A DNA stretch of 64,000 nt, from contig CAKUSQ010000001.1 of NCBI GenBank assembly GCA_934691225.1, positions 536,880-600,879 on the forward strand, written 5' to 3'. Numbering within the stretch: position 1 is the stretch's first letter; each line of letters begins with the position of its first letter. Below are positions 1-64,000 of this stretch, piece after piece. Origin of the DNA: an uncultured Opitutales bacterium. Lineage in GTDB: Bacteria; Verrucomicrobiota; Verrucomicrobiia; Opitutales; UBA9783. Made by a program: the position numbers and the translations under genes. A model generated the notes under the pieces. That model saw nothing but the letters and a program-made list of their open reading frames with translations, was not told the DNA's origin and made no database searches.

Positions 1-214
1 GACAGCTAGGACTTCCTCCGCCCCAAAAAATAGTTTCGAAATGTCTGTGTGGCAGTTGTGTTTGCCAGTAAGCAATTTCTGCCTCTAGTTTTTTGAAATA
101 AATAGCGAGGCGTTCGGGTGTTGGAGTCATTTTTAAAAAATGACAATAAGCACAAGCGTTGGAGCAAAAAGGTATGTGAACGTAAAGACCTAAAGATAAA
201 GCTTGTAAGTTCAT
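1..214 (-). CDS. Radical-SAM HemW/HemN-like protein (oxygen-independent coproporphyrinogen-III oxidase family), 5' part only; continues off the left edge
   Basis: Absent from the ORF track because there is no stop in the window. My minus-strand translation from ATG at 214 reads MNLQALSLGLYVHIPFCSNACAYCHFLKMTPTPERLAIYFKKLEAEIAYWQ...ETIFWGGGSPSC. It has the CxxxCxxC radical-SAM motif in HIPFC context and a downstream GGG(S/T)PS motif typical of HemN/HemW. Confidence 0.7.
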   Translation of the reverse strand, partial: MNLQALSLGLYVHIPFCSNACAYCHFLKMTPTPERLAIYFKKLEAEIAYWQTQLPHRHFETIFWGGGSPSC

Positions 215-238
215 AAGATTTGATAAATGATATAACGC

Positions 239-1213
239 ATGAAAGTAAAATCGCCAATGTTAAAAAAATTTTTTTCACAAGGAGGCAAATGGCTATTGTT
301 GTTAAGTTTAGCTGGTTGTGCTCAAACTTTGACCAATGTAACGCTAGGCGTGGTTCAACGAAACCCATCCAACATGTATCGTTTTACAACACAGTGTAAT
401 GTTCTTGAAAATAAGGTGATTCCTGGATCTTTTAAGTTAGATTTGGTGATAGATGGAAAAGAGTATCCGTTGCAGCCAGAAGCGTTGACACCTACCTTTT
501 TTTATTATGATCATATTTTGGGGGTAGATCGCTCAGAAGCTAAGTATTACTTTGTATTAAATTATCAAAAGAATCATCGTGGGCGATTGAAAAATTGCGT
601 AGCTAAGACACCTTTAGCAAATTTCAAAATACAGGAATGTTGTTGTTTTAGTTTAGATTGTGAACGTGCGCCTGTCGGAGCCGATGTAAAAATTTTGGGA
701 CGTGGATTTATGAACGGGGATCGTATTTTTGTTGGCGAATACGGTGCTATAACTGCATGTGAGTCAGAAAATGTTCTGTCGTTCGAAGTTCCGCAAGTTA
801 TGTGCAATAAATCGTACCCAGTGTATTGTTTACATAATAATGAAAAAGTGTTTGTTGGGAATATATGGGTTGATAACAATCGTTTTACAGTAGAACCAAC
901 CAGTATTGATTTGATGCAAGGGGATCAAGTGAACTTTACGGTAAGTTTATCTTCGCCTTTAAATTATGATTTGAACGTAAATATTACTACCGATATTCCT
1001 AACAGTGTCATTATGCCTGAAATGAAGATCGAAGCGGGTGAGAGTTCAGCTACAGTAACTATTGAAGGTGGTGAAGGTGGCAAAGGGCATTTGTTTGTGT
1101 CGGCGCAAGGGTTTGAAGAACAAGAGGTGCCTATAGAAGTTGAAGGTGATGATCAGGAAGAAGATGATGATGAACCAGAGAAAGCGGTTGATGATAGTAA
1201 TGCTGAGGAATAA
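239..1213 (+). CDS. Predicted lipoprotein with beta-rich (possibly Ig/IPT-like) domains and a poly-acidic C-terminal tail; function unknown
   Basis: 324-aa ORF. The N-terminus KWLLLLSLAGCAQ is a signal peptide plus lipobox (L-A-G-C). The C-terminus is EGDDQEEDDDEPEKAVDDSNAEE. A hairpin terminator follows directly. The domain guess is by eye only. Confidence 0.6.
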   Translation: MKVKSPMLKKFFSQGGKWLLLLSLAGCAQTLTNVTLGVVQRNPSNMYRFTTQCNVLENKVIPGSFKLDLVIDGKEYPLQPEALTPTFFYYDHILGVDRSEAKYYFVLNYQKNHRGRLKNCVAKTPLANFKIQECCCFSLDCERAPVGADVKILGRGFMNGDRIFVGEYGAITACESENVLSFEVPQVMCNKSYPVYCLHNNEKVFVGNIWVDNNRFTVEPTSIDLMQGDQVNFTVSLSSPLNYDLNVNITTDIPNSVIMPEMKIEAGESSATVTIEGGEGGKGHLFVSAQGFEEQEVPIEVEGDDQEEDDDEPEKAVDDSNAEE

Positions 1214-1222
1214 ATAACGTTG

Positions 1223-1241
1223 GCCTCCTTATAAAGGAGGC
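1223..1241. terminator. Bidirectional hairpin terminator between convergent genes
   Basis: GCCTCCTT-ata-AAGGAGGC is a perfect 8-bp stem. It is flanked by a T-run (ttttat) on the + side and A-rich sequence on the other, and sits exactly between the stops of 239..1213 (+) and glgA (-). Confidence 0.55.
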
Positions 1242-1243
1242 TT

Positions 1244-2677
1244 TTATATTTGTTGACGTTGTTGTATTGTCCAATGATAAACTTCTTCATATTTTCGTGC
1301 TGATTTGTTCCAACTAAAGTCTTTAGCCATAGCGGTTCGTTGCATATTTATGAAGACTTCGGGTTTATTGTAATAGACGGAACATGCCCATCCAATCGTA
1401 TTGTAGATTGCGTCTGGGCATAAATCTGAAAATATGAAGCCACATCCTTGTCCTGTTGTTTCATCCAAAGAATCTACGGTATCAACTAATCCTCCTGTGG
1501 CTCTTACGATAGGTAGTGTTCCATAGCGCATGGAATATATTTGATTTAAGCCACATGGTTCAAATCGGCTTGGCATCAAAAATAGATCGCAACCAGCTTC
1601 AACTTGATGTGCAAGTGTTCCGTTATATCCTATGAAGGTACGTACTTGGTTTGGAAATTGCTGTTCCAATGCTCTGCATCGAGCTTCCCAATTAGGGTCT
1701 CCACTGCCGATAATAACGATTTGAATTTGCATATTTTTGAGTAAGTATGGAGCAACATCGAGAAAAACGTCCAAGCCTTTTTGTGGATACAGTCGGCTTA
1801 TAATTCCTAGGATAGGTCCTGTGTTATCTGGGAGATTGAGTTGTGTTCGTAAGTTTTTTTTACATAAAAATTTAGGTTTTAGATTTTTTAATGAATAGTG
1901 TTCGGTAAGGAATGGATCTGTTTCAGGATCCCAAATGTTTTCGTCAATACCATTTAAAATGCCAATCAAGTCGCCTGCTTTGAATTTTAAAACGTGCTGA
2001 AGCCCACAACCCAAGGTTGATGTTTGGATTTCTTTAGCATAGGTTGGACTTACGGTCGTAATTTTTGTTGCATGATACAAAGCACCTTTCATGAAGTTAA
2101 TACAACCTAGAGACTCTACGCTATCTGAACGAAATTCTGAGAAGGGTATGCCAGCGTAGGCCAATAAATCCGGTTGAAAGATACCTTGATGTTCTAAATT
2201 GTGAATGGTAAAAACCGTGGCTGCTTTGTTTAAATTGTATTCGAAAGCATTTGTGTTAAGATAGATGGGAATTAATCCTGTGGTCCAATCATGGCAATGA
2301 ATGATATCAGGTATCCATTGTTGATTTACACACATGTCTAGAGCAGCTCGACAAAAGAAAGCAAATCGTTCACCATTATTAGGACCATCAATGTAAATCC
2401 TTGAGTCGCTGAAATATTGCTGATATTCAATGAAATAATAAATTAAACCATCCTGTGATTGTTCCCATAAACGGCAAATTCTATTATGGCCTCCTAATCG
2501 AACAACAACGTTGTCGTAGCGTTTACCTTGGGGGTGTATTGATCCGTAAAGTGGGAGGCAGATGCGAACGTCATGTCCATAACTTGCAAGTTTTTTAGGT
2601 AAGGCACCAACCACATCTCCTAAACCTCCTACCTTGGCAAAAGGGTAACATTCAGGACTAACCATTAAGATTTTCAT
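1244..2677 (-). CDS. glgA: Glycogen (starch) synthase, GT5 family
   Basis: The N-terminal KVGGLGDVVGALP (K-x-G-G-L motif) and overall length are typical of bacterial GlgA. The ORF-track start at 2713 is a TTG. The ATG at 2677 (MKILMVSPECYPFAKVGGLGDV) fits the family N-terminus better. Confidence 0.9.
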   Translation of the reverse strand: MKILMVSPECYPFAKVGGLGDVVGALPKKLASYGHDVRICLPLYGSIHPQGKRYDNVVVRLGGHNRICRLWEQSQDGLIYYFIEYQQYFSDSRIYIDGPNNGERFAFFCRAALDMCVNQQWIPDIIHCHDWTTGLIPIYLNTNAFEYNLNKAATVFTIHNLEHQGIFQPDLLAYAGIPFSEFRSDSVESLGCINFMKGALYHATKITTVSPTYAKEIQTSTLGCGLQHVLKFKAGDLIGILNGIDENIWDPETDPFLTEHYSLKNLKPKFLCKKNLRTQLNLPDNTGPILGIISRLYPQKGLDVFLDVAPYLLKNMQIQIVIIGSGDPNWEARCRALEQQFPNQVRTFIGYNGTLAHQVEAGCDLFLMPSRFEPCGLNQIYSMRYGTLPIVRATGGLVDTVDSLDETTGQGCGFIFSDLCPDAIYNTIGWACSVYYNKPEVFINMQRTAMAKDFSWNKSARKYEEVYHWTIQQRQQI

Positions 2678-2715
2678 CTTACTTATGATAGCATTTATTG
2701 AACTTGAAGGCAATG

Positions 2716-5052
2716 TTAATGCGTGTTTGAAATAATTTTATTGATTTGTTTTAATAATTGATCAGGTTGAAATGGTTTAGGTAAAATTTCATTCATGCCG
2801 ACAGAAATCGCTTGATCATAGGTTTGTTTTAGTGCATTAGCTGTCAATCCTAGAATAGGAATAGCCGCTTTTTCAAGTCCACATATTCCAGAACGAATGC
2901 GTTGTGTAGTTTCAAACCCATCCATTTGCGGCATATTAATATCCATAATAATAAGGCAGGTTGTGTTTTTTTCTAACCAATCTAAGCATTGAATTCCATT
3001 GCTTACCGTAACGATTTCGTAACCATTTTTTTCTAGAATTTTTTGAGCTACTTGCTGATTATCTATATTGTCCTCGACAAGCAATAGACAAGGTTTTGGT
3101 TGTTCAGGTTGAATATTTTTGTAGGCAAAAGTGGTTGAAAGTTCGTTACTTTCTCTGTTATTTTCTGGATGTCCACATTTTAAAAATACACTGAAGAAAA
3201 ATATAGAACCTTGTTCAAGTTTACTATGCACTTTGAGCGTTCCATTCATGAGTTGAACAAGAGATTGCGTGATAGGTAGACCGAGACCTGTACCTCCTTG
3301 ATTCTGATAAGAAACTTGTTCAAATGCTTCAAAAATTCTATGTATGTCATTTTGAGAGATACCTGTACCTTGGTCTTTGACAGAAATAAATAGTTGGTAG
3401 TTATCTTGTTCTAATTTGCGACCCGTTGCGCGAATGAAAATAGATCCGCTTGAAGTAAATTTAATGGCGTTACTGATTAAATTAATTAAAATTTGTCGCA
3501 ATCGTTTTACATCTCCTACCAACCAATGCTCAATATGGGGATGAATCCATATAGATAAGTTTAGATTTTTTTTAACAAGTGTGGGCTGGAAAATATCACA
3601 AACTTCCTTAATACAGGTATCAAGATGAAAGTTAATAGGTTCTAAGGTTAATTTTTTAGCTTCGATTTTAGATAAATCCAGAATTTGATTGATTAGATCC
3701 AGCAATAGTTGCGTACTGGAATTGATTGTTTTGACGTAATCTTTTTGTTCTGCATTTAAAGGAGTGTCTTGAAGCAAATACGTGAATCCTAGAATGCCAT
3801 TGATAGGCGTTCGAATTTCATGACTCATAGTAGCTAGAAATGCGGATTTTGCTTGCATCGATTGGAGAGCTTCATCACGTGCTTTTGCTAACTTTTCAGC
3901 ATAATTAGCCAACTTTTTTTCGCTTTTTTTACGTTCACTAATATCAACAAGGCAAGATATGTAGCCTTCAAAATGACCATCAGATAAAATTTGAGGAACA
4001 CATTGGCATAACATCCAGTGTTCTTTTCCTAAATTATCTTTTAGGCGGCATTCGAAGTGAATAGACTTACGTTCTTTTTGTGCTTCCAAGAAAATAGCTT
4101 GGTAGCGTTGTGCGGTACCATTCGTCATATAACTCAACCAGGACCAATCGTGATAGGTGAAATAATTTTGTCCTGTGAATTTGCACCATTGCTTATTAAA
4201 ATAAAAATTTGTATTATCCTCATTTGTTGTCCAAAGAAGAAATGGGGCGATGTCGATAACTTTATGGAAAAGGTTTTCTGTTTTTTCTTGTGAGCGAATC
4301 ATTTCGTTGAGCGTTTTAGCTAATTCACCAATTTCATCGTTATGCAAAATAGGAGCCATCGCATACAAATTCCCTAGACGTCGTTTATTGATTTGTCGTT
4401 TTATAGCCATCAGAGGCCTTATAATCCAACGGTTTATTTGCCAAAGACAAATCATAGCTAGAGAAAGTAAAATGCACAAAGAAATGGATACCATAGCTAA
4501 GTTTTGGCGCATGAATTCTTTATGCCAATAATACGTATCCAATTGAATAACAACGTAAGCGGGTACGTATTTCATGCTATTGTTTACGTATTGCAGTAGA
4601 TAAAAACCCATGGCGTAACTAAATACGTGACGTTTGGGTAAAAAATCATAAGCTTCTTGTTCTTGTGGGAAATTTGGAAGACGAACCCCTCGAGGTAATG
4701 GGTACGTTTTCCATTTTTTGCCAACAAGTGTGCTTCGATTGCACGCTAAAACGGTCAATGGGTCATCCCATAGAATGGCGATTGTTCGTATGTGAGCTTC
4801 GCTGCTGAACACGGATACCAGACGTTGTAGTTCGTAAGGATAATGTACGATTTGTGCGCATACACCAATAGAGTGACTTTGTTGTTGGCATCTTACTAAG
4901 GCGTGACCTTTTAAATGTTTTGTGTAAGCGTGTCGCGAATAACGAATAATAATGTATGTACAAACGATTAAAAAAATCAGCAAAGGAATAAGCATTTTTG
5001 TTTGTAATGTGCCTATTTTGAATCGCTGGATTAATTTTAATTTTATACGCAT
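2716..5052 (-). CDS. Hybrid sensor histidine kinase (TM - periplasmic domain - TM - HAMP - PAS-like - HisKA - HATPase - receiver)
   Basis: It has an H-box (FLATMSHEIRTPINGILG) and ATPase boxes (DQGTGI, GGTGLGL). It also has a HAMP-like segment (NDEIGELAKTLNEMI) and a C-terminal receiver (LLLVEDN...IIMDINMPQMDG...LPKP). No Hpt domain or response regulator is adjacent. Confidence 0.9.
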   Translation of the reverse strand: MRIKLKLIQRFKIGTLQTKMLIPLLIFLIVCTYIIIRYSRHAYTKHLKGHALVRCQQQSHSIGVCAQIVHYPYELQRLVSVFSSEAHIRTIAILWDDPLTVLACNRSTLVGKKWKTYPLPRGVRLPNFPQEQEAYDFLPKRHVFSYAMGFYLLQYVNNSMKYVPAYVVIQLDTYYWHKEFMRQNLAMVSISLCILLSLAMICLWQINRWIIRPLMAIKRQINKRRLGNLYAMAPILHNDEIGELAKTLNEMIRSQEKTENLFHKVIDIAPFLLWTTNEDNTNFYFNKQWCKFTGQNYFTYHDWSWLSYMTNGTAQRYQAIFLEAQKERKSIHFECRLKDNLGKEHWMLCQCVPQILSDGHFEGYISCLVDISERKKSEKKLANYAEKLAKARDEALQSMQAKSAFLATMSHEIRTPINGILGFTYLLQDTPLNAEQKDYVKTINSSTQLLLDLINQILDLSKIEAKKLTLEPINFHLDTCIKEVCDIFQPTLVKKNLNLSIWIHPHIEHWLVGDVKRLRQILINLISNAIKFTSSGSIFIRATGRKLEQDNYQLFISVKDQGTGISQNDIHRIFEAFEQVSYQNQGGTGLGLPITQSLVQLMNGTLKVHSKLEQGSIFFFSVFLKCGHPENNRESNELSTTFAYKNIQPEQPKPCLLLVEDNIDNQQVAQKILEKNGYEIVTVSNGIQCLDWLEKNTTCLIIMDINMPQMDGFETTQRIRSGICGLEKAAIPILGLTANALKQTYDQAISVGMNEILPKPFQPDQLLKQINKIISNTH

Positions 5053-5053
5053 T

Positions 5054-6055
5054 TTAATGTTTCAAAGTTTTTTGTATAAAAGACGCATCAAAAATAGAAT
5101 CCAATGTATCTGAATTGCTTAAAGTTTGCAGATTGGTATTAGTCAGCATTTCTGTATTAATATTGGATAAAATATCTAAAATATAACGATTTAGACAAAA
5201 TAAGGGTAATTGTTCCTCAATGCGTAGGGGATGCACGGATTTTAAAAGAGAACTGGCTTCTTCTTTTGAAATGTAATGATGCGTTCCAAGCCACTGATAA
5301 CAACGTTCTGGATTGCGATCACAAAAATCTAATAATTCATCCCAATAGCTTACAAATTGGTACAATCGTTCATTATAATAATTGATAGCCTTTTCTCCCA
5401 TGAGTAAAACATTAAGTTGCATTTCTTTAGGCCATTGAGCGGTTGAAAAAATAGAATGTGTATCAGAAGGTAGTGTGTTTATAAATGGGCGATAAACGAT
5501 GACTCCATCGATACGATCATGTGTAAGAAATGTTGAAGCCGCTGTTGGATCTATAGGAATTACGGTTATATCTTTTAGAGATAAATCAATTGATTTAAGT
5601 ATTTTGCATAAAATATACCCACCGTAAGAATTAATTTCAACACCTATACGTTTTCCCTTGAGATCTTGCAGTTTTTTAATGTTGGGCTTTACCATTAAAT
5701 GACAAGCGTTATTTTTTCGAGGATAAGATGGGATGAGAATGACTTTAGGGTTGTGCAGATTATTTTTTTGTCGAATAACCATGGCATCGACTAATGTGCA
5801 CATCATGCCATCGATTTGGTGCCATTCAAATGCTTGCTGAATGTCTTCTAAAGAACCGAATTCAACAATTTTTACGTGAATTCCACAACGTTTAAAAAAG
5901 TTTTCTTTTCGAGCAATTTGAAGGTATTCTGCCCCTGTGTAGGAATTAACTCCGATGCGCAAGGTGGGTCGATATTGCGTGTATTCGTTAACAAAGCGCA
6001 CAATGCATCCAATTACGGCTAATCCTGCAAGTATAATTAAAAGTTTACGCCTCAC
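5054..6055 (-). CDS. Membrane-anchored periplasmic solute-binding protein, NMT1/THI5-like (NitT/TauT-type) fold; probable co-sensor of the adjacent kinase
   Basis: It has an N-terminal TM segment (LLIILAGLAVIGCIV) followed by LRIGVNSYTGAEYLQIARKENFFKRCGIHVKIVEFGSLEDIQQAF, typical of this SBP class. Its stop is 1 nt from the kinase start, and no ABC permease or ATPase is nearby. Confidence 0.65.
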   Translation of the reverse strand: MRRKLLIILAGLAVIGCIVRFVNEYTQYRPTLRIGVNSYTGAEYLQIARKENFFKRCGIHVKIVEFGSLEDIQQAFEWHQIDGMMCTLVDAMVIRQKNNLHNPKVILIPSYPRKNNACHLMVKPNIKKLQDLKGKRIGVEINSYGGYILCKILKSIDLSLKDITVIPIDPTAASTFLTHDRIDGVIVYRPFINTLPSDTHSIFSTAQWPKEMQLNVLLMGEKAINYYNERLYQFVSYWDELLDFCDRNPERCYQWLGTHHYISKEEASSLLKSVHPLRIEEQLPLFCLNRYILDILSNINTEMLTNTNLQTLSNSDTLDSIFDASFIQKTLKH

Positions 6056-6102
6056 GTTTTCAAATTAAGGCGAAATTTATGGGGTTGCAAGAAAAATGAT
6101 AA

Positions 6103-7392
6103 TTAAAGAATTGTATTATCGGGAATAACTCCGTTTTTTTCGATGCATAGAATGCCATCTTTGACAGAAATAGGTCCTTGTGTAAATCCATCAGGTTTGC
6201 CCTCAGGAGATAGGCGAACGTTGTTGCCAATGCGGACATTTCGGTCAATGATAGCGTTACGGATATAACAATTTTTCCCAATGCCGACGTTAGGTAAATT
6301 ATTAGCAGCATTTTCATTCATGCGCTCTAAATTTTCATAGTGATCCGCTCCCATCATATAAACATTTTCCAATTGTGAACCTCCACGAATGATAGATCGA
6401 ATACCGATAATGCAACGATTGAGTTGTGCACGTGTGAGGATACATCCTTCGGCAACGATAGAATGTTCAACGGTACAGCTGTTTAATTTGGAAGCAGCTA
6501 AGTTTCTAGGATTAGAATAAATAGGAGCAGCTTCATTATAAAAATCAAAAGCGGGTAAAGCATCTGTAAGCATTAAATTGGCTTCAAAAAACGAAGCTAT
6601 CGTTCCGATATCCTCCCAATAATCATCAAATAAATAACCAAATAGTTTGTGCCGTTGTAGCGCTTCAGGTATAATATCTTTACCAAAATCGTGGTGGTTT
6701 GAGTTTAAACAAGCTTTTAATATGCTAGCTTTAAAAGCATAAATTCCCATCGAGGCCATACAATAAGGTTGTGAACTTTTGTCTTTAATTTTGGCTCTTA
6801 AACGATCGCATAAATATAATGTTTTTAATAATTCTGGGTCGCTGGGTTTTTCAACAAAACGTTGAATGCGACAATCCTCTGCTACTTCCATGATACCAAA
6901 TTGATAAGCTTGAGTTGATGGCATCGCTTTAGCTGCAATGGTGATGTCGGCTTGTGTATCTAAATGTTGTTGAACGAAAGCATTTAGGTCCATACGATAG
7001 AGTTGATCACCGGATAATATAACCACTGTTTGGTCATCTCGTAGAGGGATATGCGTAAGATTCTGACGAACTGCGTCAGCAGTTCCACGATACCAATCAT
7101 TATTTATTTGTGTTTGTTCCGCTGATAAAATTTCTACAAATCCATTTGAAAAATAGTCGAATCGATAACTTTCTTGAATGTGACGATGTAAGGATTCTGT
7201 ATTGAATTGCGTTAGCAAATAAATTTGATTGTAACCAGAGTTGAGGCAATTGCTTATAGGAATATCCACAAGGCGATATTTCCCTCCTAAAGGTACAGCA
7301 GGTTTACAGCGAACATTGGTTAAAGGAGCTAAACGTGTTCCGCGACCTCCGCCCATAATAATACAGCAAACTTTTGATTTTGAACGACTCAT
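6103..7392 (-). CDS. glgC: Glucose-1-phosphate adenylyltransferase (ADP-glucose pyrophosphorylase)
   Basis: The N-terminus GGGRGTRLAPLTNVRCKPAVPLGGKYRLVDIPISNCLNSG is characteristic. The C-terminal region is a left-handed beta-helix-like segment (IRNAIIDRNVRIGNNVRL). Confidence 0.92.
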   Translation of the reverse strand: MSRSKSKVCCIIMGGGRGTRLAPLTNVRCKPAVPLGGKYRLVDIPISNCLNSGYNQIYLLTQFNTESLHRHIQESYRFDYFSNGFVEILSAEQTQINNDWYRGTADAVRQNLTHIPLRDDQTVVILSGDQLYRMDLNAFVQQHLDTQADITIAAKAMPSTQAYQFGIMEVAEDCRIQRFVEKPSDPELLKTLYLCDRLRAKIKDKSSQPYCMASMGIYAFKASILKACLNSNHHDFGKDIIPEALQRHKLFGYLFDDYWEDIGTIASFFEANLMLTDALPAFDFYNEAAPIYSNPRNLAASKLNSCTVEHSIVAEGCILTRAQLNRCIIGIRSIIRGGSQLENVYMMGADHYENLERMNENAANNLPNVGIGKNCYIRNAIIDRNVRIGNNVRLSPEGKPDGFTQGPISVKDGILCIEKNGVIPDNTIL

Positions 7393-7440
7393 GATTTTTT
7401 ACTTGCTACAGGGTTGTTTTATTTGCAAACTGGTTGCTTA

Positions 7441-9297
7441 ATGTGTGGTATTATTAGTTATATCGGAAAGTCAGATGCATTGCAAGTTTTAATCAAGGGG
7501 TTGAAATGTTTAGAATATCGCGGATACGATTCCGCAGGCATTGCTATTGGAGATAAAACTCACTCTTTTCAGTTGGTAAAGTCGGTAGGACGTGTGGAGC
7601 AATTAGCAAAAAAAATTTCTACAATGGCATTGGCTGGCTGTACCGGGATGGGGCATACCCGTTGGGCAACGCATGGTGGTGTTAATGAAAAAAATGCACA
7701 CCCACATATAAGTCAGGATGGTAAATTTATTATTGTTCACAATGGAGTAATAGAAAATAGCGTTGCACTTAAAAAGTTATTGCAAGAAAAGGGATTTGTT
7801 TTCTACAGCGATACGGATACAGAAGTTTTGGCTAACTTAATGGCGTTCCATTATGCAAAAATGACAGAATTGGAAAAGTCGCAACGGTTTATTGAAAGTG
7901 TTCGTACGAGTTTATTGGAAGTTCAAGGAACGTATGGAATTGCGGTTGTTTGTACCGATTGTCCAGATGAATTAATAGGGGCTCGTAAAAGTTCACCTCT
8001 TATCTTAGGAATCCACTCTGATGGTTTCTATTTAGCAAGCGATGTTAGCGCTTTTGCTGGACAAACCAAAGATGTTGTTTTTCTGTCCGATAATGAAATG
8101 GTTCATATTAAATCGGATGGTTATCAAGTGCAGGATTTAAACAATAGTATTTTAACACCTGTTATTGAAACGATTGACTGGGATGTTAATTTTTCTGATT
8201 TAGGGAGTTATGATCACTATATGCAAAAGGAGATTTTTGAGCAAGATATTGCGCTTGAAAATACACTTTTAGGGCGTTTTTCAAAAGATGGTAGCTCTGC
8301 ACATTTAGGTGGATTACAGATGACGCCACACGAATTAAGACAGGTAGATCGTATTTTGCTTCTAGGATGTGGGACGGCTTCGTATGCATGTAAAGTAGGA
8401 GAATATTTAATAGAAAAGTATGCTCGGATTCCAGTTGAGGTGGAATGTGCTTCTGAGTTTCGTTATCGAAATGCGCCGTTAGATAAAAATACCCTTGTAT
8501 TTGTTGTAAGTCAGTCAGGAGAAACTTTAGATACGTTAGGTGCTTTGCATGAAGCGCGTCGCAAAGGTTTTAAATCTTTAGCGATTACAAATGTAGTTGG
8601 TTCAACGGTTGCACGTGAATCTGATGGAGGTATTTATCAACGTTCTGGGCCTGAAATAGGGGTTGCGTCTACAAAAGCTTTTACGGGGCAAATATGTTTG
8701 TTAGCGATGTTAGCGCTTTATTTGGGGCGTATGCGCGATATGAGTTTCTCAGAAGGCTGTAATTTTGTTCAAGCTTTGCAATCTTTACCCCATTTAACAA
8801 AAGAGGTATTGAATCATTGTAACCAAGATATACAAGCAATTGCTCGTAAATACGCTTGTTATCAGAATTGTTTCTTCCTAGGACGTCAATCGTTGTATCC
8901 AGTTGCACTGGAAGGTGCTTTGAAGCTGAAAGAAATTTCATATGTGCATGCAGAAGCTTACCCTTCAGGTGAGTTAAAACATGGACCTATTGCACTTATC
9001 GATGAAACTATGCCGACAGTAGTTTTAGCTTCCGACAGTTCTATGATGCAAAAAAATATTAGCAGCATGATGGAAGTAAAAGCGCGTAGGGGCAAAGTTA
9101 TCGCTATAGGAGTTGAAGGCGAAGAAATTCCGCAAAAGGCGTATGATGATATTATTTATTTGCCAAAGGTGCACGATGCAATTTTGCCTATTATAACGGT
9201 TTTGCCTTTACAATTGTTTGCTTATTACATGGCTTTAGAAAGAAAGTGTGATGTTGATAAGCCTAGAAATTTGGCTAAATCTGTTACAGTTGAATGA
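7441..9297 (+). CDS. glmS: Glutamine--fructose-6-phosphate aminotransferase
   Basis: It begins MCGIISYIG (N-terminal Cys nucleophile), has two SIS domains, and ends in the conserved KPRNLAKSVTVE. The 9 codons upstream in the ORF track are rejected as the start. Confidence 0.95.
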   Translation: MCGIISYIGKSDALQVLIKGLKCLEYRGYDSAGIAIGDKTHSFQLVKSVGRVEQLAKKISTMALAGCTGMGHTRWATHGGVNEKNAHPHISQDGKFIIVHNGVIENSVALKKLLQEKGFVFYSDTDTEVLANLMAFHYAKMTELEKSQRFIESVRTSLLEVQGTYGIAVVCTDCPDELIGARKSSPLILGIHSDGFYLASDVSAFAGQTKDVVFLSDNEMVHIKSDGYQVQDLNNSILTPVIETIDWDVNFSDLGSYDHYMQKEIFEQDIALENTLLGRFSKDGSSAHLGGLQMTPHELRQVDRILLLGCGTASYACKVGEYLIEKYARIPVEVECASEFRYRNAPLDKNTLVFVVSQSGETLDTLGALHEARRKGFKSLAITNVVGSTVARESDGGIYQRSGPEIGVASTKAFTGQICLLAMLALYLGRMRDMSFSEGCNFVQALQSLPHLTKEVLNHCNQDIQAIARKYACYQNCFFLGRQSLYPVALEGALKLKEISYVHAEAYPSGELKHGPIALIDETMPTVVLASDSSMMQKNISSMMEVKARRGKVIAIGVEGEEIPQKAYDDIIYLPKVHDAILPIITVLPLQLFAYYMALERKCDVDKPRNLAKSVTVE

Positions 9298-9298
9298 T

Positions 9299-10048
9299 AT
9301 GGATTTAAACACAGTAGTTGATTTTTTAAATACCACGTTTCAAGTAAATAGAATTCAGGATTTTCCGAATGCTTTTAATGGTTTGCAGTTGGAAAATGAA
9401 GGTCGTATCTCAAAAATTGTAGGAGCAGTTGATGCTAATCGAAGCAGTATAGAAGCTGCTATACAACAGGGTGCGGATTTATTGTTTGTGCATCATGGAC
9501 TTTATTGGGATGGTGTTCAACCTATGATAGGGCCTGTATGGGAACTTTATCGTGAAGCGATGCAGGCGAATCTGGCTATTTATAGTCTGCATTTGCCTTT
9601 GGATGTGCATCCATTGTATAGTCATAATAGAGAAATTGCACGTGCTTTAGATTTATCAATAGATGGTTCATTTGCACATTTTATGAATCAATCCTGTGGT
9701 TTGATTTGTCAAAATAATTCAAAAAAATCTTTACAGGATAGTTTAGAAAAAATTTTCCCAAAATCTTTACATAAATTATGTTTTGGTGGTGTGCCTCAAC
9801 GTGTTGGTATTGTTAGTGGAAGTGGTGGCCAAGAGTTATTGAAAGAGATGTTGAAGGCAAACATTGATACATTAATAACAGGTGAAGTGCGTTATGCTGC
9901 GGTAAGTTTTGCACAGCTTCACAAACTTAACATTTATGCATGCGGACATTATGCTACCGAGTGTTTTGGTGTAAAGTCGGTCTTAAATTTATTGCATCAG
10001 CACACAAGACTTCCGTGTGAATTTATAGATACTTTTTGCGAATTATAA
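9299..10048 (+). CDS. Nif3-family dinuclear metal-centre protein (GTP cyclohydrolase 1 type 2 homologue)
   Basis: It begins MDLNTVVDFL, and the FVHHGLYW and ACGHYATE motifs are typical of YbgI/Nif3. The ATG at 9299 lies directly after the glmS stop. Confidence 0.8.
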   Translation: MDLNTVVDFLNTTFQVNRIQDFPNAFNGLQLENEGRISKIVGAVDANRSSIEAAIQQGADLLFVHHGLYWDGVQPMIGPVWELYREAMQANLAIYSLHLPLDVHPLYSHNREIARALDLSIDGSFAHFMNQSCGLICQNNSKKSLQDSLEKIFPKSLHKLCFGGVPQRVGIVSGSGGQELLKEMLKANIDTLITGEVRYAAVSFAQLHKLNIYACGHYATECFGVKSVLNLLHQHTRLPCEFIDTFCEL

Positions 10049-10114
10049 TAAAAATGTTCAAATAAGTTTATTTTCAAGTTTACTTTATAAAATTCTTTTT
10101 ATAAAAGTTTCCTT

Positions 10115-10834
10115 GTGCATGTATTGATACAACAGTTATTGAGATTGCAAGCATTAGAGAAAGCCCTTCTAGATACAGAAAAACAAATAGAAGGATGCGA
10201 TCGTAGTTTGGAGTCGTTTCAGCGTTTAGAGCAAAAGCTTAGAGAAGAACTCATTCTTTTAGAACAATCGTTAAAATCATTCGAAGAAAAATATCAGAAG
10301 GATGAAGCTCATTTAATAGAATTAGAAAGTTGTTTGATCCAACAAAAAACAAAGGTGTTGTCGTTGAAAAAAGCGGAAGAATATGCCGTTTTAGAAAGAA
10401 CAATCGAAGAATTGAAGCAGAAAATTTCAGCCTTGCAGGATGATTTAATTTTACGATTAGAAACGTTAGAAGCAATGCGGTTAGACCATACAAAGAAAGT
10501 AGCTGAAGTAGATGCTCAAGTAAGTGAATGCCAGAATAAAGCGCAACAATTGCTAGAACGTAAACATTTGTTAAAAATGAAAAAAATGCAGCAAGCAGAC
10601 GATATGCGCACGTTAGAGACAACGTTACAAGGAGATTTTTACCAGGCTTATCTAACTTTACGGCAATGCCACAAAACTATGCCATTTGTAGTTGAAATTA
10701 CAAATGATGAAAAATGTTCAGGATGTTTTTTGACATTATCGAAGACATTGGTGGATAAAGTAGAAAGTTTGGATAAACCACAGTTTTGTGAACATTGTGG
10801 GAGAATTTTGTACCGACTAAAAGAAGATGAATAA
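10115..10834 (+). CDS. Coiled-coil zinc-ribbon protein (COG1579-like; HP0958-type)
   Basis: About 190 aa of heptad-like coiled coil are followed by a C-terminal CSGC...CEHC zinc ribbon. It has a GTG start. It sits next to a Nif3 gene, a pairing I recall as widely conserved. Confidence 0.65.
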   Translation: MHVLIQQLLRLQALEKALLDTEKQIEGCDRSLESFQRLEQKLREELILLEQSLKSFEEKYQKDEAHLIELESCLIQQKTKVLSLKKAEEYAVLERTIEELKQKISALQDDLILRLETLEAMRLDHTKKVAEVDAQVSECQNKAQQLLERKHLLKMKKMQQADDMRTLETTLQGDFYQAYLTLRQCHKTMPFVVEITNDEKCSGCFLTLSKTLVDKVESLDKPQFCEHCGRILYRLKEDE

Positions 10835-11573
10835 ATATACAATTGCCATCCCTGCACGCATAGCTTCATCACGTTTTCCAGGAAAGTTACTGAAACTTTT
10901 AAATGGAAAACCTGTTGTTCAACATGTTATTGAAAGGATTAAACGTGTTAGAAATTGCTATGAAATTTACGTATTGACAGATAGTCCGCAGATTGAACAA
11001 TTAGCACTGTCTTTGGGGGTGAGAGCACAGATGACTTCTTCAGAATGTTGTTCTGGAACCGAGCGTATTGTATCTGTTTTGGATGTTTTGAAGGGAGATT
11101 GGATTTTCAATGTACAAGGCGATGAACCGTTTGTTGATCCAGAGCTCATTGAGGCGTTAATTGAAAAGACGAAAGATTTGGATGCACAGTTAATAACACC
11201 CGTGTATGCTTTAAAAACATTGGAAGAGGTTAATAATCCGAATGTGGTTAAGGTGGTTCGTGATTGTAATCAAAATGCACTTTATTTTTCTCGTAGCCCT
11301 ATTCCTTTTGTGCGAGATGGAGTGTCAACTGAAACTGTAGAAAAACGAATTTTTTGGGGGCATTTAGGAATTTATGGGTATCGACGTGATGTGTTAGAGT
11401 CGTATAAAAGGCTGCAGTTTAGTTATTTAGAAGCCGCTGAATCTTTAGAACAGTTAAGGTTTTTGTCAAATGGGTATAGAATTATGACCTACGAAGCTAA
11501 AGGTCGAACTGTTGCAATTGATACACAGGAAGATTTGATTAAAGCTGAAGCTATTATGCAAAAACAGCTATAA
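10827..11573 (+). CDS. kdsB: 3-deoxy-manno-octulosonate cytidylyltransferase (CMP-Kdo synthetase)
   Basis: IPARIASSRFPGKLL and NVQGDEPFV motifs, 248 aa, and an 8-nt overlap with the upstream gene. Confidence 0.9.
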   Translation: MNKYTIAIPARIASSRFPGKLLKLLNGKPVVQHVIERIKRVRNCYEIYVLTDSPQIEQLALSLGVRAQMTSSECCSGTERIVSVLDVLKGDWIFNVQGDEPFVDPELIEALIEKTKDLDAQLITPVYALKTLEEVNNPNVVKVVRDCNQNALYFSRSPIPFVRDGVSTETVEKRIFWGHLGIYGYRRDVLESYKRLQFSYLEAAESLEQLRFLSNGYRIMTYEAKGRTVAIDTQEDLIKAEAIMQKQL

Positions 11574-11578
11574 AAATA

Positions 11579-11676
11579 GCACTCAGGCACTCTACGGCAC
11601 AGAAAACTTTGACTACCGCTGCTACCTTCCGGTCCTGACGGGGTTCACAAATTTTTCTTGCATAGAACCCAAGTGC
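11579..11676 (-). ncRNA. ffs: Signal recognition particle RNA (small bacterial 4.5S type)
   Basis: The minus strand reads GCACUUGGG...CCCGUCAGGACCGGAAGGUAGCAGCGGUAG...CCUGAGUGC. The core matches the conserved domain IV sequence (E. coli 4.5S GGUCAGGUCCGGAAGGAAGCAGCC, from memory). The termini pair (GCACUUGGG / CCUGAGUGC). A promoter sits at the correct distance. Confidence 0.85.
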
Positions 11677-11682
11677 AAAAAC

Positions 11683-11711
11683 ATTGTCCTTTAAGTTTTA
11701 TCTTTTGTCAA
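11683..11711 (-). promoter_or_regulatory. Sigma-70-type promoter of the SRP RNA
   Basis: On the minus strand: TTGACA (11711-11706), a 17-nt spacer, GACAAT (11688-11683), then 6 nt to the G at 11676. Confidence 0.6.
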
Positions 11712-11781
11712 GTGATAAACGATATTTTTGTTTTTCACTTTATGATTGCAAAAGGGCACGTAAAGGACTTCAATAATTTTT

Positions 11782-13263
11782 ATGAGAAAAACAGGTGTTG
11801 TTCCTACAAGGGCTGAAAATTATTCAGAGTGGTATCAGCAAGTGATTCGTGCAGCAGATTTGGCCGAAAATTCTTCGGTACGAGGTTGTATGATTATCAA
11901 GCCTTGGGGGTACCAAATTTGGGAAACATTGCAGCATAAATTGGATACAGCATTTAAGGCAAAAGGATATAAAAACGCCTATTTCCCTTTGTTCATTCCT
12001 GTAAGTTTTTTGCAGAAAGAAGCTGAACATGTAGAGGGGTTTGCTAAAGAGTGTGCGGTTGTTACACATTCACGCTTAAAGTTGAACGAAGATCATCAGT
12101 TAGTGCCAAGTTCTCCTTTGGATGAGCCATTAATTGTTCGTCCTACCTCAGAAACTATTATTGGTGAAACTTATGCACGTTGGATTCAATCTTATAGAGA
12201 TTTGCCATTACTTATTAATCAGTGGGCTAACGTTGTTCGATGGGAGATGAGAACGCGTTTGTTTTTACGGACGTCAGAATTTTTATGGCAAGAAGGACAT
12301 ACAGCTCATGCAACTGCGGAGGAAGCTGGTGAAGAAGCACTTCGTATGTTAGAAGTGTATCGAAAGATTGTTGAAGAGGAAATGGCCATTCCAGTTATGA
12401 TTGGTGAAAAAACGGCGAGTGAACGTTTTCCTGGTGCTGTGATAACCTATACGTTAGAAGGACTGATGCAGGATAGAAAGGCGTTACAATTAGGTACATC
12501 GCATTTTTTAGGGCAGAATTTTTCAAAAGCCATGGGAATACGGTTTGTAGATGCAGATGGTACGACAAAACATGTCTGGACAACTTCTTTTGGTATAACA
12601 ACGCGTTTGATCGGTGCGCTTATTATGGTTCATTCGGATGATGATGGGTTGGTGTTACCACCGAGAATTGCCAATTATCATGCGGTTATTTTGCCGGTTG
12701 TTCATGATGAAAATCAAAGAAAGCAGATAGAACAATATTGTGAAAATCTAAAGCAACAATTGCAGCAACAGCAGTGGTATTCAGATTTATCAATTCATAT
12801 AGATGATCGCGATATGCGTGGCGGTGAAAAACGTTGGCAGTGGATTAAAAAGGGTGTGTGTTGCATTATAGAAATTGGTGCCAAAGAAGTTGAGCAAAAT
12901 ACAGTTACTTTGAGTTGGCGCGATCAGTTGCAGAAGGAAACATTTTCTAAAGAAACTTTTGTAGCGCAATTTACAGCCAACTTGGATTCAATGCAGCAGC
13001 GGCTTTTTGAACGTGCAAGTGCATTTCGAAATGCAGCTATGCGTCGGATGAAAAATTCAGAACAATTTTATAAGTTTTTTAAAGAAAATGGAGGATTTGC
13101 GTTGGCGTATTGGTCTGAAGATCCTTCGGTGGAAGCTAAATTAAAAGAGGATCTTAAGGTTACTGTGCGTTGTTTACCTAAAGCTTTTCGTAATGAAAGT
13201 GGACAATGCTTGTTTACCGGTAAAGAAAATTGCCCGCTTGCTATTTTCGCTAAAGCTTACTAG
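11782..13263 (+). CDS. proS: Prolyl-tRNA synthetase, archaeal/eukaryote-like type (no bacterial insertion domain)
   Basis: NYSEWYQQVIRAADLAE...VRGCMIIKPWGYQIWE N-terminus, class II motifs, and a C-terminal domain ending in Tyr (FAKAY) as in this ProRS subtype. Confidence 0.92.
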   Translation: MRKTGVVPTRAENYSEWYQQVIRAADLAENSSVRGCMIIKPWGYQIWETLQHKLDTAFKAKGYKNAYFPLFIPVSFLQKEAEHVEGFAKECAVVTHSRLKLNEDHQLVPSSPLDEPLIVRPTSETIIGETYARWIQSYRDLPLLINQWANVVRWEMRTRLFLRTSEFLWQEGHTAHATAEEAGEEALRMLEVYRKIVEEEMAIPVMIGEKTASERFPGAVITYTLEGLMQDRKALQLGTSHFLGQNFSKAMGIRFVDADGTTKHVWTTSFGITTRLIGALIMVHSDDDGLVLPPRIANYHAVILPVVHDENQRKQIEQYCENLKQQLQQQQWYSDLSIHIDDRDMRGGEKRWQWIKKGVCCIIEIGAKEVEQNTVTLSWRDQLQKETFSKETFVAQFTANLDSMQQRLFERASAFRNAAMRRMKNSEQFYKFFKENGGFALAYWSEDPSVEAKLKEDLKVTVRCLPKAFRNESGQCLFTGKENCPLAIFAKAY

Positions 13264-13291
13264 TGCTTAGGTGTGCTAAACAGGATGATGG

Positions 13292-14347
13292 TTACAAAGT
13301 AACGTCTCTTTCATTGAGTGGATGTCCAAAAGGCAGGTCTGTTTTTGCAGCCTGTCCTAGTATTTTTTCCCAATAACGTGGGTGCAAACCAAAATGCGGA
13401 CGAATGATTTTTAAATTTTTTTCTGAAAAAACTTCGCCTTTTTTTATAGGTTGGCTGACATAAATAGAGCGTCGAAATTTCTTTTGTTTTTCAGCTTGAG
13501 GTATGAGCTTTATTTCTTTTGATCCTAAACTTTGATATAAGGTTTTTCCTTCTTGAACCATTTGTTGAAATTCGTGAGGCTCAAGAGAAAAATTACCATC
13601 TATAGTATCAGATTTTCTGGATAAAACAAAATGTTTTTCTACGATGCATGCACCTAAAGCGATAGCTCCCATGATAATTGCTGAATGTAAAGAACAATCT
13701 GAAATGCCTACCGGATAATGAAAGGATTTCAATGTTTGTAACGCATTTAAATTAAAATTTATAGGATTTGCTGGGGAAGCACAGATGCACTTTAATAGAA
13801 CAATGAATTTGCACCCATTGGTTTCAAGTGTTTCAATGGCTTCATTAATTTCATTTTCAGATGCCAATTCTGTGCTCAGCAGAACAGGTTTACCAGTTTG
13901 TGCTATTCGTTTTAAAAGCGGAATATGATTGATTTCAAACGATGAAATTTTGTAAATGGGCGGTTGAAGTGTTGTTTCGAGGAAATCAACGGCACTTTCA
14001 TCGAATGGGGTTGAAAATAGTGTAATCCCAACCTTTTTGGCGTAATCTGCTAAATCTTCATACCATTCCCAAGGGGTATAGTTGGTTTTGTATAGATCGT
14101 ATAAATATGTATTTTCCCACGGGCCTTTAGCTTTAAAATCTTCGTTTCTAATCGGCAAAGTGACGGTGTCTGCCGTGTAAGTTTGAAGTTTCACTGCATC
14201 TGCACCACTATTTTTAGCAGCTTTGATCAAAGCTTTTGCTTGCTCTATGCATTGTTGATGATTGCTTGACAGATCTGCGACAAAATAGGGAGAACATTTA
14301 TCTCCAATTTCACGACCATCTATATATATGCAAGTGTTAGAGGCCAT
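13292..14347 (-). CDS. pseI: Pseudaminic/N-acetylneuraminic acid synthase family (NeuB/PseI) with C-terminal SAF domain
   Basis: The translation aligns along its whole length with the Campylobacter/Helicobacter PseI sequence I remember: ADLSSNH, DAVKLQTY, PFDESAVDFLE, YKISSFE, IVEKHF, and C-terminal IIRPHFGLHPRYWEKILGQAAKTDLPFGHPL. The PseI versus NeuB/LegI subtype is uncertain. Confidence 0.8.
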   Translation of the reverse strand: MASNTCIYIDGREIGDKCSPYFVADLSSNHQQCIEQAKALIKAAKNSGADAVKLQTYTADTVTLPIRNEDFKAKGPWENTYLYDLYKTNYTPWEWYEDLADYAKKVGITLFSTPFDESAVDFLETTLQPPIYKISSFEINHIPLLKRIAQTGKPVLLSTELASENEINEAIETLETNGCKFIVLLKCICASPANPINFNLNALQTLKSFHYPVGISDCSLHSAIIMGAIALGACIVEKHFVLSRKSDTIDGNFSLEPHEFQQMVQEGKTLYQSLGSKEIKLIPQAEKQKKFRRSIYVSQPIKKGEVFSEKNLKIIRPHFGLHPRYWEKILGQAAKTDLPFGHPLNERDVTL

Positions 14348-14357
14348 TTTTATACAT

Positions 14358-15035
14358 TTAATTCGTTATTTTTAAGAGATCCAAGCGATTTAAAAAATCA
14401 ATACCTTCATCGTACGTTTGCAGTTGCTTTTTGTAATTTTCAAAGCTATTTGCATCATTTCTTTTTTCAGCAATTAAGCATAGAGCATATAATGCTTGGG
14501 CGCGTAAATACTTAAATGTGCATTTATACAATTCTAAGAAAGCGGTTTCAGCCACATCCAATTGCTGTATTTCAAGATTTGTAAAAGCATAACCAGCTAA
14601 CGCTTGTTCCTTGAGGGGGGAAATTTTTAATAATGTGCGTGCTTTTTGAAAGTAAAGAATAGCTTTTTCAGGATTTTTTTGTTCTAACAATGCGCTTGCA
14701 TTTTCCAAAAAAATAAAACCACGTAAGTTATTTAAAGCAGTTGGTAAAGAACCTTCAGCCCATTTAACGCGTTCTTCCAATGTGTTTTTAGTTGCGTAAT
14801 CAGCAATTAATTTTTGCGTTTTGTGTTGAGACCACTTTTGTAGAATAAAATAAAAACATAAAGCAACTAGGCAAACAATAGCAAAATTTAATAAATAATG
14901 AACATATTTCCCCAGCCAAGTCCAAATTTTTTTCTCAACAGGGACAGGAATTATATCTTGTAAATCTATCTTTTTTTTTGAGATTTTCCTCATAATTTCT
15001 AAATAATGATAACAGACATCATAATCACAAGTCAA
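14358..15035 (-). CDS. Membrane-anchored TPR-like protein (YfgM-like architecture)
   Basis: One TM helix (LLNFAIVCLVALCFYFIL) is followed by helical repeats resembling TPR (AILYFQKARTLL..., AETAFLELYK..., AQALYALCLIA). The start codon is uncertain. Confidence 0.5.
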   Translation of the reverse strand: MTCDYDVCYHYLEIMRKISKKKIDLQDIIPVPVEKKIWTWLGKYVHYLLNFAIVCLVALCFYFILQKWSQHKTQKLIADYATKNTLEERVKWAEGSLPTALNNLRGFIFLENASALLEQKNPEKAILYFQKARTLLKISPLKEQALAGYAFTNLEIQQLDVAETAFLELYKCTFKYLRAQALYALCLIAEKRNDANSFENYKKQLQTYDEGIDFLNRLDLLKITN

Positions 15036-15060
15036 TATCTATTATTGAAAAGAAAATGCT

Positions 15061-16311
15061 TTAGCATTTTTTAAATAACAACGCACCATTTTGGCCACCA
15101 AACCCTAGATTGTCAGAAATAGCAATATCCACATTTCTTTGAACTGCTTGATTTGGCGTGTAATTCAAATCACATTCAGGGTCAGGATTTTCATAATTGA
15201 TGGTAGGAGGAATCATACCGCTGGTGATTGTTTTCACGGTGGCAATAGCTTCAACAGCGCCGGCTGCACCTAGCAAATGTCCTAGCATTGATTTAATGGA
15301 ACTGATGTTGATTTTCTTTGCGTGTTCTCCAAAAACTTGTTTAATCGCAGAAGTTTCTAACAAATCGTTGTAATGGGTGGATGTACCATGCGCATTGATG
15401 TAATCGACGTTAGAAGGTTCAACACCTGCATTTGTTAGAAGATTGCGATAACAAGCGATTAAACTGCGTCCCGATGGTTCTGGACGTGTTATATGAAATG
15501 CATCGCATGTGGCAGCATAACCAGCCAATTCGCAATAAATGCGTGCTCCTCGCTTTTGCGCGTGTTCCAATGTTTCAAGCACCAATACACCTGCGCCTTC
15601 TCCCATAATAAAACCATCGCGTTGTGCATCAAAAGGTCGACTTGCACGTTCTGGACAGTCATTAAAGTGCGTGCTCATAGCTTTCATGGAGCAAAAACCT
15701 GAAAAAGCTAACATTTGAACAGCAGCTTCGCTTCCACCTGCTAGCATTACGTCAGCTTGTCCCATGCGCAACAAGTTATAAGCTTCACCAATTGCATGAG
15801 CACCTGAAGCACACGCACTTACGACACCAAAACTTGGTCCTCTCAATCCAAGTTCGATAGCAACGGTTCCTGAAGCAATGTTGCATATAGTTGAAGGTAT
15901 CATGAATGGAGAAACACGACGAGGACCTTTAGAGTATAGTACAAAAGATTGTTCTTGTATATGGAGCATTCCGCCAATGCCTGTGCCGATAATAACACCA
16001 CAATTGTCAGAATTTGCATCTGTTATCGAAAGATTAGCATCCTCTGCGGCCATTTTAGCTGCTGCTACAGCAAAATGTACATAAGGATCTGTTCGACTTG
16101 CTTCTTTAGCATCCATGTATTTTGATGGATCAAAATCTTTTACTTCAGAAGCAATTTTGGTAGGTAATTCGGAAACATCGAAGCGTGAAACACGTTGAAT
16201 ACCGGATTTCCCTACTAAGAGGGCCTTCCAAAAATCTTCAACATTATGCCCTAAGGCATTAACGGTACCTAATCCTGTGATAACAACTTTTTTCGGCTTC
16301 AATGGTTCCAT
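15061..16311 (-). CDS. fabF: 3-oxoacyl-ACP synthase II
   Basis: Active-site segments SACASGAHAIG, INAHGTST and SMLGHLLGAAG are present. The start is moved to MEPLKPKKVVITGLG (16311), just downstream of the acpP stop. The ORF-track start at 16365 would overlap acpP. Confidence 0.93.
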   Translation of the reverse strand: MEPLKPKKVVITGLGTVNALGHNVEDFWKALLVGKSGIQRVSRFDVSELPTKIASEVKDFDPSKYMDAKEASRTDPYVHFAVAAAKMAAEDANLSITDANSDNCGVIIGTGIGGMLHIQEQSFVLYSKGPRRVSPFMIPSTICNIASGTVAIELGLRGPSFGVVSACASGAHAIGEAYNLLRMGQADVMLAGGSEAAVQMLAFSGFCSMKAMSTHFNDCPERASRPFDAQRDGFIMGEGAGVLVLETLEHAQKRGARIYCELAGYAATCDAFHITRPEPSGRSLIACYRNLLTNAGVEPSNVDYINAHGTSTHYNDLLETSAIKQVFGEHAKKINISSIKSMLGHLLGAAGAVEAIATVKTITSGMIPPTINYENPDPECDLNYTPNQAVQRNVDIAISDNLGFGGQNGALLFKKC

Positions 16312-16318
16312 GCAAATA

Positions 16319-16576
16319 TTATTTAGTTTCTGCTTTTGAAGAGATATAATTAATAACTTCTCCAACAGTATTTAACTTTTCAGCATCTGTTTCAGGAATT
16401 TCTCCATTAATAAGATCTTTAAATTCTTCTTCCAAGTTCATAACAAGTTGAACTTGATCTAGGGAATCTGCCCCTAAATCATCACGAAAAGAAGCTTCAT
16501 TCGTAACTTGTTCAATTTTAACATTGAGCGTTTCTACTACAACACGCTTAATTCTTTGTTCAATTGTTTCTGTCAT
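16319..16576 (-). CDS. acpP: Acyl carrier protein
   Basis: [19 protein letters not shown] (phosphopantetheine Ser in DSL), 85 aa, located between fabG and fabF. Confidence 0.95.
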
Positions 16577-16647
16577 AATAATTTACTTTTTCTTTAGAGA
16601 ATGATTATTAAAGTAAGTACTTTTTCAATAAAATCAAGCGTAAAAGA

Positions 16648-17391
16648 TCACATTACCATGCCACCATCTACTTTTATGACTTGTCCTGTGATATAATTAG
16701 CCTCCTCTGAAGCTAGAAAAACAGCCATATCAGCGACTTCTTTTGCTTCACCAAAACGTTTTAGAGGAATTACTTTTTTTGCTTGTTCTACAATAGTTTC
16801 AGGCAAATTTTTTGTCATTTGTGTTTCAATTAATCCAGGAGCAATTGCATTAACGGTGATGGATCGGCAAGCAAGTTCCTTAGCTAGTGCTTTTGTAAAA
16901 CCAATTAAGCCAGCTTTAGCTGCACTGTAATTCGTTTGCCCAGCATTACCAATGACGCCAGAAACGGAAGAAATATTAATAATACGTCCCCAGCGCTTTT
17001 GGGTCATAGGACGAACCCATTGCTTACACAGGTAAAAAGCACTAAACAAATTGGTAAACAATACTTGTTCCCATTCATCGTCTTCCATGCGTACAAATAA
17101 TTTATCGCACGTAATCCCTGCATTATTAACTAAAATGTCGATTGTGGGATACTTTTCTAAAATATGTTGGCAGGTTTCCTTAATCGATGTTTTGCAAGAT
17201 ACATCCATTGGAAAAGCTTCAGCTTGCCCGCCTTGATCTACAATGGATTGAGCTACTTGTTGGCAATTGGTAGGCGTTTTACTGACGCATAATACCGTTG
17301 CTCCTTCCTGAGCAAATCGTTTTGCAATTGCTTGACCTATGCCTTTACCAGCTCCTGTAACGAGCGCAATTCGCTTGTCTAATTTTCCCAT
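16648..17391 (-). CDS. fabG: 3-oxoacyl-ACP reductase (SDR)
   Basis: TGAGKGIGQAIA Rossmann motif, NNAGI, and catalytic S...YSAAKAG. The fabG-acpP-fabF order is standard. Confidence 0.93.
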   Translation of the reverse strand: MGKLDKRIALVTGAGKGIGQAIAKRFAQEGATVLCVSKTPTNCQQVAQSIVDQGGQAEAFPMDVSCKTSIKETCQHILEKYPTIDILVNNAGITCDKLFVRMEDDEWEQVLFTNLFSAFYLCKQWVRPMTQKRWGRIINISSVSGVIGNAGQTNYSAAKAGLIGFTKALAKELACRSITVNAIAPGLIETQMTKNLPETIVEQAKKVIPLKRFGEAKEVADMAVFLASEEANYITGQVIKVDGGMVM

Positions 17392-17515
17392 AACGTTAAC
17401 TAATATTTATTATTTTTAATAGAAAAACAAGATGTAAGTGCATTTTTTTACAAAATTAATTTGCGAAAAACTGAGAAGGCTTTACGCTTAATTCAGGAAT
17501 TCTTCTTTATTTTTT

Positions 17516-20500
17516 ATGAAAAAATGCTTGAAATATACAGTGGGATTGATGTCTTTAAGCGCTATTTTAATGGTACTTTTAATGATTGTTTCTCCTCTAC
17601 AGCGGTTTTGTTGTTCAATTATTTTGCACTGTTGTTTTAAAGAAGTTGTTATTTTGAATTATCGTGGTGGTTTAACATCAATATCCGTCGATAAAATTGC
17701 GGCTAAAAATGACAAGGCAGCATTTGAACTTAAAGATTTTAAATTGGAATGGCATCCGTGGAAATTACTTTTTGGAAGAGAATTGAATGTTACTTGTTTG
17801 CAGGGGTATTTGAATTTAAATTGTAAAAAGAAAGCAGCTGATAAATTATTATCTTATAAAGCTGGCTGGCAAGTAAGCCCTCTAGGGGCAAATAAAAATA
17901 CCTTTAGTTTTTTGAAGAAAATGCAATTTCCAGTGAAGTTAAATATTGATACATTGGATGTGGGAGGAAGTGGATTTTTTAACGAATTGCAGGTGGATAA
18001 CATTCATGTGATTTTAAAAAATGTAAAACCAGAACAAGCGGGAGAGGGGCAATACACAGCAATGTTTAGAATGCCTTTGAATGCAAAAGACCTTTCGGTT
18101 CAAGTTCAGGGGGATTTGCAAGTTTTTTCTAATAAAAAAAATTTATTAAGTTCAGTAAAGTGCAGTGGAAAAGTTAATTTGTCAGCGGATAATAAAAAAT
18201 ACCCAAGAATTATTTATACATTGAGTGTCGAAGGGAAAGATAGCTCTCCTCAAGAACACTTAAAGTTTGCGCTTCATTGTGGGCAAGCGAATGATTTTAC
18301 GTTGGTTGGTGAATCATTCAAAACAACAGATTATGCATATAATTTTAAATGGCAGGGTGTTTTTGATCACAGTTTGTTAAAAATATTTTTTCCTGAATAT
18401 ACGCCTGTGTTATCATTGCTTGCAGAAGGAGATTGTTTTCTTCGGAGAAAAGATTTAACATGGGGCAGTCATACTTATTTGAGTGCTTGGGCCAAACACC
18501 TTGAAGCGTTAGATCCATCATTGAAAATGATCCCAAGTTTAAATTTTAAGGCGAAGTTTGATGCAGATTTCGATTCTAATAGTGTTTGTTTTAAGCAGTA
18601 TAAAATTTCTGTGAAAGAAAAAGGAGCTCAGCGGTTATTTTTTGATTTAAATAGTCTTCAAGCGTTAACGTATCGTTATAAAACAGGTTTTGAAAAACCT
18701 AAAAAAGATGTTCAGTTGGCAGAGATTAATTTCTATGAAATTCCTTTTGAAATTTTTAATCCGTATTTACAAAAATATAAATGTCAGATTCGTGGATGTT
18801 TGAATACAGGGACGCTTAATTTTGCTTGGGATGAGCATAAAAACCAATGGAATATTTCAACTTTGCAGCCGTTAGCTTTTCATATTCAACATTTTGATGT
18901 CGATAAGAAAAATGTTGTTAGCGATGTCGATGGGCACATTAAAGAGAAGCTTTATTTGCAACAAGATATGTCCAAAGTGGAGTTTGATACGAATATATTG
19001 CTGACGGATACGAAATTTATGCCATTTTTTGAATTTATAGCCAAGGGGCATATAGGTTCAAATTCAAGCCAAATTTCGGGTTCAATTGATTTTAATCATC
19101 GTTGTGCAGAGCAATTGCTCCATTTGGAAAATTTAGATTGTCGTTTACATCCGGATTTATGTTTTAAAGGAGAATACAGTTTTTCAAGTAAGTCAGATAA
19201 AATTTTATTTAATACATTGAATTTATCAGCAAGTTCAGCTTCTGAAAATAAAAAGTGGTTGACATTAAATTTGTGGCAACCTGTTTCTATAAGTTGTAAG
19301 AATGAGATAAAGTTTGATCGAGAGGGGCAAATTATAACCTTAAAGGCTGATAGATGTCCTGTAAATCTTGTTGAAGCAGGTAAAGTAAGTTTGAAGGGAG
19401 AATTTTCTTGCGATTCAGAATTAGTATCTAAAGAAAATGCTGTAAACCTTATAGCAACAGATCCTTTGAAAATTACAGATTTAAAGGTAGGTTTTCAGCA
19501 GCAAGACTGGGTAAATATAACTCAAGCACAAGCAAAACTTCAGGGAAATTATTTAAAAAAGAAATGGCATTGCGATTTAGAAGATGTGAGTGTTTTGATG
19601 GATAAGGACGCTTTATTTTCTGGATACGTTAAGTTGGCTGGAAATGACTCAAAGATTAAAACTTCAGAAGGCCAATTTAAATTACAATTAGATTCATTAA
19701 GTATGCAGCCTTTTGCCCTAAAATATCCAGGACTTGTGGGTGAAGTTTCTGGACATTGGGATTTTGCAGATAAAAGGAAAGTTGCAAATGGGCATGCTAA
19801 TGTAGGTTGTGTGGAGTTTCCATTGAACATGGATGTAAAGATGGCGTATGAATTTGATCCTACCCATGAGCATCATTGGAAAGGTATAGGAGAATTGCGC
19901 GATAAGGATCATGTAAGCGATCTTAATGTGGATCTTTCAGTCAAAAAGGATGGTGTGTTTAATGGCCATATCGTAAGCGAAAAGATGTTTTTAAAAGATG
20001 TTTTGGCAACGATTTTTGGTGTGAAAAAGGTAAGTGAAGCTTTGATAAAAGCGAAACCAGAAACTACTGATGTTGCTTTGAATGCGAGAAATGAGGCGGA
20101 AACAAAGCAGGAAATACCTGTCGTAGGAACCTGTGATTTTAATTTTAAATCTATGGTTGCAAATGATGTCTTTTTAAAAGGTTTTACGGGACTATTGGAT
20201 GTTAATAAAGAGAGTATTGCCTTGAAAAACATTCAGGGTGAATTGTGTGAAGGTCGTATTAACGGTCATGGAAAATATTTTATAGAAAAATCGGATGCTA
20301 AAGTAGAATGGTCGTTCAATGGTGAGAATATGCAATTATCTCAGTTATGGGATATTCCATCTGCATTGAATTATCCTCTAGATCGTTATGGACAGTTGGC
20401 AGGAACATTGCGTTTGGGAAGCAATGGAGAGTGCTCTTTAAACAGTATGCAGAGTTTACGCGGCCAGGTTTCGGCGAAAATTACAGATGGTTATTATAAG

Positions 20501-21010
20501 GCGATAAGTAATGCTTCGCTTGCAGGACAAGCTGTATCAGGACTTACAACGACGTTAGGGTTAGTTTTAGGAGCAAATTTTTCAGGGATGAGCAATGTCG
20601 GTTTTTTAACCTCTTATCTACGTGCGATCCCTTTTAAATCTTTAGACCTAGATGTTCAACGTTTAACCGATGAGCAAGTGGTGGCAAAAACAGCTTTGTT
20701 GAACGATGATTTTGCTTTTTACACAGATAATCAGTTTTTAACGCAGCCAGGGAAATTTTGGCAAAATCAGCCGTTTGTAAGTCATTTATGGTTAAATGCG
20801 TCGAAAGCAAGCCCTTTGATGAATTACTTTGATTTTGATGAGGATTTGTCGGATGGGTTAGGTTATTGTCCTGGACCTAAATGTACGATCGATGGGACTT
20901 TAGGTAAACCTAATTATGCTGCTTTGTTGAACATTATTGTAAATAAAAAAAATCGTAAAGAAGTTGATAATAAGTCGCCGGTTCAACAATTGCTTCGACA
21001 GCTTTTTTAG
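17516..21010 (+). CDS. Very large (1164 aa) membrane-anchored envelope protein, AsmA/TamB-like by architecture only
   Basis: It has a single N-terminal TM segment (VGLMSLSAILMVLLMIV) followed by about 1100 aa of beta-rich sequence with no enzymatic motifs. The N-terminal pattern resembles AsmA-family proteins. The family assignment is tentative. Confidence 0.45.
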   Translation: MKKCLKYTVGLMSLSAILMVLLMIVSPLQRFCCSIILHCCFKEVVILNYRGGLTSISVDKIAAKNDKAAFELKDFKLEWHPWKLLFGRELNVTCLQGYLNLNCKKKAADKLLSYKAGWQVSPLGANKNTFSFLKKMQFPVKLNIDTLDVGGSGFFNELQVDNIHVILKNVKPEQAGEGQYTAMFRMPLNAKDLSVQVQGDLQVFSNKKNLLSSVKCSGKVNLSADNKKYPRIIYTLSVEGKDSSPQEHLKFALHCGQANDFTLVGESFKTTDYAYNFKWQGVFDHSLLKIFFPEYTPVLSLLAEGDCFLRRKDLTWGSHTYLSAWAKHLEALDPSLKMIPSLNFKAKFDADFDSNSVCFKQYKISVKEKGAQRLFFDLNSLQALTYRYKTGFEKPKKDVQLAEINFYEIPFEIFNPYLQKYKCQIRGCLNTGTLNFAWDEHKNQWNISTLQPLAFHIQHFDVDKKNVVSDVDGHIKEKLYLQQDMSKVEFDTNILLTDTKFMPFFEFIAKGHIGSNSSQISGSIDFNHRCAEQLLHLENLDCRLHPDLCFKGEYSFSSKSDKILFNTLNLSASSASENKKWLTLNLWQPVSISCKNEIKFDREGQIITLKADRCPVNLVEAGKVSLKGEFSCDSELVSKENAVNLIATDPLKITDLKVGFQQQDWVNITQAQAKLQGNYLKKKWHCDLEDVSVLMDKDALFSGYVKLAGNDSKIKTSEGQFKLQLDSLSMQPFALKYPGLVGEVSGHWDFADKRKVANGHANVGCVEFPLNMDVKMAYEFDPTHEHHWKGIGELRDKDHVSDLNVDLSVKKDGVFNGHIVSEKMFLKDVLATIFGVKKVSEALIKAKPETTDVALNARNEAETKQEIPVVGTCDFNFKSMVANDVFLKGFTGLLDVNKESIALKNIQGELCEGRINGHGKYFIEKSDAKVEWSFNGENMQLSQLWDIPSALNYPLDRYGQLAGTLRLGSNGECSLNSMQSLRGQVSAKITDGYYKAISNASLAGQAVSGLTTTLGLVLGANFSGMSNVGFLTSYLRAIPFKSLDLDVQRLTDEQVVAKTALLNDDFAFYTDNQFLTQPGKFWQNQPFVSHLWLNASKASPLMNYFDFDEDLSDGLGYCPGPKCTIDGTLGKPNYAALLNIIVNKKNRKEVDNKSPVQQLLRQLF

Positions 21011-21085
21011 TTGTTATGTGTAATTTTATTGCTTGCTTATCCTAAATTTCAGCATTATAATATGCTTATGATAAAGAAGGATGAG

Positions 21086-21439
21086 ATGAAAGCAAAAACA
21101 GTAAAATGTGAAAAACCAATAGGTTCTTTACAGCATCATTGTAAGACAACGGCATGTAAATGTAAATCTAGTAAACAACGATTAGTTTCGGTTGTTTGTG
21201 CAGCGTGTGATGTTGGTTGGGGAAATACTTTGTTCATCCGCGGTGATGGAGCTTCTTTAAGCTGGGATAAAGGTGCGGCATTGGCGTACGATGAAAAAAC
21301 CAAAGGTTGGTTGTTTAAAATGCGTTGCACGAATCCTGTTGAGTTTAAGGTTTTAATCAATGATGAGCGCTGGTCGGAAGGTGAAAACTTTACGTTGAAG
21401 CCGGGAGAAACATTAAAGATTCAGCCTAAATTTTTATAA
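21086..21439 (+). CDS. Small protein with C-terminal CBM20-like (starch/glycogen-binding) beta-sandwich and a Cys/Lys/His-rich N-terminus
   Basis: VSVVCAACDVGWGNTLFIRGDGASLSWDKGAALAYDEKTKGWLFKMRCTNPVEFKVLINDERWSEGENFTL follows the CBM20 pattern (G..l.i.G....LG.W......l......W.......eFK.li.....WE.g.N). The ATG at 21086 has an upstream aaggatgag. The ORF-track TTG at 21011 is considered unlikely. No signal peptide. Confidence 0.5.
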   Translation: MKAKTVKCEKPIGSLQHHCKTTACKCKSSKQRLVSVVCAACDVGWGNTLFIRGDGASLSWDKGAALAYDEKTKGWLFKMRCTNPVEFKVLINDERWSEGENFTLKPGETLKIQPKFL

Positions 21440-21632
21440 AAGTTGAGCGGTTAAAGTTCAGATAAATTTTTTTTGTATTTGTGAGTGATTATATGGGTGC
21501 GTAAAAATGTGTTGAAGCCCATATAACCGTTTTTTATGAAAGTGCTTTACGAGAATGTATAAAAATATTAAATTTTATACATAAAAATATTGACAGTGAG
21601 AAAAAAGTAGAGCACATTTATTTATGTATTTC

Positions 21633-21708
21633 GCGAGCGTAGCTCAGATGGTAGAGCACCACCTTGCCAAGGTGGACGTCGAGGGTCCGAATCCCTTCGC
21701 TCGCTCCA
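21633..21708 (+). tRNA. tRNA-Gly (anticodon GCC), CCA encoded
   Basis: Folded manually. Acceptor GCGAGCG/CGCUCGC, D arm GCUC..GAGC, anticodon stem CCACC/GGUGG with loop UUGCCAA, and T arm GAGGG-UCCGAAU-CCCUU. Confidence 0.93.
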
Positions 21709-21765
21709 GGTTTTCAATTTTAAAATGAATATTGTGAAAGGTTATATAACCCGGGGCGAACGTCT

Positions 21766-22536
21766 ATGGAAAGCAAAACTCCTTTAATCCAAGTAAAAAA
21801 TTTAAATAAATATTATCACCAAGATCTCATCCTAAAAGATATTAGTGTGAGCATTGAGGAGGGGGATTTAGTATCTATTATAGGACCTTCGGGGTGTGGA
21901 AAATCAACTTTTTTGCGCTGTTTAAATGGAATGGAGGTTTTGGATTCAGGAGAAATCAAAATTGATGGGGTTACTTTGTTGCGAGAAACACCTACAATTC
22001 CTTTAGGACGTAAATTTCATCAAAAAACACATGATTTGCGTCAACGTGTAGGTATGGTTTTTCAGTCTTTTAATTTGTTTCCACATAAAACACTGCTTCA
22101 GAATGTGATGATGGCTCCTGTAATTGTTCAGCATAAGACGCGAGCAGAAGCGGAATTTATCGCATTAAAATTTTTAGATAAGGTTGGGTTAAAAAAGTTT
22201 GCAGATCGTTATCCTGCTTATTTATCGGGGGGTCAGCAGCAACGTGGTGCCATTGCGAGAGCTTTGGCTTTATCCCCTAAAGTAATGCTTTACGATGAAC
22301 CTACGTCAGCCATTGATCCAGCACGTGTGGATGAAGTTTTGGATGTTATGCGTGATTTGGATAAAGAAGGCATGACACAAATCATTGTTACACATGAGAT
22401 GCGTTTTGCCAAAGATGCTTCAGATTACATTATTTACATGGAACAGGGAGAGTTTATTGAAATTTCAGATGAGGATGAAATATTCATAACACCTAAAGAT
22501 GAACGTACACGTCGATTTTTGAAAAATTTTATGTGA
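21766..22536 (+). CDS. Polar amino-acid ABC transporter ATP-binding protein (GlnQ/ArtP-like)
   Basis: Walker A GPSGCGKST, signature LSGGQQQRGAIARAL, Walker B MLYDEPTSAIDP, and H-loop VTHEM. Confidence 0.9.
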   Translation: MESKTPLIQVKNLNKYYHQDLILKDISVSIEEGDLVSIIGPSGCGKSTFLRCLNGMEVLDSGEIKIDGVTLLRETPTIPLGRKFHQKTHDLRQRVGMVFQSFNLFPHKTLLQNVMMAPVIVQHKTRAEAEFIALKFLDKVGLKKFADRYPAYLSGGQQQRGAIARALALSPKVMLYDEPTSAIDPARVDEVLDVMRDLDKEGMTQIIVTHEMRFAKDASDYIIYMEQGEFIEISDEDEIFITPKDERTRRFLKNFM

Positions 22537-22537
22537 A

Positions 22538-24067
22538 ATGAAAAAAGTCTGTGTAATTTTATGTGTTATAATGCAGGGTTTGTTAATGTTAGCAGATACC
22601 AATGATAGCGCTGTTTTGCGTTGGGCTGCTGATGCTGAATCGGGTGTTCCGAATGTTTTTTTCAGTCCAAATAATCCTGATAAAATCACAGGTTTTGAAT
22701 ATGATATAGCAGAAGCAATAGCGGCGTGTTTAGGAAAACAATTGCAGTTTTTTGCAAATGATTGGGAAATGTTAGTGCCTGGATTGCAACGTGGGCAGTA
22801 TGACATTTTGCTTAATGCGATTGAATATAATGTTTGGCAACCTCTGGCTCAAAAAGCAGGTGTTGCTTTGTCGGTACCCTATTACATTACGCAGCTTCAG
22901 TTAGTTGTTTTGCAAACATCTTCTATTCAAAGTTTTTTAGATTGTACTGGAAAACGTATTGGAATTTTAAAACAATCGTGGCATGCAGAGAAAGCACTGA
23001 GGCGTTTATCAAATAGCGATGTGGTTGTTTATGATGATGAGGTAAAAGCTTATGCTGATTTGAAAAATAAACGTTTAGATGGGGTTTTGTTGGATTACCC
23101 TGAATCCTTTTATTATTCCAACATTGATAGCGATGTACGTTTAGTGAGGGATTCGATTATGCCAATAGCGTATTCAGTGATGGTGCGTGTGGAAGATGTA
23201 ACGTTGTTAAAATCGATTAATGCCGCGATAGCTCGGTTAAAATCCGATGGAACGTTTCGCCAAATTTTAGAAAATTGGCATCTTTGGAATAAAGAAACCG
23301 AAGACTATTATAAAGAAGGAACCTTTAAAAAGGATGCTTTTGCGCAATATATTTCAGATGTGAAGGATATGCAGCAGTCAGAGCATTTTATTTTTACATG
23401 TTTGCCTATTTTTGCCAGAGCTGCTTGGGTAACTTTAAAAATATCATTATTTGCTATGTTGTTAGCACTATTGATGGGATGTCCATTAGCTATACTGAGA
23501 ACGTATGGAAGTCGTGGAATTCGGTGCATTGTTTCCATATACGTAGAGTGTGTCCGTGGAACGCCATTACTAATACAATTGTTGCTTATTTTTTATGGAC
23601 TTCCAACCTTGTCTCCTTATTTGCCGAATCCTTTATCACAATGGATTTGTTTGAGTCCTTTTGTGGCGGGTGTTCTAGCGTTAGGAATTAATTATTCAGC
23701 TTATGAATCGGAAATTTATCGTGCAGGTTTGTTAGCAGTTCCAGCAGGACAAATGGAAGCAGCTCGGGCTTTGGGGATGACACATGCACAGGCATTGTTT
23801 CATGTTGTGTTTCCTCAAGCGATACGAACGGTTATTCCACCTGTAACCAATGATTTTATCATGTTGTTACAGGATTCCTCATTGGTTTCCATGATCACTA
23901 TCGTTGAGTTAACGCGAACGTACCAATGTTTAGCCGCTACACATTTTAATTATTTGCAAACGGGATTGATCGTAGCTGGATTTTATTTGCTTATCGGATT
24001 CCCATTCATTCGTTTGGCTCGTCGGTTTGAAAAGAAAATTACCTGTAAAATAAGAAGGATCTCATGA
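22538..24067 (+). CDS. Fused polar amino-acid solute-binding domain + ABC permease (GlnP-like fusion)
   Basis: The N-terminal half is type-3 SBP-like (GFEYDIAEAIAACLGKQLQF...WEMLVPGLQRGQYDILLNAI). The C-terminal half is a His/Glu/Gln/Arg/opine-family permease with an EAA loop (MEAARALGMTHAQALFHVVFPQAIR). Confidence 0.85.
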   Translation: MKKVCVILCVIMQGLLMLADTNDSAVLRWAADAESGVPNVFFSPNNPDKITGFEYDIAEAIAACLGKQLQFFANDWEMLVPGLQRGQYDILLNAIEYNVWQPLAQKAGVALSVPYYITQLQLVVLQTSSIQSFLDCTGKRIGILKQSWHAEKALRRLSNSDVVVYDDEVKAYADLKNKRLDGVLLDYPESFYYSNIDSDVRLVRDSIMPIAYSVMVRVEDVTLLKSINAAIARLKSDGTFRQILENWHLWNKETEDYYKEGTFKKDAFAQYISDVKDMQQSEHFIFTCLPIFARAAWVTLKISLFAMLLALLMGCPLAILRTYGSRGIRCIVSIYVECVRGTPLLIQLLLIFYGLPTLSPYLPNPLSQWICLSPFVAGVLALGINYSAYESEIYRAGLLAVPAGQMEAARALGMTHAQALFHVVFPQAIRTVIPPVTNDFIMLLQDSSLVSMITIVELTRTYQCLAATHFNYLQTGLIVAGFYLLIGFPFIRLARRFEKKITCKIRRIS

Positions 24068-25005
24068 AGTTTTTTAATCGTTATACGCAAGAATTAGAGG
24101 AGGAGAAAACACCTAATGAAACGTGTTTGTATTTAATTTATACAACGCGATTTGGGCATATCTTGTTGCATCTATTGTTGAAGCGTGTTTTGGTTTCTAA
24201 GATTTTTGGGCTTTTTATGAACTTGAGAATTTCGAGGAGAAAAATTGCTTCATTTGTCCAAAGGTATAACATTGATTTAAATCAGTTTGAGGAAAAACCT
24301 AAGGGGTATAAACATTTTAATGATTTTTTTAGAAGAAAATTTCGTTACGGTGTTCGGCCTATCTGTGCCGATGATGATACCCTTTGTTTCCCTGCAGAAG
24401 GTCGTCATATAGGTTTTGCTGATGTAGATTTTGAGCAGACATTTTTCGTAAAAGGAAAACATTTTACATTAGAAAAACTGGTGAATAATAGAGCTGTGGC
24501 AGAATATTTTCGTGGAGGAAGTTGTGTGATAAGTCGTTTGTCGCCGGTAGACTACCATCGTTTCCATTTTCCTTGTGATTGTGTGCCACAAAAATCCTAC
24601 TGTATAAATGGAACATTACTTTCGGTGCATCCAATTGCTTTGCGAGAAGGTTTTCGCGTTTTTTGTGAAAATAAGCGATGGATGACAGTCTTAAAATCAG
24701 AAACATTAGGAACCATTTTAATGCTTGAAGTAGGTGCCACGTTGGTGGGAAGTGTAAAGCAAACATTTAAGCCATTCAATGCTGTAAAAAAAGGAGCTGA
24801 AAAAGGTTTCTTTTCTTTTGGTGGATCTACGGTTATCACTATTTTTGAGCGTGGACGTGTAGAATTATCAGATGATCTTCTGTATTGTACGCAGCGTGGT
24901 TTTGAATTGTACGCGCATGTGGGAGATTTTATGGGACAAAGAGCAGGTGTTTGGGAAGGTTGTTATGCAGAGTTTTCAGAAGATGGTGAAACTTTTATAG
25001 AATAA
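24064..25005 (+). CDS. psd: Phosphatidylserine decarboxylase proenzyme
   Basis: FSFGGSTVI (G-S-T self-cleavage site) lies near the C-terminus, with DYHRFH upstream. An ATGA overlap joins it to the preceding gene. Confidence 0.88.
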   Translation: MKFFNRYTQELEEEKTPNETCLYLIYTTRFGHILLHLLLKRVLVSKIFGLFMNLRISRRKIASFVQRYNIDLNQFEEKPKGYKHFNDFFRRKFRYGVRPICADDDTLCFPAEGRHIGFADVDFEQTFFVKGKHFTLEKLVNNRAVAEYFRGGSCVISRLSPVDYHRFHFPCDCVPQKSYCINGTLLSVHPIALREGFRVFCENKRWMTVLKSETLGTILMLEVGATLVGSVKQTFKPFNAVKKGAEKGFFSFGGSTVITIFERGRVELSDDLLYCTQRGFELYAHVGDFMGQRAGVWEGCYAEFSEDGETFIE

Positions 25006-25059
25006 TGATTTGCATTTTTTTTAAAATTAACTTTTTATGTCTTAAATTAAAATAGATCA

Positions 25060-26754
25060 ATGTCTAAACGTTTAGCAGTATCAGTTTATCTTGTATCGAT
25101 CTTGTTCTTCAGCTGTTTCTTTATTTTACCTATTTGGGAAATTCTTAGGGGTGGTTTTTTCGATTGTGATCATGGATTTACGCTGGATTATTTAAAAACT
25201 GTCTTTCAAAATCCTGTGTATGTAGAAGGCATTATTAATTCTTTTATTATGGGATTAGGCTCGACTGCATTAGGTCTCTGTATTGCAATTCCACTAGCTT
25301 ATGTATTTAATGGGTACGATTTTATTGGAAAGCGATTTTTTTCAAGTTTAGTCCTTTTACCGATCATGCTGCCACCATTTGTGGGTGCTAATGGTGTACT
25401 GCAATTGTTGGGAACGTATGGAACGTTGAACACAATCTTGATTAACTTAGGTTGGATGGACGTGCATCAACCGTTTGATTGGTTAGGCGCGTACCCGATG
25501 ATGAGCATTATTGCGATGAATGCTCTAAGTTTATACCCTATTTTATATTTAAATATAGTAGCATCGTTAGCGAATATTGATCCTGCTTTGGGTGAAGCTG
25601 CTGAAAACTTAGGATGCAAAGGGTTTCGAAAATTTTGGTACATAACATTACCACTTATTCGTCCAGGTATTTTTGCCGGTTGTACTATTGTTTTTATTTG
25701 GGCTTTTACAGAATTAGGTGTACCATTGATGTTTAATTATAATCGTATAACATCCGTACAAATTTACAATGGTTTAAAAGAGATAGGTGGAAATCCATTT
25801 CCTTATGCTTTAGTGGCCGTTATGTTTATTTTTTCTGCAGCTTTTTATCTATTAGGTAAGGGATTGTTTGAAAGGAATAATTATGCGATGTTAGCCAAAG
25901 CTTCGCATGGCGCTATGTGTAAAAAATTAGGTGTTTTAGGAAATTTCAGTTGTTGTTTATTATTTTCCGGCGTTACATTACTTGCTTTAGCTCCGCACGT
26001 TACAGTTGTACTTTTTTCGTTCGCTTCAGATTGGTATAAAAGTATATTTCCATCGGTGTGGACATTGGATAATTATATGGCTGCTTTAGGTGATTCATTG
26101 ACAATTCCTTCCATACAAAATAGTTTGATTTACGCATCTTGTGCTACAGTTGTTAGTGCTATTTTAGGGGTGGGGATTGCTTTTGTTGTTATTCGAACAA
26201 AACTGCCTGGACGACAACTGTTGGATACCTGTGCTATGATGCCTTTGGCGGTTCCGGGATTAGTAATGGCTTTTGGATTTGTAGCTATGTCGCAGGAAGG
26301 ACGTATTTTTGCGTGTTTAAATCCAGTAAAAAATCCAACCATTTTGTTGATTATTTCTTACGCGATTCGCAAGATTCCATTGATGGTTCGTTCAAGTGTT
26401 GCTGGACTTCAACAAATTTCCTCTACGTACGAGGAAGCTGCACAAAATTTAGGTTGTTCTTCTTTTAAAGCAATTCGTAAAATAACATTACCTTTAATCG
26501 CTGCAAATTTGATGGCAGGTGCAATATTGGTGTTTTCACAGGCGATGCTAGAAGTATCAGACTCGTTAATTTTAGCGCAAAAGCAAGCTTTTTATCCTAT
26601 CACAAAGTCAATTTATGAATTGCTCAATTTGTTAGGTAATGGAACTTTTCTTTCATGTGCTTTAGGTGTTTGGGCAATGACTTTTTTAGCTGTTACCATT
26701 ATTGGTGCTTCTGTTTTATTGGGAAAAAGTTTTGGTTCAATTTTCAAAGTTTAA
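25060..26754 (+). CDS. Two-module ABC permease of the Fe(III)/thiamine/polyamine (FbpB/ThiP-like) type
   Basis: 564 aa with duplicated MetI-like modules, each with an EAA loop (GEAAENLGCKGFRKFWYITLPLIRPG and EEAAQNLGCSSFKAIRKITLPLIAAN). No cognate ATPase or SBP gene is adjacent. Confidence 0.8.
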   Translation: MSKRLAVSVYLVSILFFSCFFILPIWEILRGGFFDCDHGFTLDYLKTVFQNPVYVEGIINSFIMGLGSTALGLCIAIPLAYVFNGYDFIGKRFFSSLVLLPIMLPPFVGANGVLQLLGTYGTLNTILINLGWMDVHQPFDWLGAYPMMSIIAMNALSLYPILYLNIVASLANIDPALGEAAENLGCKGFRKFWYITLPLIRPGIFAGCTIVFIWAFTELGVPLMFNYNRITSVQIYNGLKEIGGNPFPYALVAVMFIFSAAFYLLGKGLFERNNYAMLAKASHGAMCKKLGVLGNFSCCLLFSGVTLLALAPHVTVVLFSFASDWYKSIFPSVWTLDNYMAALGDSLTIPSIQNSLIYASCATVVSAILGVGIAFVVIRTKLPGRQLLDTCAMMPLAVPGLVMAFGFVAMSQEGRIFACLNPVKNPTILLIISYAIRKIPLMVRSSVAGLQQISSTYEEAAQNLGCSSFKAIRKITLPLIAANLMAGAILVFSQAMLEVSDSLILAQKQAFYPITKSIYELLNLLGNGTFLSCALGVWAMTFLAVTIIGASVLLGKSFGSIFKV

Positions 26755-26796
26755 AGGTTAAGTCTTCAATTAATTTATTCATAAACCGCTTTTTCA

Positions 26797-26824
26797 TTGA
26801 CGTAAAATGAAGAGTCGGTACGAT
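26797..26824 (+). promoter_or_regulatory. Candidate sigma-70-type promoter upstream of the ECF sigma operon
   Basis: TTGACG (26797-26802), a 16-nt spacer, then TACGAT (26819-26824), 11 nt before the ATG at 26836. No obvious ECF-type GGAAC/CGT promoter was seen. Confidence 0.35.
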
Positions 26825-26835
26825 GCTTACTACGC

Positions 26836-27462
26836 ATGGAAGATGATCAAAGAGAGCGTTTAGAGATTTCAAACAATGAAGATCTTGAATGGCTAGCTCG
26901 GTATAAGGCAGGAAATTCGCATGCGTTTAATTTTTTTGTTAAGAAGTATCAGTATCGGCTTTACCGTGTTATTTATAACATAACAAGTAATAAGGATGAC
27001 ACAGCAGACGTTTTACAAGAAGTTTTTGTGAGGGCTTTTCGTGCGATAGGAACTTTTAAAGGGCAAGCTTGTTTTTACACGTGGCTTTATAGGATAGCTG
27101 TAAATACTACATTAACTTTTTTAAAGAAAGTTAAGCGTTATCGTCCTATGAGTTTAGAAAGCTGGAATGAAGAAGAAAAAGTACCTGAAGGTATTTTTAA
27201 GGATACAACGGCGGAAAATGGAAATCGATCAACTTTATTAAAAGAATTGCAAGAAAAATTGAACGAAGCTCTACAAAAGTTGTCTTTAAAACATAGAACA
27301 GTCATTGTTTTATTTGAAATCGAAGGTATGAGTCATACGGAAATCGCAAAAATGCTGAATTGTTCTGAAGGAACCGTGAGGTCACGTTTGCATTATGCCA
27401 AAGAAGAATTGAAACATTTACTGTCTGAATATTTAAATGATTATGGAAGTACAAAAAATTGA
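26836..27462 (+). CDS. ECF (group 4) RNA polymerase sigma factor
   Basis: Region 2 is DTADVLQEVFVRAFRAIGTFKGQACFYTWLYRIAVNTTLTFLKK. Region 4 HTH is HRTVIVLFEIEGMSHTEIAKMLNCSEGTVRSRLHYAKEELK. Confidence 0.9.
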   Translation: MEDDQRERLEISNNEDLEWLARYKAGNSHAFNFFVKKYQYRLYRVIYNITSNKDDTADVLQEVFVRAFRAIGTFKGQACFYTWLYRIAVNTTLTFLKKVKRYRPMSLESWNEEEKVPEGIFKDTTAENGNRSTLLKELQEKLNEALQKLSLKHRTVIVLFEIEGMSHTEIAKMLNCSEGTVRSRLHYAKEELKHLLSEYLNDYGSTKN

Positions 27463-27838
27463 TGTAGAATCACTGATTCGATTAAAGCGTAATGAAATGC
27501 CCAATGAGGCTTTTTGGGATGAATTTGATCATCAATTGCAATTGCGTTTAGCGAATGAGATGGTTGTCGCTAAAGATACCGTATGGAATCGCTTAAGCTA
27601 TTGGATACGTCGTTTTGTGCCGTTAGCTTCCGGTTGTGCTTTGGCAGTGCTTTTGATAGTTTCATTTGTAAAACCTTCGGGAATGTCACGATATGTCGTT
27701 CTTTCCAATCCAGCTTCTGTGGAAGAATGTTCACGATCGGTATTAACCTCATCGTTTTATGAGGATGGCGTACCCATGAAAAGTGTTATACAAAAGAAAA
27801 TGATTGCATCCAATGTCGCAAATTGTTTTTCTTTCTAA
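27437..27838 (+). CDS. Single-pass membrane protein, probable cognate anti-sigma factor (non-ZAS)
   Basis: It overlaps the 3' end of the sigma gene. A short cytoplasmic N-terminal helix is followed by one TM helix (FVPLASGCALAVLLIVSFV) and a small periplasmic tail. There is no HxxxCxxC motif. The call is by position and topology. Confidence 0.55.
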   Translation: MIMEVQKIDVESLIRLKRNEMPNEAFWDEFDHQLQLRLANEMVVAKDTVWNRLSYWIRRFVPLASGCALAVLLIVSFVKPSGMSRYVVLSNPASVEECSRSVLTSSFYEDGVPMKSVIQKKMIASNVANCFSF

Positions 27839-27841
27839 GTA

Positions 27842-28897
27842 ATGCAGTTAAATTGTAAACGTTATCGCTTTGTTTTAGGTTGTTTTAGCTTGTTGTGGGT
27901 TTCATTGATTTGTACGAGCCTGCAAGCATCTTCTGAGGAAGAGGTAATAAACAAACTTCCATTGGCTGGTCATGAGCATCAGGTTCCCCAAAAAGAAGTG
28001 ATGAAGGATTCTCTTGGGGAAGAAAAGGTTGGGAAATTATCTTTACCAAAGTTATATGAGAAATTAAGTCCGTATGTGGTTAAAGTAAAATGTCTAGTGG
28101 ATGGAAGCTCTAAGTTAGTAAGCGGTTTTTTTGTAAGCCAAGAAGGGCATGTGTTAGCGCCTATTTTGAATGGAAAAGATTTTTGTATAGAAACAGTCCA
28201 TGGGCAGGTATTTAGAGCAGAAAAGTTGGGTGAGGATAGCGTGACTTCCATTTGCCTTTTAAAAACAAAATTAACGAAGCAGACGGTGCCTTATTTTTCA
28301 CTCGTTCGATCAATTTGTCAACTTTCTATAGGTCAGACAGTTGTAAGTTTGTCATGTAAGCTAGGCCTAAATATTTCCCCCCAATTGGGATATGTTACGG
28401 GTTTTAATGATCGTTATTTTAAATTTGAATGGCCTATGACATTTGTAAGAACTTCATTGCGTATCGATGGTGGAGATTGTGGGGGTGCTGTTCTGAATGA
28501 ACAGGGTTCTTTTTTGGGTATGTTATTGCACGCATTGCAAGATTCACAAGAGACTTTTTTTATGCCAGTTACAGGTTTGTATAAAATTTTTCAGGATCTA
28601 TTGTTGCATGGTCGTGTTCGTTATGGATTTGTTGGCGTAAATACGCAGGTTGTTTTCGATAATAAGTATAAAAGAACTTGTTTGCAGGTTGTAAAAGTGC
28701 ATGCGTTGTCGCCTGCTGAAAAGGCTGGGTTAAAAGAAGGTGACATTTTGTTAGCTGTCAACGATAGCGATATTGATTCTATTGGAAATTTCAAAGATTC
28801 TATGTTTTTATCAAATCCAGGTGATATTGTATTTATAAAATATCTCAGAGATGATAAAGAATGTGTTGTTCGATTAGAAATCGGTGAAAAATCATAA
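27842..28897 (+). CDS. Secreted HtrA/DegS-like trypsin-fold + PDZ protein with non-canonical (probably inactive) catalytic triad
   Basis: It has a signal peptide (FSLLWVSLICTSLQASS). The trypsin-fold blocks align with DegP. VSGFFVSQEGHVLAPILNG aligns with GSGVII..GYVVTNNHVV, so the His is lost. SICLLKT aligns with SDIALIQI, so the Asp is lost. DGGDCGGAVLN aligns with GNSGGALVN, giving Ser->Cys. The C-terminal PDZ is intact (GFVGVN...SPAEKAGLKEGDILLAVN). Confidence 0.75.
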   Translation: MQLNCKRYRFVLGCFSLLWVSLICTSLQASSEEEVINKLPLAGHEHQVPQKEVMKDSLGEEKVGKLSLPKLYEKLSPYVVKVKCLVDGSSKLVSGFFVSQEGHVLAPILNGKDFCIETVHGQVFRAEKLGEDSVTSICLLKTKLTKQTVPYFSLVRSICQLSIGQTVVSLSCKLGLNISPQLGYVTGFNDRYFKFEWPMTFVRTSLRIDGGDCGGAVLNEQGSFLGMLLHALQDSQETFFMPVTGLYKIFQDLLLHGRVRYGFVGVNTQVVFDNKYKRTCLQVVKVHALSPAEKAGLKEGDILLAVNDSDIDSIGNFKDSMFLSNPGDIVFIKYLRDDKECVVRLEIGEKS

Positions 28898-28955
28898 TGT
28901 TTCTTTTGATTTTAGTTGCTAAAAAAAACAAATATCCCCATCATTATATAACGTC

Positions 28956-29417
28956 ATGAAAGTTCAAGAACTGCAAGAAATTGTTAAGTTAATGGAAAAC
29001 TCAGGAATTGCTGAGTTAAGTCTTGAAGAAGAAAATTTGAAGTTATCGCTAAAGCGAGAGATTAAAACGCCAGCGGTTATTGCGGTTCCACAAGCGCCGG
29101 TAGCGGTTGCTGCACCTTTGGCTAGTCCAACCACTCCTGTTGTACCTTCCGCCAATGTACCTATGGAAGATGCAAATGTATTTATTGTTAAATCACCTAT
29201 GGTAGGTACATTTTATTCAGCACCTTCGCCGGATAGTGCTCCTTTTGTAACAGAAGGGGATCATGTTTCTAATGACACAGTGGTTTGTATTTTGGAAGCT
29301 ATGAAGGTAATGAACGAAATTCATGCTGAGTGTTCAGGAAAAATTACAGAGGTTTTGGTAAAGAGTGGTACCCCGGTGGAATATGGTCAGCCTTTGTTTA
29401 AAGTCCAACTAGGTTAA
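28956..29417 (+). CDS. accB: Biotin carboxyl carrier protein of acetyl-CoA carboxylase
   Basis: Ala/Pro-rich linker and the biotinylation motif [11 protein letters not shown]. Confidence 0.93.
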
Positions 29418-29419
29418 TT

Positions 29420-30790
29420 ATGATTCGCAAGATTTTAATTGCTAACCGAGGAGAAATTGCACTGCGAGTAGTTCGTGCTTGCCGAGAACTTGGAATAAAA
29501 ACATTAGCTGTTTATTCAGAGGCAGATGAACAATCTTTACCAGTACAGTTAGCAGATGAAGCTATTTGCATTGGGCCTGCACCTGCATTTCAAAGTTATT
29601 TGAAGGCAGATCGTATCTTGAGTGCGGCTGAATTAGGAGATGTCGATGCAATACATCCAGGGTATGGATTTTTATCAGAAAATGCTACATTCGCAGAGCA
29701 ATGTGAATCATGCAAATTGAAATTTATTGGACCTTCTTCTAAAACCATTCGTTTAATGGGAGACAAAGTTTTAGCTCGTCAAATGGCTATTAAGGCAGGT
29801 GTTCCGACAGTTCCTGGAAGTAAAGATGCTATTGTTGATGAGAAAGAGGGGTTGAAAGTTGCTAATGCAATCGGTTATCCGGTCATTATTAAAGCTTCTG
29901 CAGGAGGGGGAGGTAAAGGTATGCGTATTGCGCATAATGCGGTTGCTTTTACTAAGGAATTTCGTACGGCACAAATTGAAGCGGAAAAAGCATTTAATAA
30001 TGGAGCGGTTTATGTAGAAAAATACATTGAAGAGCCGCGTCACATAGAGTTTCAGGTTTTAGCGGATGCTTATGGACATGTAATTCATTTAGGAGAAAGA
30101 GATTGTTCTTTACAGCGTCGTTATCAAAAATTAGTGGAAGAGGCACCTTCGAGTTTTTTGGATGATTCGTTGCGCGAAAAAATGGGGAAAGCTGCCATTC
30201 AGTTGGCACGTGAGTGTCAGTATGAAGGTGTAGGTACGTTAGAATTTTTGGTGGATAAGCATGGTAATTTCTATTTTATAGAGATGAACACGCGTATTCA
30301 GGTTGAGCATACGGTTACTGAAGAAGCGATGGGTATTGATTTAGTTAAATGGCAGATTCGGGTGGCTAATGGTGAACATTTGACCTTAAAGCAGGAAGAT
30401 ATCTTTTGTAAATGCCACGCGATTGAGTGTCGTATCAATGCGGAAGATCCTGAGAAGGATTTTATGCCGTGTCCAGGGCATATTGATTTTTATTATGCTC
30501 CAGGTGGTAAAGGTGTGCGTATTGATTCGCATGTATATGGAGATTATTCAATTCCTCCGTACTATGATAGCATGATTGGTAAGTTGATTGTGACCGGAGA
30601 TACGCGTGCAGAAGCGATTGATCGTATGCATCGAGCTTTAAATGAATACCTTGTTCATGGCATAAAGACGACAGTTCCTTTGTGCAAAAAGATTATGTTG
30701 GATCCTGTCTATCGTGAAGGTAAGATCACAACAAAATATATGGAGACTTTTTTAAACAGAATTCAGGAGAAAGGGGACATTCAAAAATGA
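29420..30790 (+). CDS. accC: Biotin carboxylase subunit of acetyl-CoA carboxylase
   Basis: [26 protein letters not shown], an ATP-grasp core (GGGGKGMRI), and [10 protein letters not shown]. Confidence 0.95.
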
Positions 30791-31230
30791 CAGGAGAAAT
30801 TAAGGATGGGGTTGATGTAAAAGTGCCATTTCCCAAAAGTAACCATCAAGCGGTTATGGGGGATATAAAAATTAATCATAGTGTTGTTGCTAATATTGTT
30901 CGTTTAGCTGCGCAGCAAGTAGAAGGTGTACATTCTGTTGGCGGTGGTTTTGTTGAGGGTATTGCAGAAATTTTTTCGAAGAAGGATTCAGAGCGAGGTG
31001 TTCGTGTTTCTGAAAATGAAGTAGGTGAGTACGAAATCGAAGTTAAAGTAAATTTGATGTTTGGGTATGAATTAGCTAGAGTAGGTGCAAGTATACAGAG
31101 GAGCATAGCTGAACATGTTTTGCGAATGACTATGAAGCCCGTTGATCGTGTGGATGTAATTATCGATGGAGTAAAAACGGAAGCACCTACAAATCCTAAA
31201 ACAGAAAATAATTCGGATATAGAAGCTTAA
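30787..31230 (+). CDS. Asp23/Gls24-family (alkaline shock protein-like) protein
   Basis: [25 protein letters not shown]...[23 protein letters not shown] matches the Asp23/DUF322 pattern. An ATGA overlap joins it to accC. Confidence 0.7.
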
Positions 31231-31236
31231 TTAGGT

Positions 31237-31704
31237 ATGTTTTTTGATATAAAAACTTTCTTTTTTACACTATTTGACCTGTGTGTTCAATATAAGGAAC
31301 GAGTATTATTAGGAATAGGTTTGGGGATTGTTTTTTATGTGGTTCATCGATTGCGTTTAAGAAACGTGCCAATTAAAACTTCTTCAAATGAATTAGGGGA
31401 ATTGTTTGTTACTCGTAATGCGGTCATTTATTTGATAAATGATGTTAGTGCAGCTATGCATTTGGGGCAAATAATGCGCATAAAATTGTTTGATAAGAAA
31501 AATTTATTGCGTGTAAAGTTGTATGTTCGTCTTTATGCAAATCAATCTTTTGATGCTGTATCGATGGAATTTCAGCAGCGTATACAACAAAGTATCGCTA
31601 AATGTCTTGGAATTGTAAAAAATGTACGTGTGGATGTGATTTTACATTCCATGGAAAAAATTAAATCTTCTGATGATGATAAGAAAGTGACTTTAGGAGA
31701 GTAA
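31237..31704 (+). CDS. Small membrane protein, possible Asp23 membrane anchor (AmaP-like)
   Basis: An N-terminal TM helix (VLLGIGLGIVFYVV) is followed by an Asp23-like alternating beta pattern (LRVKLYVRLYANQSFDAVSMEFQQRIQQSIAKCLGI..VRVDVIL). Assigned by architecture and position. Confidence 0.4.
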   Translation: MFFDIKTFFFTLFDLCVQYKERVLLGIGLGIVFYVVHRLRLRNVPIKTSSNELGELFVTRNAVIYLINDVSAAMHLGQIMRIKLFDKKNLLRVKLYVRLYANQSFDAVSMEFQQRIQQSIAKCLGIVKNVRVDVILHSMEKIKSSDDDKKVTLGE

Positions 31705-31706
31705 AA

Positions 31707-32702
31707 ATGGAAAATAATGAAAGAAAAGTTATTGTAACGGGAGCACAACCTACAGGGATGTTTCACCTGGGAAATTATTTAGGGGCTGTGAAGAATTGGC
31801 GTCCGTTGCAGCACGATTATGAATGCTTTTTTTTCATTCCTAATTTACACTCTATGACGTGCCCACCGTATGTTCCTTCTGAACTGCGAAAGAATACGTA
31901 TAGTTTGTTGGCGCAGTATTTAGCATGCGGGTTAGATCCTAAAATAAGTCATTTATTCGTGCAATCAGAAATTGTGGGTCATACCGAACTTGCCTGGGCG
32001 TTGAGTTGTATTACGCCAGTCGGACAATTGTTTCGCATGACGCAATTTAAGGCAAAGAGCGAAGATAAAGACTTTGTTGGCAGTGGTTTACTTTTTTATC
32101 CTGTTTTGATGGCCGCAGATATTTTGCTTTACAATGCAGATTGTGTTCCGGTTGGAGAAGATCAAAAGCAGCATGTTGAGTTGACGCGTGATTTGGCTTT
32201 GAAATTTAATCAGACATATTCAGATACGTTCGTATTGCCGGAGCCTTATATATTAAAAACGTGTGCGCGGGTTTATTCGTTACAGAATCCACAAAAGAAA
32301 ATGTCCAAATCAGATAAAGATAAGAAAGGTACGGTGTTGTTGTTCGAGTCAGTTGATGAAATCCGCAAAAAATTTAAGTCAGCTGTGACAGATTCAGGTT
32401 CTGGAATTTATTGTAGTGAAGATAAACCGGGTATTACAAATTTAATTGAAATTTTATCAGCCATAACCGATCGTTCTATTCATGAAGTGGAAGAGGCGTA
32501 TCAGAATTATAATTATGGAGATTTCAAAAATTGTGTTGCTGAAGCCGTTATTGAACACTTAAAGCCGTTGCAAGCAATGTATTTTGATTTGATGAAAAAT
32601 CAGGATTACCTGTGTGCCGTTTTGGAAGAAGGTAAACGTGTAGCCCAAGAACGTGCTTCTCGAATGATGTCAAAGGTTTACAAAAAAATTGGCATGATTT
32701 AA
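31707..32702 (+). CDS. trpS: Tryptophanyl-tRNA synthetase
   Basis: GAQPTGMFHLGNYLGA (HIGH-type) and KMSKSD motifs, 331 aa. Confidence 0.93.
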   Translation: MENNERKVIVTGAQPTGMFHLGNYLGAVKNWRPLQHDYECFFFIPNLHSMTCPPYVPSELRKNTYSLLAQYLACGLDPKISHLFVQSEIVGHTELAWALSCITPVGQLFRMTQFKAKSEDKDFVGSGLLFYPVLMAADILLYNADCVPVGEDQKQHVELTRDLALKFNQTYSDTFVLPEPYILKTCARVYSLQNPQKKMSKSDKDKKGTVLLFESVDEIRKKFKSAVTDSGSGIYCSEDKPGITNLIEILSAITDRSIHEVEEAYQNYNYGDFKNCVAEAVIEHLKPLQAMYFDLMKNQDYLCAVLEEGKRVAQERASRMMSKVYKKIGMI

Positions 32703-32703
32703 G

Positions 32704-33159
32704 ATGAAGAAGAAAACTTCGGGTTTTACAGTCATTGAATTGTTGGTTGTTTTAGTAGTTGTGTCAGTACTTATGGGTGCTGTGTTTCCATTAGGCAGCC
32801 AATTAAGAAAAAAAGCTTTGTTGTTGTCAAAAAAGACGGATGCTTTGCGTTTTCAAGCGGCTTTTATGGATTATTTTCAGCAATATCACCATTACCCTGA
32901 ATGTTTCCCAATAGATTCATGGTTTGATTTATCTTTGTATTTTCAAAAATTCGTAAGAGAATTTTCTGGCAATCAAGCAACAGAAGATAATCCAGAAAGT
33001 GTTCAATTTTGTACCTTCACAGCACAAGAATTGGCAACTTTAAAAGTAGAATCTATGCATTTTTTCTTGTGCATTGATACTACACCGCTTCAAGCTAGCC
33101 AAGTTTTAGATTATAAAAAGGAAATTTTTGGAACACGTGTGTTGTTTTACGTTGATTAG
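32704..33159 (+). CDS. Prepilin-type N-terminal cleavage/methylation-domain protein (pseudopilin-like), divergent C-terminal domain
   Basis: MKKKTSG|FTVIELLVVLVVVSVLMGAVF is the classic G/FTxxE prepilin peptidase site with a hydrophobic helix. The remainder is unassignable. Confidence 0.75.
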   Translation: MKKKTSGFTVIELLVVLVVVSVLMGAVFPLGSQLRKKALLLSKKTDALRFQAAFMDYFQQYHHYPECFPIDSWFDLSLYFQKFVREFSGNQATEDNPESVQFCTFTAQELATLKVESMHFFLCIDTTPLQASQVLDYKKEIFGTRVLFYVD

Positions 33160-33183
33160 CAATGCATAATTTATGCATTGCTA
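33157..33183. terminator. Bidirectional hairpin terminator between convergent genes
   Basis: TAGCAATGCATA-att-TATGCATTGCTA is a perfect 12-bp stem followed by cctttattttt. It lies between the pseudopilin-like gene stop and the tpiA stop. Confidence 0.65.
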
Positions 33184-33186
33184 CCT

Positions 33187-33948
33187 TTATTTTTGGATGT
33201 TATCAGCGATTTCAGCGATTTCAACGAATGATTTTGGAGCTAAAGAAGCACCTCCAATAAGGCCGCCGTCGATATCAGGTTGCATGAGTAATTCCTTTGC
33301 ATTGCTAGCTTTTAGAGATCCTCCATACAACAAACGTATTTGCTGAGCTGTCTTGCTACCAAAGGTTTGTTCAAGCCACGAACGAATGAATTTATGAATT
33401 TCTTGAGCAAGTTCTGGAGTAGCTGTTTTCCCGGTTCCAATAGCCCAAATAGGTTCATAAGCGATTGTTACATTTATCATTTGCTCATGGGACAAAGATT
33501 TCAATGAAAGTTCTAGTTCTTCGCGAATGACATCGTGTGTACGTTGTTGATCTCTTTGTTCAAGCGTTTCTCCAACACATAAAATAGGTTTTAAGTGTTG
33601 TTGGAGCAGTGCATGGATTTTTTCATTTATGAATGCATTGCTTTCGTTCAATAAAGTTCTGCGTTCACTGTGCCCAACAATAACGTAAGATACAAATTCT
33701 GCTAACATTTCAGGTGAAATTTCGCCTGTAAAAGCCCCTGATATTTTCGGGTATACATTTTGAGCGCCGAGTGCAATACAGCTTTTATTGGTATTGAAAG
33801 CGATTGGTAAGGATGTGAATGTTGGACAAATAAGCAGTTCACTTTTTAAAGGGTGCGATAGCAAAGATTTTAATTGCTCAAAGAAAAGTTTTGTTTCCTG
33901 AGCAGTTTTGTTCATTTTCCAATTTCCTGCGATTAAAAAACGTCTCAT
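33187..33948 (-). CDS. tpiA: Triosephosphate isomerase
   Basis: IAGNWKMN, VGHSERR and YEPIWAIGTGKTA motifs. Confidence 0.95.
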   Translation of the reverse strand: MRRFLIAGNWKMNKTAQETKLFFEQLKSLLSHPLKSELLICPTFTSLPIAFNTNKSCIALGAQNVYPKISGAFTGEISPEMLAEFVSYVIVGHSERRTLLNESNAFINEKIHALLQQHLKPILCVGETLEQRDQQRTHDVIREELELSLKSLSHEQMINVTIAYEPIWAIGTGKTATPELAQEIHKFIRSWLEQTFGSKTAQQIRLLYGGSLKASNAKELLMQPDIDGGLIGGASLAPKSFVEIAEIADNIQK

Positions 33949-35156
33949 TATTTCTCCTGTTTAAATTTTAATGCTTCTAGTCCAGGCAAAGGTTTGCCTT
34001 CTAACAATTGTAAACTGGCGCCTCCACCAGTACTTAAGAAGGTGATATCCTTTGAGTAACCACTTTGATGAATGGCTTTAACGCAATCACCTCCACCAAC
34101 GATAGTTGTGCCTTCGCACGCAGCCATGGCGTTAGCAATAGTATAACTTCCTTGCGCTGAGGCTTCAATTTCGAAGATGCCGACAGGGCCATTCCAGAGT
34201 ACTGTTTTAGAAGAACGGATCAATTGAACATATTTTTCAGCTGTTTTAGGTCCAATGTCTACACCTTCCCAGCCATCATCAATGTTCCCTTCAAAAACTT
34301 TTAATTCGCCTAAGGTTCGTTGATCGAAATCAATAGCGTTTGTGGCTACATTATCAATAGGAAGTTGTAAATCAACGCCTTTGTTTTTTGCTTTTTCAAG
34401 CAATTGCTTGGCTAATTCTATGTGGTCAGGTTCAACGCGGCTTTGCCCGACGGTTCTTCCTTGAGCTAATGCAAATGTGTAAGCCATTGCACCACCGATA
34501 AGAATGTGATCTGCTTTATCGATGATAGCGTCTATAACCCCCATTTTGTCACTGATTTTAGCGCCTCCAAGCACAACACAGAAAGGACGTTCAGGATGGT
34601 CAACTTTTTCACACAAAAATTCGAGTTCTTTTTCAATTAAAAATCCAACCGCTTTTTCTGCTACGAAAGGGACCATGCCTGCGGTTGATGCATGAGCTCG
34701 ATGTGCTGTTCCAAAAGCATCGTTAACATAAACGTCAGCTAATTTAGCAAGCGCTTTTGAAAATTCAATTTCATTGGCTTCTTCTTCCGCATGAAATCGC
34801 AAGTTTTCAAGTAAAACAATAGAATTTTCTGCCATTTCTTGAATGGAAGTTTCAACTTCTTGACCTACACAATCATCTAGAAATACGATAGGTTGATTGA
34901 GTAAAGTAGCTAAGGTTTCTGCTACCGGTCGCAAACTATACTTTTCGTTACGTTGTCCTTTGGGGCGTCCTAGGTGACTTGCAAGGATTACTTTAGCTCC
35001 TTTTTCTAATAAGTAGCGCAGGGTAGGTAATGCAGCTACAATACGTGTATCATCAGCAACATTTCCTTTTTCATTTAAAGGGACATTAAAATCCACGCGT
35101 ACAAAGACACGTTTCCCTTCAACATTTATATCCTTAATCGATTTGATCCCATTCAT
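33948..35156 (-). CDS. pgk: Phosphoglycerate kinase
   Basis: RVDFNVPL, SHLGRPKG, and the C-terminal STGGGASLQLLEGKPLPG. A 1-nt overlap with tpiA gives the pgk-tpiA operon. Confidence 0.95.
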   Translation of the reverse strand: MNGIKSIKDINVEGKRVFVRVDFNVPLNEKGNVADDTRIVAALPTLRYLLEKGAKVILASHLGRPKGQRNEKYSLRPVAETLATLLNQPIVFLDDCVGQEVETSIQEMAENSIVLLENLRFHAEEEANEIEFSKALAKLADVYVNDAFGTAHRAHASTAGMVPFVAEKAVGFLIEKELEFLCEKVDHPERPFCVVLGGAKISDKMGVIDAIIDKADHILIGGAMAYTFALAQGRTVGQSRVEPDHIELAKQLLEKAKNKGVDLQLPIDNVATNAIDFDQRTLGELKVFEGNIDDGWEGVDIGPKTAEKYVQLIRSSKTVLWNGPVGIFEIEASAQGSYTIANAMAACEGTTIVGGGDCVKAIHQSGYSKDITFLSTGGGASLQLLEGKPLPGLEALKFKQEK

Positions 35157-35259
35157 GTTTATAGGTTACGCTATTTAGCCAATAAAGTGAAGTTATTTTT
35201 TGTTTCTTTTTTATAATGAAAAGATGTTTTTGTAGAAAAGAGAGGGTTTAAGATTTGTT

Positions 35260-36294
35260 TTATTTGAAAAAACGTACGAGTGATTCCATCCATGCACAGG
35301 ATTTTTGGGGATAAGTTAGGATTTTATCGAAAATATCTATAAAACTACATTGCAATTCTAGAAGTGTTTGAAGCGAAAACGGGATATTTAATCGACTCAA
35401 GTACCATGGGTTTTGGGAAAAAACACAAAAGGTATTTTTTTCTTGAATAGGTCCAAAAACATTTTCATAAGTACAATAATGTTCATCCAGTGTTTTTTTT
35501 GAAATAGCGGGTAGATTTAAAGCGGATAATTGTATAAGTAAACGATTTCGGTTTTGCATCATTGTAAGTACACTGCGCATTTCTTTATTGATTAAGAAAT
35601 GATTGCGTAAACTTCGAATATAACGCGTTTCATCTTTAATATAGAAGGCTTCAACTGGTTCAAAAAATTCATCGTTAGGTAATGTAGGTGTGTATTTTGT
35701 AACATCTTCTAAGCTTATTTCCCCTGTAAAGTTCTTTAAACACGCTAATTTTTCGAATTCATTAGCAATGGTACGAGGTTGATGATTTAGTTTTTGTGTT
35801 AATAAATTGATTGCGGCTGGTTGAATTGTAACCCCTTGTTCTTGGCATAGTTTTTTTATTAAGAATTGCAAATAACTGTCAAAATTTTTATCCTCAAGTT
35901 CTTCGCAAATGGCTAAGCTTTGGAAATTTTTGAATAAACGTGTACGTTTGTCTACGGAAGTAGCCGAAATAAAGAGATGTACGTCGTTAGATAATTTCTC
36001 CATGGTATGGAACCATGCTTCAATATAAGTTTGTCCTCCTTCTGTTAAGGCTGGACTGCCATGACTAAAAAAATTAGTGGATCGAAGCCAAACGCACTTT
36101 TGAGTGGAAAAAAAATCCATCGTTTGTAAACTCTCAGTGAGATTTTGAAGCGTACGTTTTAAATCTGCGATGGTTGTAACAGAGCCATCTATGACTTCGA
36201 GCGGTAGATTTTGGTAGGTTTTTAATTGTTTTTTTGTTTTTAAATCAACAAAAAATTCGTCTGTGCCAAAAATAAGATGAATATTGGTTTTCAT
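35260..36294 (-). CDS. holA: DNA polymerase III delta subunit
   Basis: The N-terminal IHLIFGTDEFFV (compare vyLlyGeEefl), the 344-aa length and the all-helical C-terminus fit. A 4-nt overlap joins it to lpxK. The motif match is modest. Confidence 0.6.
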   Translation of the reverse strand: MKTNIHLIFGTDEFFVDLKTKKQLKTYQNLPLEVIDGSVTTIADLKRTLQNLTESLQTMDFFSTQKCVWLRSTNFFSHGSPALTEGGQTYIEAWFHTMEKLSNDVHLFISATSVDKRTRLFKNFQSLAICEELEDKNFDSYLQFLIKKLCQEQGVTIQPAAINLLTQKLNHQPRTIANEFEKLACLKNFTGEISLEDVTKYTPTLPNDEFFEPVEAFYIKDETRYIRSLRNHFLINKEMRSVLTMMQNRNRLLIQLSALNLPAISKKTLDEHYCTYENVFGPIQEKNTFCVFSQNPWYLSRLNIPFSLQTLLELQCSFIDIFDKILTYPQKSCAWMESLVRFFK

Positions 36295-37478
36295 GGGGCT
36301 TCGTTAGCTAATTTTTTCAACATGTTCTCAACCGAATTGGCATTATCAACCCATTCAATTTCCATTCTCAGAAAGTAAAATGGAATATCAAAAGTTTTTT
36401 GAGATGAAATACGAACAGCATCTTTTTCGGTGGTTATTACGTAGTCAGTTTGAAACCTTTTTGCATTTTCAAAAAATTCGTGTAAATCCGAGTCTGTATA
36501 GCGATGATGATCCAAAAAATGTTCTTTAAAAACAATTTTAGCACCGGCATCTGTTAGAAATTTTTCAAATGATTTTGGAGAAGCAATGCCACTGAGTGCA
36601 GCGACTTTAAGTCCGCGCAAACTTGATAACGGTATCTGAGTTCCTGTAGAAAGAGATTGTAGATATTTGGGCGTATGAATGCACGATAAGATAGGCGCTT
36701 TTTTGTTGTATCGTCGGATTAATCGTTTTAAAGCTCGCAATCGTTCCGTAGGTATTTGATCGGTTTTTGTTAGAAAGATGAATTGCGCTCGATGCATGTG
36801 GTTCAAAGGTTCTCTTAAAATACCACGAGGGAGCACAGAACCATTGCCGAATGGATTAGTAGCATCAATAAGAAGAATGTAAAATGTACCTTTAAGTTGG
36901 AAGTATTGATACCCATCGTCTAGAACAAGCGTGTCGCAATTTAAGTTTTTGATGGAGAATTGGCCGGCTTTTACGCGATCTTTGTCAACAACAACGCAGA
37001 CATTGGGTAAGTTTTTTGCTAAAAGTAGTGGTTCATCGCCAGCAATTTCGTACGGTAACAAACACTGCTGTCCATTGCTAACGACTTTAGGTAAGCAAGG
37101 TTCAGCATGCAAGAGCCAATGCCACCATTTTTTGAAAAAGCTTTCTTTTTTGCTTTTATAACCTCGACTGAGAATAGCGACCTTACGTCCACGTGCTTGT
37201 AAGGCTTTAGCTAATTTTTCAACAATAGGGGTTTTACCGGTACCACCAACGGTTAAGTTTCCAACAACAATAACAATGCAGCCTAAATGTTGCCCACGCA
37301 AAAAACGCTTACGATAAGCTTGTTCCCTTAAGCAAACAGCTCCATAAAAAGGGAACGAAAGTACTTTGAATAAGGATCCTAAACGACGTGCTTTAGTGTC
37401 ATGTCTTCGATTATAAATGACATCTTTTACACAATTTTCGCAAGAACGCAGGATCCGTTTAATGATTCGACAATGCAT
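36291..37478 (-). CDS. lpxK: Tetraacyldisaccharide 4'-kinase
   Basis: [24 protein letters not shown]-loop and LDDGYQY. Confidence 0.88.
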
Positions 37479-37993
37479 TAACGTAAGACGATATCACACC
37501 GACGATCCTTTACAGAATCTGTTTTGCTTAAGTCAGGAGTTGCATATCGACTACCCATGGAGATTGTTTCCAATTGAGATTTTTGCACACCTAAACTTTG
37601 AAGAAAATTTGTAACAGATTCTGCTCTTCTTTGGCCCAATTTATCGTTATAATCTGCGGCACCTCGCCAATCACTATGACCTACAATAAGCGCTTGTTTT
37701 TCTTTTTGAGCATTGAGGACATCAGCTACTTTTTCTTCCAATTGAGCTTTATCGCGTTCAGATAAATCGTTGCTATCGAAAGCAAAGAAAATTTTTGCTA
37801 TAACATCTTTGTCATCGTACAAATCATCGTAGAATTTCTTTGTTTCAACCAATGTGTTTTCTTCTACCATCTCAGATGTAGGTATTTTGTAAACATTTTC
37901 GATGATCGTTTCTTCTATTTGTGGGTTGGGTTTAGGAGCTGTTTTAAAACAACCAGACAAACAAAGACATAAAAGATATAAGCAAAATTTCAT
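37478..37993 (-). CDS. OmpA-domain peptidoglycan-associated lipoprotein (Pal-like)
   Basis: Lipobox LCLSGCF plus an OmpA_C motif, VGHSDWRGAADYNDKLGQRRAESVTNFLQSLGV. Confidence 0.85.
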   Translation of the reverse strand: MKFCLYLLCLCLSGCFKTAPKPNPQIEETIIENVYKIPTSEMVEENTLVETKKFYDDLYDDKDVIAKIFFAFDSNDLSERDKAQLEEKVADVLNAQKEKQALIVGHSDWRGAADYNDKLGQRRAESVTNFLQSLGVQKSQLETISMGSRYATPDLSKTDSVKDRRCDIVLR

Positions 37994-38024
37994 AACATTA
38001 ATGTAAGCGTTTTATGAGGATATT

Positions 38025-39629
38025 TCAAGCGTTTTTAGACTTTTTTAAACATGCTTTAATAAAGCCTGTAAAAAGTGGATGAGGTTGATGTGGTTTTGAT
38101 TTAAATTCTGGATGGAATTGTACACCGATAAACCAAGGATGGCTTGGGATTTCAATCGCTTCTACTAAATGTGATACAGGATGACGTCCAACAAGTAACA
38201 TGCCGTTGTTTTCGAATTCAGAAATGTACGCGTTATTAAATTCATAACGGTGTCGATGACGTTCAGAAATTTGTGTTTGTTGATAAGTTTTGTGAATCAG
38301 ACTGTTAGGTTTTAAGCAACAATCAGCAGCACCTAAACGCATGGTTGCACCTTTGCCGTGCGCTTGTTTTTGTTCTTCCATTAAAGCGACAACTGGGTAG
38401 TTAGTTTGCGGATCCATTTCAGTACTGTTCGCTTGGGTATGACCTAAAACATGGCGTGCAAACTCAATAACGGCTAGTTGCATTCCTAGACAAATTCCAA
38501 AATAAGGGATATTGTTTTCTCTAGCGTAACGTATGGCCAATATTTTACCTTCAATACCTCGTTGGCCAAAACCACCTGGAACCAAGATACCATCGAGGCC
38601 TTTGAGAAGAGATAAATCCCGTGAGGTTTCTAATTGTTCTGCATCAATGGTTTTGACATTCAAATGGCAATCATTGGCGATGCTACCATGAATTAAAGCT
38701 TCGTATATAGATTTGTAGGCATCCTTTAAGTCAGTGTATTTACCGATAACGCCAATTGTAACGTTATGTTTAGGCGTAGCGATACACTTTACAATAGATT
38801 CCCATTCAGTAAGTGGTTTATCGATATAGGGGAGCCCCAAACGTGATAATACAAGCGTATCTAGATGTTCTTTATGGAGACAAAGAGGAAGCTCATAGAT
38901 GGATGTAGTCACATCTTGTTCTTCGATGACAGCTGAAGCAGGAACATTGCAGTATAAGCTTAATTTTTCACGAATAGATTCGTCCATAGGGACTTCAGTT
39001 CGGCAAACTAAAATGTCAGGTTGAATGCCGATTTCTCGTAATTTAGCTACACTTTGTTGTGAAGGTTTACTTTTGAGTTCTGCAGAAGCCTTAAGGTAAG
39101 GCAATAGGGTCACATGTAAGAAAAGGATGTTTTCTCGGCCCAATTCTTGAGATATTTGACGTAAAGCTTCTAAGAAAGGGAGACTTTCGATATCACCGAC
39201 AACACCTCCGATCTCAGTAATAAGAATATCGGTATCAGGTGTGTATGCAGAATAGATGCGATGTTTGATTTCATCGGTGACATGTGGAATAACCTGTACA
39301 GTTTTGCCTAAATAATCACCATTGCGTTCTTTTTTTAGAATAGTTTCGTAAATTTGTCCAGCAGAGACGCTATTTTTACGCGAAAGTTTTGCGTGAGAGA
39401 ATCTTTCATAATGGCCTAGATCCAAATCTGTTTCAGCGCCATCATCTAACACGTAAACTTCACCATGTTGATGAGGATTCATGGTTCCTGGATCTACATT
39501 TAAGTAAGGGTCCATTTTTTGGAAACCTACTTTTAATCCTTGGTTTTCTAGTAAAACACCTAGAGAAGCTGCTGTTAAGCCTTTCCCTAGCGACGATACT
39601 ACGCCTCCTGTTATAAAAATTAATTTCAT
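38025..39629 (-). CDS. pyrG: CTP synthase
   Basis: [17 protein letters not shown], and a glutaminase domain with GICLGMQ and HRHRYE. Confidence 0.96.
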
Positions 39630-39776
39630 GACGTCTTTGTTATAAGGGGTATAAAAAACATTTATTGTGAAAAGTGCAAGTTTGTAAGTAAGGGTTTTGT
39701 TTTTTGTTAAAAAATGATTGACTTGTGACGATTTTTAATAAAAATAATGCGATTTAATAATAACGTAAGGAGTTGC

Positions 39777-42152
39777 ATGATAGATTTATTTAAATCGAGT
39801 GTAAAAAGTATTCTATTTGGTGCAGGGGTTTTAGGTTGTGCCCATGCTGCATTAACTACAGATGATATTGTAAATTTGCTAAATTTACAAAATCCTGGTA
39901 TTGGTGGGGCGCCAAACGTGCCGCCTCCCCCAAATATAGCTGGAGTTGGAAATGTTCCATTTCCAAAATTAAAGAAAATTATTGAAAGTAATACGTCTAG
40001 AGGAAACGAGAGGGAAGAACTGTTTAATTTGTTAAGGTTGATTGATAAAATGTATAACTTCCCAGGGGCAACATTTTCAATGGGAGGTAAAAATTATCCT
40101 TATACAAATTCTAAAGATGTTGAATATATTAAATCGATAGAAGATAAAAATGAATCTGATCCAACAATACACGAGCTGGCAAAGAGTCGCAAAAATTTAG
40201 AAGATCTAATTAATGGCATTAGTCTTTCAAAGATGCCTCACAGTGTAGATGTTGGTACGGTAATGAATTTTTTTGATGATCAAGGAAAGGGACCTTTGGC
40301 ATTTTTGTATAAACTTAATGATCCTCTTATGCCTGAAGAGATTGGAAGAGGCATTAACAGAATTATTGATAAAATAAAACAAGGTGAAGATAAATATAGA
40401 GAAGCTGTTTTGAAATATAATCAAGATATAAAAGAAAGAAATGATTTAAAAAATTTACGACCATATAATCTTAACGTAAGTGAGCATACATTGTTAAATA
40501 AGGTTAAGGAACTTGAAAATATAGTTGCGGTTACTGACAGGAAAAATATTGAAGGAGTATTGGCCAAGTTTTTTGGCAAGCTTAGCATGTTAAACAAAGA
40601 GCAATCGGTTGCATATGAGGAAACGAACAAAAGAGTGACTGAGTTACAGGAACAAAAGAGAAAGATCGATGCTCAAATTAAAAGTTTTTATACGGTTACG
40701 AATCCTATGGAAGGTATGTCAAATAGCCAGAAGCTTATATATGAATTACAACATCAAGCAGAAATAAAAGAATATCAAGCAAGAAAGAAGCAAGAACAAG
40801 AAGCATTAGAAAATAGGACTGATTTTAAGGACTTAACTAGTAAGTTACAATTTTTAACAGAAGATATCGCTGAATGCAATAGAACTCTAGATGTTTTTAA
40901 AAAACAGATAGTTGGTAAAAGTGAGGTATATAAAGAAATAAGAACGTTGGGTGAGAAGTATCCTTTGAACTACAGTAAAGCGGTGGCGACTATTTTAAAT
41001 CAGCCAGTGCAAGATATTAAAATAGAAGAACCAACAATTTCTGAGGATGCTCCTTCAAGTTCTGCTACTAAGCCTGAAGCCAAGCCAGAGGCTAAAAAAG
41101 CACCTGCTAAGCCTAAATCACACCCTTTGGGGAAAAGTGTAGCAACAACTAAGACAGAAAAAGCTGATGTTGAAGTAGATGTAAAGGCGATGTTGAACAA
41201 AACTGAGCCAAAAAAGAAAGAACTAACTGAGGAAGAAAGATTAAAACAAGAAAATGTTGATTTACGAAGACAATTAGCAGATAAAATGAGGGAAAATTCA
41301 GGAAAAATTTCCTCAATAAGAGAAGAATTAGCGAGGGATTACCAAAAAGCTAATATGGGTTATATGATTGAGCTTGAAAAAAGTCAAAAAACTCTAAATG
41401 AGATAAAAAATCAACTTCAACTGAAAGATGAGACAATCGAAAGATTGAAAAGACAATTAGGTGAATTGCAAAACCGTAATGCGGGTGCATTGAAAAATAA
41501 TGAAAATAATAATAACAATGCAGCGTTAGAAAATCTTGAAAAACTTAACAATGCATTAAAAGATCGTAACAGTGCATTAGAACGTGATTTAGCTGCTGAG
41601 CGTGCTAAAAATGCTAACAGTGAACAAAATACGAAAGAAGTCGTAAAAGAACGTATTGTTCGTAGAGGCGGTACAACAACGGTGATTGAAGATACGGAAA
41701 GAATAGATGCCTTGACTAAAGATATTGAAGCTCGAAATGCTCAATTGAGTCAGCAACAAAGTGCATTGGATTCAAAAGATGCTCAAATCCGTCAATTGCA
41801 GCAACGTAATCAACAATTACAGAACCAATTAAACGCTCAGGAAGATAATAAGCAAAGCCCAGCTTCAAACGAACCGAGTGTTAATGAGGATAATCTGAAA
41901 TTGCAACGTCAGCAATTGGAAGAAATGGCCGCAGAGCTTGAAAATAAGCAAAATGAGCTTAAGGATCGCGAAGCCGAAGTTTCTAAACGTGAACAAACGG
42001 TAAATCAGATGCAGCAAACAACAAACAATGTTTTGCAGATGTTGAATAGACAAAACAATGAAGCATCTCAGAATGTAAATGCTGGTCAAAATGAAGCAAC
42101 AAAGAAAGGTGATGTTGAAATGATGCCACAACAAGTTAAGTTGGGTGCATAA
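39777..42152 (+). CDS. Secreted 791-aa coiled-coil protein with Pro-rich N-terminal segment, PEAK/AKP low-complexity linker and Gln/Asn-rich C-terminus; function unknown
   Basis: The ATG at 39777 is preceded by taAGGAGttgc. The signal peptide is SILFGAGVLGCAHA. Long heptad-like stretches include ERLKQENVDLRRQLADK and IRQLQQRNQQLQNQLNAQ. A strong terminator follows. Confidence 0.75.
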   Translation: MIDLFKSSVKSILFGAGVLGCAHAALTTDDIVNLLNLQNPGIGGAPNVPPPPNIAGVGNVPFPKLKKIIESNTSRGNEREELFNLLRLIDKMYNFPGATFSMGGKNYPYTNSKDVEYIKSIEDKNESDPTIHELAKSRKNLEDLINGISLSKMPHSVDVGTVMNFFDDQGKGPLAFLYKLNDPLMPEEIGRGINRIIDKIKQGEDKYREAVLKYNQDIKERNDLKNLRPYNLNVSEHTLLNKVKELENIVAVTDRKNIEGVLAKFFGKLSMLNKEQSVAYEETNKRVTELQEQKRKIDAQIKSFYTVTNPMEGMSNSQKLIYELQHQAEIKEYQARKKQEQEALENRTDFKDLTSKLQFLTEDIAECNRTLDVFKKQIVGKSEVYKEIRTLGEKYPLNYSKAVATILNQPVQDIKIEEPTISEDAPSSSATKPEAKPEAKKAPAKPKSHPLGKSVATTKTEKADVEVDVKAMLNKTEPKKKELTEEERLKQENVDLRRQLADKMRENSGKISSIREELARDYQKANMGYMIELEKSQKTLNEIKNQLQLKDETIERLKRQLGELQNRNAGALKNNENNNNNAALENLEKLNNALKDRNSALERDLAAERAKNANSEQNTKEVVKERIVRRGGTTTVIEDTERIDALTKDIEARNAQLSQQQSALDSKDAQIRQLQQRNQQLQNQLNAQEDNKQSPASNEPSVNEDNLKLQRQQLEEMAAELENKQNELKDREAEVSKREQTVNQMQQTTNNVLQMLNRQNNEASQNVNAGQNEATKKGDVEMMPQQVKLGA

Positions 42153-42183
42153 TAAAAAATAATTATCATCTTTAAATAAAAAT

Positions 42184-42214
42184 AGAGAGATCAATGCGAT
42201 CTCTCTGTTTGTTT
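42184..42214 (+). terminator. Rho-independent terminator of the coiled-coil protein gene
   Basis: AGAGAGATC-aatgc-GATCTCTCT is a perfect 9-bp stem followed by gtttgttta. Confidence 0.7.
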
Positions 42215-42293
42215 ATAAACTATTATAAAATTGCATAAAAAGGTTGAATTGTACGAACGATCTGCATACCATAGGAACAATTTTAAAACAGTT

Positions 42294-43265
42294 ATGGTAA
42301 GCTCTATTAAACATACGCTTGATTTTGAAAAACCATTGGTTGCGCTCCAAGAACAGTTGTTGCAGTTAAAAAAATTGTCAGAAGACAATGGAGTTCCTAT
42401 GGAGAATGAAATTGCTTCAATAGAGCTTAGAATTAAAGAAACTAAAGAAAAAATTTATGCAAATCTAACCTCTTGGCAAAAAATAAAAATTGCACGTCAT
42501 CCACAACGTCCATATGCGTTGGATTATATTTCTTACATTTTTAAGGATTTTCAAGAGTTGCATGGAGATCGACGCTTTGGGGATGATCAGGCTCTTATAG
42601 GTGGTATTGCTTACTTGGATTGTCAGCCAGTTATGATTCTAGCTCAGCAAAAAGGGCGCGATTTAAAGGAAAATATTCGAAGAAATTTTGGTTCTCCAAA
42701 CCCAGAAGGTTACCGTAAAGCTCTACGTTTAATGCAAATGGCAGAAAAGTTTTCTTTGCCTGTGATTTCGTTTATTGATACGCCTGGGGCTTATCCAGGA
42801 ATTGGAGCTGAAGAACGTCACATTGCTGAAGCTATTGCAGTTAATTTGCGAGAAATGAGCGTTTTGAAAGTGCCTGTTATCGCTGTAGTTATTGGTGAAG
42901 GGGGTTCAGGTGGAGCATTAGGAATTGGTGTTGCAGATAGAGTGTATGTTCTGGAAAATGCATATTATTCTGTTATTTCTCCAGAAGGTTGTGCCGCTAT
43001 TTTATGGAAAGATCGTACGAAAGTTGCTGAGGCAGCTAATGCACTTAAGTTGTCAGCGAGCGATCTTAAGGTTTTGAAGGTTATTGACGGAATTATTGAT
43101 GAACCTTTAGGTGGAGCACATATGGATCCTTCTGTTTGTGCGCAGTCAATTCGTGAAATGTTGAAAAAAGAATTAGATGTTTTATTAGCATTAAATGTAG
43201 ATGAGCTTTTAAAACAGAGGTATAATAAGTACAGAACGATAGGGATTTTTGAAGAAAATGACTAA
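42294..43265 (+). CDS. accA: Acetyl-CoA carboxylase carboxyltransferase alpha subunit
   Basis: MVSSIKHTLDFEKPLVALQEQL aligns with the E. coli AccA N-terminus (LDFEQPIAELEAKI). Also FIDTPGAYPG and GEGGSGGAL. The ORF-track TTG start at 42231 is rejected. Confidence 0.92.
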   Translation: MVSSIKHTLDFEKPLVALQEQLLQLKKLSEDNGVPMENEIASIELRIKETKEKIYANLTSWQKIKIARHPQRPYALDYISYIFKDFQELHGDRRFGDDQALIGGIAYLDCQPVMILAQQKGRDLKENIRRNFGSPNPEGYRKALRLMQMAEKFSLPVISFIDTPGAYPGIGAEERHIAEAIAVNLREMSVLKVPVIAVVIGEGGSGGALGIGVADRVYVLENAYYSVISPEGCAAILWKDRTKVAEAANALKLSASDLKVLKVIDGIIDEPLGGAHMDPSVCAQSIREMLKKELDVLLALNVDELLKQRYNKYRTIGIFEEND

Positions 43266-44580
43266 TGTTGTGTTTGGTACGGATGGAATACGTGGAGTTG
43301 TAGGTGTGTTCCCTATAACAAATGATGTTTTTAATAGGTTAGGTCAGACTTGTTGCCAATGGTTAATGCAGCAACAAATGCCATTGACCGTAGCTATTGG
43401 CTGCGATACGCGTGCTTCAGGTCCACAGTTAGCTCAATCTTTCGCAGAAGGTTTTTGTAGTTACCATCCGCAGGCACAGGTTATTTGGTTGGGCGTTGTA
43501 CCTACGCCGGCTATTTCTTTTTATGTGCAAAATGAATCGATTTCCTTAGGAGTTTCGATAACCGCTTCGCATAACCCGTTTATAGATAATGGATTAAAAT
43601 TATTTAAGTCAACGGGTAGTAAGTTGAAACGAGAAGAAGAAATTCAATTGGAACAATGGGTTCAGGATAAACAACCGAAATCAAGCGAAATACGTTGTCA
43701 AAAGATTTCAGGACAAGATTATTTTTTGCGCGCATTGAGGCAAAATTATCCTTTGCCTATACTTAAAGGAAAGCTAATTGTGTTGGATACAGCTAATGGT
43801 GCAACGACCTATACGACTTTGCCTTTATTAAAATCATTGGGCGCAGATGTTATTGCGATTGGAGATCAGCCGAATGGTGAAAATATCAATTGTATGTGCG
43901 GTAGTGAGTATGCCAAATTGTTGACAACAGTGGTTGAAAATGAACAGGCTTGGTTAGGGTTTGCACACGATGGCGATGGGGATCGATTGGTGGTTATCGA
44001 TGAAGAAGGAAAACTTTTAGATGGCGATGAAGTTTTGGGTATATTAGCTTTGGATTTGCATGAAAAGAACCTTTTAAAACCTTCTTTGCTTGTTGTAACA
44101 GAACAGAGCAATTCGGGATTAGCAAAAACGTTAAAGCCTTTAGGAATTGATGTTGTTGTGTGTGGTATTGGAGATAGGGAAGTTTTTTATAAATTGGAAG
44201 AAACTCAAGGAATACTTGGTGGTGAAAGCTCAGGGCATATTGTGCTAAAACAAGAGGCTCCTACGGGCGATGGATTGCGTGTGTTATTAAAATTGTTGCA
44301 ATTGGCCGAAGAAAAGCCGTTATGCGAACGAAGAAAAGCTATCACTTTATTACCAAAATTAGAATCTTTTTTAAAAGTAAATGAAAAAAAGCCGTTAGAA
44401 CAATTGGTGGGTTTAAATAAAGTTGTAAAAGATTTGTCGAATGAAGATATTCGTGTGTGTGTACGTTATTCTGGGACAGAAAATAAACTTCGTTTCTTGG
44501 TGGAAGCTGCAAGTTTAGATTTATGTAAAACGTATATGGAAATGTTAAAAACGGCGGCTGTAAAGGATTTGCAATTCTAA
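43249..44580 (+). CDS. glmM: Phosphoglucosamine mutase
   Basis: FGTDGIRG, the active-site ITASHNPFIDNGLK, and DGDGDRL. Confidence 0.92.
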   Translation: MKKMTNVVFGTDGIRGVVGVFPITNDVFNRLGQTCCQWLMQQQMPLTVAIGCDTRASGPQLAQSFAEGFCSYHPQAQVIWLGVVPTPAISFYVQNESISLGVSITASHNPFIDNGLKLFKSTGSKLKREEEIQLEQWVQDKQPKSSEIRCQKISGQDYFLRALRQNYPLPILKGKLIVLDTANGATTYTTLPLLKSLGADVIAIGDQPNGENINCMCGSEYAKLLTTVVENEQAWLGFAHDGDGDRLVVIDEEGKLLDGDEVLGILALDLHEKNLLKPSLLVVTEQSNSGLAKTLKPLGIDVVVCGIGDREVFYKLEETQGILGGESSGHIVLKQEAPTGDGLRVLLKLLQLAEEKPLCERRKAITLLPKLESFLKVNEKKPLEQLVGLNKVVKDLSNEDIRVCVRYSGTENKLRFLVEAASLDLCKTYMEMLKTAAVKDLQF

Positions 44581-44584
44581 AATT

Positions 44585-46975
44585 GTGGCACTTAGTAAAA
44601 TTTACACTTTGCAATCGCTTCAACACTGGTTTGAGGCTTATCGAAGGTGCTGGTGGAATTTGTTTTCAACAGCGGAAGTAGATCGAGGAATTGAATTATT
44701 AGACCAAGGTGGTGTAAAGGTATTTGAGGTTCATGCAAATTATATATTGATTTGTGGAACCTACGAGAATTCTGCTTGTTTTTCGACGATTGATTTAAAA
44801 AATGATGGGCAAATCGAAATTCAATCATCGCATTCGAATGAGAGTTTTATAAAAGATTTGTCGGCAGCTGCTTTGTTGATTTTAGAAAAGTTATTTGAAG
44901 ATCATTTGCAGGTTTTATCATTGGGAGAAAAGGTTGTTGGGGAAGTTTCACAAGCAATTCCGGTTGAAACAGAAAAACGAATGTCCAATGAACCTACCGT
45001 TAAGTTGGTATTTGAGAAGAGAGGTCAAGCTATTTTTTTTGAAGTATTTTTTAAGAGACAAGGTGTTTTTGAAAAGCTGAATTCATTAAATCAGGTGGTA
45101 AAACCAAGTGAGCGCGAGTGTTTGTTATCGATTATACTTTTATCACAAAAATATGGATTTAAATGGAATAAAGATGGATGGCTTTCATCTAATTTGGACA
45201 AGTTGCCTTCTTTTGTAAGCGATGTTTTGCCAAAATTTTCACAAAAATATTTTGTAGAATGTCCTCATTGCATCAAAAATTTGCAAAAATCTAATCCATC
45301 TGTTCAGTTAATGTTATCAGCTAATGAAAAAGGTGGATTGAACCAAAGATTTTTTTTGAACCAGACACTTTTGGATCCAGAAATTATCCAACAATCAATG
45401 CGAGCTAAACATCATGTTTATTGGTCAGAGCATCATGGTTTGATAAGAATGCAGGAAAATGCGCTTGTTTGGTTGCAACGTATAAACGATTGGAAAAATC
45501 GTTTTAGTGAGAATGGTTTACCTGCTTACTTGTTGTTGTCTATTTTTAATCCAAATACAAGCGGTGAAGCAGCTAAAGCGTGGATTAAAACGTTGCAAGC
45601 AACCCAAAATAATGCTTGTTTACCTAAGATATCACTCCGATCTTATCAAAAACAGGGAATTATTTGGTTAAAGCAAATGATCGACAATCATTGTCACCCC
45701 TTATTAGCTGATGAAATGGGATTAGGTAAGACGCGGCAGTTAATGTCATTGCTTGAACTTATGACACCATTGGAACCTTTACCTTCCTTGGTTGTTTGTC
45801 CATCTAGCGTTATAAGCGCTTGGCAAAATGAACATGAGGCTTGTTTTAAAACATTGCCTATAGAAGTGTTGACACATGAAACCTTAAAGAGGTATGTAGG
45901 CGGATGTAAGATTTTTATTGCAAGTTATTCACAATTACTTGCACATTGGTCAACCCTGAAGCTTTTAACGTTTAATTGTGTTATTTTAGACGAAGCACAA
46001 TTTATAAAAAATCCAAAATCTAAGACGGCTCATGCTTGTTTTAATCTAAAGGCAAAACATCGTATAGCAGCTACGGGAACGCCTTTGGAAAATAATTTAA
46101 CCGACGTTTGGTCTATTTTTCATTTTTTAATGCCAGGATTATTGGGAACTTTTAAGGAATTTCAAAAATTTCTGCAAAATGAAGTTAATTGCCAGTGTTT
46201 GAAGATACAGATAGCTCCTTTTATACTTCGAAGGACACAAAAAGAAGTTTTGAAAGAATTACCTGAAAAGCAAGAAAATGTTGTTTACTGTCCTATGACG
46301 CAAACACAACGTAAACTTTATACAGAAACGCTTCAGATGCGTTCATCTATTCAAAAAGGTCAATGGATGCAGTTGTTTACGTTAATATTGCGATTACGTC
46401 AGATTTGTTGCGATCCAGGAATGTTACCAGGGCAATCGGATATGGGGATTCAAATGAGTGGTAAACTTATTTGGTTGCTAGAGACATTATCCAATAAAAC
46501 GCAGACATTTAAAAAAGTAATCATATTTAGCCAATTTGCAACTTTACTTGAACGTTTACAGCCAGCTTTAGAGCATTTATTTTCAAAGACGTATCTTTTA
46601 ACAGGGCAAACGCTTGCATGCCATCGTCGAAAAATGATTCAGGAGTTTCAGACGAAGGATCAACGTGCTGCTTTTTTAATTAGTTTGAAAGCGGGAGGTA
46701 CAGGGATTACATTGCATGCAGCAGATTCTGTGTTTATTTTGGATCCATGGTGGAATCCTTCGGTTGAGAAACAAGCGGTTGCACGAGCTCACCGTTTAGG
46801 TCAAAAAAAAGCATTAGCGGTCTACCGATTGTTGATTGAAAATTCTATAGAATCGAGCATTCAACGTTTACAGCGCGATAAATCGGTTCTTTTTGAACAA
46901 TTATTGGAAGATGACAATACTTCACGTTCATCTGATCGTTGGCAGCAACTTTATGATATTTTGATGAATGGGTAA
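44585..46975 (+). CDS. SNF2-family helicase/translocase with about 340-aa uncharacterised N-terminal region
   Basis: LRSYQKQGIIWL, ADEMGLGKT (motif I), LDEAQFIKN (motif II), ATGTPLENN, and a C-terminal helicase lobe (LISLKAGGTGITL, RAHRLGQ). GTG start. Confidence 0.88.
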   Translation: MALSKIYTLQSLQHWFEAYRRCWWNLFSTAEVDRGIELLDQGGVKVFEVHANYILICGTYENSACFSTIDLKNDGQIEIQSSHSNESFIKDLSAAALLILEKLFEDHLQVLSLGEKVVGEVSQAIPVETEKRMSNEPTVKLVFEKRGQAIFFEVFFKRQGVFEKLNSLNQVVKPSERECLLSIILLSQKYGFKWNKDGWLSSNLDKLPSFVSDVLPKFSQKYFVECPHCIKNLQKSNPSVQLMLSANEKGGLNQRFFLNQTLLDPEIIQQSMRAKHHVYWSEHHGLIRMQENALVWLQRINDWKNRFSENGLPAYLLLSIFNPNTSGEAAKAWIKTLQATQNNACLPKISLRSYQKQGIIWLKQMIDNHCHPLLADEMGLGKTRQLMSLLELMTPLEPLPSLVVCPSSVISAWQNEHEACFKTLPIEVLTHETLKRYVGGCKIFIASYSQLLAHWSTLKLLTFNCVILDEAQFIKNPKSKTAHACFNLKAKHRIAATGTPLENNLTDVWSIFHFLMPGLLGTFKEFQKFLQNEVNCQCLKIQIAPFILRRTQKEVLKELPEKQENVVYCPMTQTQRKLYTETLQMRSSIQKGQWMQLFTLILRLRQICCDPGMLPGQSDMGIQMSGKLIWLLETLSNKTQTFKKVIIFSQFATLLERLQPALEHLFSKTYLLTGQTLACHRRKMIQEFQTKDQRAAFLISLKAGGTGITLHAADSVFILDPWWNPSVEKQAVARAHRLGQKKALAVYRLLIENSIESSIQRLQRDKSVLFEQLLEDDNTSRSSDRWQQLYDILMNG

Positions 46976-46992
46976 ATGAATTTACTTTTGAT

Positions 46993-47583
46993 TCATTTGC
47001 ATTGTTGTATTTTTTTCAGATGTTTTACAATTTTATGCCCATAAGTATCATTATTTTGATGTGCCATTTTAAAAGATGTGTACTTTTTAGGGTCGTATCC
47101 AGGACAAGCCCATTTATCTAAATCTTCGATGTACTGGAAAGCATTACGTTTTTTTACAAGAGAAAATCGAGGATCAACGCATTTTCTGTTCAGTTTTTTA
47201 TCCGATGCGTAAGCTTTTAGGTGTTGTATTTGTGCTCGAATACCTTGACGCATGGTTGAAAATTTATTTCCTTTTGTAGCATTGTCAACAGCACCTATAC
47301 CAGCAAAATTATTTTGTGAAGATTGAACAGAGCCAGTAAAACGGAAAAAATTAGTTTCTAGTAAGGCCTGTGCAAAGGCTAAATCACCTCGTACTCCCTC
47401 GATTTTACCTTCTTTTAAATAAATACTAGGTGTTTTTAGATATTTTTTTGAAACATTAGGATTAACTTGCTTTAGGTAAGCTTTCATTTGTTCAGCGGTG
47501 CATTGAGCTTGCCCCATAATTTTTGTTTTAGCGATAACCGATAAAGAGGAAAGTAAAAGTAAATAGATAGCCCTTATAAACAT
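46993..47583 (-). CDS. Secreted glucosaminidase-domain peptidoglycan hydrolase (FlgJ C-terminal-domain-like)
   Basis: It has a signal peptide (IYLLLLSSLSVIAKT). AFAQALLETNFFRFTGSVQSSQNNFAGIGA matches the glucosaminidase motif (AQAilESgwG.S.la...NN.FGIk) including the catalytic Glu. Confidence 0.7.
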   Translation of the reverse strand: MFIRAIYLLLLSSLSVIAKTKIMGQAQCTAEQMKAYLKQVNPNVSKKYLKTPSIYLKEGKIEGVRGDLAFAQALLETNFFRFTGSVQSSQNNFAGIGAVDNATKGNKFSTMRQGIRAQIQHLKAYASDKKLNRKCVDPRFSLVKKRNAFQYIEDLDKWACPGYDPKKYTSFKMAHQNNDTYGHKIVKHLKKIQQCK

Positions 47584-47657
47584 GAAGGAAGATTTATTGC
47601 ATATGTTTTATTAATGCAAGATAAATTTTGGTATAAAGCTTGCTAAAATAATTTTTG

Positions 47658-48164
47658 ATGGAATTAAACTTTGAGACAATAACATGTACGATGCACGGCG
47701 TTGAACTAAAACAAAGCTGTTTAACGTGCAATACGTTTGCATGTCATCAAAGAGAAATTCCAGAGTTTATCGATCAAAAAGATAAGTTAAATTCATTGCC
47801 TAGCAAAACTCCTCATTTACAGTTCATTATGCAAGAACTGTCCGGAAATTCTGATGATATTGAGTTTCAAGCAGAGGTCGCTTTGAATAGTAAGGGATTC
47901 TTAGTAAGGCAGGTACCGTGTGTAAAAGATGTGTTGTTTGCACAATGCAAATCCTTTGAGTTAAACTCGAGAGTTGATATTTGCAGGTATCATGTTTTAG
48001 GCAATTCCGGAAATATGCAAGCTGAAGTCAATGATAGATCTATTAGTATCGATGAATGGATGCAGGATTTGAAAGACGATCAACAGGTAGGTTCACGGAT
48101 TGCTTTCAACCTGCTGAATAGGAAAAACATCAAATATTTTGTTGTAAGCAAGATATCTCATTAA
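47658..48164 (+). CDS. Hypothetical protein, Cys/His-rich N-terminus
   Basis: 168-aa ORF with CTMHGVELKQSCLTCNTFACH near the N-terminus. I recognised no family. Confidence 0.45.
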   Translation: MELNFETITCTMHGVELKQSCLTCNTFACHQREIPEFIDQKDKLNSLPSKTPHLQFIMQELSGNSDDIEFQAEVALNSKGFLVRQVPCVKDVLFAQCKSFELNSRVDICRYHVLGNSGNMQAEVNDRSISIDEWMQDLKDDQQVGSRIAFNLLNRKNIKYFVVSKISH

Positions 48165-48180
48165 ATAAGAATAACTTAAA

Positions 48181-48360
48181 ATGCCATACTCAATAGCTGT
48201 ATTATTTTTACTATTATATTTACTAATGTGTCAAATTTTACCGCTTAAAGCGGACATCAAAATTCAGACAATACCTTCGAAGTTGTGTATTGTTTCAGAG
48301 AGGCATTGTTTTTTGAGTGCGACGTATCAGAAGAGCAATGATAGTGGTATAAAAGATTAA
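48181..48360 (+). CDS. Possible small secreted protein (59 aa), below the ORF-track cutoff
   Basis: My translation is MPYSIAVLFLLLYLLMCQILPLKADIKIQTIPSKLCIVSERHCFLSATYQKSNDSGIKD. It has a signal-peptide-like N-terminus and fills an otherwise empty 250-bp gap. Confidence 0.3.
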   Translation: MPYSIAVLFLLLYLLMCQILPLKADIKIQTIPSKLCIVSERHCFLSATYQKSNDSGIKD

Positions 48361-48413
48361 ATTTTATGTGAGATTATCCGTTATATATTAAATAAGTTTA
48401 ACAATTTTGAATC

Positions 48414-48899
48414 ATGAACCGTAAACAACCTATAAATTTTAAATTTGAAAAATTGGCAGAATCGTGTCGTAAGGAGATTGCGGAATTAGGTGCTTTACTA
48501 AAGCTCATTTATGAACAGCAAAATTGTTTAGTTAAATATAACCCTGTTTCATTATTACATGCTACCTCAAAAATTGAAGCGCAATTGCCGGTGAATCAGT
48601 TAGCAACGGCAGATCGAGTAGCGTTTATGCAGCAGTTAGCTGAAGAAATGTCGCAAGAATCAATCCAATTGAATGAATTACCAAAAATAGTTCCATTAGA
48701 ACTGAAAACGTTATTTGAAGCACTCGTAGATGAAATAATTTCTTTACGTCTTAGAATAAAGAATAAGACAAATATTCAGCAAAAATTATTGGGACAAACG
48801 CAGATGATTAATAATTCTATCATTCAGAAAATTATTCCCAATGATAAGTTTTATAACGAACATAAACATTCACTTTATACGCTTACGGAATTTTCTTAG
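48414..48899 (+). CDS. FlgN-like helical protein (flagellar/type III export chaperone family), tentative
   Basis: By-eye alignment with Salmonella FlgN. LLKLIYEQQNCL aligns with VMDAEQQQL, and NKTNIQQKLLGQTQMINN aligns with NQHNGWLLEGQIERNQ. It is all-helical, about 160 aa, and sits next to a fliW/csrA-like pair. Confidence 0.4.
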   Translation: MNRKQPINFKFEKLAESCRKEIAELGALLKLIYEQQNCLVKYNPVSLLHATSKIEAQLPVNQLATADRVAFMQQLAEEMSQESIQLNELPKIVPLELKTLFEALVDEIISLRLRIKNKTNIQQKLLGQTQMINNSIIQKIIPNDKFYNEHKHSLYTLTEFS

Positions 48900-49221
48900 A
48901 AAAGAGATTGGTACAAAAGATGCTCAAAATAAAGTAGATAAGTTTATGAATATTGTGTTACAAGGGTTTGCAAAACAATTTGGGTATAAAGTGTGTTTAA
49001 AAAATGATCTCGTTTTTCAAACATTATATCCGAATCATTATAAGGAATTAAATGTGTCATGTGAAGGGATACAACTTCAAACATTGGTTCAAAATAAGAA
49101 TAGTTTCATAAAAGTATGTTTGGATATTTTTATGCACTTGATGATGCAACTGAGAAGTAGGCATAGGGATTGTTGGGTTAATAAGCGTATTTGTGTAGGA
49201 GGAATTCAATGCTTGTTTTAA
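48841..49221 (+). CDS. Short, divergent FliW-like protein (CsrA antagonist family), tentative
   Basis: It lies immediately upstream of csrA and overlaps it, which is the canonical fliW-csrA arrangement. There are weak matches to B. subtilis FliW blocks. LQGFAKQF aligns with GLPGFLEEKQF, YPNHYKELNVSCEGIQLQT aligns with FPEYEFDLDESTVEQLQI, and VNKRICVGGIQCL aligns with INSKKNLGKQVVL. It is about 20-40 aa shorter than typical FliW. An alternative start is the ATG at 48946. Confidence 0.35.
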   Translation: MISFITNINIHFIRLRNFLRKEIGTKDAQNKVDKFMNIVLQGFAKQFGYKVCLKNDLVFQTLYPNHYKELNVSCEGIQLQTLVQNKNSFIKVCLDIFMHLMMQLRSRHRDCWVNKRICVGGIQCLF

Positions 49222-49478
49222 CACGTAAACCTGAAGAATCAATTATTGTAGTTTCGCCACGTGGAGAAATTATAGAAATCAGTTTAGCAAAAATTGATAA
49301 CGAACGTGCTAGAATTGGTATAGAAGCACCTATGACATTTAGAATTTTTAGAAAAGAAGTTTATGATGCAATTGTACAAGAAAATTTAGCGTATCAATGT
49401 GAATCTGAACACTTAGATAAATTGCGTTTATTAAAAACATTTACGCAAAATGTTGAAAGCAGTAAAAGTTTACAGTGA
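49209..49478 (+). CDS. csrA: Carbon storage regulator CsrA (RNA-binding), long form with C-terminal extension
   Basis: MLVLTRKPEESIIV...ARIGIEAP...RKEVYDAIVQEN matches CsrA. The SD taGGAGGAattca precedes the ATG at 49209. At 89 aa it has about 30 extra C-terminal residues. Confidence 0.88.
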   Translation: MLVLTRKPEESIIVVSPRGEIIEISLAKIDNERARIGIEAPMTFRIFRKEVYDAIVQENLAYQCESEHLDKLRLLKTFTQNVESSKSLQ

Positions 49479-49518
49479 TACGTAATTAGATAATATTGAT
49501 AAGTGGGAATGTGGTAAA

Positions 49519-49743
49519 ATGAGCAATTCAATAAATGTAACAAATAGTACAATAACAAACAATGTCAGCATAACAGAAACAGAAAAGACACAAGTAAAGC
49601 AAGGTGTAGATACAGTTAATAAGAGGACTGTATCAAAAGCTGAAAGTACAGTTATAAGTTCATCTAAATTAAATCAATCAACGAAAACTTTAACTGATAA
49701 TCACACCGATATTCAACGAAAAGTTACAAAGAATTTAAGGTAA
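49519..49743 (+). CDS. Ser/Thr/Asn-rich, probably disordered 74-aa protein, FlgM-like (anti-sigma-28) by composition and context; in-frame TAA followed by 44 more sense codons
   Basis: The composition resembles the disordered FlgM N-terminal half. The same frame stays open after the TAA (49741-49743) through 49875, reading VYAFESKDAKNIGVFVDAMLESIDKQIRGLYSADPDYRQPEKSI. This vaguely resembles the FlgM C-terminal helix region (..Y.vD..kIAdkml.). Confidence 0.35.
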   Translation: MSNSINVTNSTITNNVSITETEKTQVKQGVDTVNKRTVSKAESTVISSSKLNQSTKTLTDNHTDIQRKVTKNLR

Positions 49744-49882
49744 GTATATGCTTTTGAAAGTAAGGATGCTAAAAATATAGGTGTTTTTGTTGATGCAATG
49801 TTGGAAAGCATTGACAAACAAATTAGGGGTTTGTACAGCGCTGATCCTGATTATAGACAGCCAGAAAAAAGTATTTAGAGGA

Positions 49883-50197
49883 ATGCAAGAAAAAGTAAAT
49901 GCTTTTGCACCTAAAAAGTTTAGCTTTTTTTCTCATTTAAAAGCTTTATTAAGTAAAGTCTTTCATGGAAAGGCCTATTTGCAAGAGCGCGGTGATCAAA
50001 GTTTATCAACATTGCGAGATATGTTGACTAATACGATGGTAGGACAAAATTTCTTAAAGAGCTTCATTGAAGAAAATAAAGGTAATGACGAAGCTATGCG
50101 TGGAATGATGAAGGTTTTTAATAATGATTTTGGCCGTCTAGACGATAATTTAAAAGGGTTATTAAACAGTATAAGCAATTCTTTACAGAATAAATGA
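49883..50197 (+). CDS. Hypothetical helical protein (104 aa)
   Basis: The ATG at 49883 is preceded by agAGGAatg. The ORF-track GTG start at 49781 would overlap the extended FlgM-like frame. No family recognised. Confidence 0.45.
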   Translation: MQEKVNAFAPKKFSFFSHLKALLSKVFHGKAYLQERGDQSLSTLRDMLTNTMVGQNFLKSFIEENKGNDEAMRGMMKVFNNDFGRLDDNLKGLLNSISNSLQNK

Positions 50198-50205
50198 TAG
50201 TGAAG

Positions 50206-51417
50206 TTATGAATTTTCCAACTGCTTACAGGCTTTTCGGGTGATACGTCCCCAGGCTTTTTTAATAAAGATAACAAGAAAGTTGTTAGCAGTTACATTAC
50301 CTGTTGTTGTGATCGGGTCAATGAGCATATAAAATGCAGCAATAAGTGCTAACATTTCTTCTGTAAACCCTAAATAGTGCTGAAGAATGGGGAGAGATAC
50401 CATAATCGTTCCACCTGGGATACCAGCACCTGCAAATTTATTAAGTACAAAGCAGATACCGAAAATTAGGTAAGTAGATAATGTTGGCATAGGGCAAGAA
50501 AAACTGTTTAGTATAATAATCGCTAGAATAGGAATGCAGATAGTATCCCCGACCATGTGAAAATTGATACTAATGGGCATGACAGCGTTTACCAATACAG
50601 GATCTTTGGTGTTTTTAGTAGCTGCTTCAATTGAGAATGGTAGGGCAGCCGCACTAGACATTGTAGTTGCACCTGTAACCATTGCAGGGAAAATGTTTTT
50701 GAGCAGCGTTATCGCAGGTAATTTCGAGCATCGATGGGCTGCATACCACCAAATGGATAAATAAAAAATTAGAAATCCAATCATAATAGCGCAAGATGAG
50801 CCATTACTATGGATAAAATTAAACATTTGCCCTTCTACCAATAATTTTAATACAAAACCCATTAAAAATAGAGGTAAAGTTGGGATGAATATTTGCATCA
50901 TGAATCCCATGGTGAATCGATGAATATGCTGCACGAATTTCATGAATTTAGGGAGTCCAAAGAATGTGCTTAAAATGCCGCTAGAGACGCCACCTATCAA
51001 TGCCCATGCATTAGGTAAAACTTGTGGAAGATTGCAGTAAAAGTAAGGTTGTATTACGATGGGTTCTGTGTTTAAAGGAGTTTGTTGGGTCAGGTGTGTA
51101 AAATAAGGAATAACATAGCATCCTACAAAACCTGAGAACATAAGATTTAAAAAGTTTGAAGTTATGATAATCCCCATAATGGTAACAATAAACCACAAGC
51201 CATTATCTTTGAGTGAAGCAAAAGCCATGGCAGTTCCACTAAAAATAAGAAAAGGAATGAAAAACAAAAGTAGACTTTTTAAGCAAATACTTATGGTGAG
51301 TGCACCACGAATGAACGAAATTGGCAAAAGATGATAACAAAGAAAACAAAAAGCCAATGTTATTACGATTCGAACAATAGGCTCATTCAACCATTTTTTA
51401 GCTTTTTTATTTTTCAT
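50206..51417 (-). CDS. Dicarboxylate/amino-acid:cation symporter (DAACS family)
   Basis: About 8-10 TM segments with re-entrant loop motifs typical of GltP/SstT-type carriers (TTMSSAAALPFSIEA, FHMVGDT). Confidence 0.8.
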   Translation of the reverse strand: MKNKKAKKWLNEPIVRIVITLAFCFLCYHLLPISFIRGALTISICLKSLLLFFIPFLIFSGTAMAFASLKDNGLWFIVTIMGIIITSNFLNLMFSGFVGCYVIPYFTHLTQQTPLNTEPIVIQPYFYCNLPQVLPNAWALIGGVSSGILSTFFGLPKFMKFVQHIHRFTMGFMMQIFIPTLPLFLMGFVLKLLVEGQMFNFIHSNGSSCAIMIGFLIFYLSIWWYAAHRCSKLPAITLLKNIFPAMVTGATTMSSAAALPFSIEAATKNTKDPVLVNAVMPISINFHMVGDTICIPILAIIILNSFSCPMPTLSTYLIFGICFVLNKFAGAGIPGGTIMVSLPILQHYLGFTEEMLALIAAFYMLIDPITTTGNVTANNFLVIFIKKAWGRITRKACKQLENS

Positions 51418-51550
51418 GCTGTAAATGACTACATATTAATTATGTAGGTTTGACAAGTTTTTAAGTTAGTAAGTTTGCTGAAAAGAACGTTCATTTAACC
51501 TTAATGTCGTTAAGATTTAAGCACGTAGAATTTTAATGTAAATCATCAAT

Positions 51551-51586
51551 AAAACAAAAACGCTACATGTTTTTCATGTAGCGTTT
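51551..51586 (-). terminator. Rho-independent terminator of LRR paralog 1
   Basis: AAACGCTACATG-ttttt-CATGTAGCGTTT is a perfect 12-bp stem. On the minus strand it is followed by TTTTTGTTTT. Confidence 0.75.
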
Positions 51587-51608
51587 AGTATTGAATAGGT
51601 TAATAGAG

Positions 51609-53120
51609 TTATTGTTGTTGATGTATTTCTATTAGTATATCAGCTGGATTTAAGCCGGAATCAATTAAATTTTCTATTAACATCTCTCTTACATTTTCCA
51701 CATTACCATTACCGGTATCAATAATCGTGATGGTTTGTAGATTATAGCAACGACTAAAGCAATTTTCCCTTATATGCTTTATATTATCAGATATAGTGAT
51801 CGTTGATAATTTAGAACAACCAGCAAAGCAAAACGCACCTAAAAAAGTTACAGAATTAGGAATAGTAATTTCTTCTAAACCTCTGCAATCATCAAAACAA
51901 GACACACCTAAATAAGTTACAGAATTAGGAATAGTGATTTTTTGGCAGCGACTATAACTAAAGCACCCATGTCCTAAAGAAGATACACCATTAGGAACGT
52001 TATAACAAAGAGGTTCAGCATCAGGTGTTAATGTTTGGAATTTGTTAGTGTGGTTTATTCTATCTGTTCGGGTGAAAAAAATGTTTGAAAATTTATTTTG
52101 CGTTTCATCTTTGTGAGCTAAGTAAAAATCATAACTTACTGGATGTTTGTATTCGTGTTGTTTAATAGGAGATAGCTTCTTAACGAATGGTAAAAAAGGC
52201 TCTGTTTGTTGGGAATTTTGTTTGTATGTTGTTATTTCCATATTGTATGGGTTTAGGTCTGATAGAATTAAGTTTTCTATTAACATTTTTTCTACATTTT
52301 CCGCATTACCATTACCGGTATCAATAATCGTGATGGTTTGTAGATTATTGCAATCTTTAAAGCAATGTTCTCCTAAATATTGTATATTATCAGGTATAGT
52401 GATCTTTTGTAAATTTTTACACTTCACAAAGCAATATTTGCCTAAATAAGATGTATAAATGGGGATGTTAATTTCTATTAAATTATTGCAACCCATAAAA
52501 CACCAACCACCTAAATGAGTTACAGAAATGGGGATGTTAATTCTTCTTAAATTATTGCAATGCCTAAAGCACATATCGCCTAAAGAAGATACAGAATTAG
52601 GAATAGTAATTTCTTGTAAATCATGGCAAAGCATAAAGCACTTATTGCCTAAAGAAGTTATTTGCTCAGGAATATTATATGTTTCAGAGTGATTTATTCG
52701 ATTTTCTCTTGTGTAAACAATACCTGAAATATTATATTTTTCCAATTTTTCGAGTCGTCTCAATTCATCTTTGTGCTGTAAAAAGAAATCATAGTCTATT
52801 GGATATCCATATACATAGTTTTGGATGTTTCCATCGGTAAACACTTCATCTTCTGGAGAAAACAACACTTGGGTTTGGATATTAGGGAAAAGGTGACGAT
52901 TTCTTTTTGTTAAAGGAATTGGGTTCCTCTTGAGTATATCGAGTGCTGTTTGGCCATTTTTGCTAACAAATGGCAAATTCCTAAGGTCCGCTTCATTATT
53001 TAAGTGTAATGCAACGTTCGCTAAGTATATAGGTTCTAGTTTCGAAGGATCAGATTGGAGGTTTGGTAAAGCAGAAGCTGCTATTAACAATCCTATATTT
53101 ATTTTATTTTTTGTGTTCAT
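51609..53120 (-). CDS. F-box-like + BspA/TpLRR-type leucine-rich-repeat protein, paralog 1 (two-unit fusion, 503 aa)
   Basis: It has the conserved N-terminal module MNTKNKINIGLLIAASALP...KLEPIYLANVALHLNNEADLRNLPFVSKNGQTALDILKRNPIPLT. It has two blocks of 23-aa repeats of the form I(T/N)IPxSV(T/S)xLGxxCFxxCxxLQx, each closed by an ITIIDTGNGN..ENV..MLIENLI tail. Confidence 0.85.
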   Translation of the reverse strand: MNTKNKINIGLLIAASALPNLQSDPSKLEPIYLANVALHLNNEADLRNLPFVSKNGQTALDILKRNPIPLTKRNRHLFPNIQTQVLFSPEDEVFTDGNIQNYVYGYPIDYDFFLQHKDELRRLEKLEKYNISGIVYTRENRINHSETYNIPEQITSLGNKCFMLCHDLQEITIPNSVSSLGDMCFRHCNNLRRINIPISVTHLGGWCFMGCNNLIEINIPIYTSYLGKYCFVKCKNLQKITIPDNIQYLGEHCFKDCNNLQTITIIDTGNGNAENVEKMLIENLILSDLNPYNMEITTYKQNSQQTEPFLPFVKKLSPIKQHEYKHPVSYDFYLAHKDETQNKFSNIFFTRTDRINHTNKFQTLTPDAEPLCYNVPNGVSSLGHGCFSYSRCQKITIPNSVTYLGVSCFDDCRGLEEITIPNSVTFLGAFCFAGCSKLSTITISDNIKHIRENCFSRCYNLQTITIIDTGNGNVENVREMLIENLIDSGLNPADILIEIHQQQ

Positions 53121-53193
53121 TATTTTTAAATTACAGTGATGAATACAAATTAAATATTTTTATTTTGTCAAGATTTAAATATTGGATTTATGT

Positions 53194-53228
53194 AAACAAA
53201 AACGCCACATGAAAAACATGTAGCGTTT
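53194..53228 (-). terminator. Rho-independent terminator of LRR paralog 2
   Basis: The same hairpin as at 51558, with loop aaaaa. The single stem difference is a C/A mismatch on the + strand but a G-U pair on the minus-strand RNA. Confidence 0.75.
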
Positions 53229-53250
53229 AATGTTGAATAGGTTGATAGGG

Positions 53251-54396
53251 TTATTGTTGTTGAGGTATTATTATTATCTGTATATCATTTGGGTTTAAGT
53301 CGGAAGCAATTAAGTTTTCTCTTAACATCTCTTCTACATTTTCCGCATTACCATTACCGGTATCAATAATCGTGATGAGGTGTAGATTGTCACAGTTCTC
53401 AAAGCATAATTCCCCTATATGTTTTATATTGTTAGATATAGTGATCATTTGTAAATTTATACACTGCGAAAAGCAACCATCACCTAGAAAAGTTACAGAA
53501 TCAGGGATGTTAATTTCTCTTAAATCACGGCACTCCATAAAACACCATTCACCTAAATGAGTTACAGAATTAGGGATAATAATTTCTTGTAAGTTAAAGC
53601 AAAAAGCGAAGCAATGCCTACCTAAAGAAGATACGACTTCAGGAATATTAATTGTCGTTAATCTCCAACAATCAGCGAAGCAGTAATCGCCTAAATAAGA
53701 TACAGAATTAGGGATAGTAATTTCTTGTAAATTATCGCAATGTAGAAAGCACCTATCGCCTAAAGAAGTTATTTGATTAGGAATATCATATTTAAAGTAA
53801 TTGGTGCCTGCTATTGGTTGTTGAAAAGCTTCAGAGTGATTTATTTGATTTTCTCTTGTGAAAACAATACCTGAAATATTATATTTTTCCTCACTTTGGA
53901 GTCGTCTCAATTGCTCTTTATGTTGTAAAAAGAAATCATAATCTATTGGATATCCATATACACGTACTACTTTTTTTTCGTTTATTTCTTTTTCTTCTTC
54001 TGCTTTTGTTTTTTCTCTTGGTGTTTCTTCGCCTGCTTGTTTAGCAGCTTCTTGTCTTCTACGAGTTTTTTCCCGTAGATCTTGTAGAATTTCTTCATCT
54101 AATCTATCAGCTGCTTCAATACTTTCTTGATGAGAAAACAGCACGTGTGTTTCGAGATTAGGGAAAAGGTGACGATTGCGCTCTGTTAAGGGAATTGGGT
54201 TCCTCTTGAGCATATCAAGTGCTGCTTGGCCATTTTTGCTAACAAATGGCAACTTCTTAAGATTCGCTTCATTATTGAAGTATAATGCAACGTTTGATAA
54301 GTAGATAGGTTCTAGTTTTGAAGGATCAGATTGGAGGTTTGGTAAAGCAGAAGCTGCTATTAACAATCCTATATTTATTTTATTTTTTGTGTTCAT
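53251..54396 (-). CDS. F-box-like + BspA/TpLRR-type LRR protein, paralog 2 (381 aa, with charged Glu/Lys/Arg insert)
   Basis: Same N-module, then a charged insert (EEILQDLREKTRRRQEAAKQAGEETPREKTKAEEEKEINEKK). This is followed by YGYPIDYDFFLQHKEQLRRL, 6-7 LRR units, and the tail ITIIDTGNGNAENVEEMLRENLIASDLNPNDIQIIIIPQQQ. Confidence 0.85.
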   Translation of the reverse strand: MNTKNKINIGLLIAASALPNLQSDPSKLEPIYLSNVALYFNNEANLKKLPFVSKNGQAALDMLKRNPIPLTERNRHLFPNLETHVLFSHQESIEAADRLDEEILQDLREKTRRRQEAAKQAGEETPREKTKAEEEKEINEKKVVRVYGYPIDYDFFLQHKEQLRRLQSEEKYNISGIVFTRENQINHSEAFQQPIAGTNYFKYDIPNQITSLGDRCFLHCDNLQEITIPNSVSYLGDYCFADCWRLTTINIPEVVSSLGRHCFAFCFNLQEIIIPNSVTHLGEWCFMECRDLREINIPDSVTFLGDGCFSQCINLQMITISNNIKHIGELCFENCDNLHLITIIDTGNGNAENVEEMLRENLIASDLNPNDIQIIIIPQQQ

Positions 54397-54469
54397 TATT
54401 TTTAAATTACAGTGATGAATGTAAGGTAAATATTTTTATTTTGTCAAGATTTAAATATTGAATTTATAT

Positions 54470-54504
54470 AAACAAAAACGCTACATGAAAAACATGTAGC
54501 GTTT
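54470..54504 (-). terminator. Rho-independent terminator of LRR paralog 3
   Basis: AAACGCTACATG-aaaaa-CATGTAGCGTTT, with a T-run on the minus strand. Confidence 0.75.
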
Positions 54505-54526
54505 AATATTGAATAGGTTAATAGGG

Positions 54527-55882
54527 TTATTGTTGTTGAGGTATTATTGTTATCTGTATAGCATCTGGATCTAAGTCGGAATCAATTAAGATATCTATTA
54601 ACATATCCTTTATATCCTCTATATTTTTCTTACCGGTATCAATAATCGTAATGTTTCGTAATGCGCTACAACAATCAAAGCAACGATTGTCTAAAGAGGT
54701 TATTATAGAATCGGGGATAGTAATGTTTTGTAATCTAGAACAACCGTAAAAGCAACTACGGCCTAAAGAGGTAACAGAATTAGGGATAGTAATGTTTTGT
54801 AATGCTCTGCAACCAGCAAAGCAACCACAGCCTAAAGAAGTAACAGAATTAGGGATAGTAACGCTTTGTAATGAACTACAACCAGCAAAGCAACGATTGC
54901 CTAAAGAGGTTGCAAAGTTAGGGATCGTAATGCTTTGTAATGAATGACAATTAATAAAGCAACCATCCCCTAAAGAGGTTGCAGAATTATCATCGAAAGT
55001 AATGTTTTGTAATAAGTAGCAATTAGCAAAGCAACGATTGCCAAAAAGGATTACAGAATTCTTAGGGAAAGTAATGTTTTGTAATGAACAACAATAAGCG
55101 AAGCAATCATCACCTAAAGAGATTGCAGAATTATTATTGAAAGTAATGTCTTGTAATACAGTACAATTATCAAAGCAACTACGGCCTAAAGAGGTAACAG
55201 AATCAGGGATATTGATGTTTTGTAATGTATGACAATGCACAAAGCAATTAGGGCCTAAATGAGTTACTAAGGGAATGTTATATTTAAAAAAACGAGTATT
55301 TGGTATTGGTTGTTGAAACTCATTAGAGTACGCTATTCGATCTTCTTGTGTGAAAATAATGCCAGAAGCAACATTATGTTTTGTCAGATTATGGTCCCGA
55401 TAGAATTTATAATCTATTCGGTGTCCATACACATGTGCTGTAATGTTTTCTATGAATTGTTCTACTTCTTCTTTTAGGACGTTTGCTTCTTCTAAGGTTA
55501 TTACACCTGCATTTTCATCAGCATCTATTTTTTTAAAAAATTCATTTCTTATATTCTCATTTATAGCCTTAGTATTTTTTATATCTTTAATATCATGACT
55601 TTCTTGATATGAAAACAACACTCGTGTATTGATATTAGGGAAAAGCTTATAGTTGCTTTGTGTTAAAGGAATTGGGTTTTCCCTGAGCATTTTGAGTGCT
55701 GTTTGGCCATTTTTGCTAACAAATGGTAACTTCCTAAGGATCGTTTCATCATTGAGGTATAATGCAACGTTTGCTAAGTAGACAGGTTCTAGTTTTGATC
55801 CTGGATTGGCTTGAAGAGCTGAGCTTGGTAAAGCAGAAGCTGCTATTAACAATCCTAAGTTTAGTTTATTTTTCGTGTCCAT
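54527..55882 (-). CDS. F-box-like + BspA/TpLRR-type LRR protein, paralog 3 (451 aa, about 10 LRR units)
   Basis: The start is moved to MDTKNKLNLGLLIAASALP (55882). The 30 extra codons in the ORF track read through the upstream paralog's terminator. It has the longest repeat block (NINIPDSVTSLGRSCFDNCTVLQ ... NITIPDSIITSLDNRCFDCCSALR). Confidence 0.85.
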   Translation of the reverse strand: MDTKNKLNLGLLIAASALPSSALQANPGSKLEPVYLANVALYLNDETILRKLPFVSKNGQTALKMLRENPIPLTQSNYKLFPNINTRVLFSYQESHDIKDIKNTKAINENIRNEFFKKIDADENAGVITLEEANVLKEEVEQFIENITAHVYGHRIDYKFYRDHNLTKHNVASGIIFTQEDRIAYSNEFQQPIPNTRFFKYNIPLVTHLGPNCFVHCHTLQNINIPDSVTSLGRSCFDNCTVLQDITFNNNSAISLGDDCFAYCCSLQNITFPKNSVILFGNRCFANCYLLQNITFDDNSATSLGDGCFINCHSLQSITIPNFATSLGNRCFAGCSSLQSVTIPNSVTSLGCGCFAGCRALQNITIPNSVTSLGRSCFYGCSRLQNITIPDSIITSLDNRCFDCCSALRNITIIDTGKKNIEDIKDMLIDILIDSDLDPDAIQITIIPQQQ

Positions 55883-55892
55883 ACTTTTTAAA

Positions 55893-55921
55893 AGTATAGC
55901 AATGAATTTGCATCTTGTCAA
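55893..55921 (-). promoter_or_regulatory. Near-consensus sigma-70 promoter of paralog 3
   Basis: On the minus strand: TTGACA (55921-55916), a 17-nt spacer, TATACT (55898-55893), then only 10 nt to the ATG. The other three paralogs keep a TTGACA box (53166-53171, 54442-54447, 57171-57176) about 46 nt upstream of their ATGs, with a weaker -10. Confidence 0.5.
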
Positions 55922-55946
55922 AGTTGAAAATGGATACGGTTTATAT

Positions 55947-55981
55947 AAACAAAAACGCCACATGAAAAACATGTAGCGTTT
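55947..55981 (-). terminator. Rho-independent terminator of LRR paralog 4
   Basis: AAACGCCACATG-aaaaa-CATGTAGCGTTT, with a G-U pair on the minus-strand RNA and a T-run following. Confidence 0.75.
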
Positions 55982-56009
55982 AATATAGAATAGGTTAATA
56001 GGTGTTTTG

Positions 56010-57125
56010 TTAACGTATTGTTATTAGTATAGCATCTGGATTTAAGCCAGAATTAGTTAAGCTTTCTATTAACATATTTCTTGTAGCGTCCGTATCACCC
56101 TTACCAGTATCGATAATCGTAATGCTTTGCAATTTATCGCAATGCCAAAAGCAATCATAACCAAAAGAAGTAACAGAATTAGGGATAGTGATATCTTGTA
56201 ATGCGCTACACATCTTAAAGCAACCAATGCCTAAAGAGGTAACAGAATCAGGGATATTGATGTTTTGTAATTTAGAACAATACTCAAAGCAATAATCGCC
56301 AAAAGAGGTAACAGAATCAGGGATATTGATGCTTTGTAATGAACAACAATAAGCGAAGCAATCATCGCCAAAAGAGGTAACAGAATCAGGGATATTGATG
56401 TTTTGTAATTTAGAACAATTATCAAAGCAATAATCGCCAAAAGAGGTAACAGAATCAGGGATATTGATGTTTTGTAATTTAGAACAATTCTCAAAGCAAT
56501 AATCGCCTAAATGAGTTACTAAGGGAATGTTATATTTAAAAAAACGAGTATTTGGTATTGGTTGTTGAAACTCATTAGAGTACGCTATTCGATCTTCTTG
56601 TGTGAAAATAATGCCAGAAGCAACATTATGTTTTGTCAGATTATGGTCCCGATAGAATTTATAATCTATTCGGTGTCCATACACATGTGCTGTAATGTTT
56701 TCTATGAATTGTTCTACTTCTTCTTTTAGGACGTTTGCTTCTTCTAAGGTTATTACACCTGCATTTTCATCAGCATCTATTTTTTTAAAAAATTCATTTC
56801 TTATATTCTCATTTATAGCCTTAGTATTTTTTATATCTTTAATATCATAACTTTCTAGAAATGAAAACAACACCCGTGTATTGATATTAGGGAAAAGCTT
56901 ATAGTTGCTTTGTGTTAAAGGAATTGGGTTCCTCTTGAGCATTTTGAGTGCTGTTTGGCCATTTTTGCTAACAAATAGCAAATTCCTAAGGACTGTTTCA
57001 TCATTTAAGTATAATGCAACGTTCGTTAAGTAGATAGGTTCTAGTTTTGAAGGATCAGATTGGAGGTTCGGTAAAATAGAGGTTGTTATTAACAATCCTA
57101 AGTTTAGTTTATTTTTTATGTTCAT
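56010..57125 (-). CDS. F-box-like + BspA/TpLRR-type LRR protein, paralog 4 (371 aa)
   Basis: Same N-module (MNIKNKLNLGLLITTSILP...LEPIYLTNVALYLNDETVLRNLLFVSKNGQTALKMLKRNPIPLT). The middle region is identical to paralog 3. The LRR block contains near-identical 23-aa units (NINIPDSVTSFGDYCF(E/D)NCSKLQ). Confidence 0.85.
   Translation of the reverse strand: MNIKNKLNLGLLITTSILPNLQSDPSKLEPIYLTNVALYLNDETVLRNLLFVSKNGQTALKMLKRNPIPLTQSNYKLFPNINTRVLFSFLESYDIKDIKNTKAINENIRNEFFKKIDADENAGVITLEEANVLKEEVEQFIENITAHVYGHRIDYKFYRDHNLTKHNVASGIIFTQEDRIAYSNEFQQPIPNTRFFKYNIPLVTHLGDYCFENCSKLQNINIPDSVTSFGDYCFDNCSKLQNINIPDSVTSFGDDCFAYCCSLQSINIPDSVTSFGDYCFEYCSKLQNINIPDSVTSLGIGCFKMCSALQDITIPNSVTSFGYDCFWHCDKLQSITIIDTGKGDTDATRNMLIESLTNSGLNPDAILITIR
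56238..56513 (-). repeat. Four direct 69-bp tandem units (each one 23-aa LRR) inside paralog 4
   Basis: GGTAACAGAATCAGGGATATTGATG recurs at 56238, 56307, 56376 and 56445, exactly 69 bp apart. Units 1, 3 and 4 differ by only a few nucleotides. Confidence 0.9.
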
Positions 57126-57253
57126 TATTTTTAAACTACAGTGATGAATACAAATTAAATATTTTTATTTTGTCAAGATTGAAAGCGTTGAAAAATATGT
57201 TTCATTAGATGTTTTTCGTTGCGGATTATTAGGGTGCATATTAGGATAAATGC

Positions 57254-58351
57254 ATGGGATCGATGTTTTTGCCATTAAAATCTGTGAAGGCTTGGATTGG
57301 ATTAGATGGTTTTATTGATAGGATTATGCTGCCTGTTCAGACAAGAACAGGAATGGGTAATGCATTTAAACCGTATGAATCATTGAAAGATTTTGGTCAG
57401 AGGATCCAAATGGCATCGGGTTCTAATTTAAATATAGAACTTTTTGAAAAAATAGAAAAAATGGGAGGTAATGGGCCTTTATTAGCTAATGCAATGGTTA
57501 ACTTAGGGGTGGATGTTCGTTATGTTGGAACATTAGGATTACCTGTGCATCCATTGTTTCAAGATTTTGCTAAAAAAACAAAAGCAATTTCTTTGGGAAA
57601 TTATGGTGAAACTTGTGCATTAGAGTTTTTAGATGGAAAATTGATCCTTGGTAACACACAAGTTTTAGATCAAATTACCTATGAACGATTAGAACAGTTT
57701 ATTCCTAAAGATCAATGGATTCAAACATATACAGAATCGTCGCTTATTTCATGGCAAAATTGGACCATGATGATCCATATGACAGAAATTTTGAAGAGCG
57801 TTTTAAGCAATATTTGGCCTTATGTTGAAAATAAAACGGACCGAATTTGTTTCTTTGATCTGGCAGATCCAGCAAAAAGATCGTACGAATCATTAAAGTG
57901 TTTTTTAGAGCTTTTACCGAAATTTCGAGATAAAAGCAGTGTGTTTTTAGGATTAAATCGTGCAGAAGCTAAGTACGTTGGTGAGTTATTGGGTTTGAAT
58001 TTCCCTAAACATATGATGGATGAGTCATCTTATGGTTGGATAAGAGATTTGCAAAAAAAGTTAAGTATAGATGGAATATTTGTTCATTGTTGTGATGGAG
58101 CTCTTGCTGTCGTAAGGAATGAAATTGCTTTTGAACCTGCGCAACCTGCTAAATGTTTGACGTGTTTAACGGGAAGTGGCGATCATTTTAATGCAGGATG
58201 TTTGAGTGGGCTTTTAATGAATTTATCGCTTGCACAATGTCTTCGTTTGGGACATATTACTTCTGTCTTGTACATTGAGTCTGGGCAATCACCTACGCTG
58301 GAATCAGTCGAGCATTTTTATTTAAATAATATAAAACAAGAAAGGATGTAG
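57254..58351 (+). CDS. PfkB/ribokinase-superfamily carbohydrate kinase, substrate unknown
   Basis: GGNGPLLANAMVNLGVDV near the N-terminus and a C-terminal TGSGDHFNAG (GxGD motif), 365 aa. Confidence 0.55.
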   Translation: MGSMFLPLKSVKAWIGLDGFIDRIMLPVQTRTGMGNAFKPYESLKDFGQRIQMASGSNLNIELFEKIEKMGGNGPLLANAMVNLGVDVRYVGTLGLPVHPLFQDFAKKTKAISLGNYGETCALEFLDGKLILGNTQVLDQITYERLEQFIPKDQWIQTYTESSLISWQNWTMMIHMTEILKSVLSNIWPYVENKTDRICFFDLADPAKRSYESLKCFLELLPKFRDKSSVFLGLNRAEAKYVGELLGLNFPKHMMDESSYGWIRDLQKKLSIDGIFVHCCDGALAVVRNEIAFEPAQPAKCLTCLTGSGDHFNAGCLSGLLMNLSLAQCLRLGHITSVLYIESGQSPTLESVEHFYLNNIKQERM

Positions 58352-58352
58352 G

Positions 58353-58997
58353 ATGAAATATAAAAAAAAGGGTGTTTTTATTACTTTTGAGGGATGTGAA
58401 GGTTGTGGAAAAACAACACAGATTAGTATGCTTTCAGAACGTTTACAGAAAGTTGATAAAGAGATTTTAGTGACACGTGAACCTGGGGGAACGGTAGTAG
58501 GTGAGATGATTCGACATATTTTATTGGGGAGTCACGATATATCTGCCATGTGTCCAGAAAGTGAATTATTGTTGTTTGCAGCTAGTCGTGCACAATTGGT
58601 TCGTGAGGTTATTATTCCACAACTTGAAGCTGGAAAGTTTATTTTGTGCGATCGCTTTTTAGATTCAACAACCGTTTATCAGGGGGTCGCTCGTCAATTA
58701 GCCGAAGGTCCTGTAAGAATTATCAATGAATTTGCAGTAGGTGATTTAATGCCTGATTTAACAATTGTACTAGATATTCCTGCAGAAGAAAGTCAATTGC
58801 GTGTACAGCGTCGTATGAATAGCATTCCGGATAGAATAGAAAAAGAAAGTATTGATTTTTATTCAGCGGTTCGTGAAGGTTATTTATATTTGGCAAAAGA
58901 ATTTCCTAAACGTTTAGTACTGATAGATGGTTCAAAAAATGTTAAGAGTGTAGCTGAATCTATTTGGGAGGCTGTAGAGTCTCGTTTTTTAAAGTAA
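58353..58997 (+). CDS. tmk: Thymidylate kinase
   Basis: FITFEGCEGCGKTTQ P-loop, REPGGT, and DRFLDST. Confidence 0.93.
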   Translation: MKYKKKGVFITFEGCEGCGKTTQISMLSERLQKVDKEILVTREPGGTVVGEMIRHILLGSHDISAMCPESELLLFAASRAQLVREVIIPQLEAGKFILCDRFLDSTTVYQGVARQLAEGPVRIINEFAVGDLMPDLTIVLDIPAEESQLRVQRRMNSIPDRIEKESIDFYSAVREGYLYLAKEFPKRLVLIDGSKNVKSVAESIWEAVESRFLK

Positions 58998-59842
58998 TGG
59001 AGGCCGTAGATTATTTTTCAAAAATTCCGCAAAGTGTGCTTGTGTCAGGTGCATCTATAGAAGTAGTTGCACATTTTGTGGAGACTTGGGCAGCCACACT
59101 TTTAGATATTTTGCCAGAAAATGTTAATCAGCATCCTGATTTTCATGCTGTTCGTCCAGTTAATAAAATGCGACAAATCGGTGTGGATGCGCTGCGTGAT
59201 TTAAATCGTAATGTTTATACGTCTTCTCAGCAAGGTGGACGTAAGGTATTTGTTATTTATGAAGCAGATCGTTTAAATGTGGCAGCAGCGAATGCTTTGT
59301 TGAAAACTTTAGAAGAACCTACGTCTGATACTTCTATTTTTTTAGTCACCGTTCGTCCTTATGATTTATTGCCAACGGTACGCAGTCGTTGTTGGTGTAT
59401 ACAATACAATGAAAAAGCTGATAAACCTATCGTTTCAGCGTTCATGCAGGATTGGTTGTCCCAGTTTAAAGAAATTGTTCAATGTTATAGTGAAAAACAG
59501 CAGGCGATTTCACCTTTGAAAATTTATGGTTTGCTTTATCGCCTACAAGGTTATCTTAATCAACAAAAAGATTTGTTAGACACAGAGGAAGAAGCATTGG
59601 AAGAGGAGGTGAAGATTGCTCAGAAGGCTAGCCTTGAAAAGCGATTTGTACAGGAGATTTTTGGGGCGATTGAGTTAACTTTAAGCGAAATTATTCACAA
59701 ATCTTCGGTAAAAAATGCTGCACATGAATATTATTCTACATGGATTCAACAGTTGGAGTCGTGTTTTAGTAGAATAGAAGTTAATTTAGGGCCTATTGCT
59801 GCATTAGAACCTTTTTTATTGCAATTTTGTAAACCTTTATGA
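58997..59842 (+). CDS. holB: DNA polymerase III delta' subunit
   Basis: KVFVIYEADRLNVAAANALLKTLEEPTSDTSIFLVT...LLPTVRSRC is the classic delta' box. The start at 58997 overlaps the tmk stop (TAATG). Confidence 0.85.
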   Translation: MEAVDYFSKIPQSVLVSGASIEVVAHFVETWAATLLDILPENVNQHPDFHAVRPVNKMRQIGVDALRDLNRNVYTSSQQGGRKVFVIYEADRLNVAAANALLKTLEEPTSDTSIFLVTVRPYDLLPTVRSRCWCIQYNEKADKPIVSAFMQDWLSQFKEIVQCYSEKQQAISPLKIYGLLYRLQGYLNQQKDLLDTEEEALEEEVKIAQKASLEKRFVQEIFGAIELTLSEIIHKSSVKNAAHEYYSTWIQQLESCFSRIEVNLGPIAALEPFLLQFCKPL

Positions 59843-60804
59843 ACACATTAGAAGCTTTAAAACAGTATACAAAAGTTGTTGCGGATACAGGAAATTTGGA
59901 TGAAATTAGTGCGTTGAAACCGGAAGAAGCTACAACCAATCCGACGCTTATCTTAAAAGCGGTTCAGCGTGAATCTGAATCTAAATGTTTATTCGAAGCT
60001 TATGATTTAGCAAAAACATTAATAAATAATCCGCCTTCGTGTCAGCAAATTTTGCAAGCTTGCCTTATTGTTTTTGCAAGAAAAATTCTGCAAATTATCC
60101 CAGGACGTGTTTCTATAGAAGTGGATAGTCGGTTATCTTTTGATACGCAAGCAACCGTTGAAGCAGCGCAAAATTTGGTTCAAATTGCGAAACAAGCTAA
60201 GGTAGATACGCGTCGAATACTCATAAAAATTGCAGCAACTTGGGAAGGTATTCAGGCTGCAAAAATTTTAGAAACGCTTGGAATTGCTTGCAATTGTACA
60301 TTGATATTCAATTCTGTTCAAGCTTTAGCCTGTGCTCAAGCCAAGGTTACATTAATATCGCCATTTGTCGGACGTATTTATGATTGGCATTGTGCGCATA
60401 TGATCGACAAAGCAATGAAGGAAGATCCAGGTGTGATTTCGGTTAAACAAATTTACTACTTGTTGAAAAGTCAAGGTTTTTGTACTGAAATCATGGGAGC
60501 TAGTTTCCGAAATATAGATGAAATTTTAGCTTTGGCAGGTTGCGATCGCCTTACGATTGCACCTAAATATATTGAACAGATGCAACAAATGGATTGTACG
60601 GTTGTTCCTAAGCTTATCCCTCCAGCAAAAGTTGAACAGCCACCTGAAGTAAAAGCGTCAGATTTTCACTGGCAGATGAGTCAAGATGCGATGGCTACTG
60701 AAAAACTAGCAGAAGGAATTCGACTTTTCGCTAAAGACAATGACATTTTATGTCAAAAAATCGAACAAGTTCTAAAAGATAATTACCTATCTTATAGTTA
60801 TTAA
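59839..60804 (+). CDS. tal: Transaldolase
   Basis: LKQYTKVVADTGNLDEISALKPEEATTNPTLILKA aligns with E. coli TalB. IKIAATWEGIQAAKILE includes the active-site Lys region. Confidence 0.93.
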   Translation: MNTLEALKQYTKVVADTGNLDEISALKPEEATTNPTLILKAVQRESESKCLFEAYDLAKTLINNPPSCQQILQACLIVFARKILQIIPGRVSIEVDSRLSFDTQATVEAAQNLVQIAKQAKVDTRRILIKIAATWEGIQAAKILETLGIACNCTLIFNSVQALACAQAKVTLISPFVGRIYDWHCAHMIDKAMKEDPGVISVKQIYYLLKSQGFCTEIMGASFRNIDEILALAGCDRLTIAPKYIEQMQQMDCTVVPKLIPPAKVEQPPEVKASDFHWQMSQDAMATEKLAEGIRLFAKDNDILCQKIEQVLKDNYLSYSY

Positions 60805-60815
60805 TTTTTAATGAA

Positions 60816-60905
60816 TGGCGGAGAGAGGGGGATTCGAACCCTCGGTGGAGTTACCTCCACACCTGATTTCGAGTCAGGCACATTCGGCCACTCTGTCATC
60901 TCTCC
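60816..60905 (-). tRNA. tRNA-Ser (anticodon CGA), class II with long variable arm, CCA encoded
   Basis: Folded manually. Acceptor GGAGAGA/UCUCUCC, anticodon stem CCUGA/UCAGG with loop CUCGAAA, variable arm GUGGAG..CUCCAC, and T loop UUCGAAU with one A-C mismatch in the T stem. Confidence 0.88.
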
Positions 60906-60923
60906 ATGCTTATTAATTTATAT

Positions 60924-60953
60924 GTAAAAACATTCTCGTGTTTATCACAAGAA
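60924..60953 (-). terminator. Candidate terminator downstream of rseP
   Basis: On minus-strand RNA: UUCUUGUG-auaaa-CACGAGAA (8 bp including one G-U), followed by UGUUUUUAC. Confidence 0.45.
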
Positions 60954-60968
60954 AATTTATTGTTATTT

Positions 60969-62681
60969 TTAATGCATCGGCAAAGGTTCCATGAGTTTTT
61001 CAAAGCGCTGCTGTGAAGCTTCTGTCTCAAGATCTCCTTGCCAACGACGAATATCGAAGAAAATTACGTAAGCCATCAGCCCTAAAAACAGAAGTACAAA
61101 AAGATTTTGTGTAACAATAATGAATTTTGCAGGCAAAGGTTTTCGGAAAATTTTTTCAAATACGGCAAATAAAATATGTCCTCCATCTAAAACCGGAATG
61201 GGGAGTAAATTTAAAATGGCTAAGTTGATATTGAGCAGTACGATGAACCAAAGTAAACGTCGAAAATCATCTGTAGAAAATCGGTGTAATAACCGCATAA
61301 TGCCGGGAGCTCCCATTAAATGCTGCATTTTTACATCAGAATTCTTATTGATTAAGCTGGATAACGTCCCAAAAGTAGAACTAATCGCTTGTTTAAATTG
61401 TATCCAAGGATTATCATGAATAAGTTGCATTGGTTGCGAAAAAAATAAACCTAGACGTTGGATCGTTTCAGCCGGGTGAAAAGCCAAATTATCAGGCTTT
61501 AAATTCGGGATAACCATTAAACGTTTGTGTTGTTGCGTTTGGATTTCCAACATGATGGTTCGGCTCTCACAAGATTTTAAAATTTGTTCTAAGTGTTCTA
61601 AATTTTGCAGATGAATACCGTTACAAGATAATAGCGTTCCATTTTGAGGGATCGCAGAAAGTAATTGCCCTTTTACTTCCAAGATATGCACATTATCATT
61701 CAATTGGTAGAAGTCGAGGTAGGTATCATTTTCGCCATAATGCAGCCAAGCACGAGTGTGAGGTTCTGATTTTATGTCGCAAGGAATTTGAAGAAATTCG
61801 TCATTTCGTTTAATGGATAATTCTACATGAGAGGGTTTTTGTGTATTTAAATACTCACGTAAATCGACAAAGGAAAATAATGGAATCTGATCAACTTTTA
61901 ACAGAATATCTCCTTTTTTTATGCCACATTTTTCAGCTGACGATTCTTTTTCAAATCCTTCAACAATTAACGTTTGTTTAGGCGACAAGATACCACTAAA
62001 ACGAATTTCATCACCTGTTAAAGGATTGGTTTGCATCATAACAAGTTTTAGGTAGGTATGACTAATTTGTTCGTGTCGTTGATAGGTGATTTTTACTTGA
62101 GGATTTCCTTCTTTATCACGACCATTACCTAAAATAATGTTTTTTTCGATATCGGAAAAAGTATTAATGGGAGTATTATCAACGGCAATAATTTTATCAC
62201 CTTTTTGAAGGCCAGCTTGCATGGCTGGCGTAGGTACACCGTTATATTCAGGAAGTATGTAACCGATTTCTGTGCAACTGTCTTGTGTAGGGACTTTTAA
62301 CCCGACACCCCATAAGATGCATGCTAGTACGAATGCTAGCAGTAGATTGAAAAGAGCTCCCATGATGGCTACGAGAAACTTGTCCGTGAATGTTAAAGGT
62401 TTAGAAGTGTCTTTTGTATTTCCTTCCAAAATGGGAATTTCGCCCATTTGTGGTAAAGCTACATACCCACCTAATGGAAGCAGAGCAATGCAGTATTCAG
62501 TTTCACCACGTTTCCAAGAAAAAATTTTAGGACCAAATCCTATGGAAAATTTAGGAACACGTAGGCCGCGTTTTTTGGCTATGATGAAGTGTCCAAACTC
62601 ATGAATGAATATGGAACCACCGAAAAAAAACAGCATCCAAAAAATTCCCCAAAGATTTAAAAGTATTGATTTCCAATCCAT
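60969..62681 (-). CDS. rseP: RIP (site-2) zinc metalloprotease RseP/YaeL family with extended PDZ region
   Basis: HEFGHF zinc motif in TM1 (IFIHEFGHFIIAKKRG), PDZ-like segments (AMQAGLQKGDKIIAVDN; AEKCGIKKGDILLKVDQ), and the C-terminal NLLPIPVLDGGH motif. At 570 aa it is longer than the roughly 450 aa of E. coli RseP. Confidence 0.9.
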   Translation of the reverse strand: MDWKSILLNLWGIFWMLFFFGGSIFIHEFGHFIIAKKRGLRVPKFSIGFGPKIFSWKRGETEYCIALLPLGGYVALPQMGEIPILEGNTKDTSKPLTFTDKFLVAIMGALFNLLLAFVLACILWGVGLKVPTQDSCTEIGYILPEYNGVPTPAMQAGLQKGDKIIAVDNTPINTFSDIEKNIILGNGRDKEGNPQVKITYQRHEQISHTYLKLVMMQTNPLTGDEIRFSGILSPKQTLIVEGFEKESSAEKCGIKKGDILLKVDQIPLFSFVDLREYLNTQKPSHVELSIKRNDEFLQIPCDIKSEPHTRAWLHYGENDTYLDFYQLNDNVHILEVKGQLLSAIPQNGTLLSCNGIHLQNLEHLEQILKSCESRTIMLEIQTQQHKRLMVIPNLKPDNLAFHPAETIQRLGLFFSQPMQLIHDNPWIQFKQAISSTFGTLSSLINKNSDVKMQHLMGAPGIMRLLHRFSTDDFRRLLWFIVLLNINLAILNLLPIPVLDGGHILFAVFEKIFRKPLPAKFIIVTQNLFVLLFLGLMAYVIFFDIRRWQGDLETEASQQRFEKLMEPLPMH

Positions 62682-62805
62682 GTGCTACCTACTATAATTC
62701 ATTTTTTATGAAATACAATATGAAAAATTAAAGTTTTTGAGCAATAAATTATGTAGAAAATATGGTTAATATTTTATCGTTTAAGATGTTTTTGTATAAA
62801 ATTCC

Positions 62806-62834
62806 TTGACAGTATTGCTTATGTATTCATAATT
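62806..62834 (+). promoter_or_regulatory. Candidate sigma-70 promoter upstream of the orphan Opp/Dpp-type ATPase
   Basis: TTGACA (62806-62811), a 17-nt spacer, then ATAATT (62829-62834). This leaves a leader of about 100 nt before the GTG at 62937. Confidence 0.45.
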
Positions 62835-62936
62835 GCTTATTAATACATGAAACAAAAATATTTTAGAATCGTTTTACTATTTATCGCTTTAGGTTATAAT
62901 CTTTTCGGATAAGAATTTTGTTAGATCGCTATCGTT

Positions 62937-63725
62937 GTGTTTGAATCTCCATTATTGTTCATTGATGATTTGTGTGTTTCTTACAAAAAAACAGGTGTGA
63001 GTTTTGCATGTGAACCGTTTTATGCTTTGAGGCATATTTCATTCAAAGTAAAGCGGGGAGAAACTTTAGGTGTGGTTGGTGAAAGTGGTAGTGGTAAAAC
63101 AACATTAGGGCGAGCCATCGTTCGTTTAGTGGAGACAACCTCAGGAGAAATTTTTTTCGAAGGTACAGACATTTTAAAGTTAAGTACAAGAGCATTTTTT
63201 TCTTATCGTAAAAAAATACAGATGATTTTTCAGGATCCTTTTGGTTCACTTAATCCTCGAATGACGATAGAGCAGATATTAAATGAGCCTCTTAAGATTC
63301 ATTTTCCTACTATGCCTAAGGCTGAAAGGCATCAACGCGTTATAAAATTACTGGAACAAGTTTGTTTGCCGCAATCAGCATTGGATCGATATTCGGATGA
63401 GTTCAGTGGTGGACAACGGCAGCGCATAGGAATTGCTCGTGCATTGGCAGTTGAGCCGCAACTTATTATTTGTGATGAACCAGTAAGTGCTTTGGATGTT
63501 TCAATTCAAGCGCAAATCATAAATTTACTAAAGGATTTGCAAAAAGAATTAAAGCTAACGTACATATTTATTTCACACGATATGGCTGTAGTTCGTCACA
63601 TGAGTGATCGTGTTGCAGTTATGCAGAATGGGAAAATTATTGAAGAAGCTTCAGCGGATACAATATATAAATGTCCTGAAAACGTATACACAAAGGAACT
63701 TTTGCAAGCAGTTCCTGAACTTTAA
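62937..63725 (+). CDS. Oligopeptide/dipeptide-type ABC transporter ATP-binding protein (OppF/DppF-like)
   Basis: Walker A GESGSGKTT, MIFQDPFGSLNPR (typical of the Opp/Dpp family), signature FSGGQRQRIGIARAL, and Walker B IICDEPVSALD. GTG start. Confidence 0.88.
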   Translation: MFESPLLFIDDLCVSYKKTGVSFACEPFYALRHISFKVKRGETLGVVGESGSGKTTLGRAIVRLVETTSGEIFFEGTDILKLSTRAFFSYRKKIQMIFQDPFGSLNPRMTIEQILNEPLKIHFPTMPKAERHQRVIKLLEQVCLPQSALDRYSDEFSGGQRQRIGIARALAVEPQLIICDEPVSALDVSIQAQIINLLKDLQKELKLTYIFISHDMAVVRHMSDRVAVMQNGKIIEEASADTIYKCPENVYTKELLQAVPEL

Positions 63726-63779
63726 GGTTTAAAAGTTTTATCTTGCGTTGTATTAAGAGAGAATATACATAAGTGTAGT

Positions 63780-64000
63780 ATGCGAACATTAAAGTTTGGG
63801 TTAATATTAAGTTTAATGGCATGGATGAATTGTTTTGGTGAGGATATTCCTGCCAAGCAAACAATGACATTAGGTGTTGTTCAGGGAATTACAGAATTTT
63901 TACCGGTGTCTTCAACCGGACATATGATTTTGGTGAATGAAGTAGGTTTTCATTCAAAAGAACAATCGCAGCGCGTACAGTCCGCTTTGGATAATTATAT
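63780..64000 (+). CDS. uppP: Undecaprenyl-diphosphatase (BacA/UppP), 5' part; runs off the right edge
   Basis: Absent from the ORF track because there is no stop in the window. My translation is [54 protein letters not shown].... It contains the signature QG(I/L)TEFLPVSS(S/T)GH. Confidence 0.8.

Follow-up and report, generated by a model that had tools for sequence, protein, structure and literature searches.

The window, the 64,000-nt stretch of DNA analysed here, contains three tightly packed genes on the forward strand (26836–28897) that encode an ECF sigma factor, a single-pass membrane protein that is probably its anti-sigma factor, and a secreted HtrA-fold protein with one PDZ domain (Table 1). 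The anti-sigma candidate gene overlaps the sigma stop by 20–26 nt, depending on the start used, and the HtrA-like gene begins 3 nt past the anti-sigma candidate stop. A further gene, unlinked to the trio, encodes an RseP-like protein that contains, as is typical of RseP-type enzymes, a Peptidase_M50 domain (4.2e-52) and two PDZ stretches. The three genes and the RseP gene all lie where the initial annotation had placed them. The operon end, which it had set after the HtrA-like gene, is uncertain, as accB/accC are located 58 nt downstream and no terminator is predicted in between.

A putative sigma-70-like promoter, TTGACG-N16-TACGAT, is located upstream of the sigma gene. Alignment of the upstream regions revealed a block, TTTTTAATTGACG, that is conserved across the gut-clade orthologous loci and corresponds to the −35 block of this site. 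No ECF-type autoregulated promoter was recognised upstream of the sigma gene, where the sigma-70-like sequence was the only candidate.

Table 1. Features of the sigma/anti-sigma/HtrA-like locus and of the RseP-like gene (positions within the window).
Feature	Position	Strand	Basis
Putative promoter-like site, TTGACG-N16-TACGAT	26797–26824	+	Consensus scan and upstream-region alignment
ECF sigma gene, RpoE-like, 208 aa	26836–27462	+	Sigma70_r2, Sigma70_r4_2, TIGR02937
Anti-sigma candidate gene, 131 aa	27443–27838 (alternative start 27437)	+	Position, topology, conservation
NCFSF-COOH end of the anti-sigma candidate, putative PDZ ligand	27821–27835	+	Family conservation
Pseudo-HtrA gene, 351 aa	27842–28897	+	Domain matches, alignments, AF2, Foldseek
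Lost His box, 3-residue deletion between GHVLAP and ILNG (versus G[YH]IxTNxHV)	28157–28165	+	HMMER/MAFFT
Ser136 at the catalytic Asp position (TDIA to TSIC)	28247–28249	+	HMMER/MAFFT
Cys213 (TGT) at the catalytic Ser position, GGDCGGAV (GNSGGP to GDCGGA)	28478–28480	+	HMMER/MAFFT
PDZ carboxylate-binding loop G-F-V-G-V, residues 262–266	28625–28639	+	Alignment to GYLGV, GLLGI of solved HtrAs
RseP-like site-2 metalloprotease gene	60969–62681	−	Peptidase_M50 and two PDZ

The sigma factor and the anti-sigma candidate

The first protein of the trio consists of sigma-2 and sigma-4 domains alone (Sigma70_r2 and Sigma70_r4_2), the architecture of ECF (group 4) sigma-70 factors, and scores 110.3 bits against TIGR02937 (cut-off 42.9). 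Its score of 149.8 bits against the RpoE equivalog model TIGR02939 is below the cut-off of 236.15, and the protein is thus RpoE-like rather than an RpoE equivalog. It shares 53–71% identity with its counterparts across Opitutales/Puniceicoccales.

The product of the middle gene displays a single transmembrane helix (residues 58–76 by hydropathy) with an N-in topology. In the AF2 model helices span residues 8–17, 22–39 and, in the transmembrane segment, 47–75. Conservation is highest in the two N-terminal cytoplasmic helices, and disorder is predicted for the unbound periplasmic tail of ∼55 aa (AF2 pLDDT <55). The sequence lacks the ZAS motif (HxxxCxxC) and matches none of the known anti-sigma families (RseA_N, zf-HC2/ZAS, RskA and others); no Pfam match was obtained for any of 32 family members, and no PDB relative was found at E values up to 10. 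In total 381 homologues were identified, and a sigma gene is located directly upstream in almost every surveyed locus that extends far enough to show it. Position, topology and conservation suggest that the middle gene product is an anti-sigma factor, which would represent a previously unannotated family, defined here as a candidate.

The C-terminus of the anti-sigma candidate is a second site of conservation. The CFSF end is invariant in the gut clade, and 112 of 120 homologues terminate in a hydrophobic-x-F/Y motif (FSF, LTF, LVY, FVY or LAF). In a metagenome survey, 46/47 short-class members and 26/30 long-class members, the latter with ∼100 extra periplasmic residues, ended in Phe or Tyr, compared with a background of 6/55 ORFs in the window (11%). 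At the level of sequence this hydrophobic-x-aromatic end is similar to the C-termini through which OMPs activate DegS.

A predicted HtrA pseudoprotease

The third protein comprises an N-terminal signal/anchor helix, a disordered linker (approximately residues 28–62), a chymotrypsin-fold domain and a single C-terminal PDZ domain. It matches Trypsin_2 at 31.9 bits (cut-off 27.6) and PDZ_2 at 2.5e-10. The AF2 model (mean pLDDT 84.7) displays the chymotrypsin fold of the HtrA/S1C family; the top Foldseek matches were DegP, DegS and DegQ (E ∼1e-24, TM 0.64–0.85), and MucD structures were also retrieved. The protein falls far below the equivalog cut-offs for DegP (89 versus 416 bits) and DegS (76 versus 423 bits; TIGR02038, 76.2 versus 422.95; NF008147, 69.2 versus 408), and the NCBIfam MamO model reached only E=0.0015.

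The triad positions were mapped by aligning the protein to solved HtrAs with HMMER and to canonical DegQ-type proteins with MAFFT. The catalytic His falls within a 3-residue deletion, and Asp and Ser are replaced by Ser136 and Cys213, respectively. Conversely, the C-terminal PDZ domain retains the x-Phi-G-Phi carboxylate-binding loop, which is kept across the family. The alignments indicate that the protein is a pseudoprotease without Ser-His-Asp catalysis. The reading given in the initial annotation, of an ECF sigma factor, a single-pass non-ZAS anti-sigma candidate and a secreted trypsin-fold PDZ protein, HtrA/DegS-like and with its triad entirely replaced, is thus borne out by the profile, alignment and structure-model data.

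The reading frame is intact in approximately 40 orthologues of the pseudo-HtrA (38–94% identity), in which 20 columns are invariant, demonstrating that the gene is not a chance ORF; the exact protein is present on 23 contigs. In an alignment of 38 members (35 from the gut clade and 3 Coraliomargarita-type), the His-box deletion is present in 34 and none has His at the catalytic position. The Asp position is occupied by Ser (24), Gln (5), Asn (3), Ala (2), Thr (2) or Gly (2) and never by Asp, and the Ser position by Cys (31), Gly (6) or Ser (1). Metagenome pseudo-HtrAs encoded downstream of short-class anti-sigma genes, which represent sister clades, all lack the His (44/44), with Asn at the Asp position and, in 40 of the 42 that cover it, Gly at the Ser position. 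As Gly occupies the nucleophile position in sister clades and in some gut-clade members, Cys213 appears to have arisen late on a scaffold that was already inactive and to be dispensable, rather than to serve as a new nucleophile.

Two further roles for individual residues were considered and rejected. A disulfide pair among the gut-clade cysteines C138, C172 and C213 is unsupported, as they show no obligate covariation; His103 of the GHV sequence, which might substitute as a base, is Tyr in four members.

Conservation of the three-gene unit

The trio is found in the same order and with the same tight spacing in 11 look-up loci and is also intact at L095 and L096. In the metagenome survey the pseudo-HtrA gene adjoins the anti-sigma gene in 44/44 short-class loci with room to see it, compared with 0/23 long-class loci. 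The HtrA-like gene thus accompanies the sigma/anti-sigma pair in every related locus with enough sequence (the 11 look-up loci and 44/44 metagenome loci). The long-class proteins, which are from Opitutaceae, retain the aromatic C-terminus and have no operon-encoded pseudo-HtrA, indicating that the motif has another or an additional reader. The source names of the relatives point to Opitutales, Coraliomargarita and Puniceicoccales. The comparison of loci shows that the genes form a conserved unit of gut and marine Opitutales/Puniceicoccales (Verrucomicrobiota), with a predicted function in envelope signalling. A profile search of genome contigs with the single pseudo-HtrA protein returned only one, spurious, PDZ match from Bacteroidia.

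A model for control of the anti-sigma factor

In the sigma-E/DegS/RseP cascade, the textbook model of envelope-stress signalling, cleavage by DegS is the committed step. The DegS PDZ domain senses exposed hydrophobic residues of unfolded OMPs, and a size-filter function has been suggested for the PDZ domain of RseP. Truncated RseA or MucA is cut by RseP without site-1 cleavage, and the hydrophobic C-terminus of cleaved RseA has been proposed to contact the RseP PDZ (PMC10202637).

The loss of the triad throughout the family, the retained PDZ loop and the PDZ-ligand-like end of the anti-sigma candidate favour a PDZ-based regulator, RseB-like or a decoy, which was one of three options in the initial annotation. 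The specific reading preferred here, with a probability of roughly 0.4, is that the dead HtrA shields the anti-sigma tail, via its PDZ domain, from RseP until the C-termini of unassembled OMPs compete. The N-terminal helices of the anti-sigma factor would hold the sigma factor at the membrane, and the hydrophobic-x-Phe/Tyr end of its disordered periplasmic tail would mimic an OMP C-terminus. The pseudo-HtrA, presumably trimeric like its relatives, would grip this end through its intact PDZ domain, and its dead substrate cleft may also hold the tail. The bound tail would be bulky, with its hydrophobic C-terminus hidden, and would offer no access to RseP or another tail-recognising protease. When unassembled OMPs pile up, their C-termini would compete for the PDZ domain and the tail would be let go; resembling site-1-cleaved RseA, it would be cut by RseP, freeing the sigma factor. 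Binding and competition would, in effect, replace the DegS cleavage step. Marine-clade tails of ∼100 aa, which match the RseA periplasmic domain in length, count against this model and limit any argument from a short tail to the gut clade.

An extended version of this shielding model envisages a RIP switch with no site-1 protease at all, in which the anti-sigma factor's built-in OMP-end mimic would be sequestered by a dead DegS homologue and the freed tail taken by RseP. In Opitutaceae the extra periplasmic domain of the longer anti-sigma factor would provide the shield in cis. This version is doubtful. Use of another site-1 protease by the pathway, the third option of the initial annotation, is compatible with the binding model.

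An unlikely alternative is that the dead HtrA is an effector of the MucD/DegP type, a holdase chaperone in the sigma regulon that binds misfolded OMPs via its PDZ domain and cleft and so lowers the inducing signal (negative feedback), leaving the anti-sigma factor untouched. HtrA genes close other sigma/anti-sigma operons (algU-mucABCD, sigE-rseA-htrA), DegP without its Ser keeps chaperone function, and the PDZ domain and fold of the pseudo-HtrA are intact. Such a role, however, leaves unexplained both the strict either/or, in which the short anti-sigma factor always has a pseudo-HtrA and the long one never does, and the conserved PDZ-ligand-like end.

The other reader implied by the long-class aromatic ends would be accommodated if the pseudo-HtrA were an adaptor or activator working, as MamO does with MamE, alongside a catalytically active HtrA or Prc-type protease whose gene lies elsewhere, perhaps within mixed trimers, and presenting the anti-sigma tail to it for site-1 cleavage. 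MamO, itself an HtrA pseudoprotease, promotes MamE-dependent proteolysis, and active/inactive pairs have arisen repeatedly (PMC4794232). The arrangement is distinctly unlikely here, as no second HtrA gene occurs in the 64-kb window or in any surveyed flank.

The second option of the initial annotation, a Cys nucleophile, finds little favour. A protease re-invented in the gut clade, with Cys213 as nucleophile and a relocated base such as His230 (approximately chymotrypsin position 215), would cleave the anti-sigma tail as a site-1 protease. The prevalence of Cys213 (31/38) and the retained GG of the oxyanion loop are consistent with this proposal, as is the presence of His230 in all 35 gut-clade members and its absence from the three Coraliomargarita-type proteins, which also lack Cys213. 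The canonical His and Asp are, however, both lost, and proteins with Gly (P0002, P0003 and P0023) or Ser (P0035) at position 213 are still intact. The P0002 and P0023 loci (L095 and L096) keep the whole module, and Gly is found at this position in the wider family with the same operon. In other members a Cys occurs at −2 or +2, at odds with a fixed catalytic geometry. The survey of orthologous operons shows that the module is kept and the Cys is not, making this explanation very improbable. That the middle gene encodes no anti-sigma factor and the HtrA-like gene is a decaying remnant without a role, as the lack of Pfam or PDB homology of the middle protein might suggest, is scarcely credible given that both genes are intact in gut, marine and soil lineages, where they are conserved, show invariant columns and keep the geometry of translational coupling, and that conservation of the middle protein peaks in its N-terminal helices.

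Comparison with known systems

The locus shares several features with the E. coli RpoE-RseA-RseB/DegS/RseP system: an RpoE-like ECF sigma factor, a single-pass N-in anti-sigma gene directly downstream, a periplasmic HtrA-fold component of DegS size with a single PDZ domain, an RseP-like M50 protease with tandem PDZ domains and an aromatic YxF-type C-terminal motif. In contrast to E. coli, the DegS-like protein lacks the catalytic triad and is encoded inside the sigma operon, the anti-sigma candidate itself carries the YxF-like motif and shows no sequence relationship to RseA, and the operon contains no RseB/RseC homologue.

The order sigma, anti-sigma, HtrA-family gene is found in algU-mucABCD of P. 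aeruginosa, rpoE-rseA-mucD of X. campestris and sigE-rseA-htrA of M. tuberculosis, and is common to the present locus. The HtrA proteins of these operons are proteolytically active and retain the Ser-His-Asp triad, whereas here the triad is lost in every member.

MamO provides a precedent for conserved bacterial HtrA pseudoproteases in which the scaffold is kept for non-catalytic work, and for the pairing of such a protein with a proteolytic pathway (PMC4794232). Unlike the pseudo-HtrA, MamO is not associated with an ECF sigma factor; it retains triad-like residues (with a Thr nucleophile), binds metal via a di-His motif and functions in biomineralisation (PMC4794232). The role proposed here is closer to that of RseB/MucB, periplasmic binders of the anti-sigma factor that block its proteolysis and are let go by an envelope-stress signal. 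There is, however, no homology between the proteins, the pseudo-HtrA having an HtrA and PDZ fold and not that of RseB, and the signal envisaged here would be provided by OMP C-termini rather than by lipid or LPS intermediates. MucE and OMP C-terminal peptides (WVF, YxF) likewise present a free hydrophobic-x-aromatic end, which the PDZ domains of DegS and AlgW recognise. Here, by contrast, the motif is on the anti-sigma candidate and the PDZ domain on a dead enzyme, so that ligand binding cannot switch on cleavage by the pseudo-HtrA.

A whole order, which includes human-gut and abundant marine lineages, appears to keep a DegS-like component without catalytic residues, with a DegS-activating type of motif placed on the anti-sigma factor itself. 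If the binding and competition model is correct, a proteolytic sensor would have been turned into a stoichiometric one, and the module would allow the size-filter and C-terminal-recognition models of RseP to be tested in a clean natural setting. The initial annotation knew of no description of the module, and none was found in the literature searched on ECF/HtrA operons, HtrA pseudoproteases and envelope stress in Verrucomicrobia; the ECF re-classification paper makes no mention of HtrA, PDZ or Verrucomicrobia in its main text.

Triad-deficient HtrA proteins constitute a large family, represented by ∼100 clusters (50% identity) within the top 150 profile matches, and are at present labelled ‘S1C family serine protease' in databases.

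Gene organization of the module

ORF calling and domain searches bear out the three tightly packed genes of the initial annotation and its RseP gene, which is RseP-like and lies on the opposite strand (table). The sigma protein scores 110 bits against TIGR02937 (cut-off 42.9) and 150 bits against the RpoE model TIGR02939, below the cut-off of 236, and thus is RpoE-like but outside the RpoE equivalog. Upstream of its gene, a TTTTTAATTGACG block kept in the gut-clade loci (those of close gut relatives) resembles a sigma-70 −35 element, with TACGAT 16 nt downstream, while no ECF-type autoregulatory promoter (AAC...CGT) was recognizable 5' of the gene. All gut-clade loci also share the synteny 3' of the module. 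As the 58-nt gap between the HtrA-like gene and accB carries no predicted terminator, transcription may read through into accBC.

Features of the window (GC ~36%) in and around the module
Feature	Position	Strand	Details
Small SRP RNA	11578-11674	-	
AsmA-like protein	17516-21010	+	1164 aa
tRNA gene	21633-21705	+	
Solute-binding/permease fusion	22538-24067	+	509 aa; SBP_bac_3, BPD_transp_1
Conserved block 5' of sigma gene	26780-26824	+	
Three-ORF block	26836-28897	+	
ECF sigma factor	26836-27462	+	208 aa; Sigma70_r2, Sigma70_r4_2
Anti-sigma candidate	27443/27437-27838	+	131/133 aa; overlaps sigma ORF by 20-26 nt
Codon C96, anti-sigma candidate	27728-27730	+	
Codon C128, anti-sigma candidate	27824-27826	+	
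HtrA-like + PDZ protein	27842-28897	+	351 aa; starts 3 nt after middle ORF; Trypsin_2, PDZ_2
Codon C138, HtrA-like protein	28253-28255	+	
Codon C172, HtrA-like protein	28355-28357	+	
Codon C213, HtrA-like protein	28478-28480	+	TGT
Genes 3' of module	28956-33159	+	accB, accC, Asp23-family protein, 155-aa family-less protein, trpS, prepilin-type N-methyl protein
ORF without Pfam family	39747-42152	+	801 aa
AT-skewed region	40001-42000		AT skew +0.27
Four tandem paralogues	51609-57125	-	
tRNA gene	60819-60905	-	adjoins RseP-like gene
RseP-like gene	60969-62681	-	Peptidase_M50, two PDZ domains

The HtrA-like protein has lost its catalytic triad

The third protein scores 89 bits against the curated DegP model (cut-off 416) and 76 bits against that of DegS (cut-off 423), and so, like the sigma protein against RpoE, lies below the curated equivalog scores. 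The proposed trypsin-fold and PDZ architecture is confirmed by the Trypsin_2 and PDZ_2 matches and by a confident AlphaFold model (family alignment as input, mean pLDDT 84.7), whose best PDB matches are DegP, DegS, DegQ, AlgW and MucD (E ~1e-24, TM 0.64-0.85). Triad positions were placed by HMMER alignments to solved HtrAs and MAFFT alignments to canonical DegQ-type proteins. The His box G[YH]IxTNxHV corresponds to GHVLAP---ILNG, in which a three-residue deletion covers the histidine; the Asp box TDIA reads TSIC, Ser136 replacing the aspartate, and the nucleophile box GNSGGP reads GDCGGA, Cys213 replacing the serine. The loss of His and Asp and the Ser-to-Cys change, originally read by eye, therefore stand.

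In a 38-member alignment the His position is deleted in 34 proteins and is His in none, the Asp position is never Asp (S24, Q5, N3, A2, T2, G2) and the Ser position is C31, G6 and S1; His103 of the GHV motif is Tyr in four members. In all 44 operon partners from a metagenome survey (described below) the His is absent and the Asp position is Asn; the Ser position reads Gly in 40 of the 42 covering it, with Cys two residues on (GGQGGCP). On these alignments the dead active site is ancestral and the cysteine a late detail.

A profile search over 1.84 billion representatives, followed by alignment to the profile, extends this pattern. Of the best 150 hits, 132 could be scored: all the catalytic residues are missing from 76, and a complete triad remains in only 23, so that the gut clade is a single branch within a large, old pseudo-HtrA family. 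These best 150 hits include ~100 clusters (50% identity; P0276-P0416) of HtrA-like proteins without part or all of the triad, typically with the motifs TN[IL][AS]LL and G.GEGG[SA]P; relatives of this type carry the label 'S1C family serine protease' in public sources.

Distribution of the trio

The identical HtrA-like protein occurs on 23 public contigs, one of which (842 kb, Hadza gut metagenome) has an unchanged gene order, and named relatives come from Opitutales bacterium, Coraliomargarita sp. and Puniceicoccales bacterium. The window is accordingly assigned to a gut-dwelling, low-GC member of the Opitutales/Puniceicoccales (Verrucomicrobiota). The order and tight spacing of the trio are the same in all loci looked up: those of the same species (L001-L004), of gut-clade relatives at 45-55% identity (L006-L008) and of the marine clade, of Coraliomargarita and Puniceicoccaceae type, at 23-28% identity (L009-L012), as well as the intact loci L095 and L096. 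Scanning JGI metagenomes for patterns from the anti-sigma alignment gave 80 loci, in which ORFs were called and profile searches run. Where the anti-sigma is short (~170-225 aa), the HtrA-like gene lies directly downstream in all 44 loci with enough sequence. In contrast, it follows none of 23 long anti-sigmas (265-310 aa), the next gene being a fumarase-type lyase. The long proteins carry ~100 additional periplasmic residues, partly low-complexity, and one is from the cultured Oleiharenicola sp. Vm1 (L093:4635-5432). Further members include L015-L016, L029, L032, L040, L045, L068 and L072, and the class as a whole occurs in Opitutaceae and in soil or peat metagenomes. This order-wide, mutually exclusive distribution goes beyond the initial annotation.

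The anti-sigma candidate has an outer-membrane-protein-like end

The middle protein has no relative in Pfam, NCBIfam or the PDB and falls in no described family. It displays one strong hydrophobic segment (residues 58-76) preceded by basic residues, and AlphaFold predicts two helices at the N-terminus (8-17 and 22-39) followed by a long TM helix and then a disordered, low-confidence C-terminal stretch of ~55 residues. Most conserved is the N-terminal helix pair (EDLLRLKRxExP..FW..FD..L), as would be expected of a sigma-binding element. At the opposite end, 112 of the 120 listed homologues finish with Phe or Tyr in a hydrophobic-x-aromatic tripeptide (LVY 65, FSF 14, LTF 13, FVY 8, LAF 5), the remainder being mostly fragments on short contigs; the background among window ORFs is 6/55. 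An F/Y end is present in 46 of 47 short-class survey proteins, while the long class (n=30) ends in Phe, as [IVL]-[KR]-F, in 26 cases and in Leu in four. In the gut clade the NCFSF end is invariant and the remaining tail variable.

The anti-sigma motif, an addition to the initial annotation, is similar in type to the ends that unassembled outer-membrane proteins (OMPs) expose; such motifs (YxF, WVF) are recognized by the DegS and AlgW PDZ domains. The PDZ carboxylate-binding loop is kept, as R-Y-G-F-V-G-V in the window protein and W-M-G-[FL] in the marine clades, compared with G-Y-L-G-V or G-L-L-G-I in solved HtrAs. The gut-clade tail also contains two invariant cysteines, C96 and C128, and the marine tail none; C138, C172 and C213 are frequent in gut-clade pseudo-HtrAs. 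No obligate pairing of these cysteines was seen; redox, metal binding or anaerobe composition are possible explanations.

A possible regulatory role for the pseudoprotease

By its genes, the module resembles the sigma-E/RseA/DegS/RseP pathway. An HtrA gene follows the sigma and anti-sigma genes in the known operons algU-mucABCD, rpoE-rseA-mucD and sigE-rseA-htrA; the HtrA there is an active enzyme, whereas here the triad is gone. HtrA pseudoproteases are known in magnetosomes (MamO), and none is known to act in sigma-factor control. Full-text literature searches found no description of a sigma/anti-sigma/pseudo-HtrA module, in agreement with the initial annotation, and the terms HtrA, PDZ and Verrucomicrobia are all absent from the main text of the paper that re-classified ECF sigma factors.

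The conserved trio, the pseudoprotease with its intact PDZ, the disordered tail with an OMP-like end and the RseP-like protease in the genome are compatible with a shielding mechanism. The PDZ of the dead HtrA would hold the anti-sigma C-terminus and shield the tail; C-termini of unassembled OMPs would compete for the PDZ and free the tail, which, similar to site-1-cleaved RseA, would then be processed by RseP. We tentatively give this specific mechanism, as a whole, a probability of about 0.4. It fits statements in a review of site-2 proteases that RseP cuts truncated RseA/MucA without site-1 cleavage and that its PDZ domain may be a size filter, as well as a proposed contact between this PDZ and the hydrophobic C-terminus newly created in cleaved RseA (PMC10202637). 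The association of short tails always, and long tails never, with a pseudo-HtrA likewise fits shielding supplied in trans or in cis. Among its weak points, long-class anti-sigmas have no such partner and yet retain the aromatic end, so that something else also reads the motif, and marine tails, at ~100 aa, are not short.

Alternatively, the pseudo-HtrA may be a MucD/DegP-like chaperone effector within the regulon that leaves the anti-sigma untouched. It could also be an adaptor that passes the tail on to an active protease, HtrA or Prc, from another locus, much as MamO, a documented HtrA pseudoprotease, promotes MamE proteolysis (PMC4794232), although a second HtrA is absent from the 64-kb window. 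A Cys-His protease re-invented in the gut clade is unlikely, since the nearest relatives without Cys213, P0002 (DGCDGGG) and P0023 (GGGDGGG), lie in intact trios with an unchanged NCFSF anti-sigma tail, and since the clade belongs to a larger pseudo-HtrA family; the remaining caveat is His230 (~chymotrypsin position 215), invariant across the gut clade and absent in the marine clade. The initial interpretation is thus supported overall, with its Cys-nucleophile branch disfavoured. A non-functional remnant is excluded by the conservation of the genes.

Other features of the window

The 1164-aa protein (end ...LRQLF) weakly matches the AsmA family, which has been linked to lipid transport and assembly at the outer membrane, and appears to represent an additional envelope-biogenesis gene near the module. 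Downstream of the solute-binding/permease fusion, a single ORF combining a periplasmic solute-binding domain with an ABC permease, come phosphatidylserine decarboxylase and another permease of 564 aa. The AT skew around the 801-aa ORF is unusually high against ~0 elsewhere. The four tandem paralogues have near-identical N-termini (MNTKNKINIGLLIAASALPNLQSDPSKLEP), three finish in ...QQQ, and the two scanned are BspA-type leucine-rich-repeat proteins (LRR_5, LRR_8).
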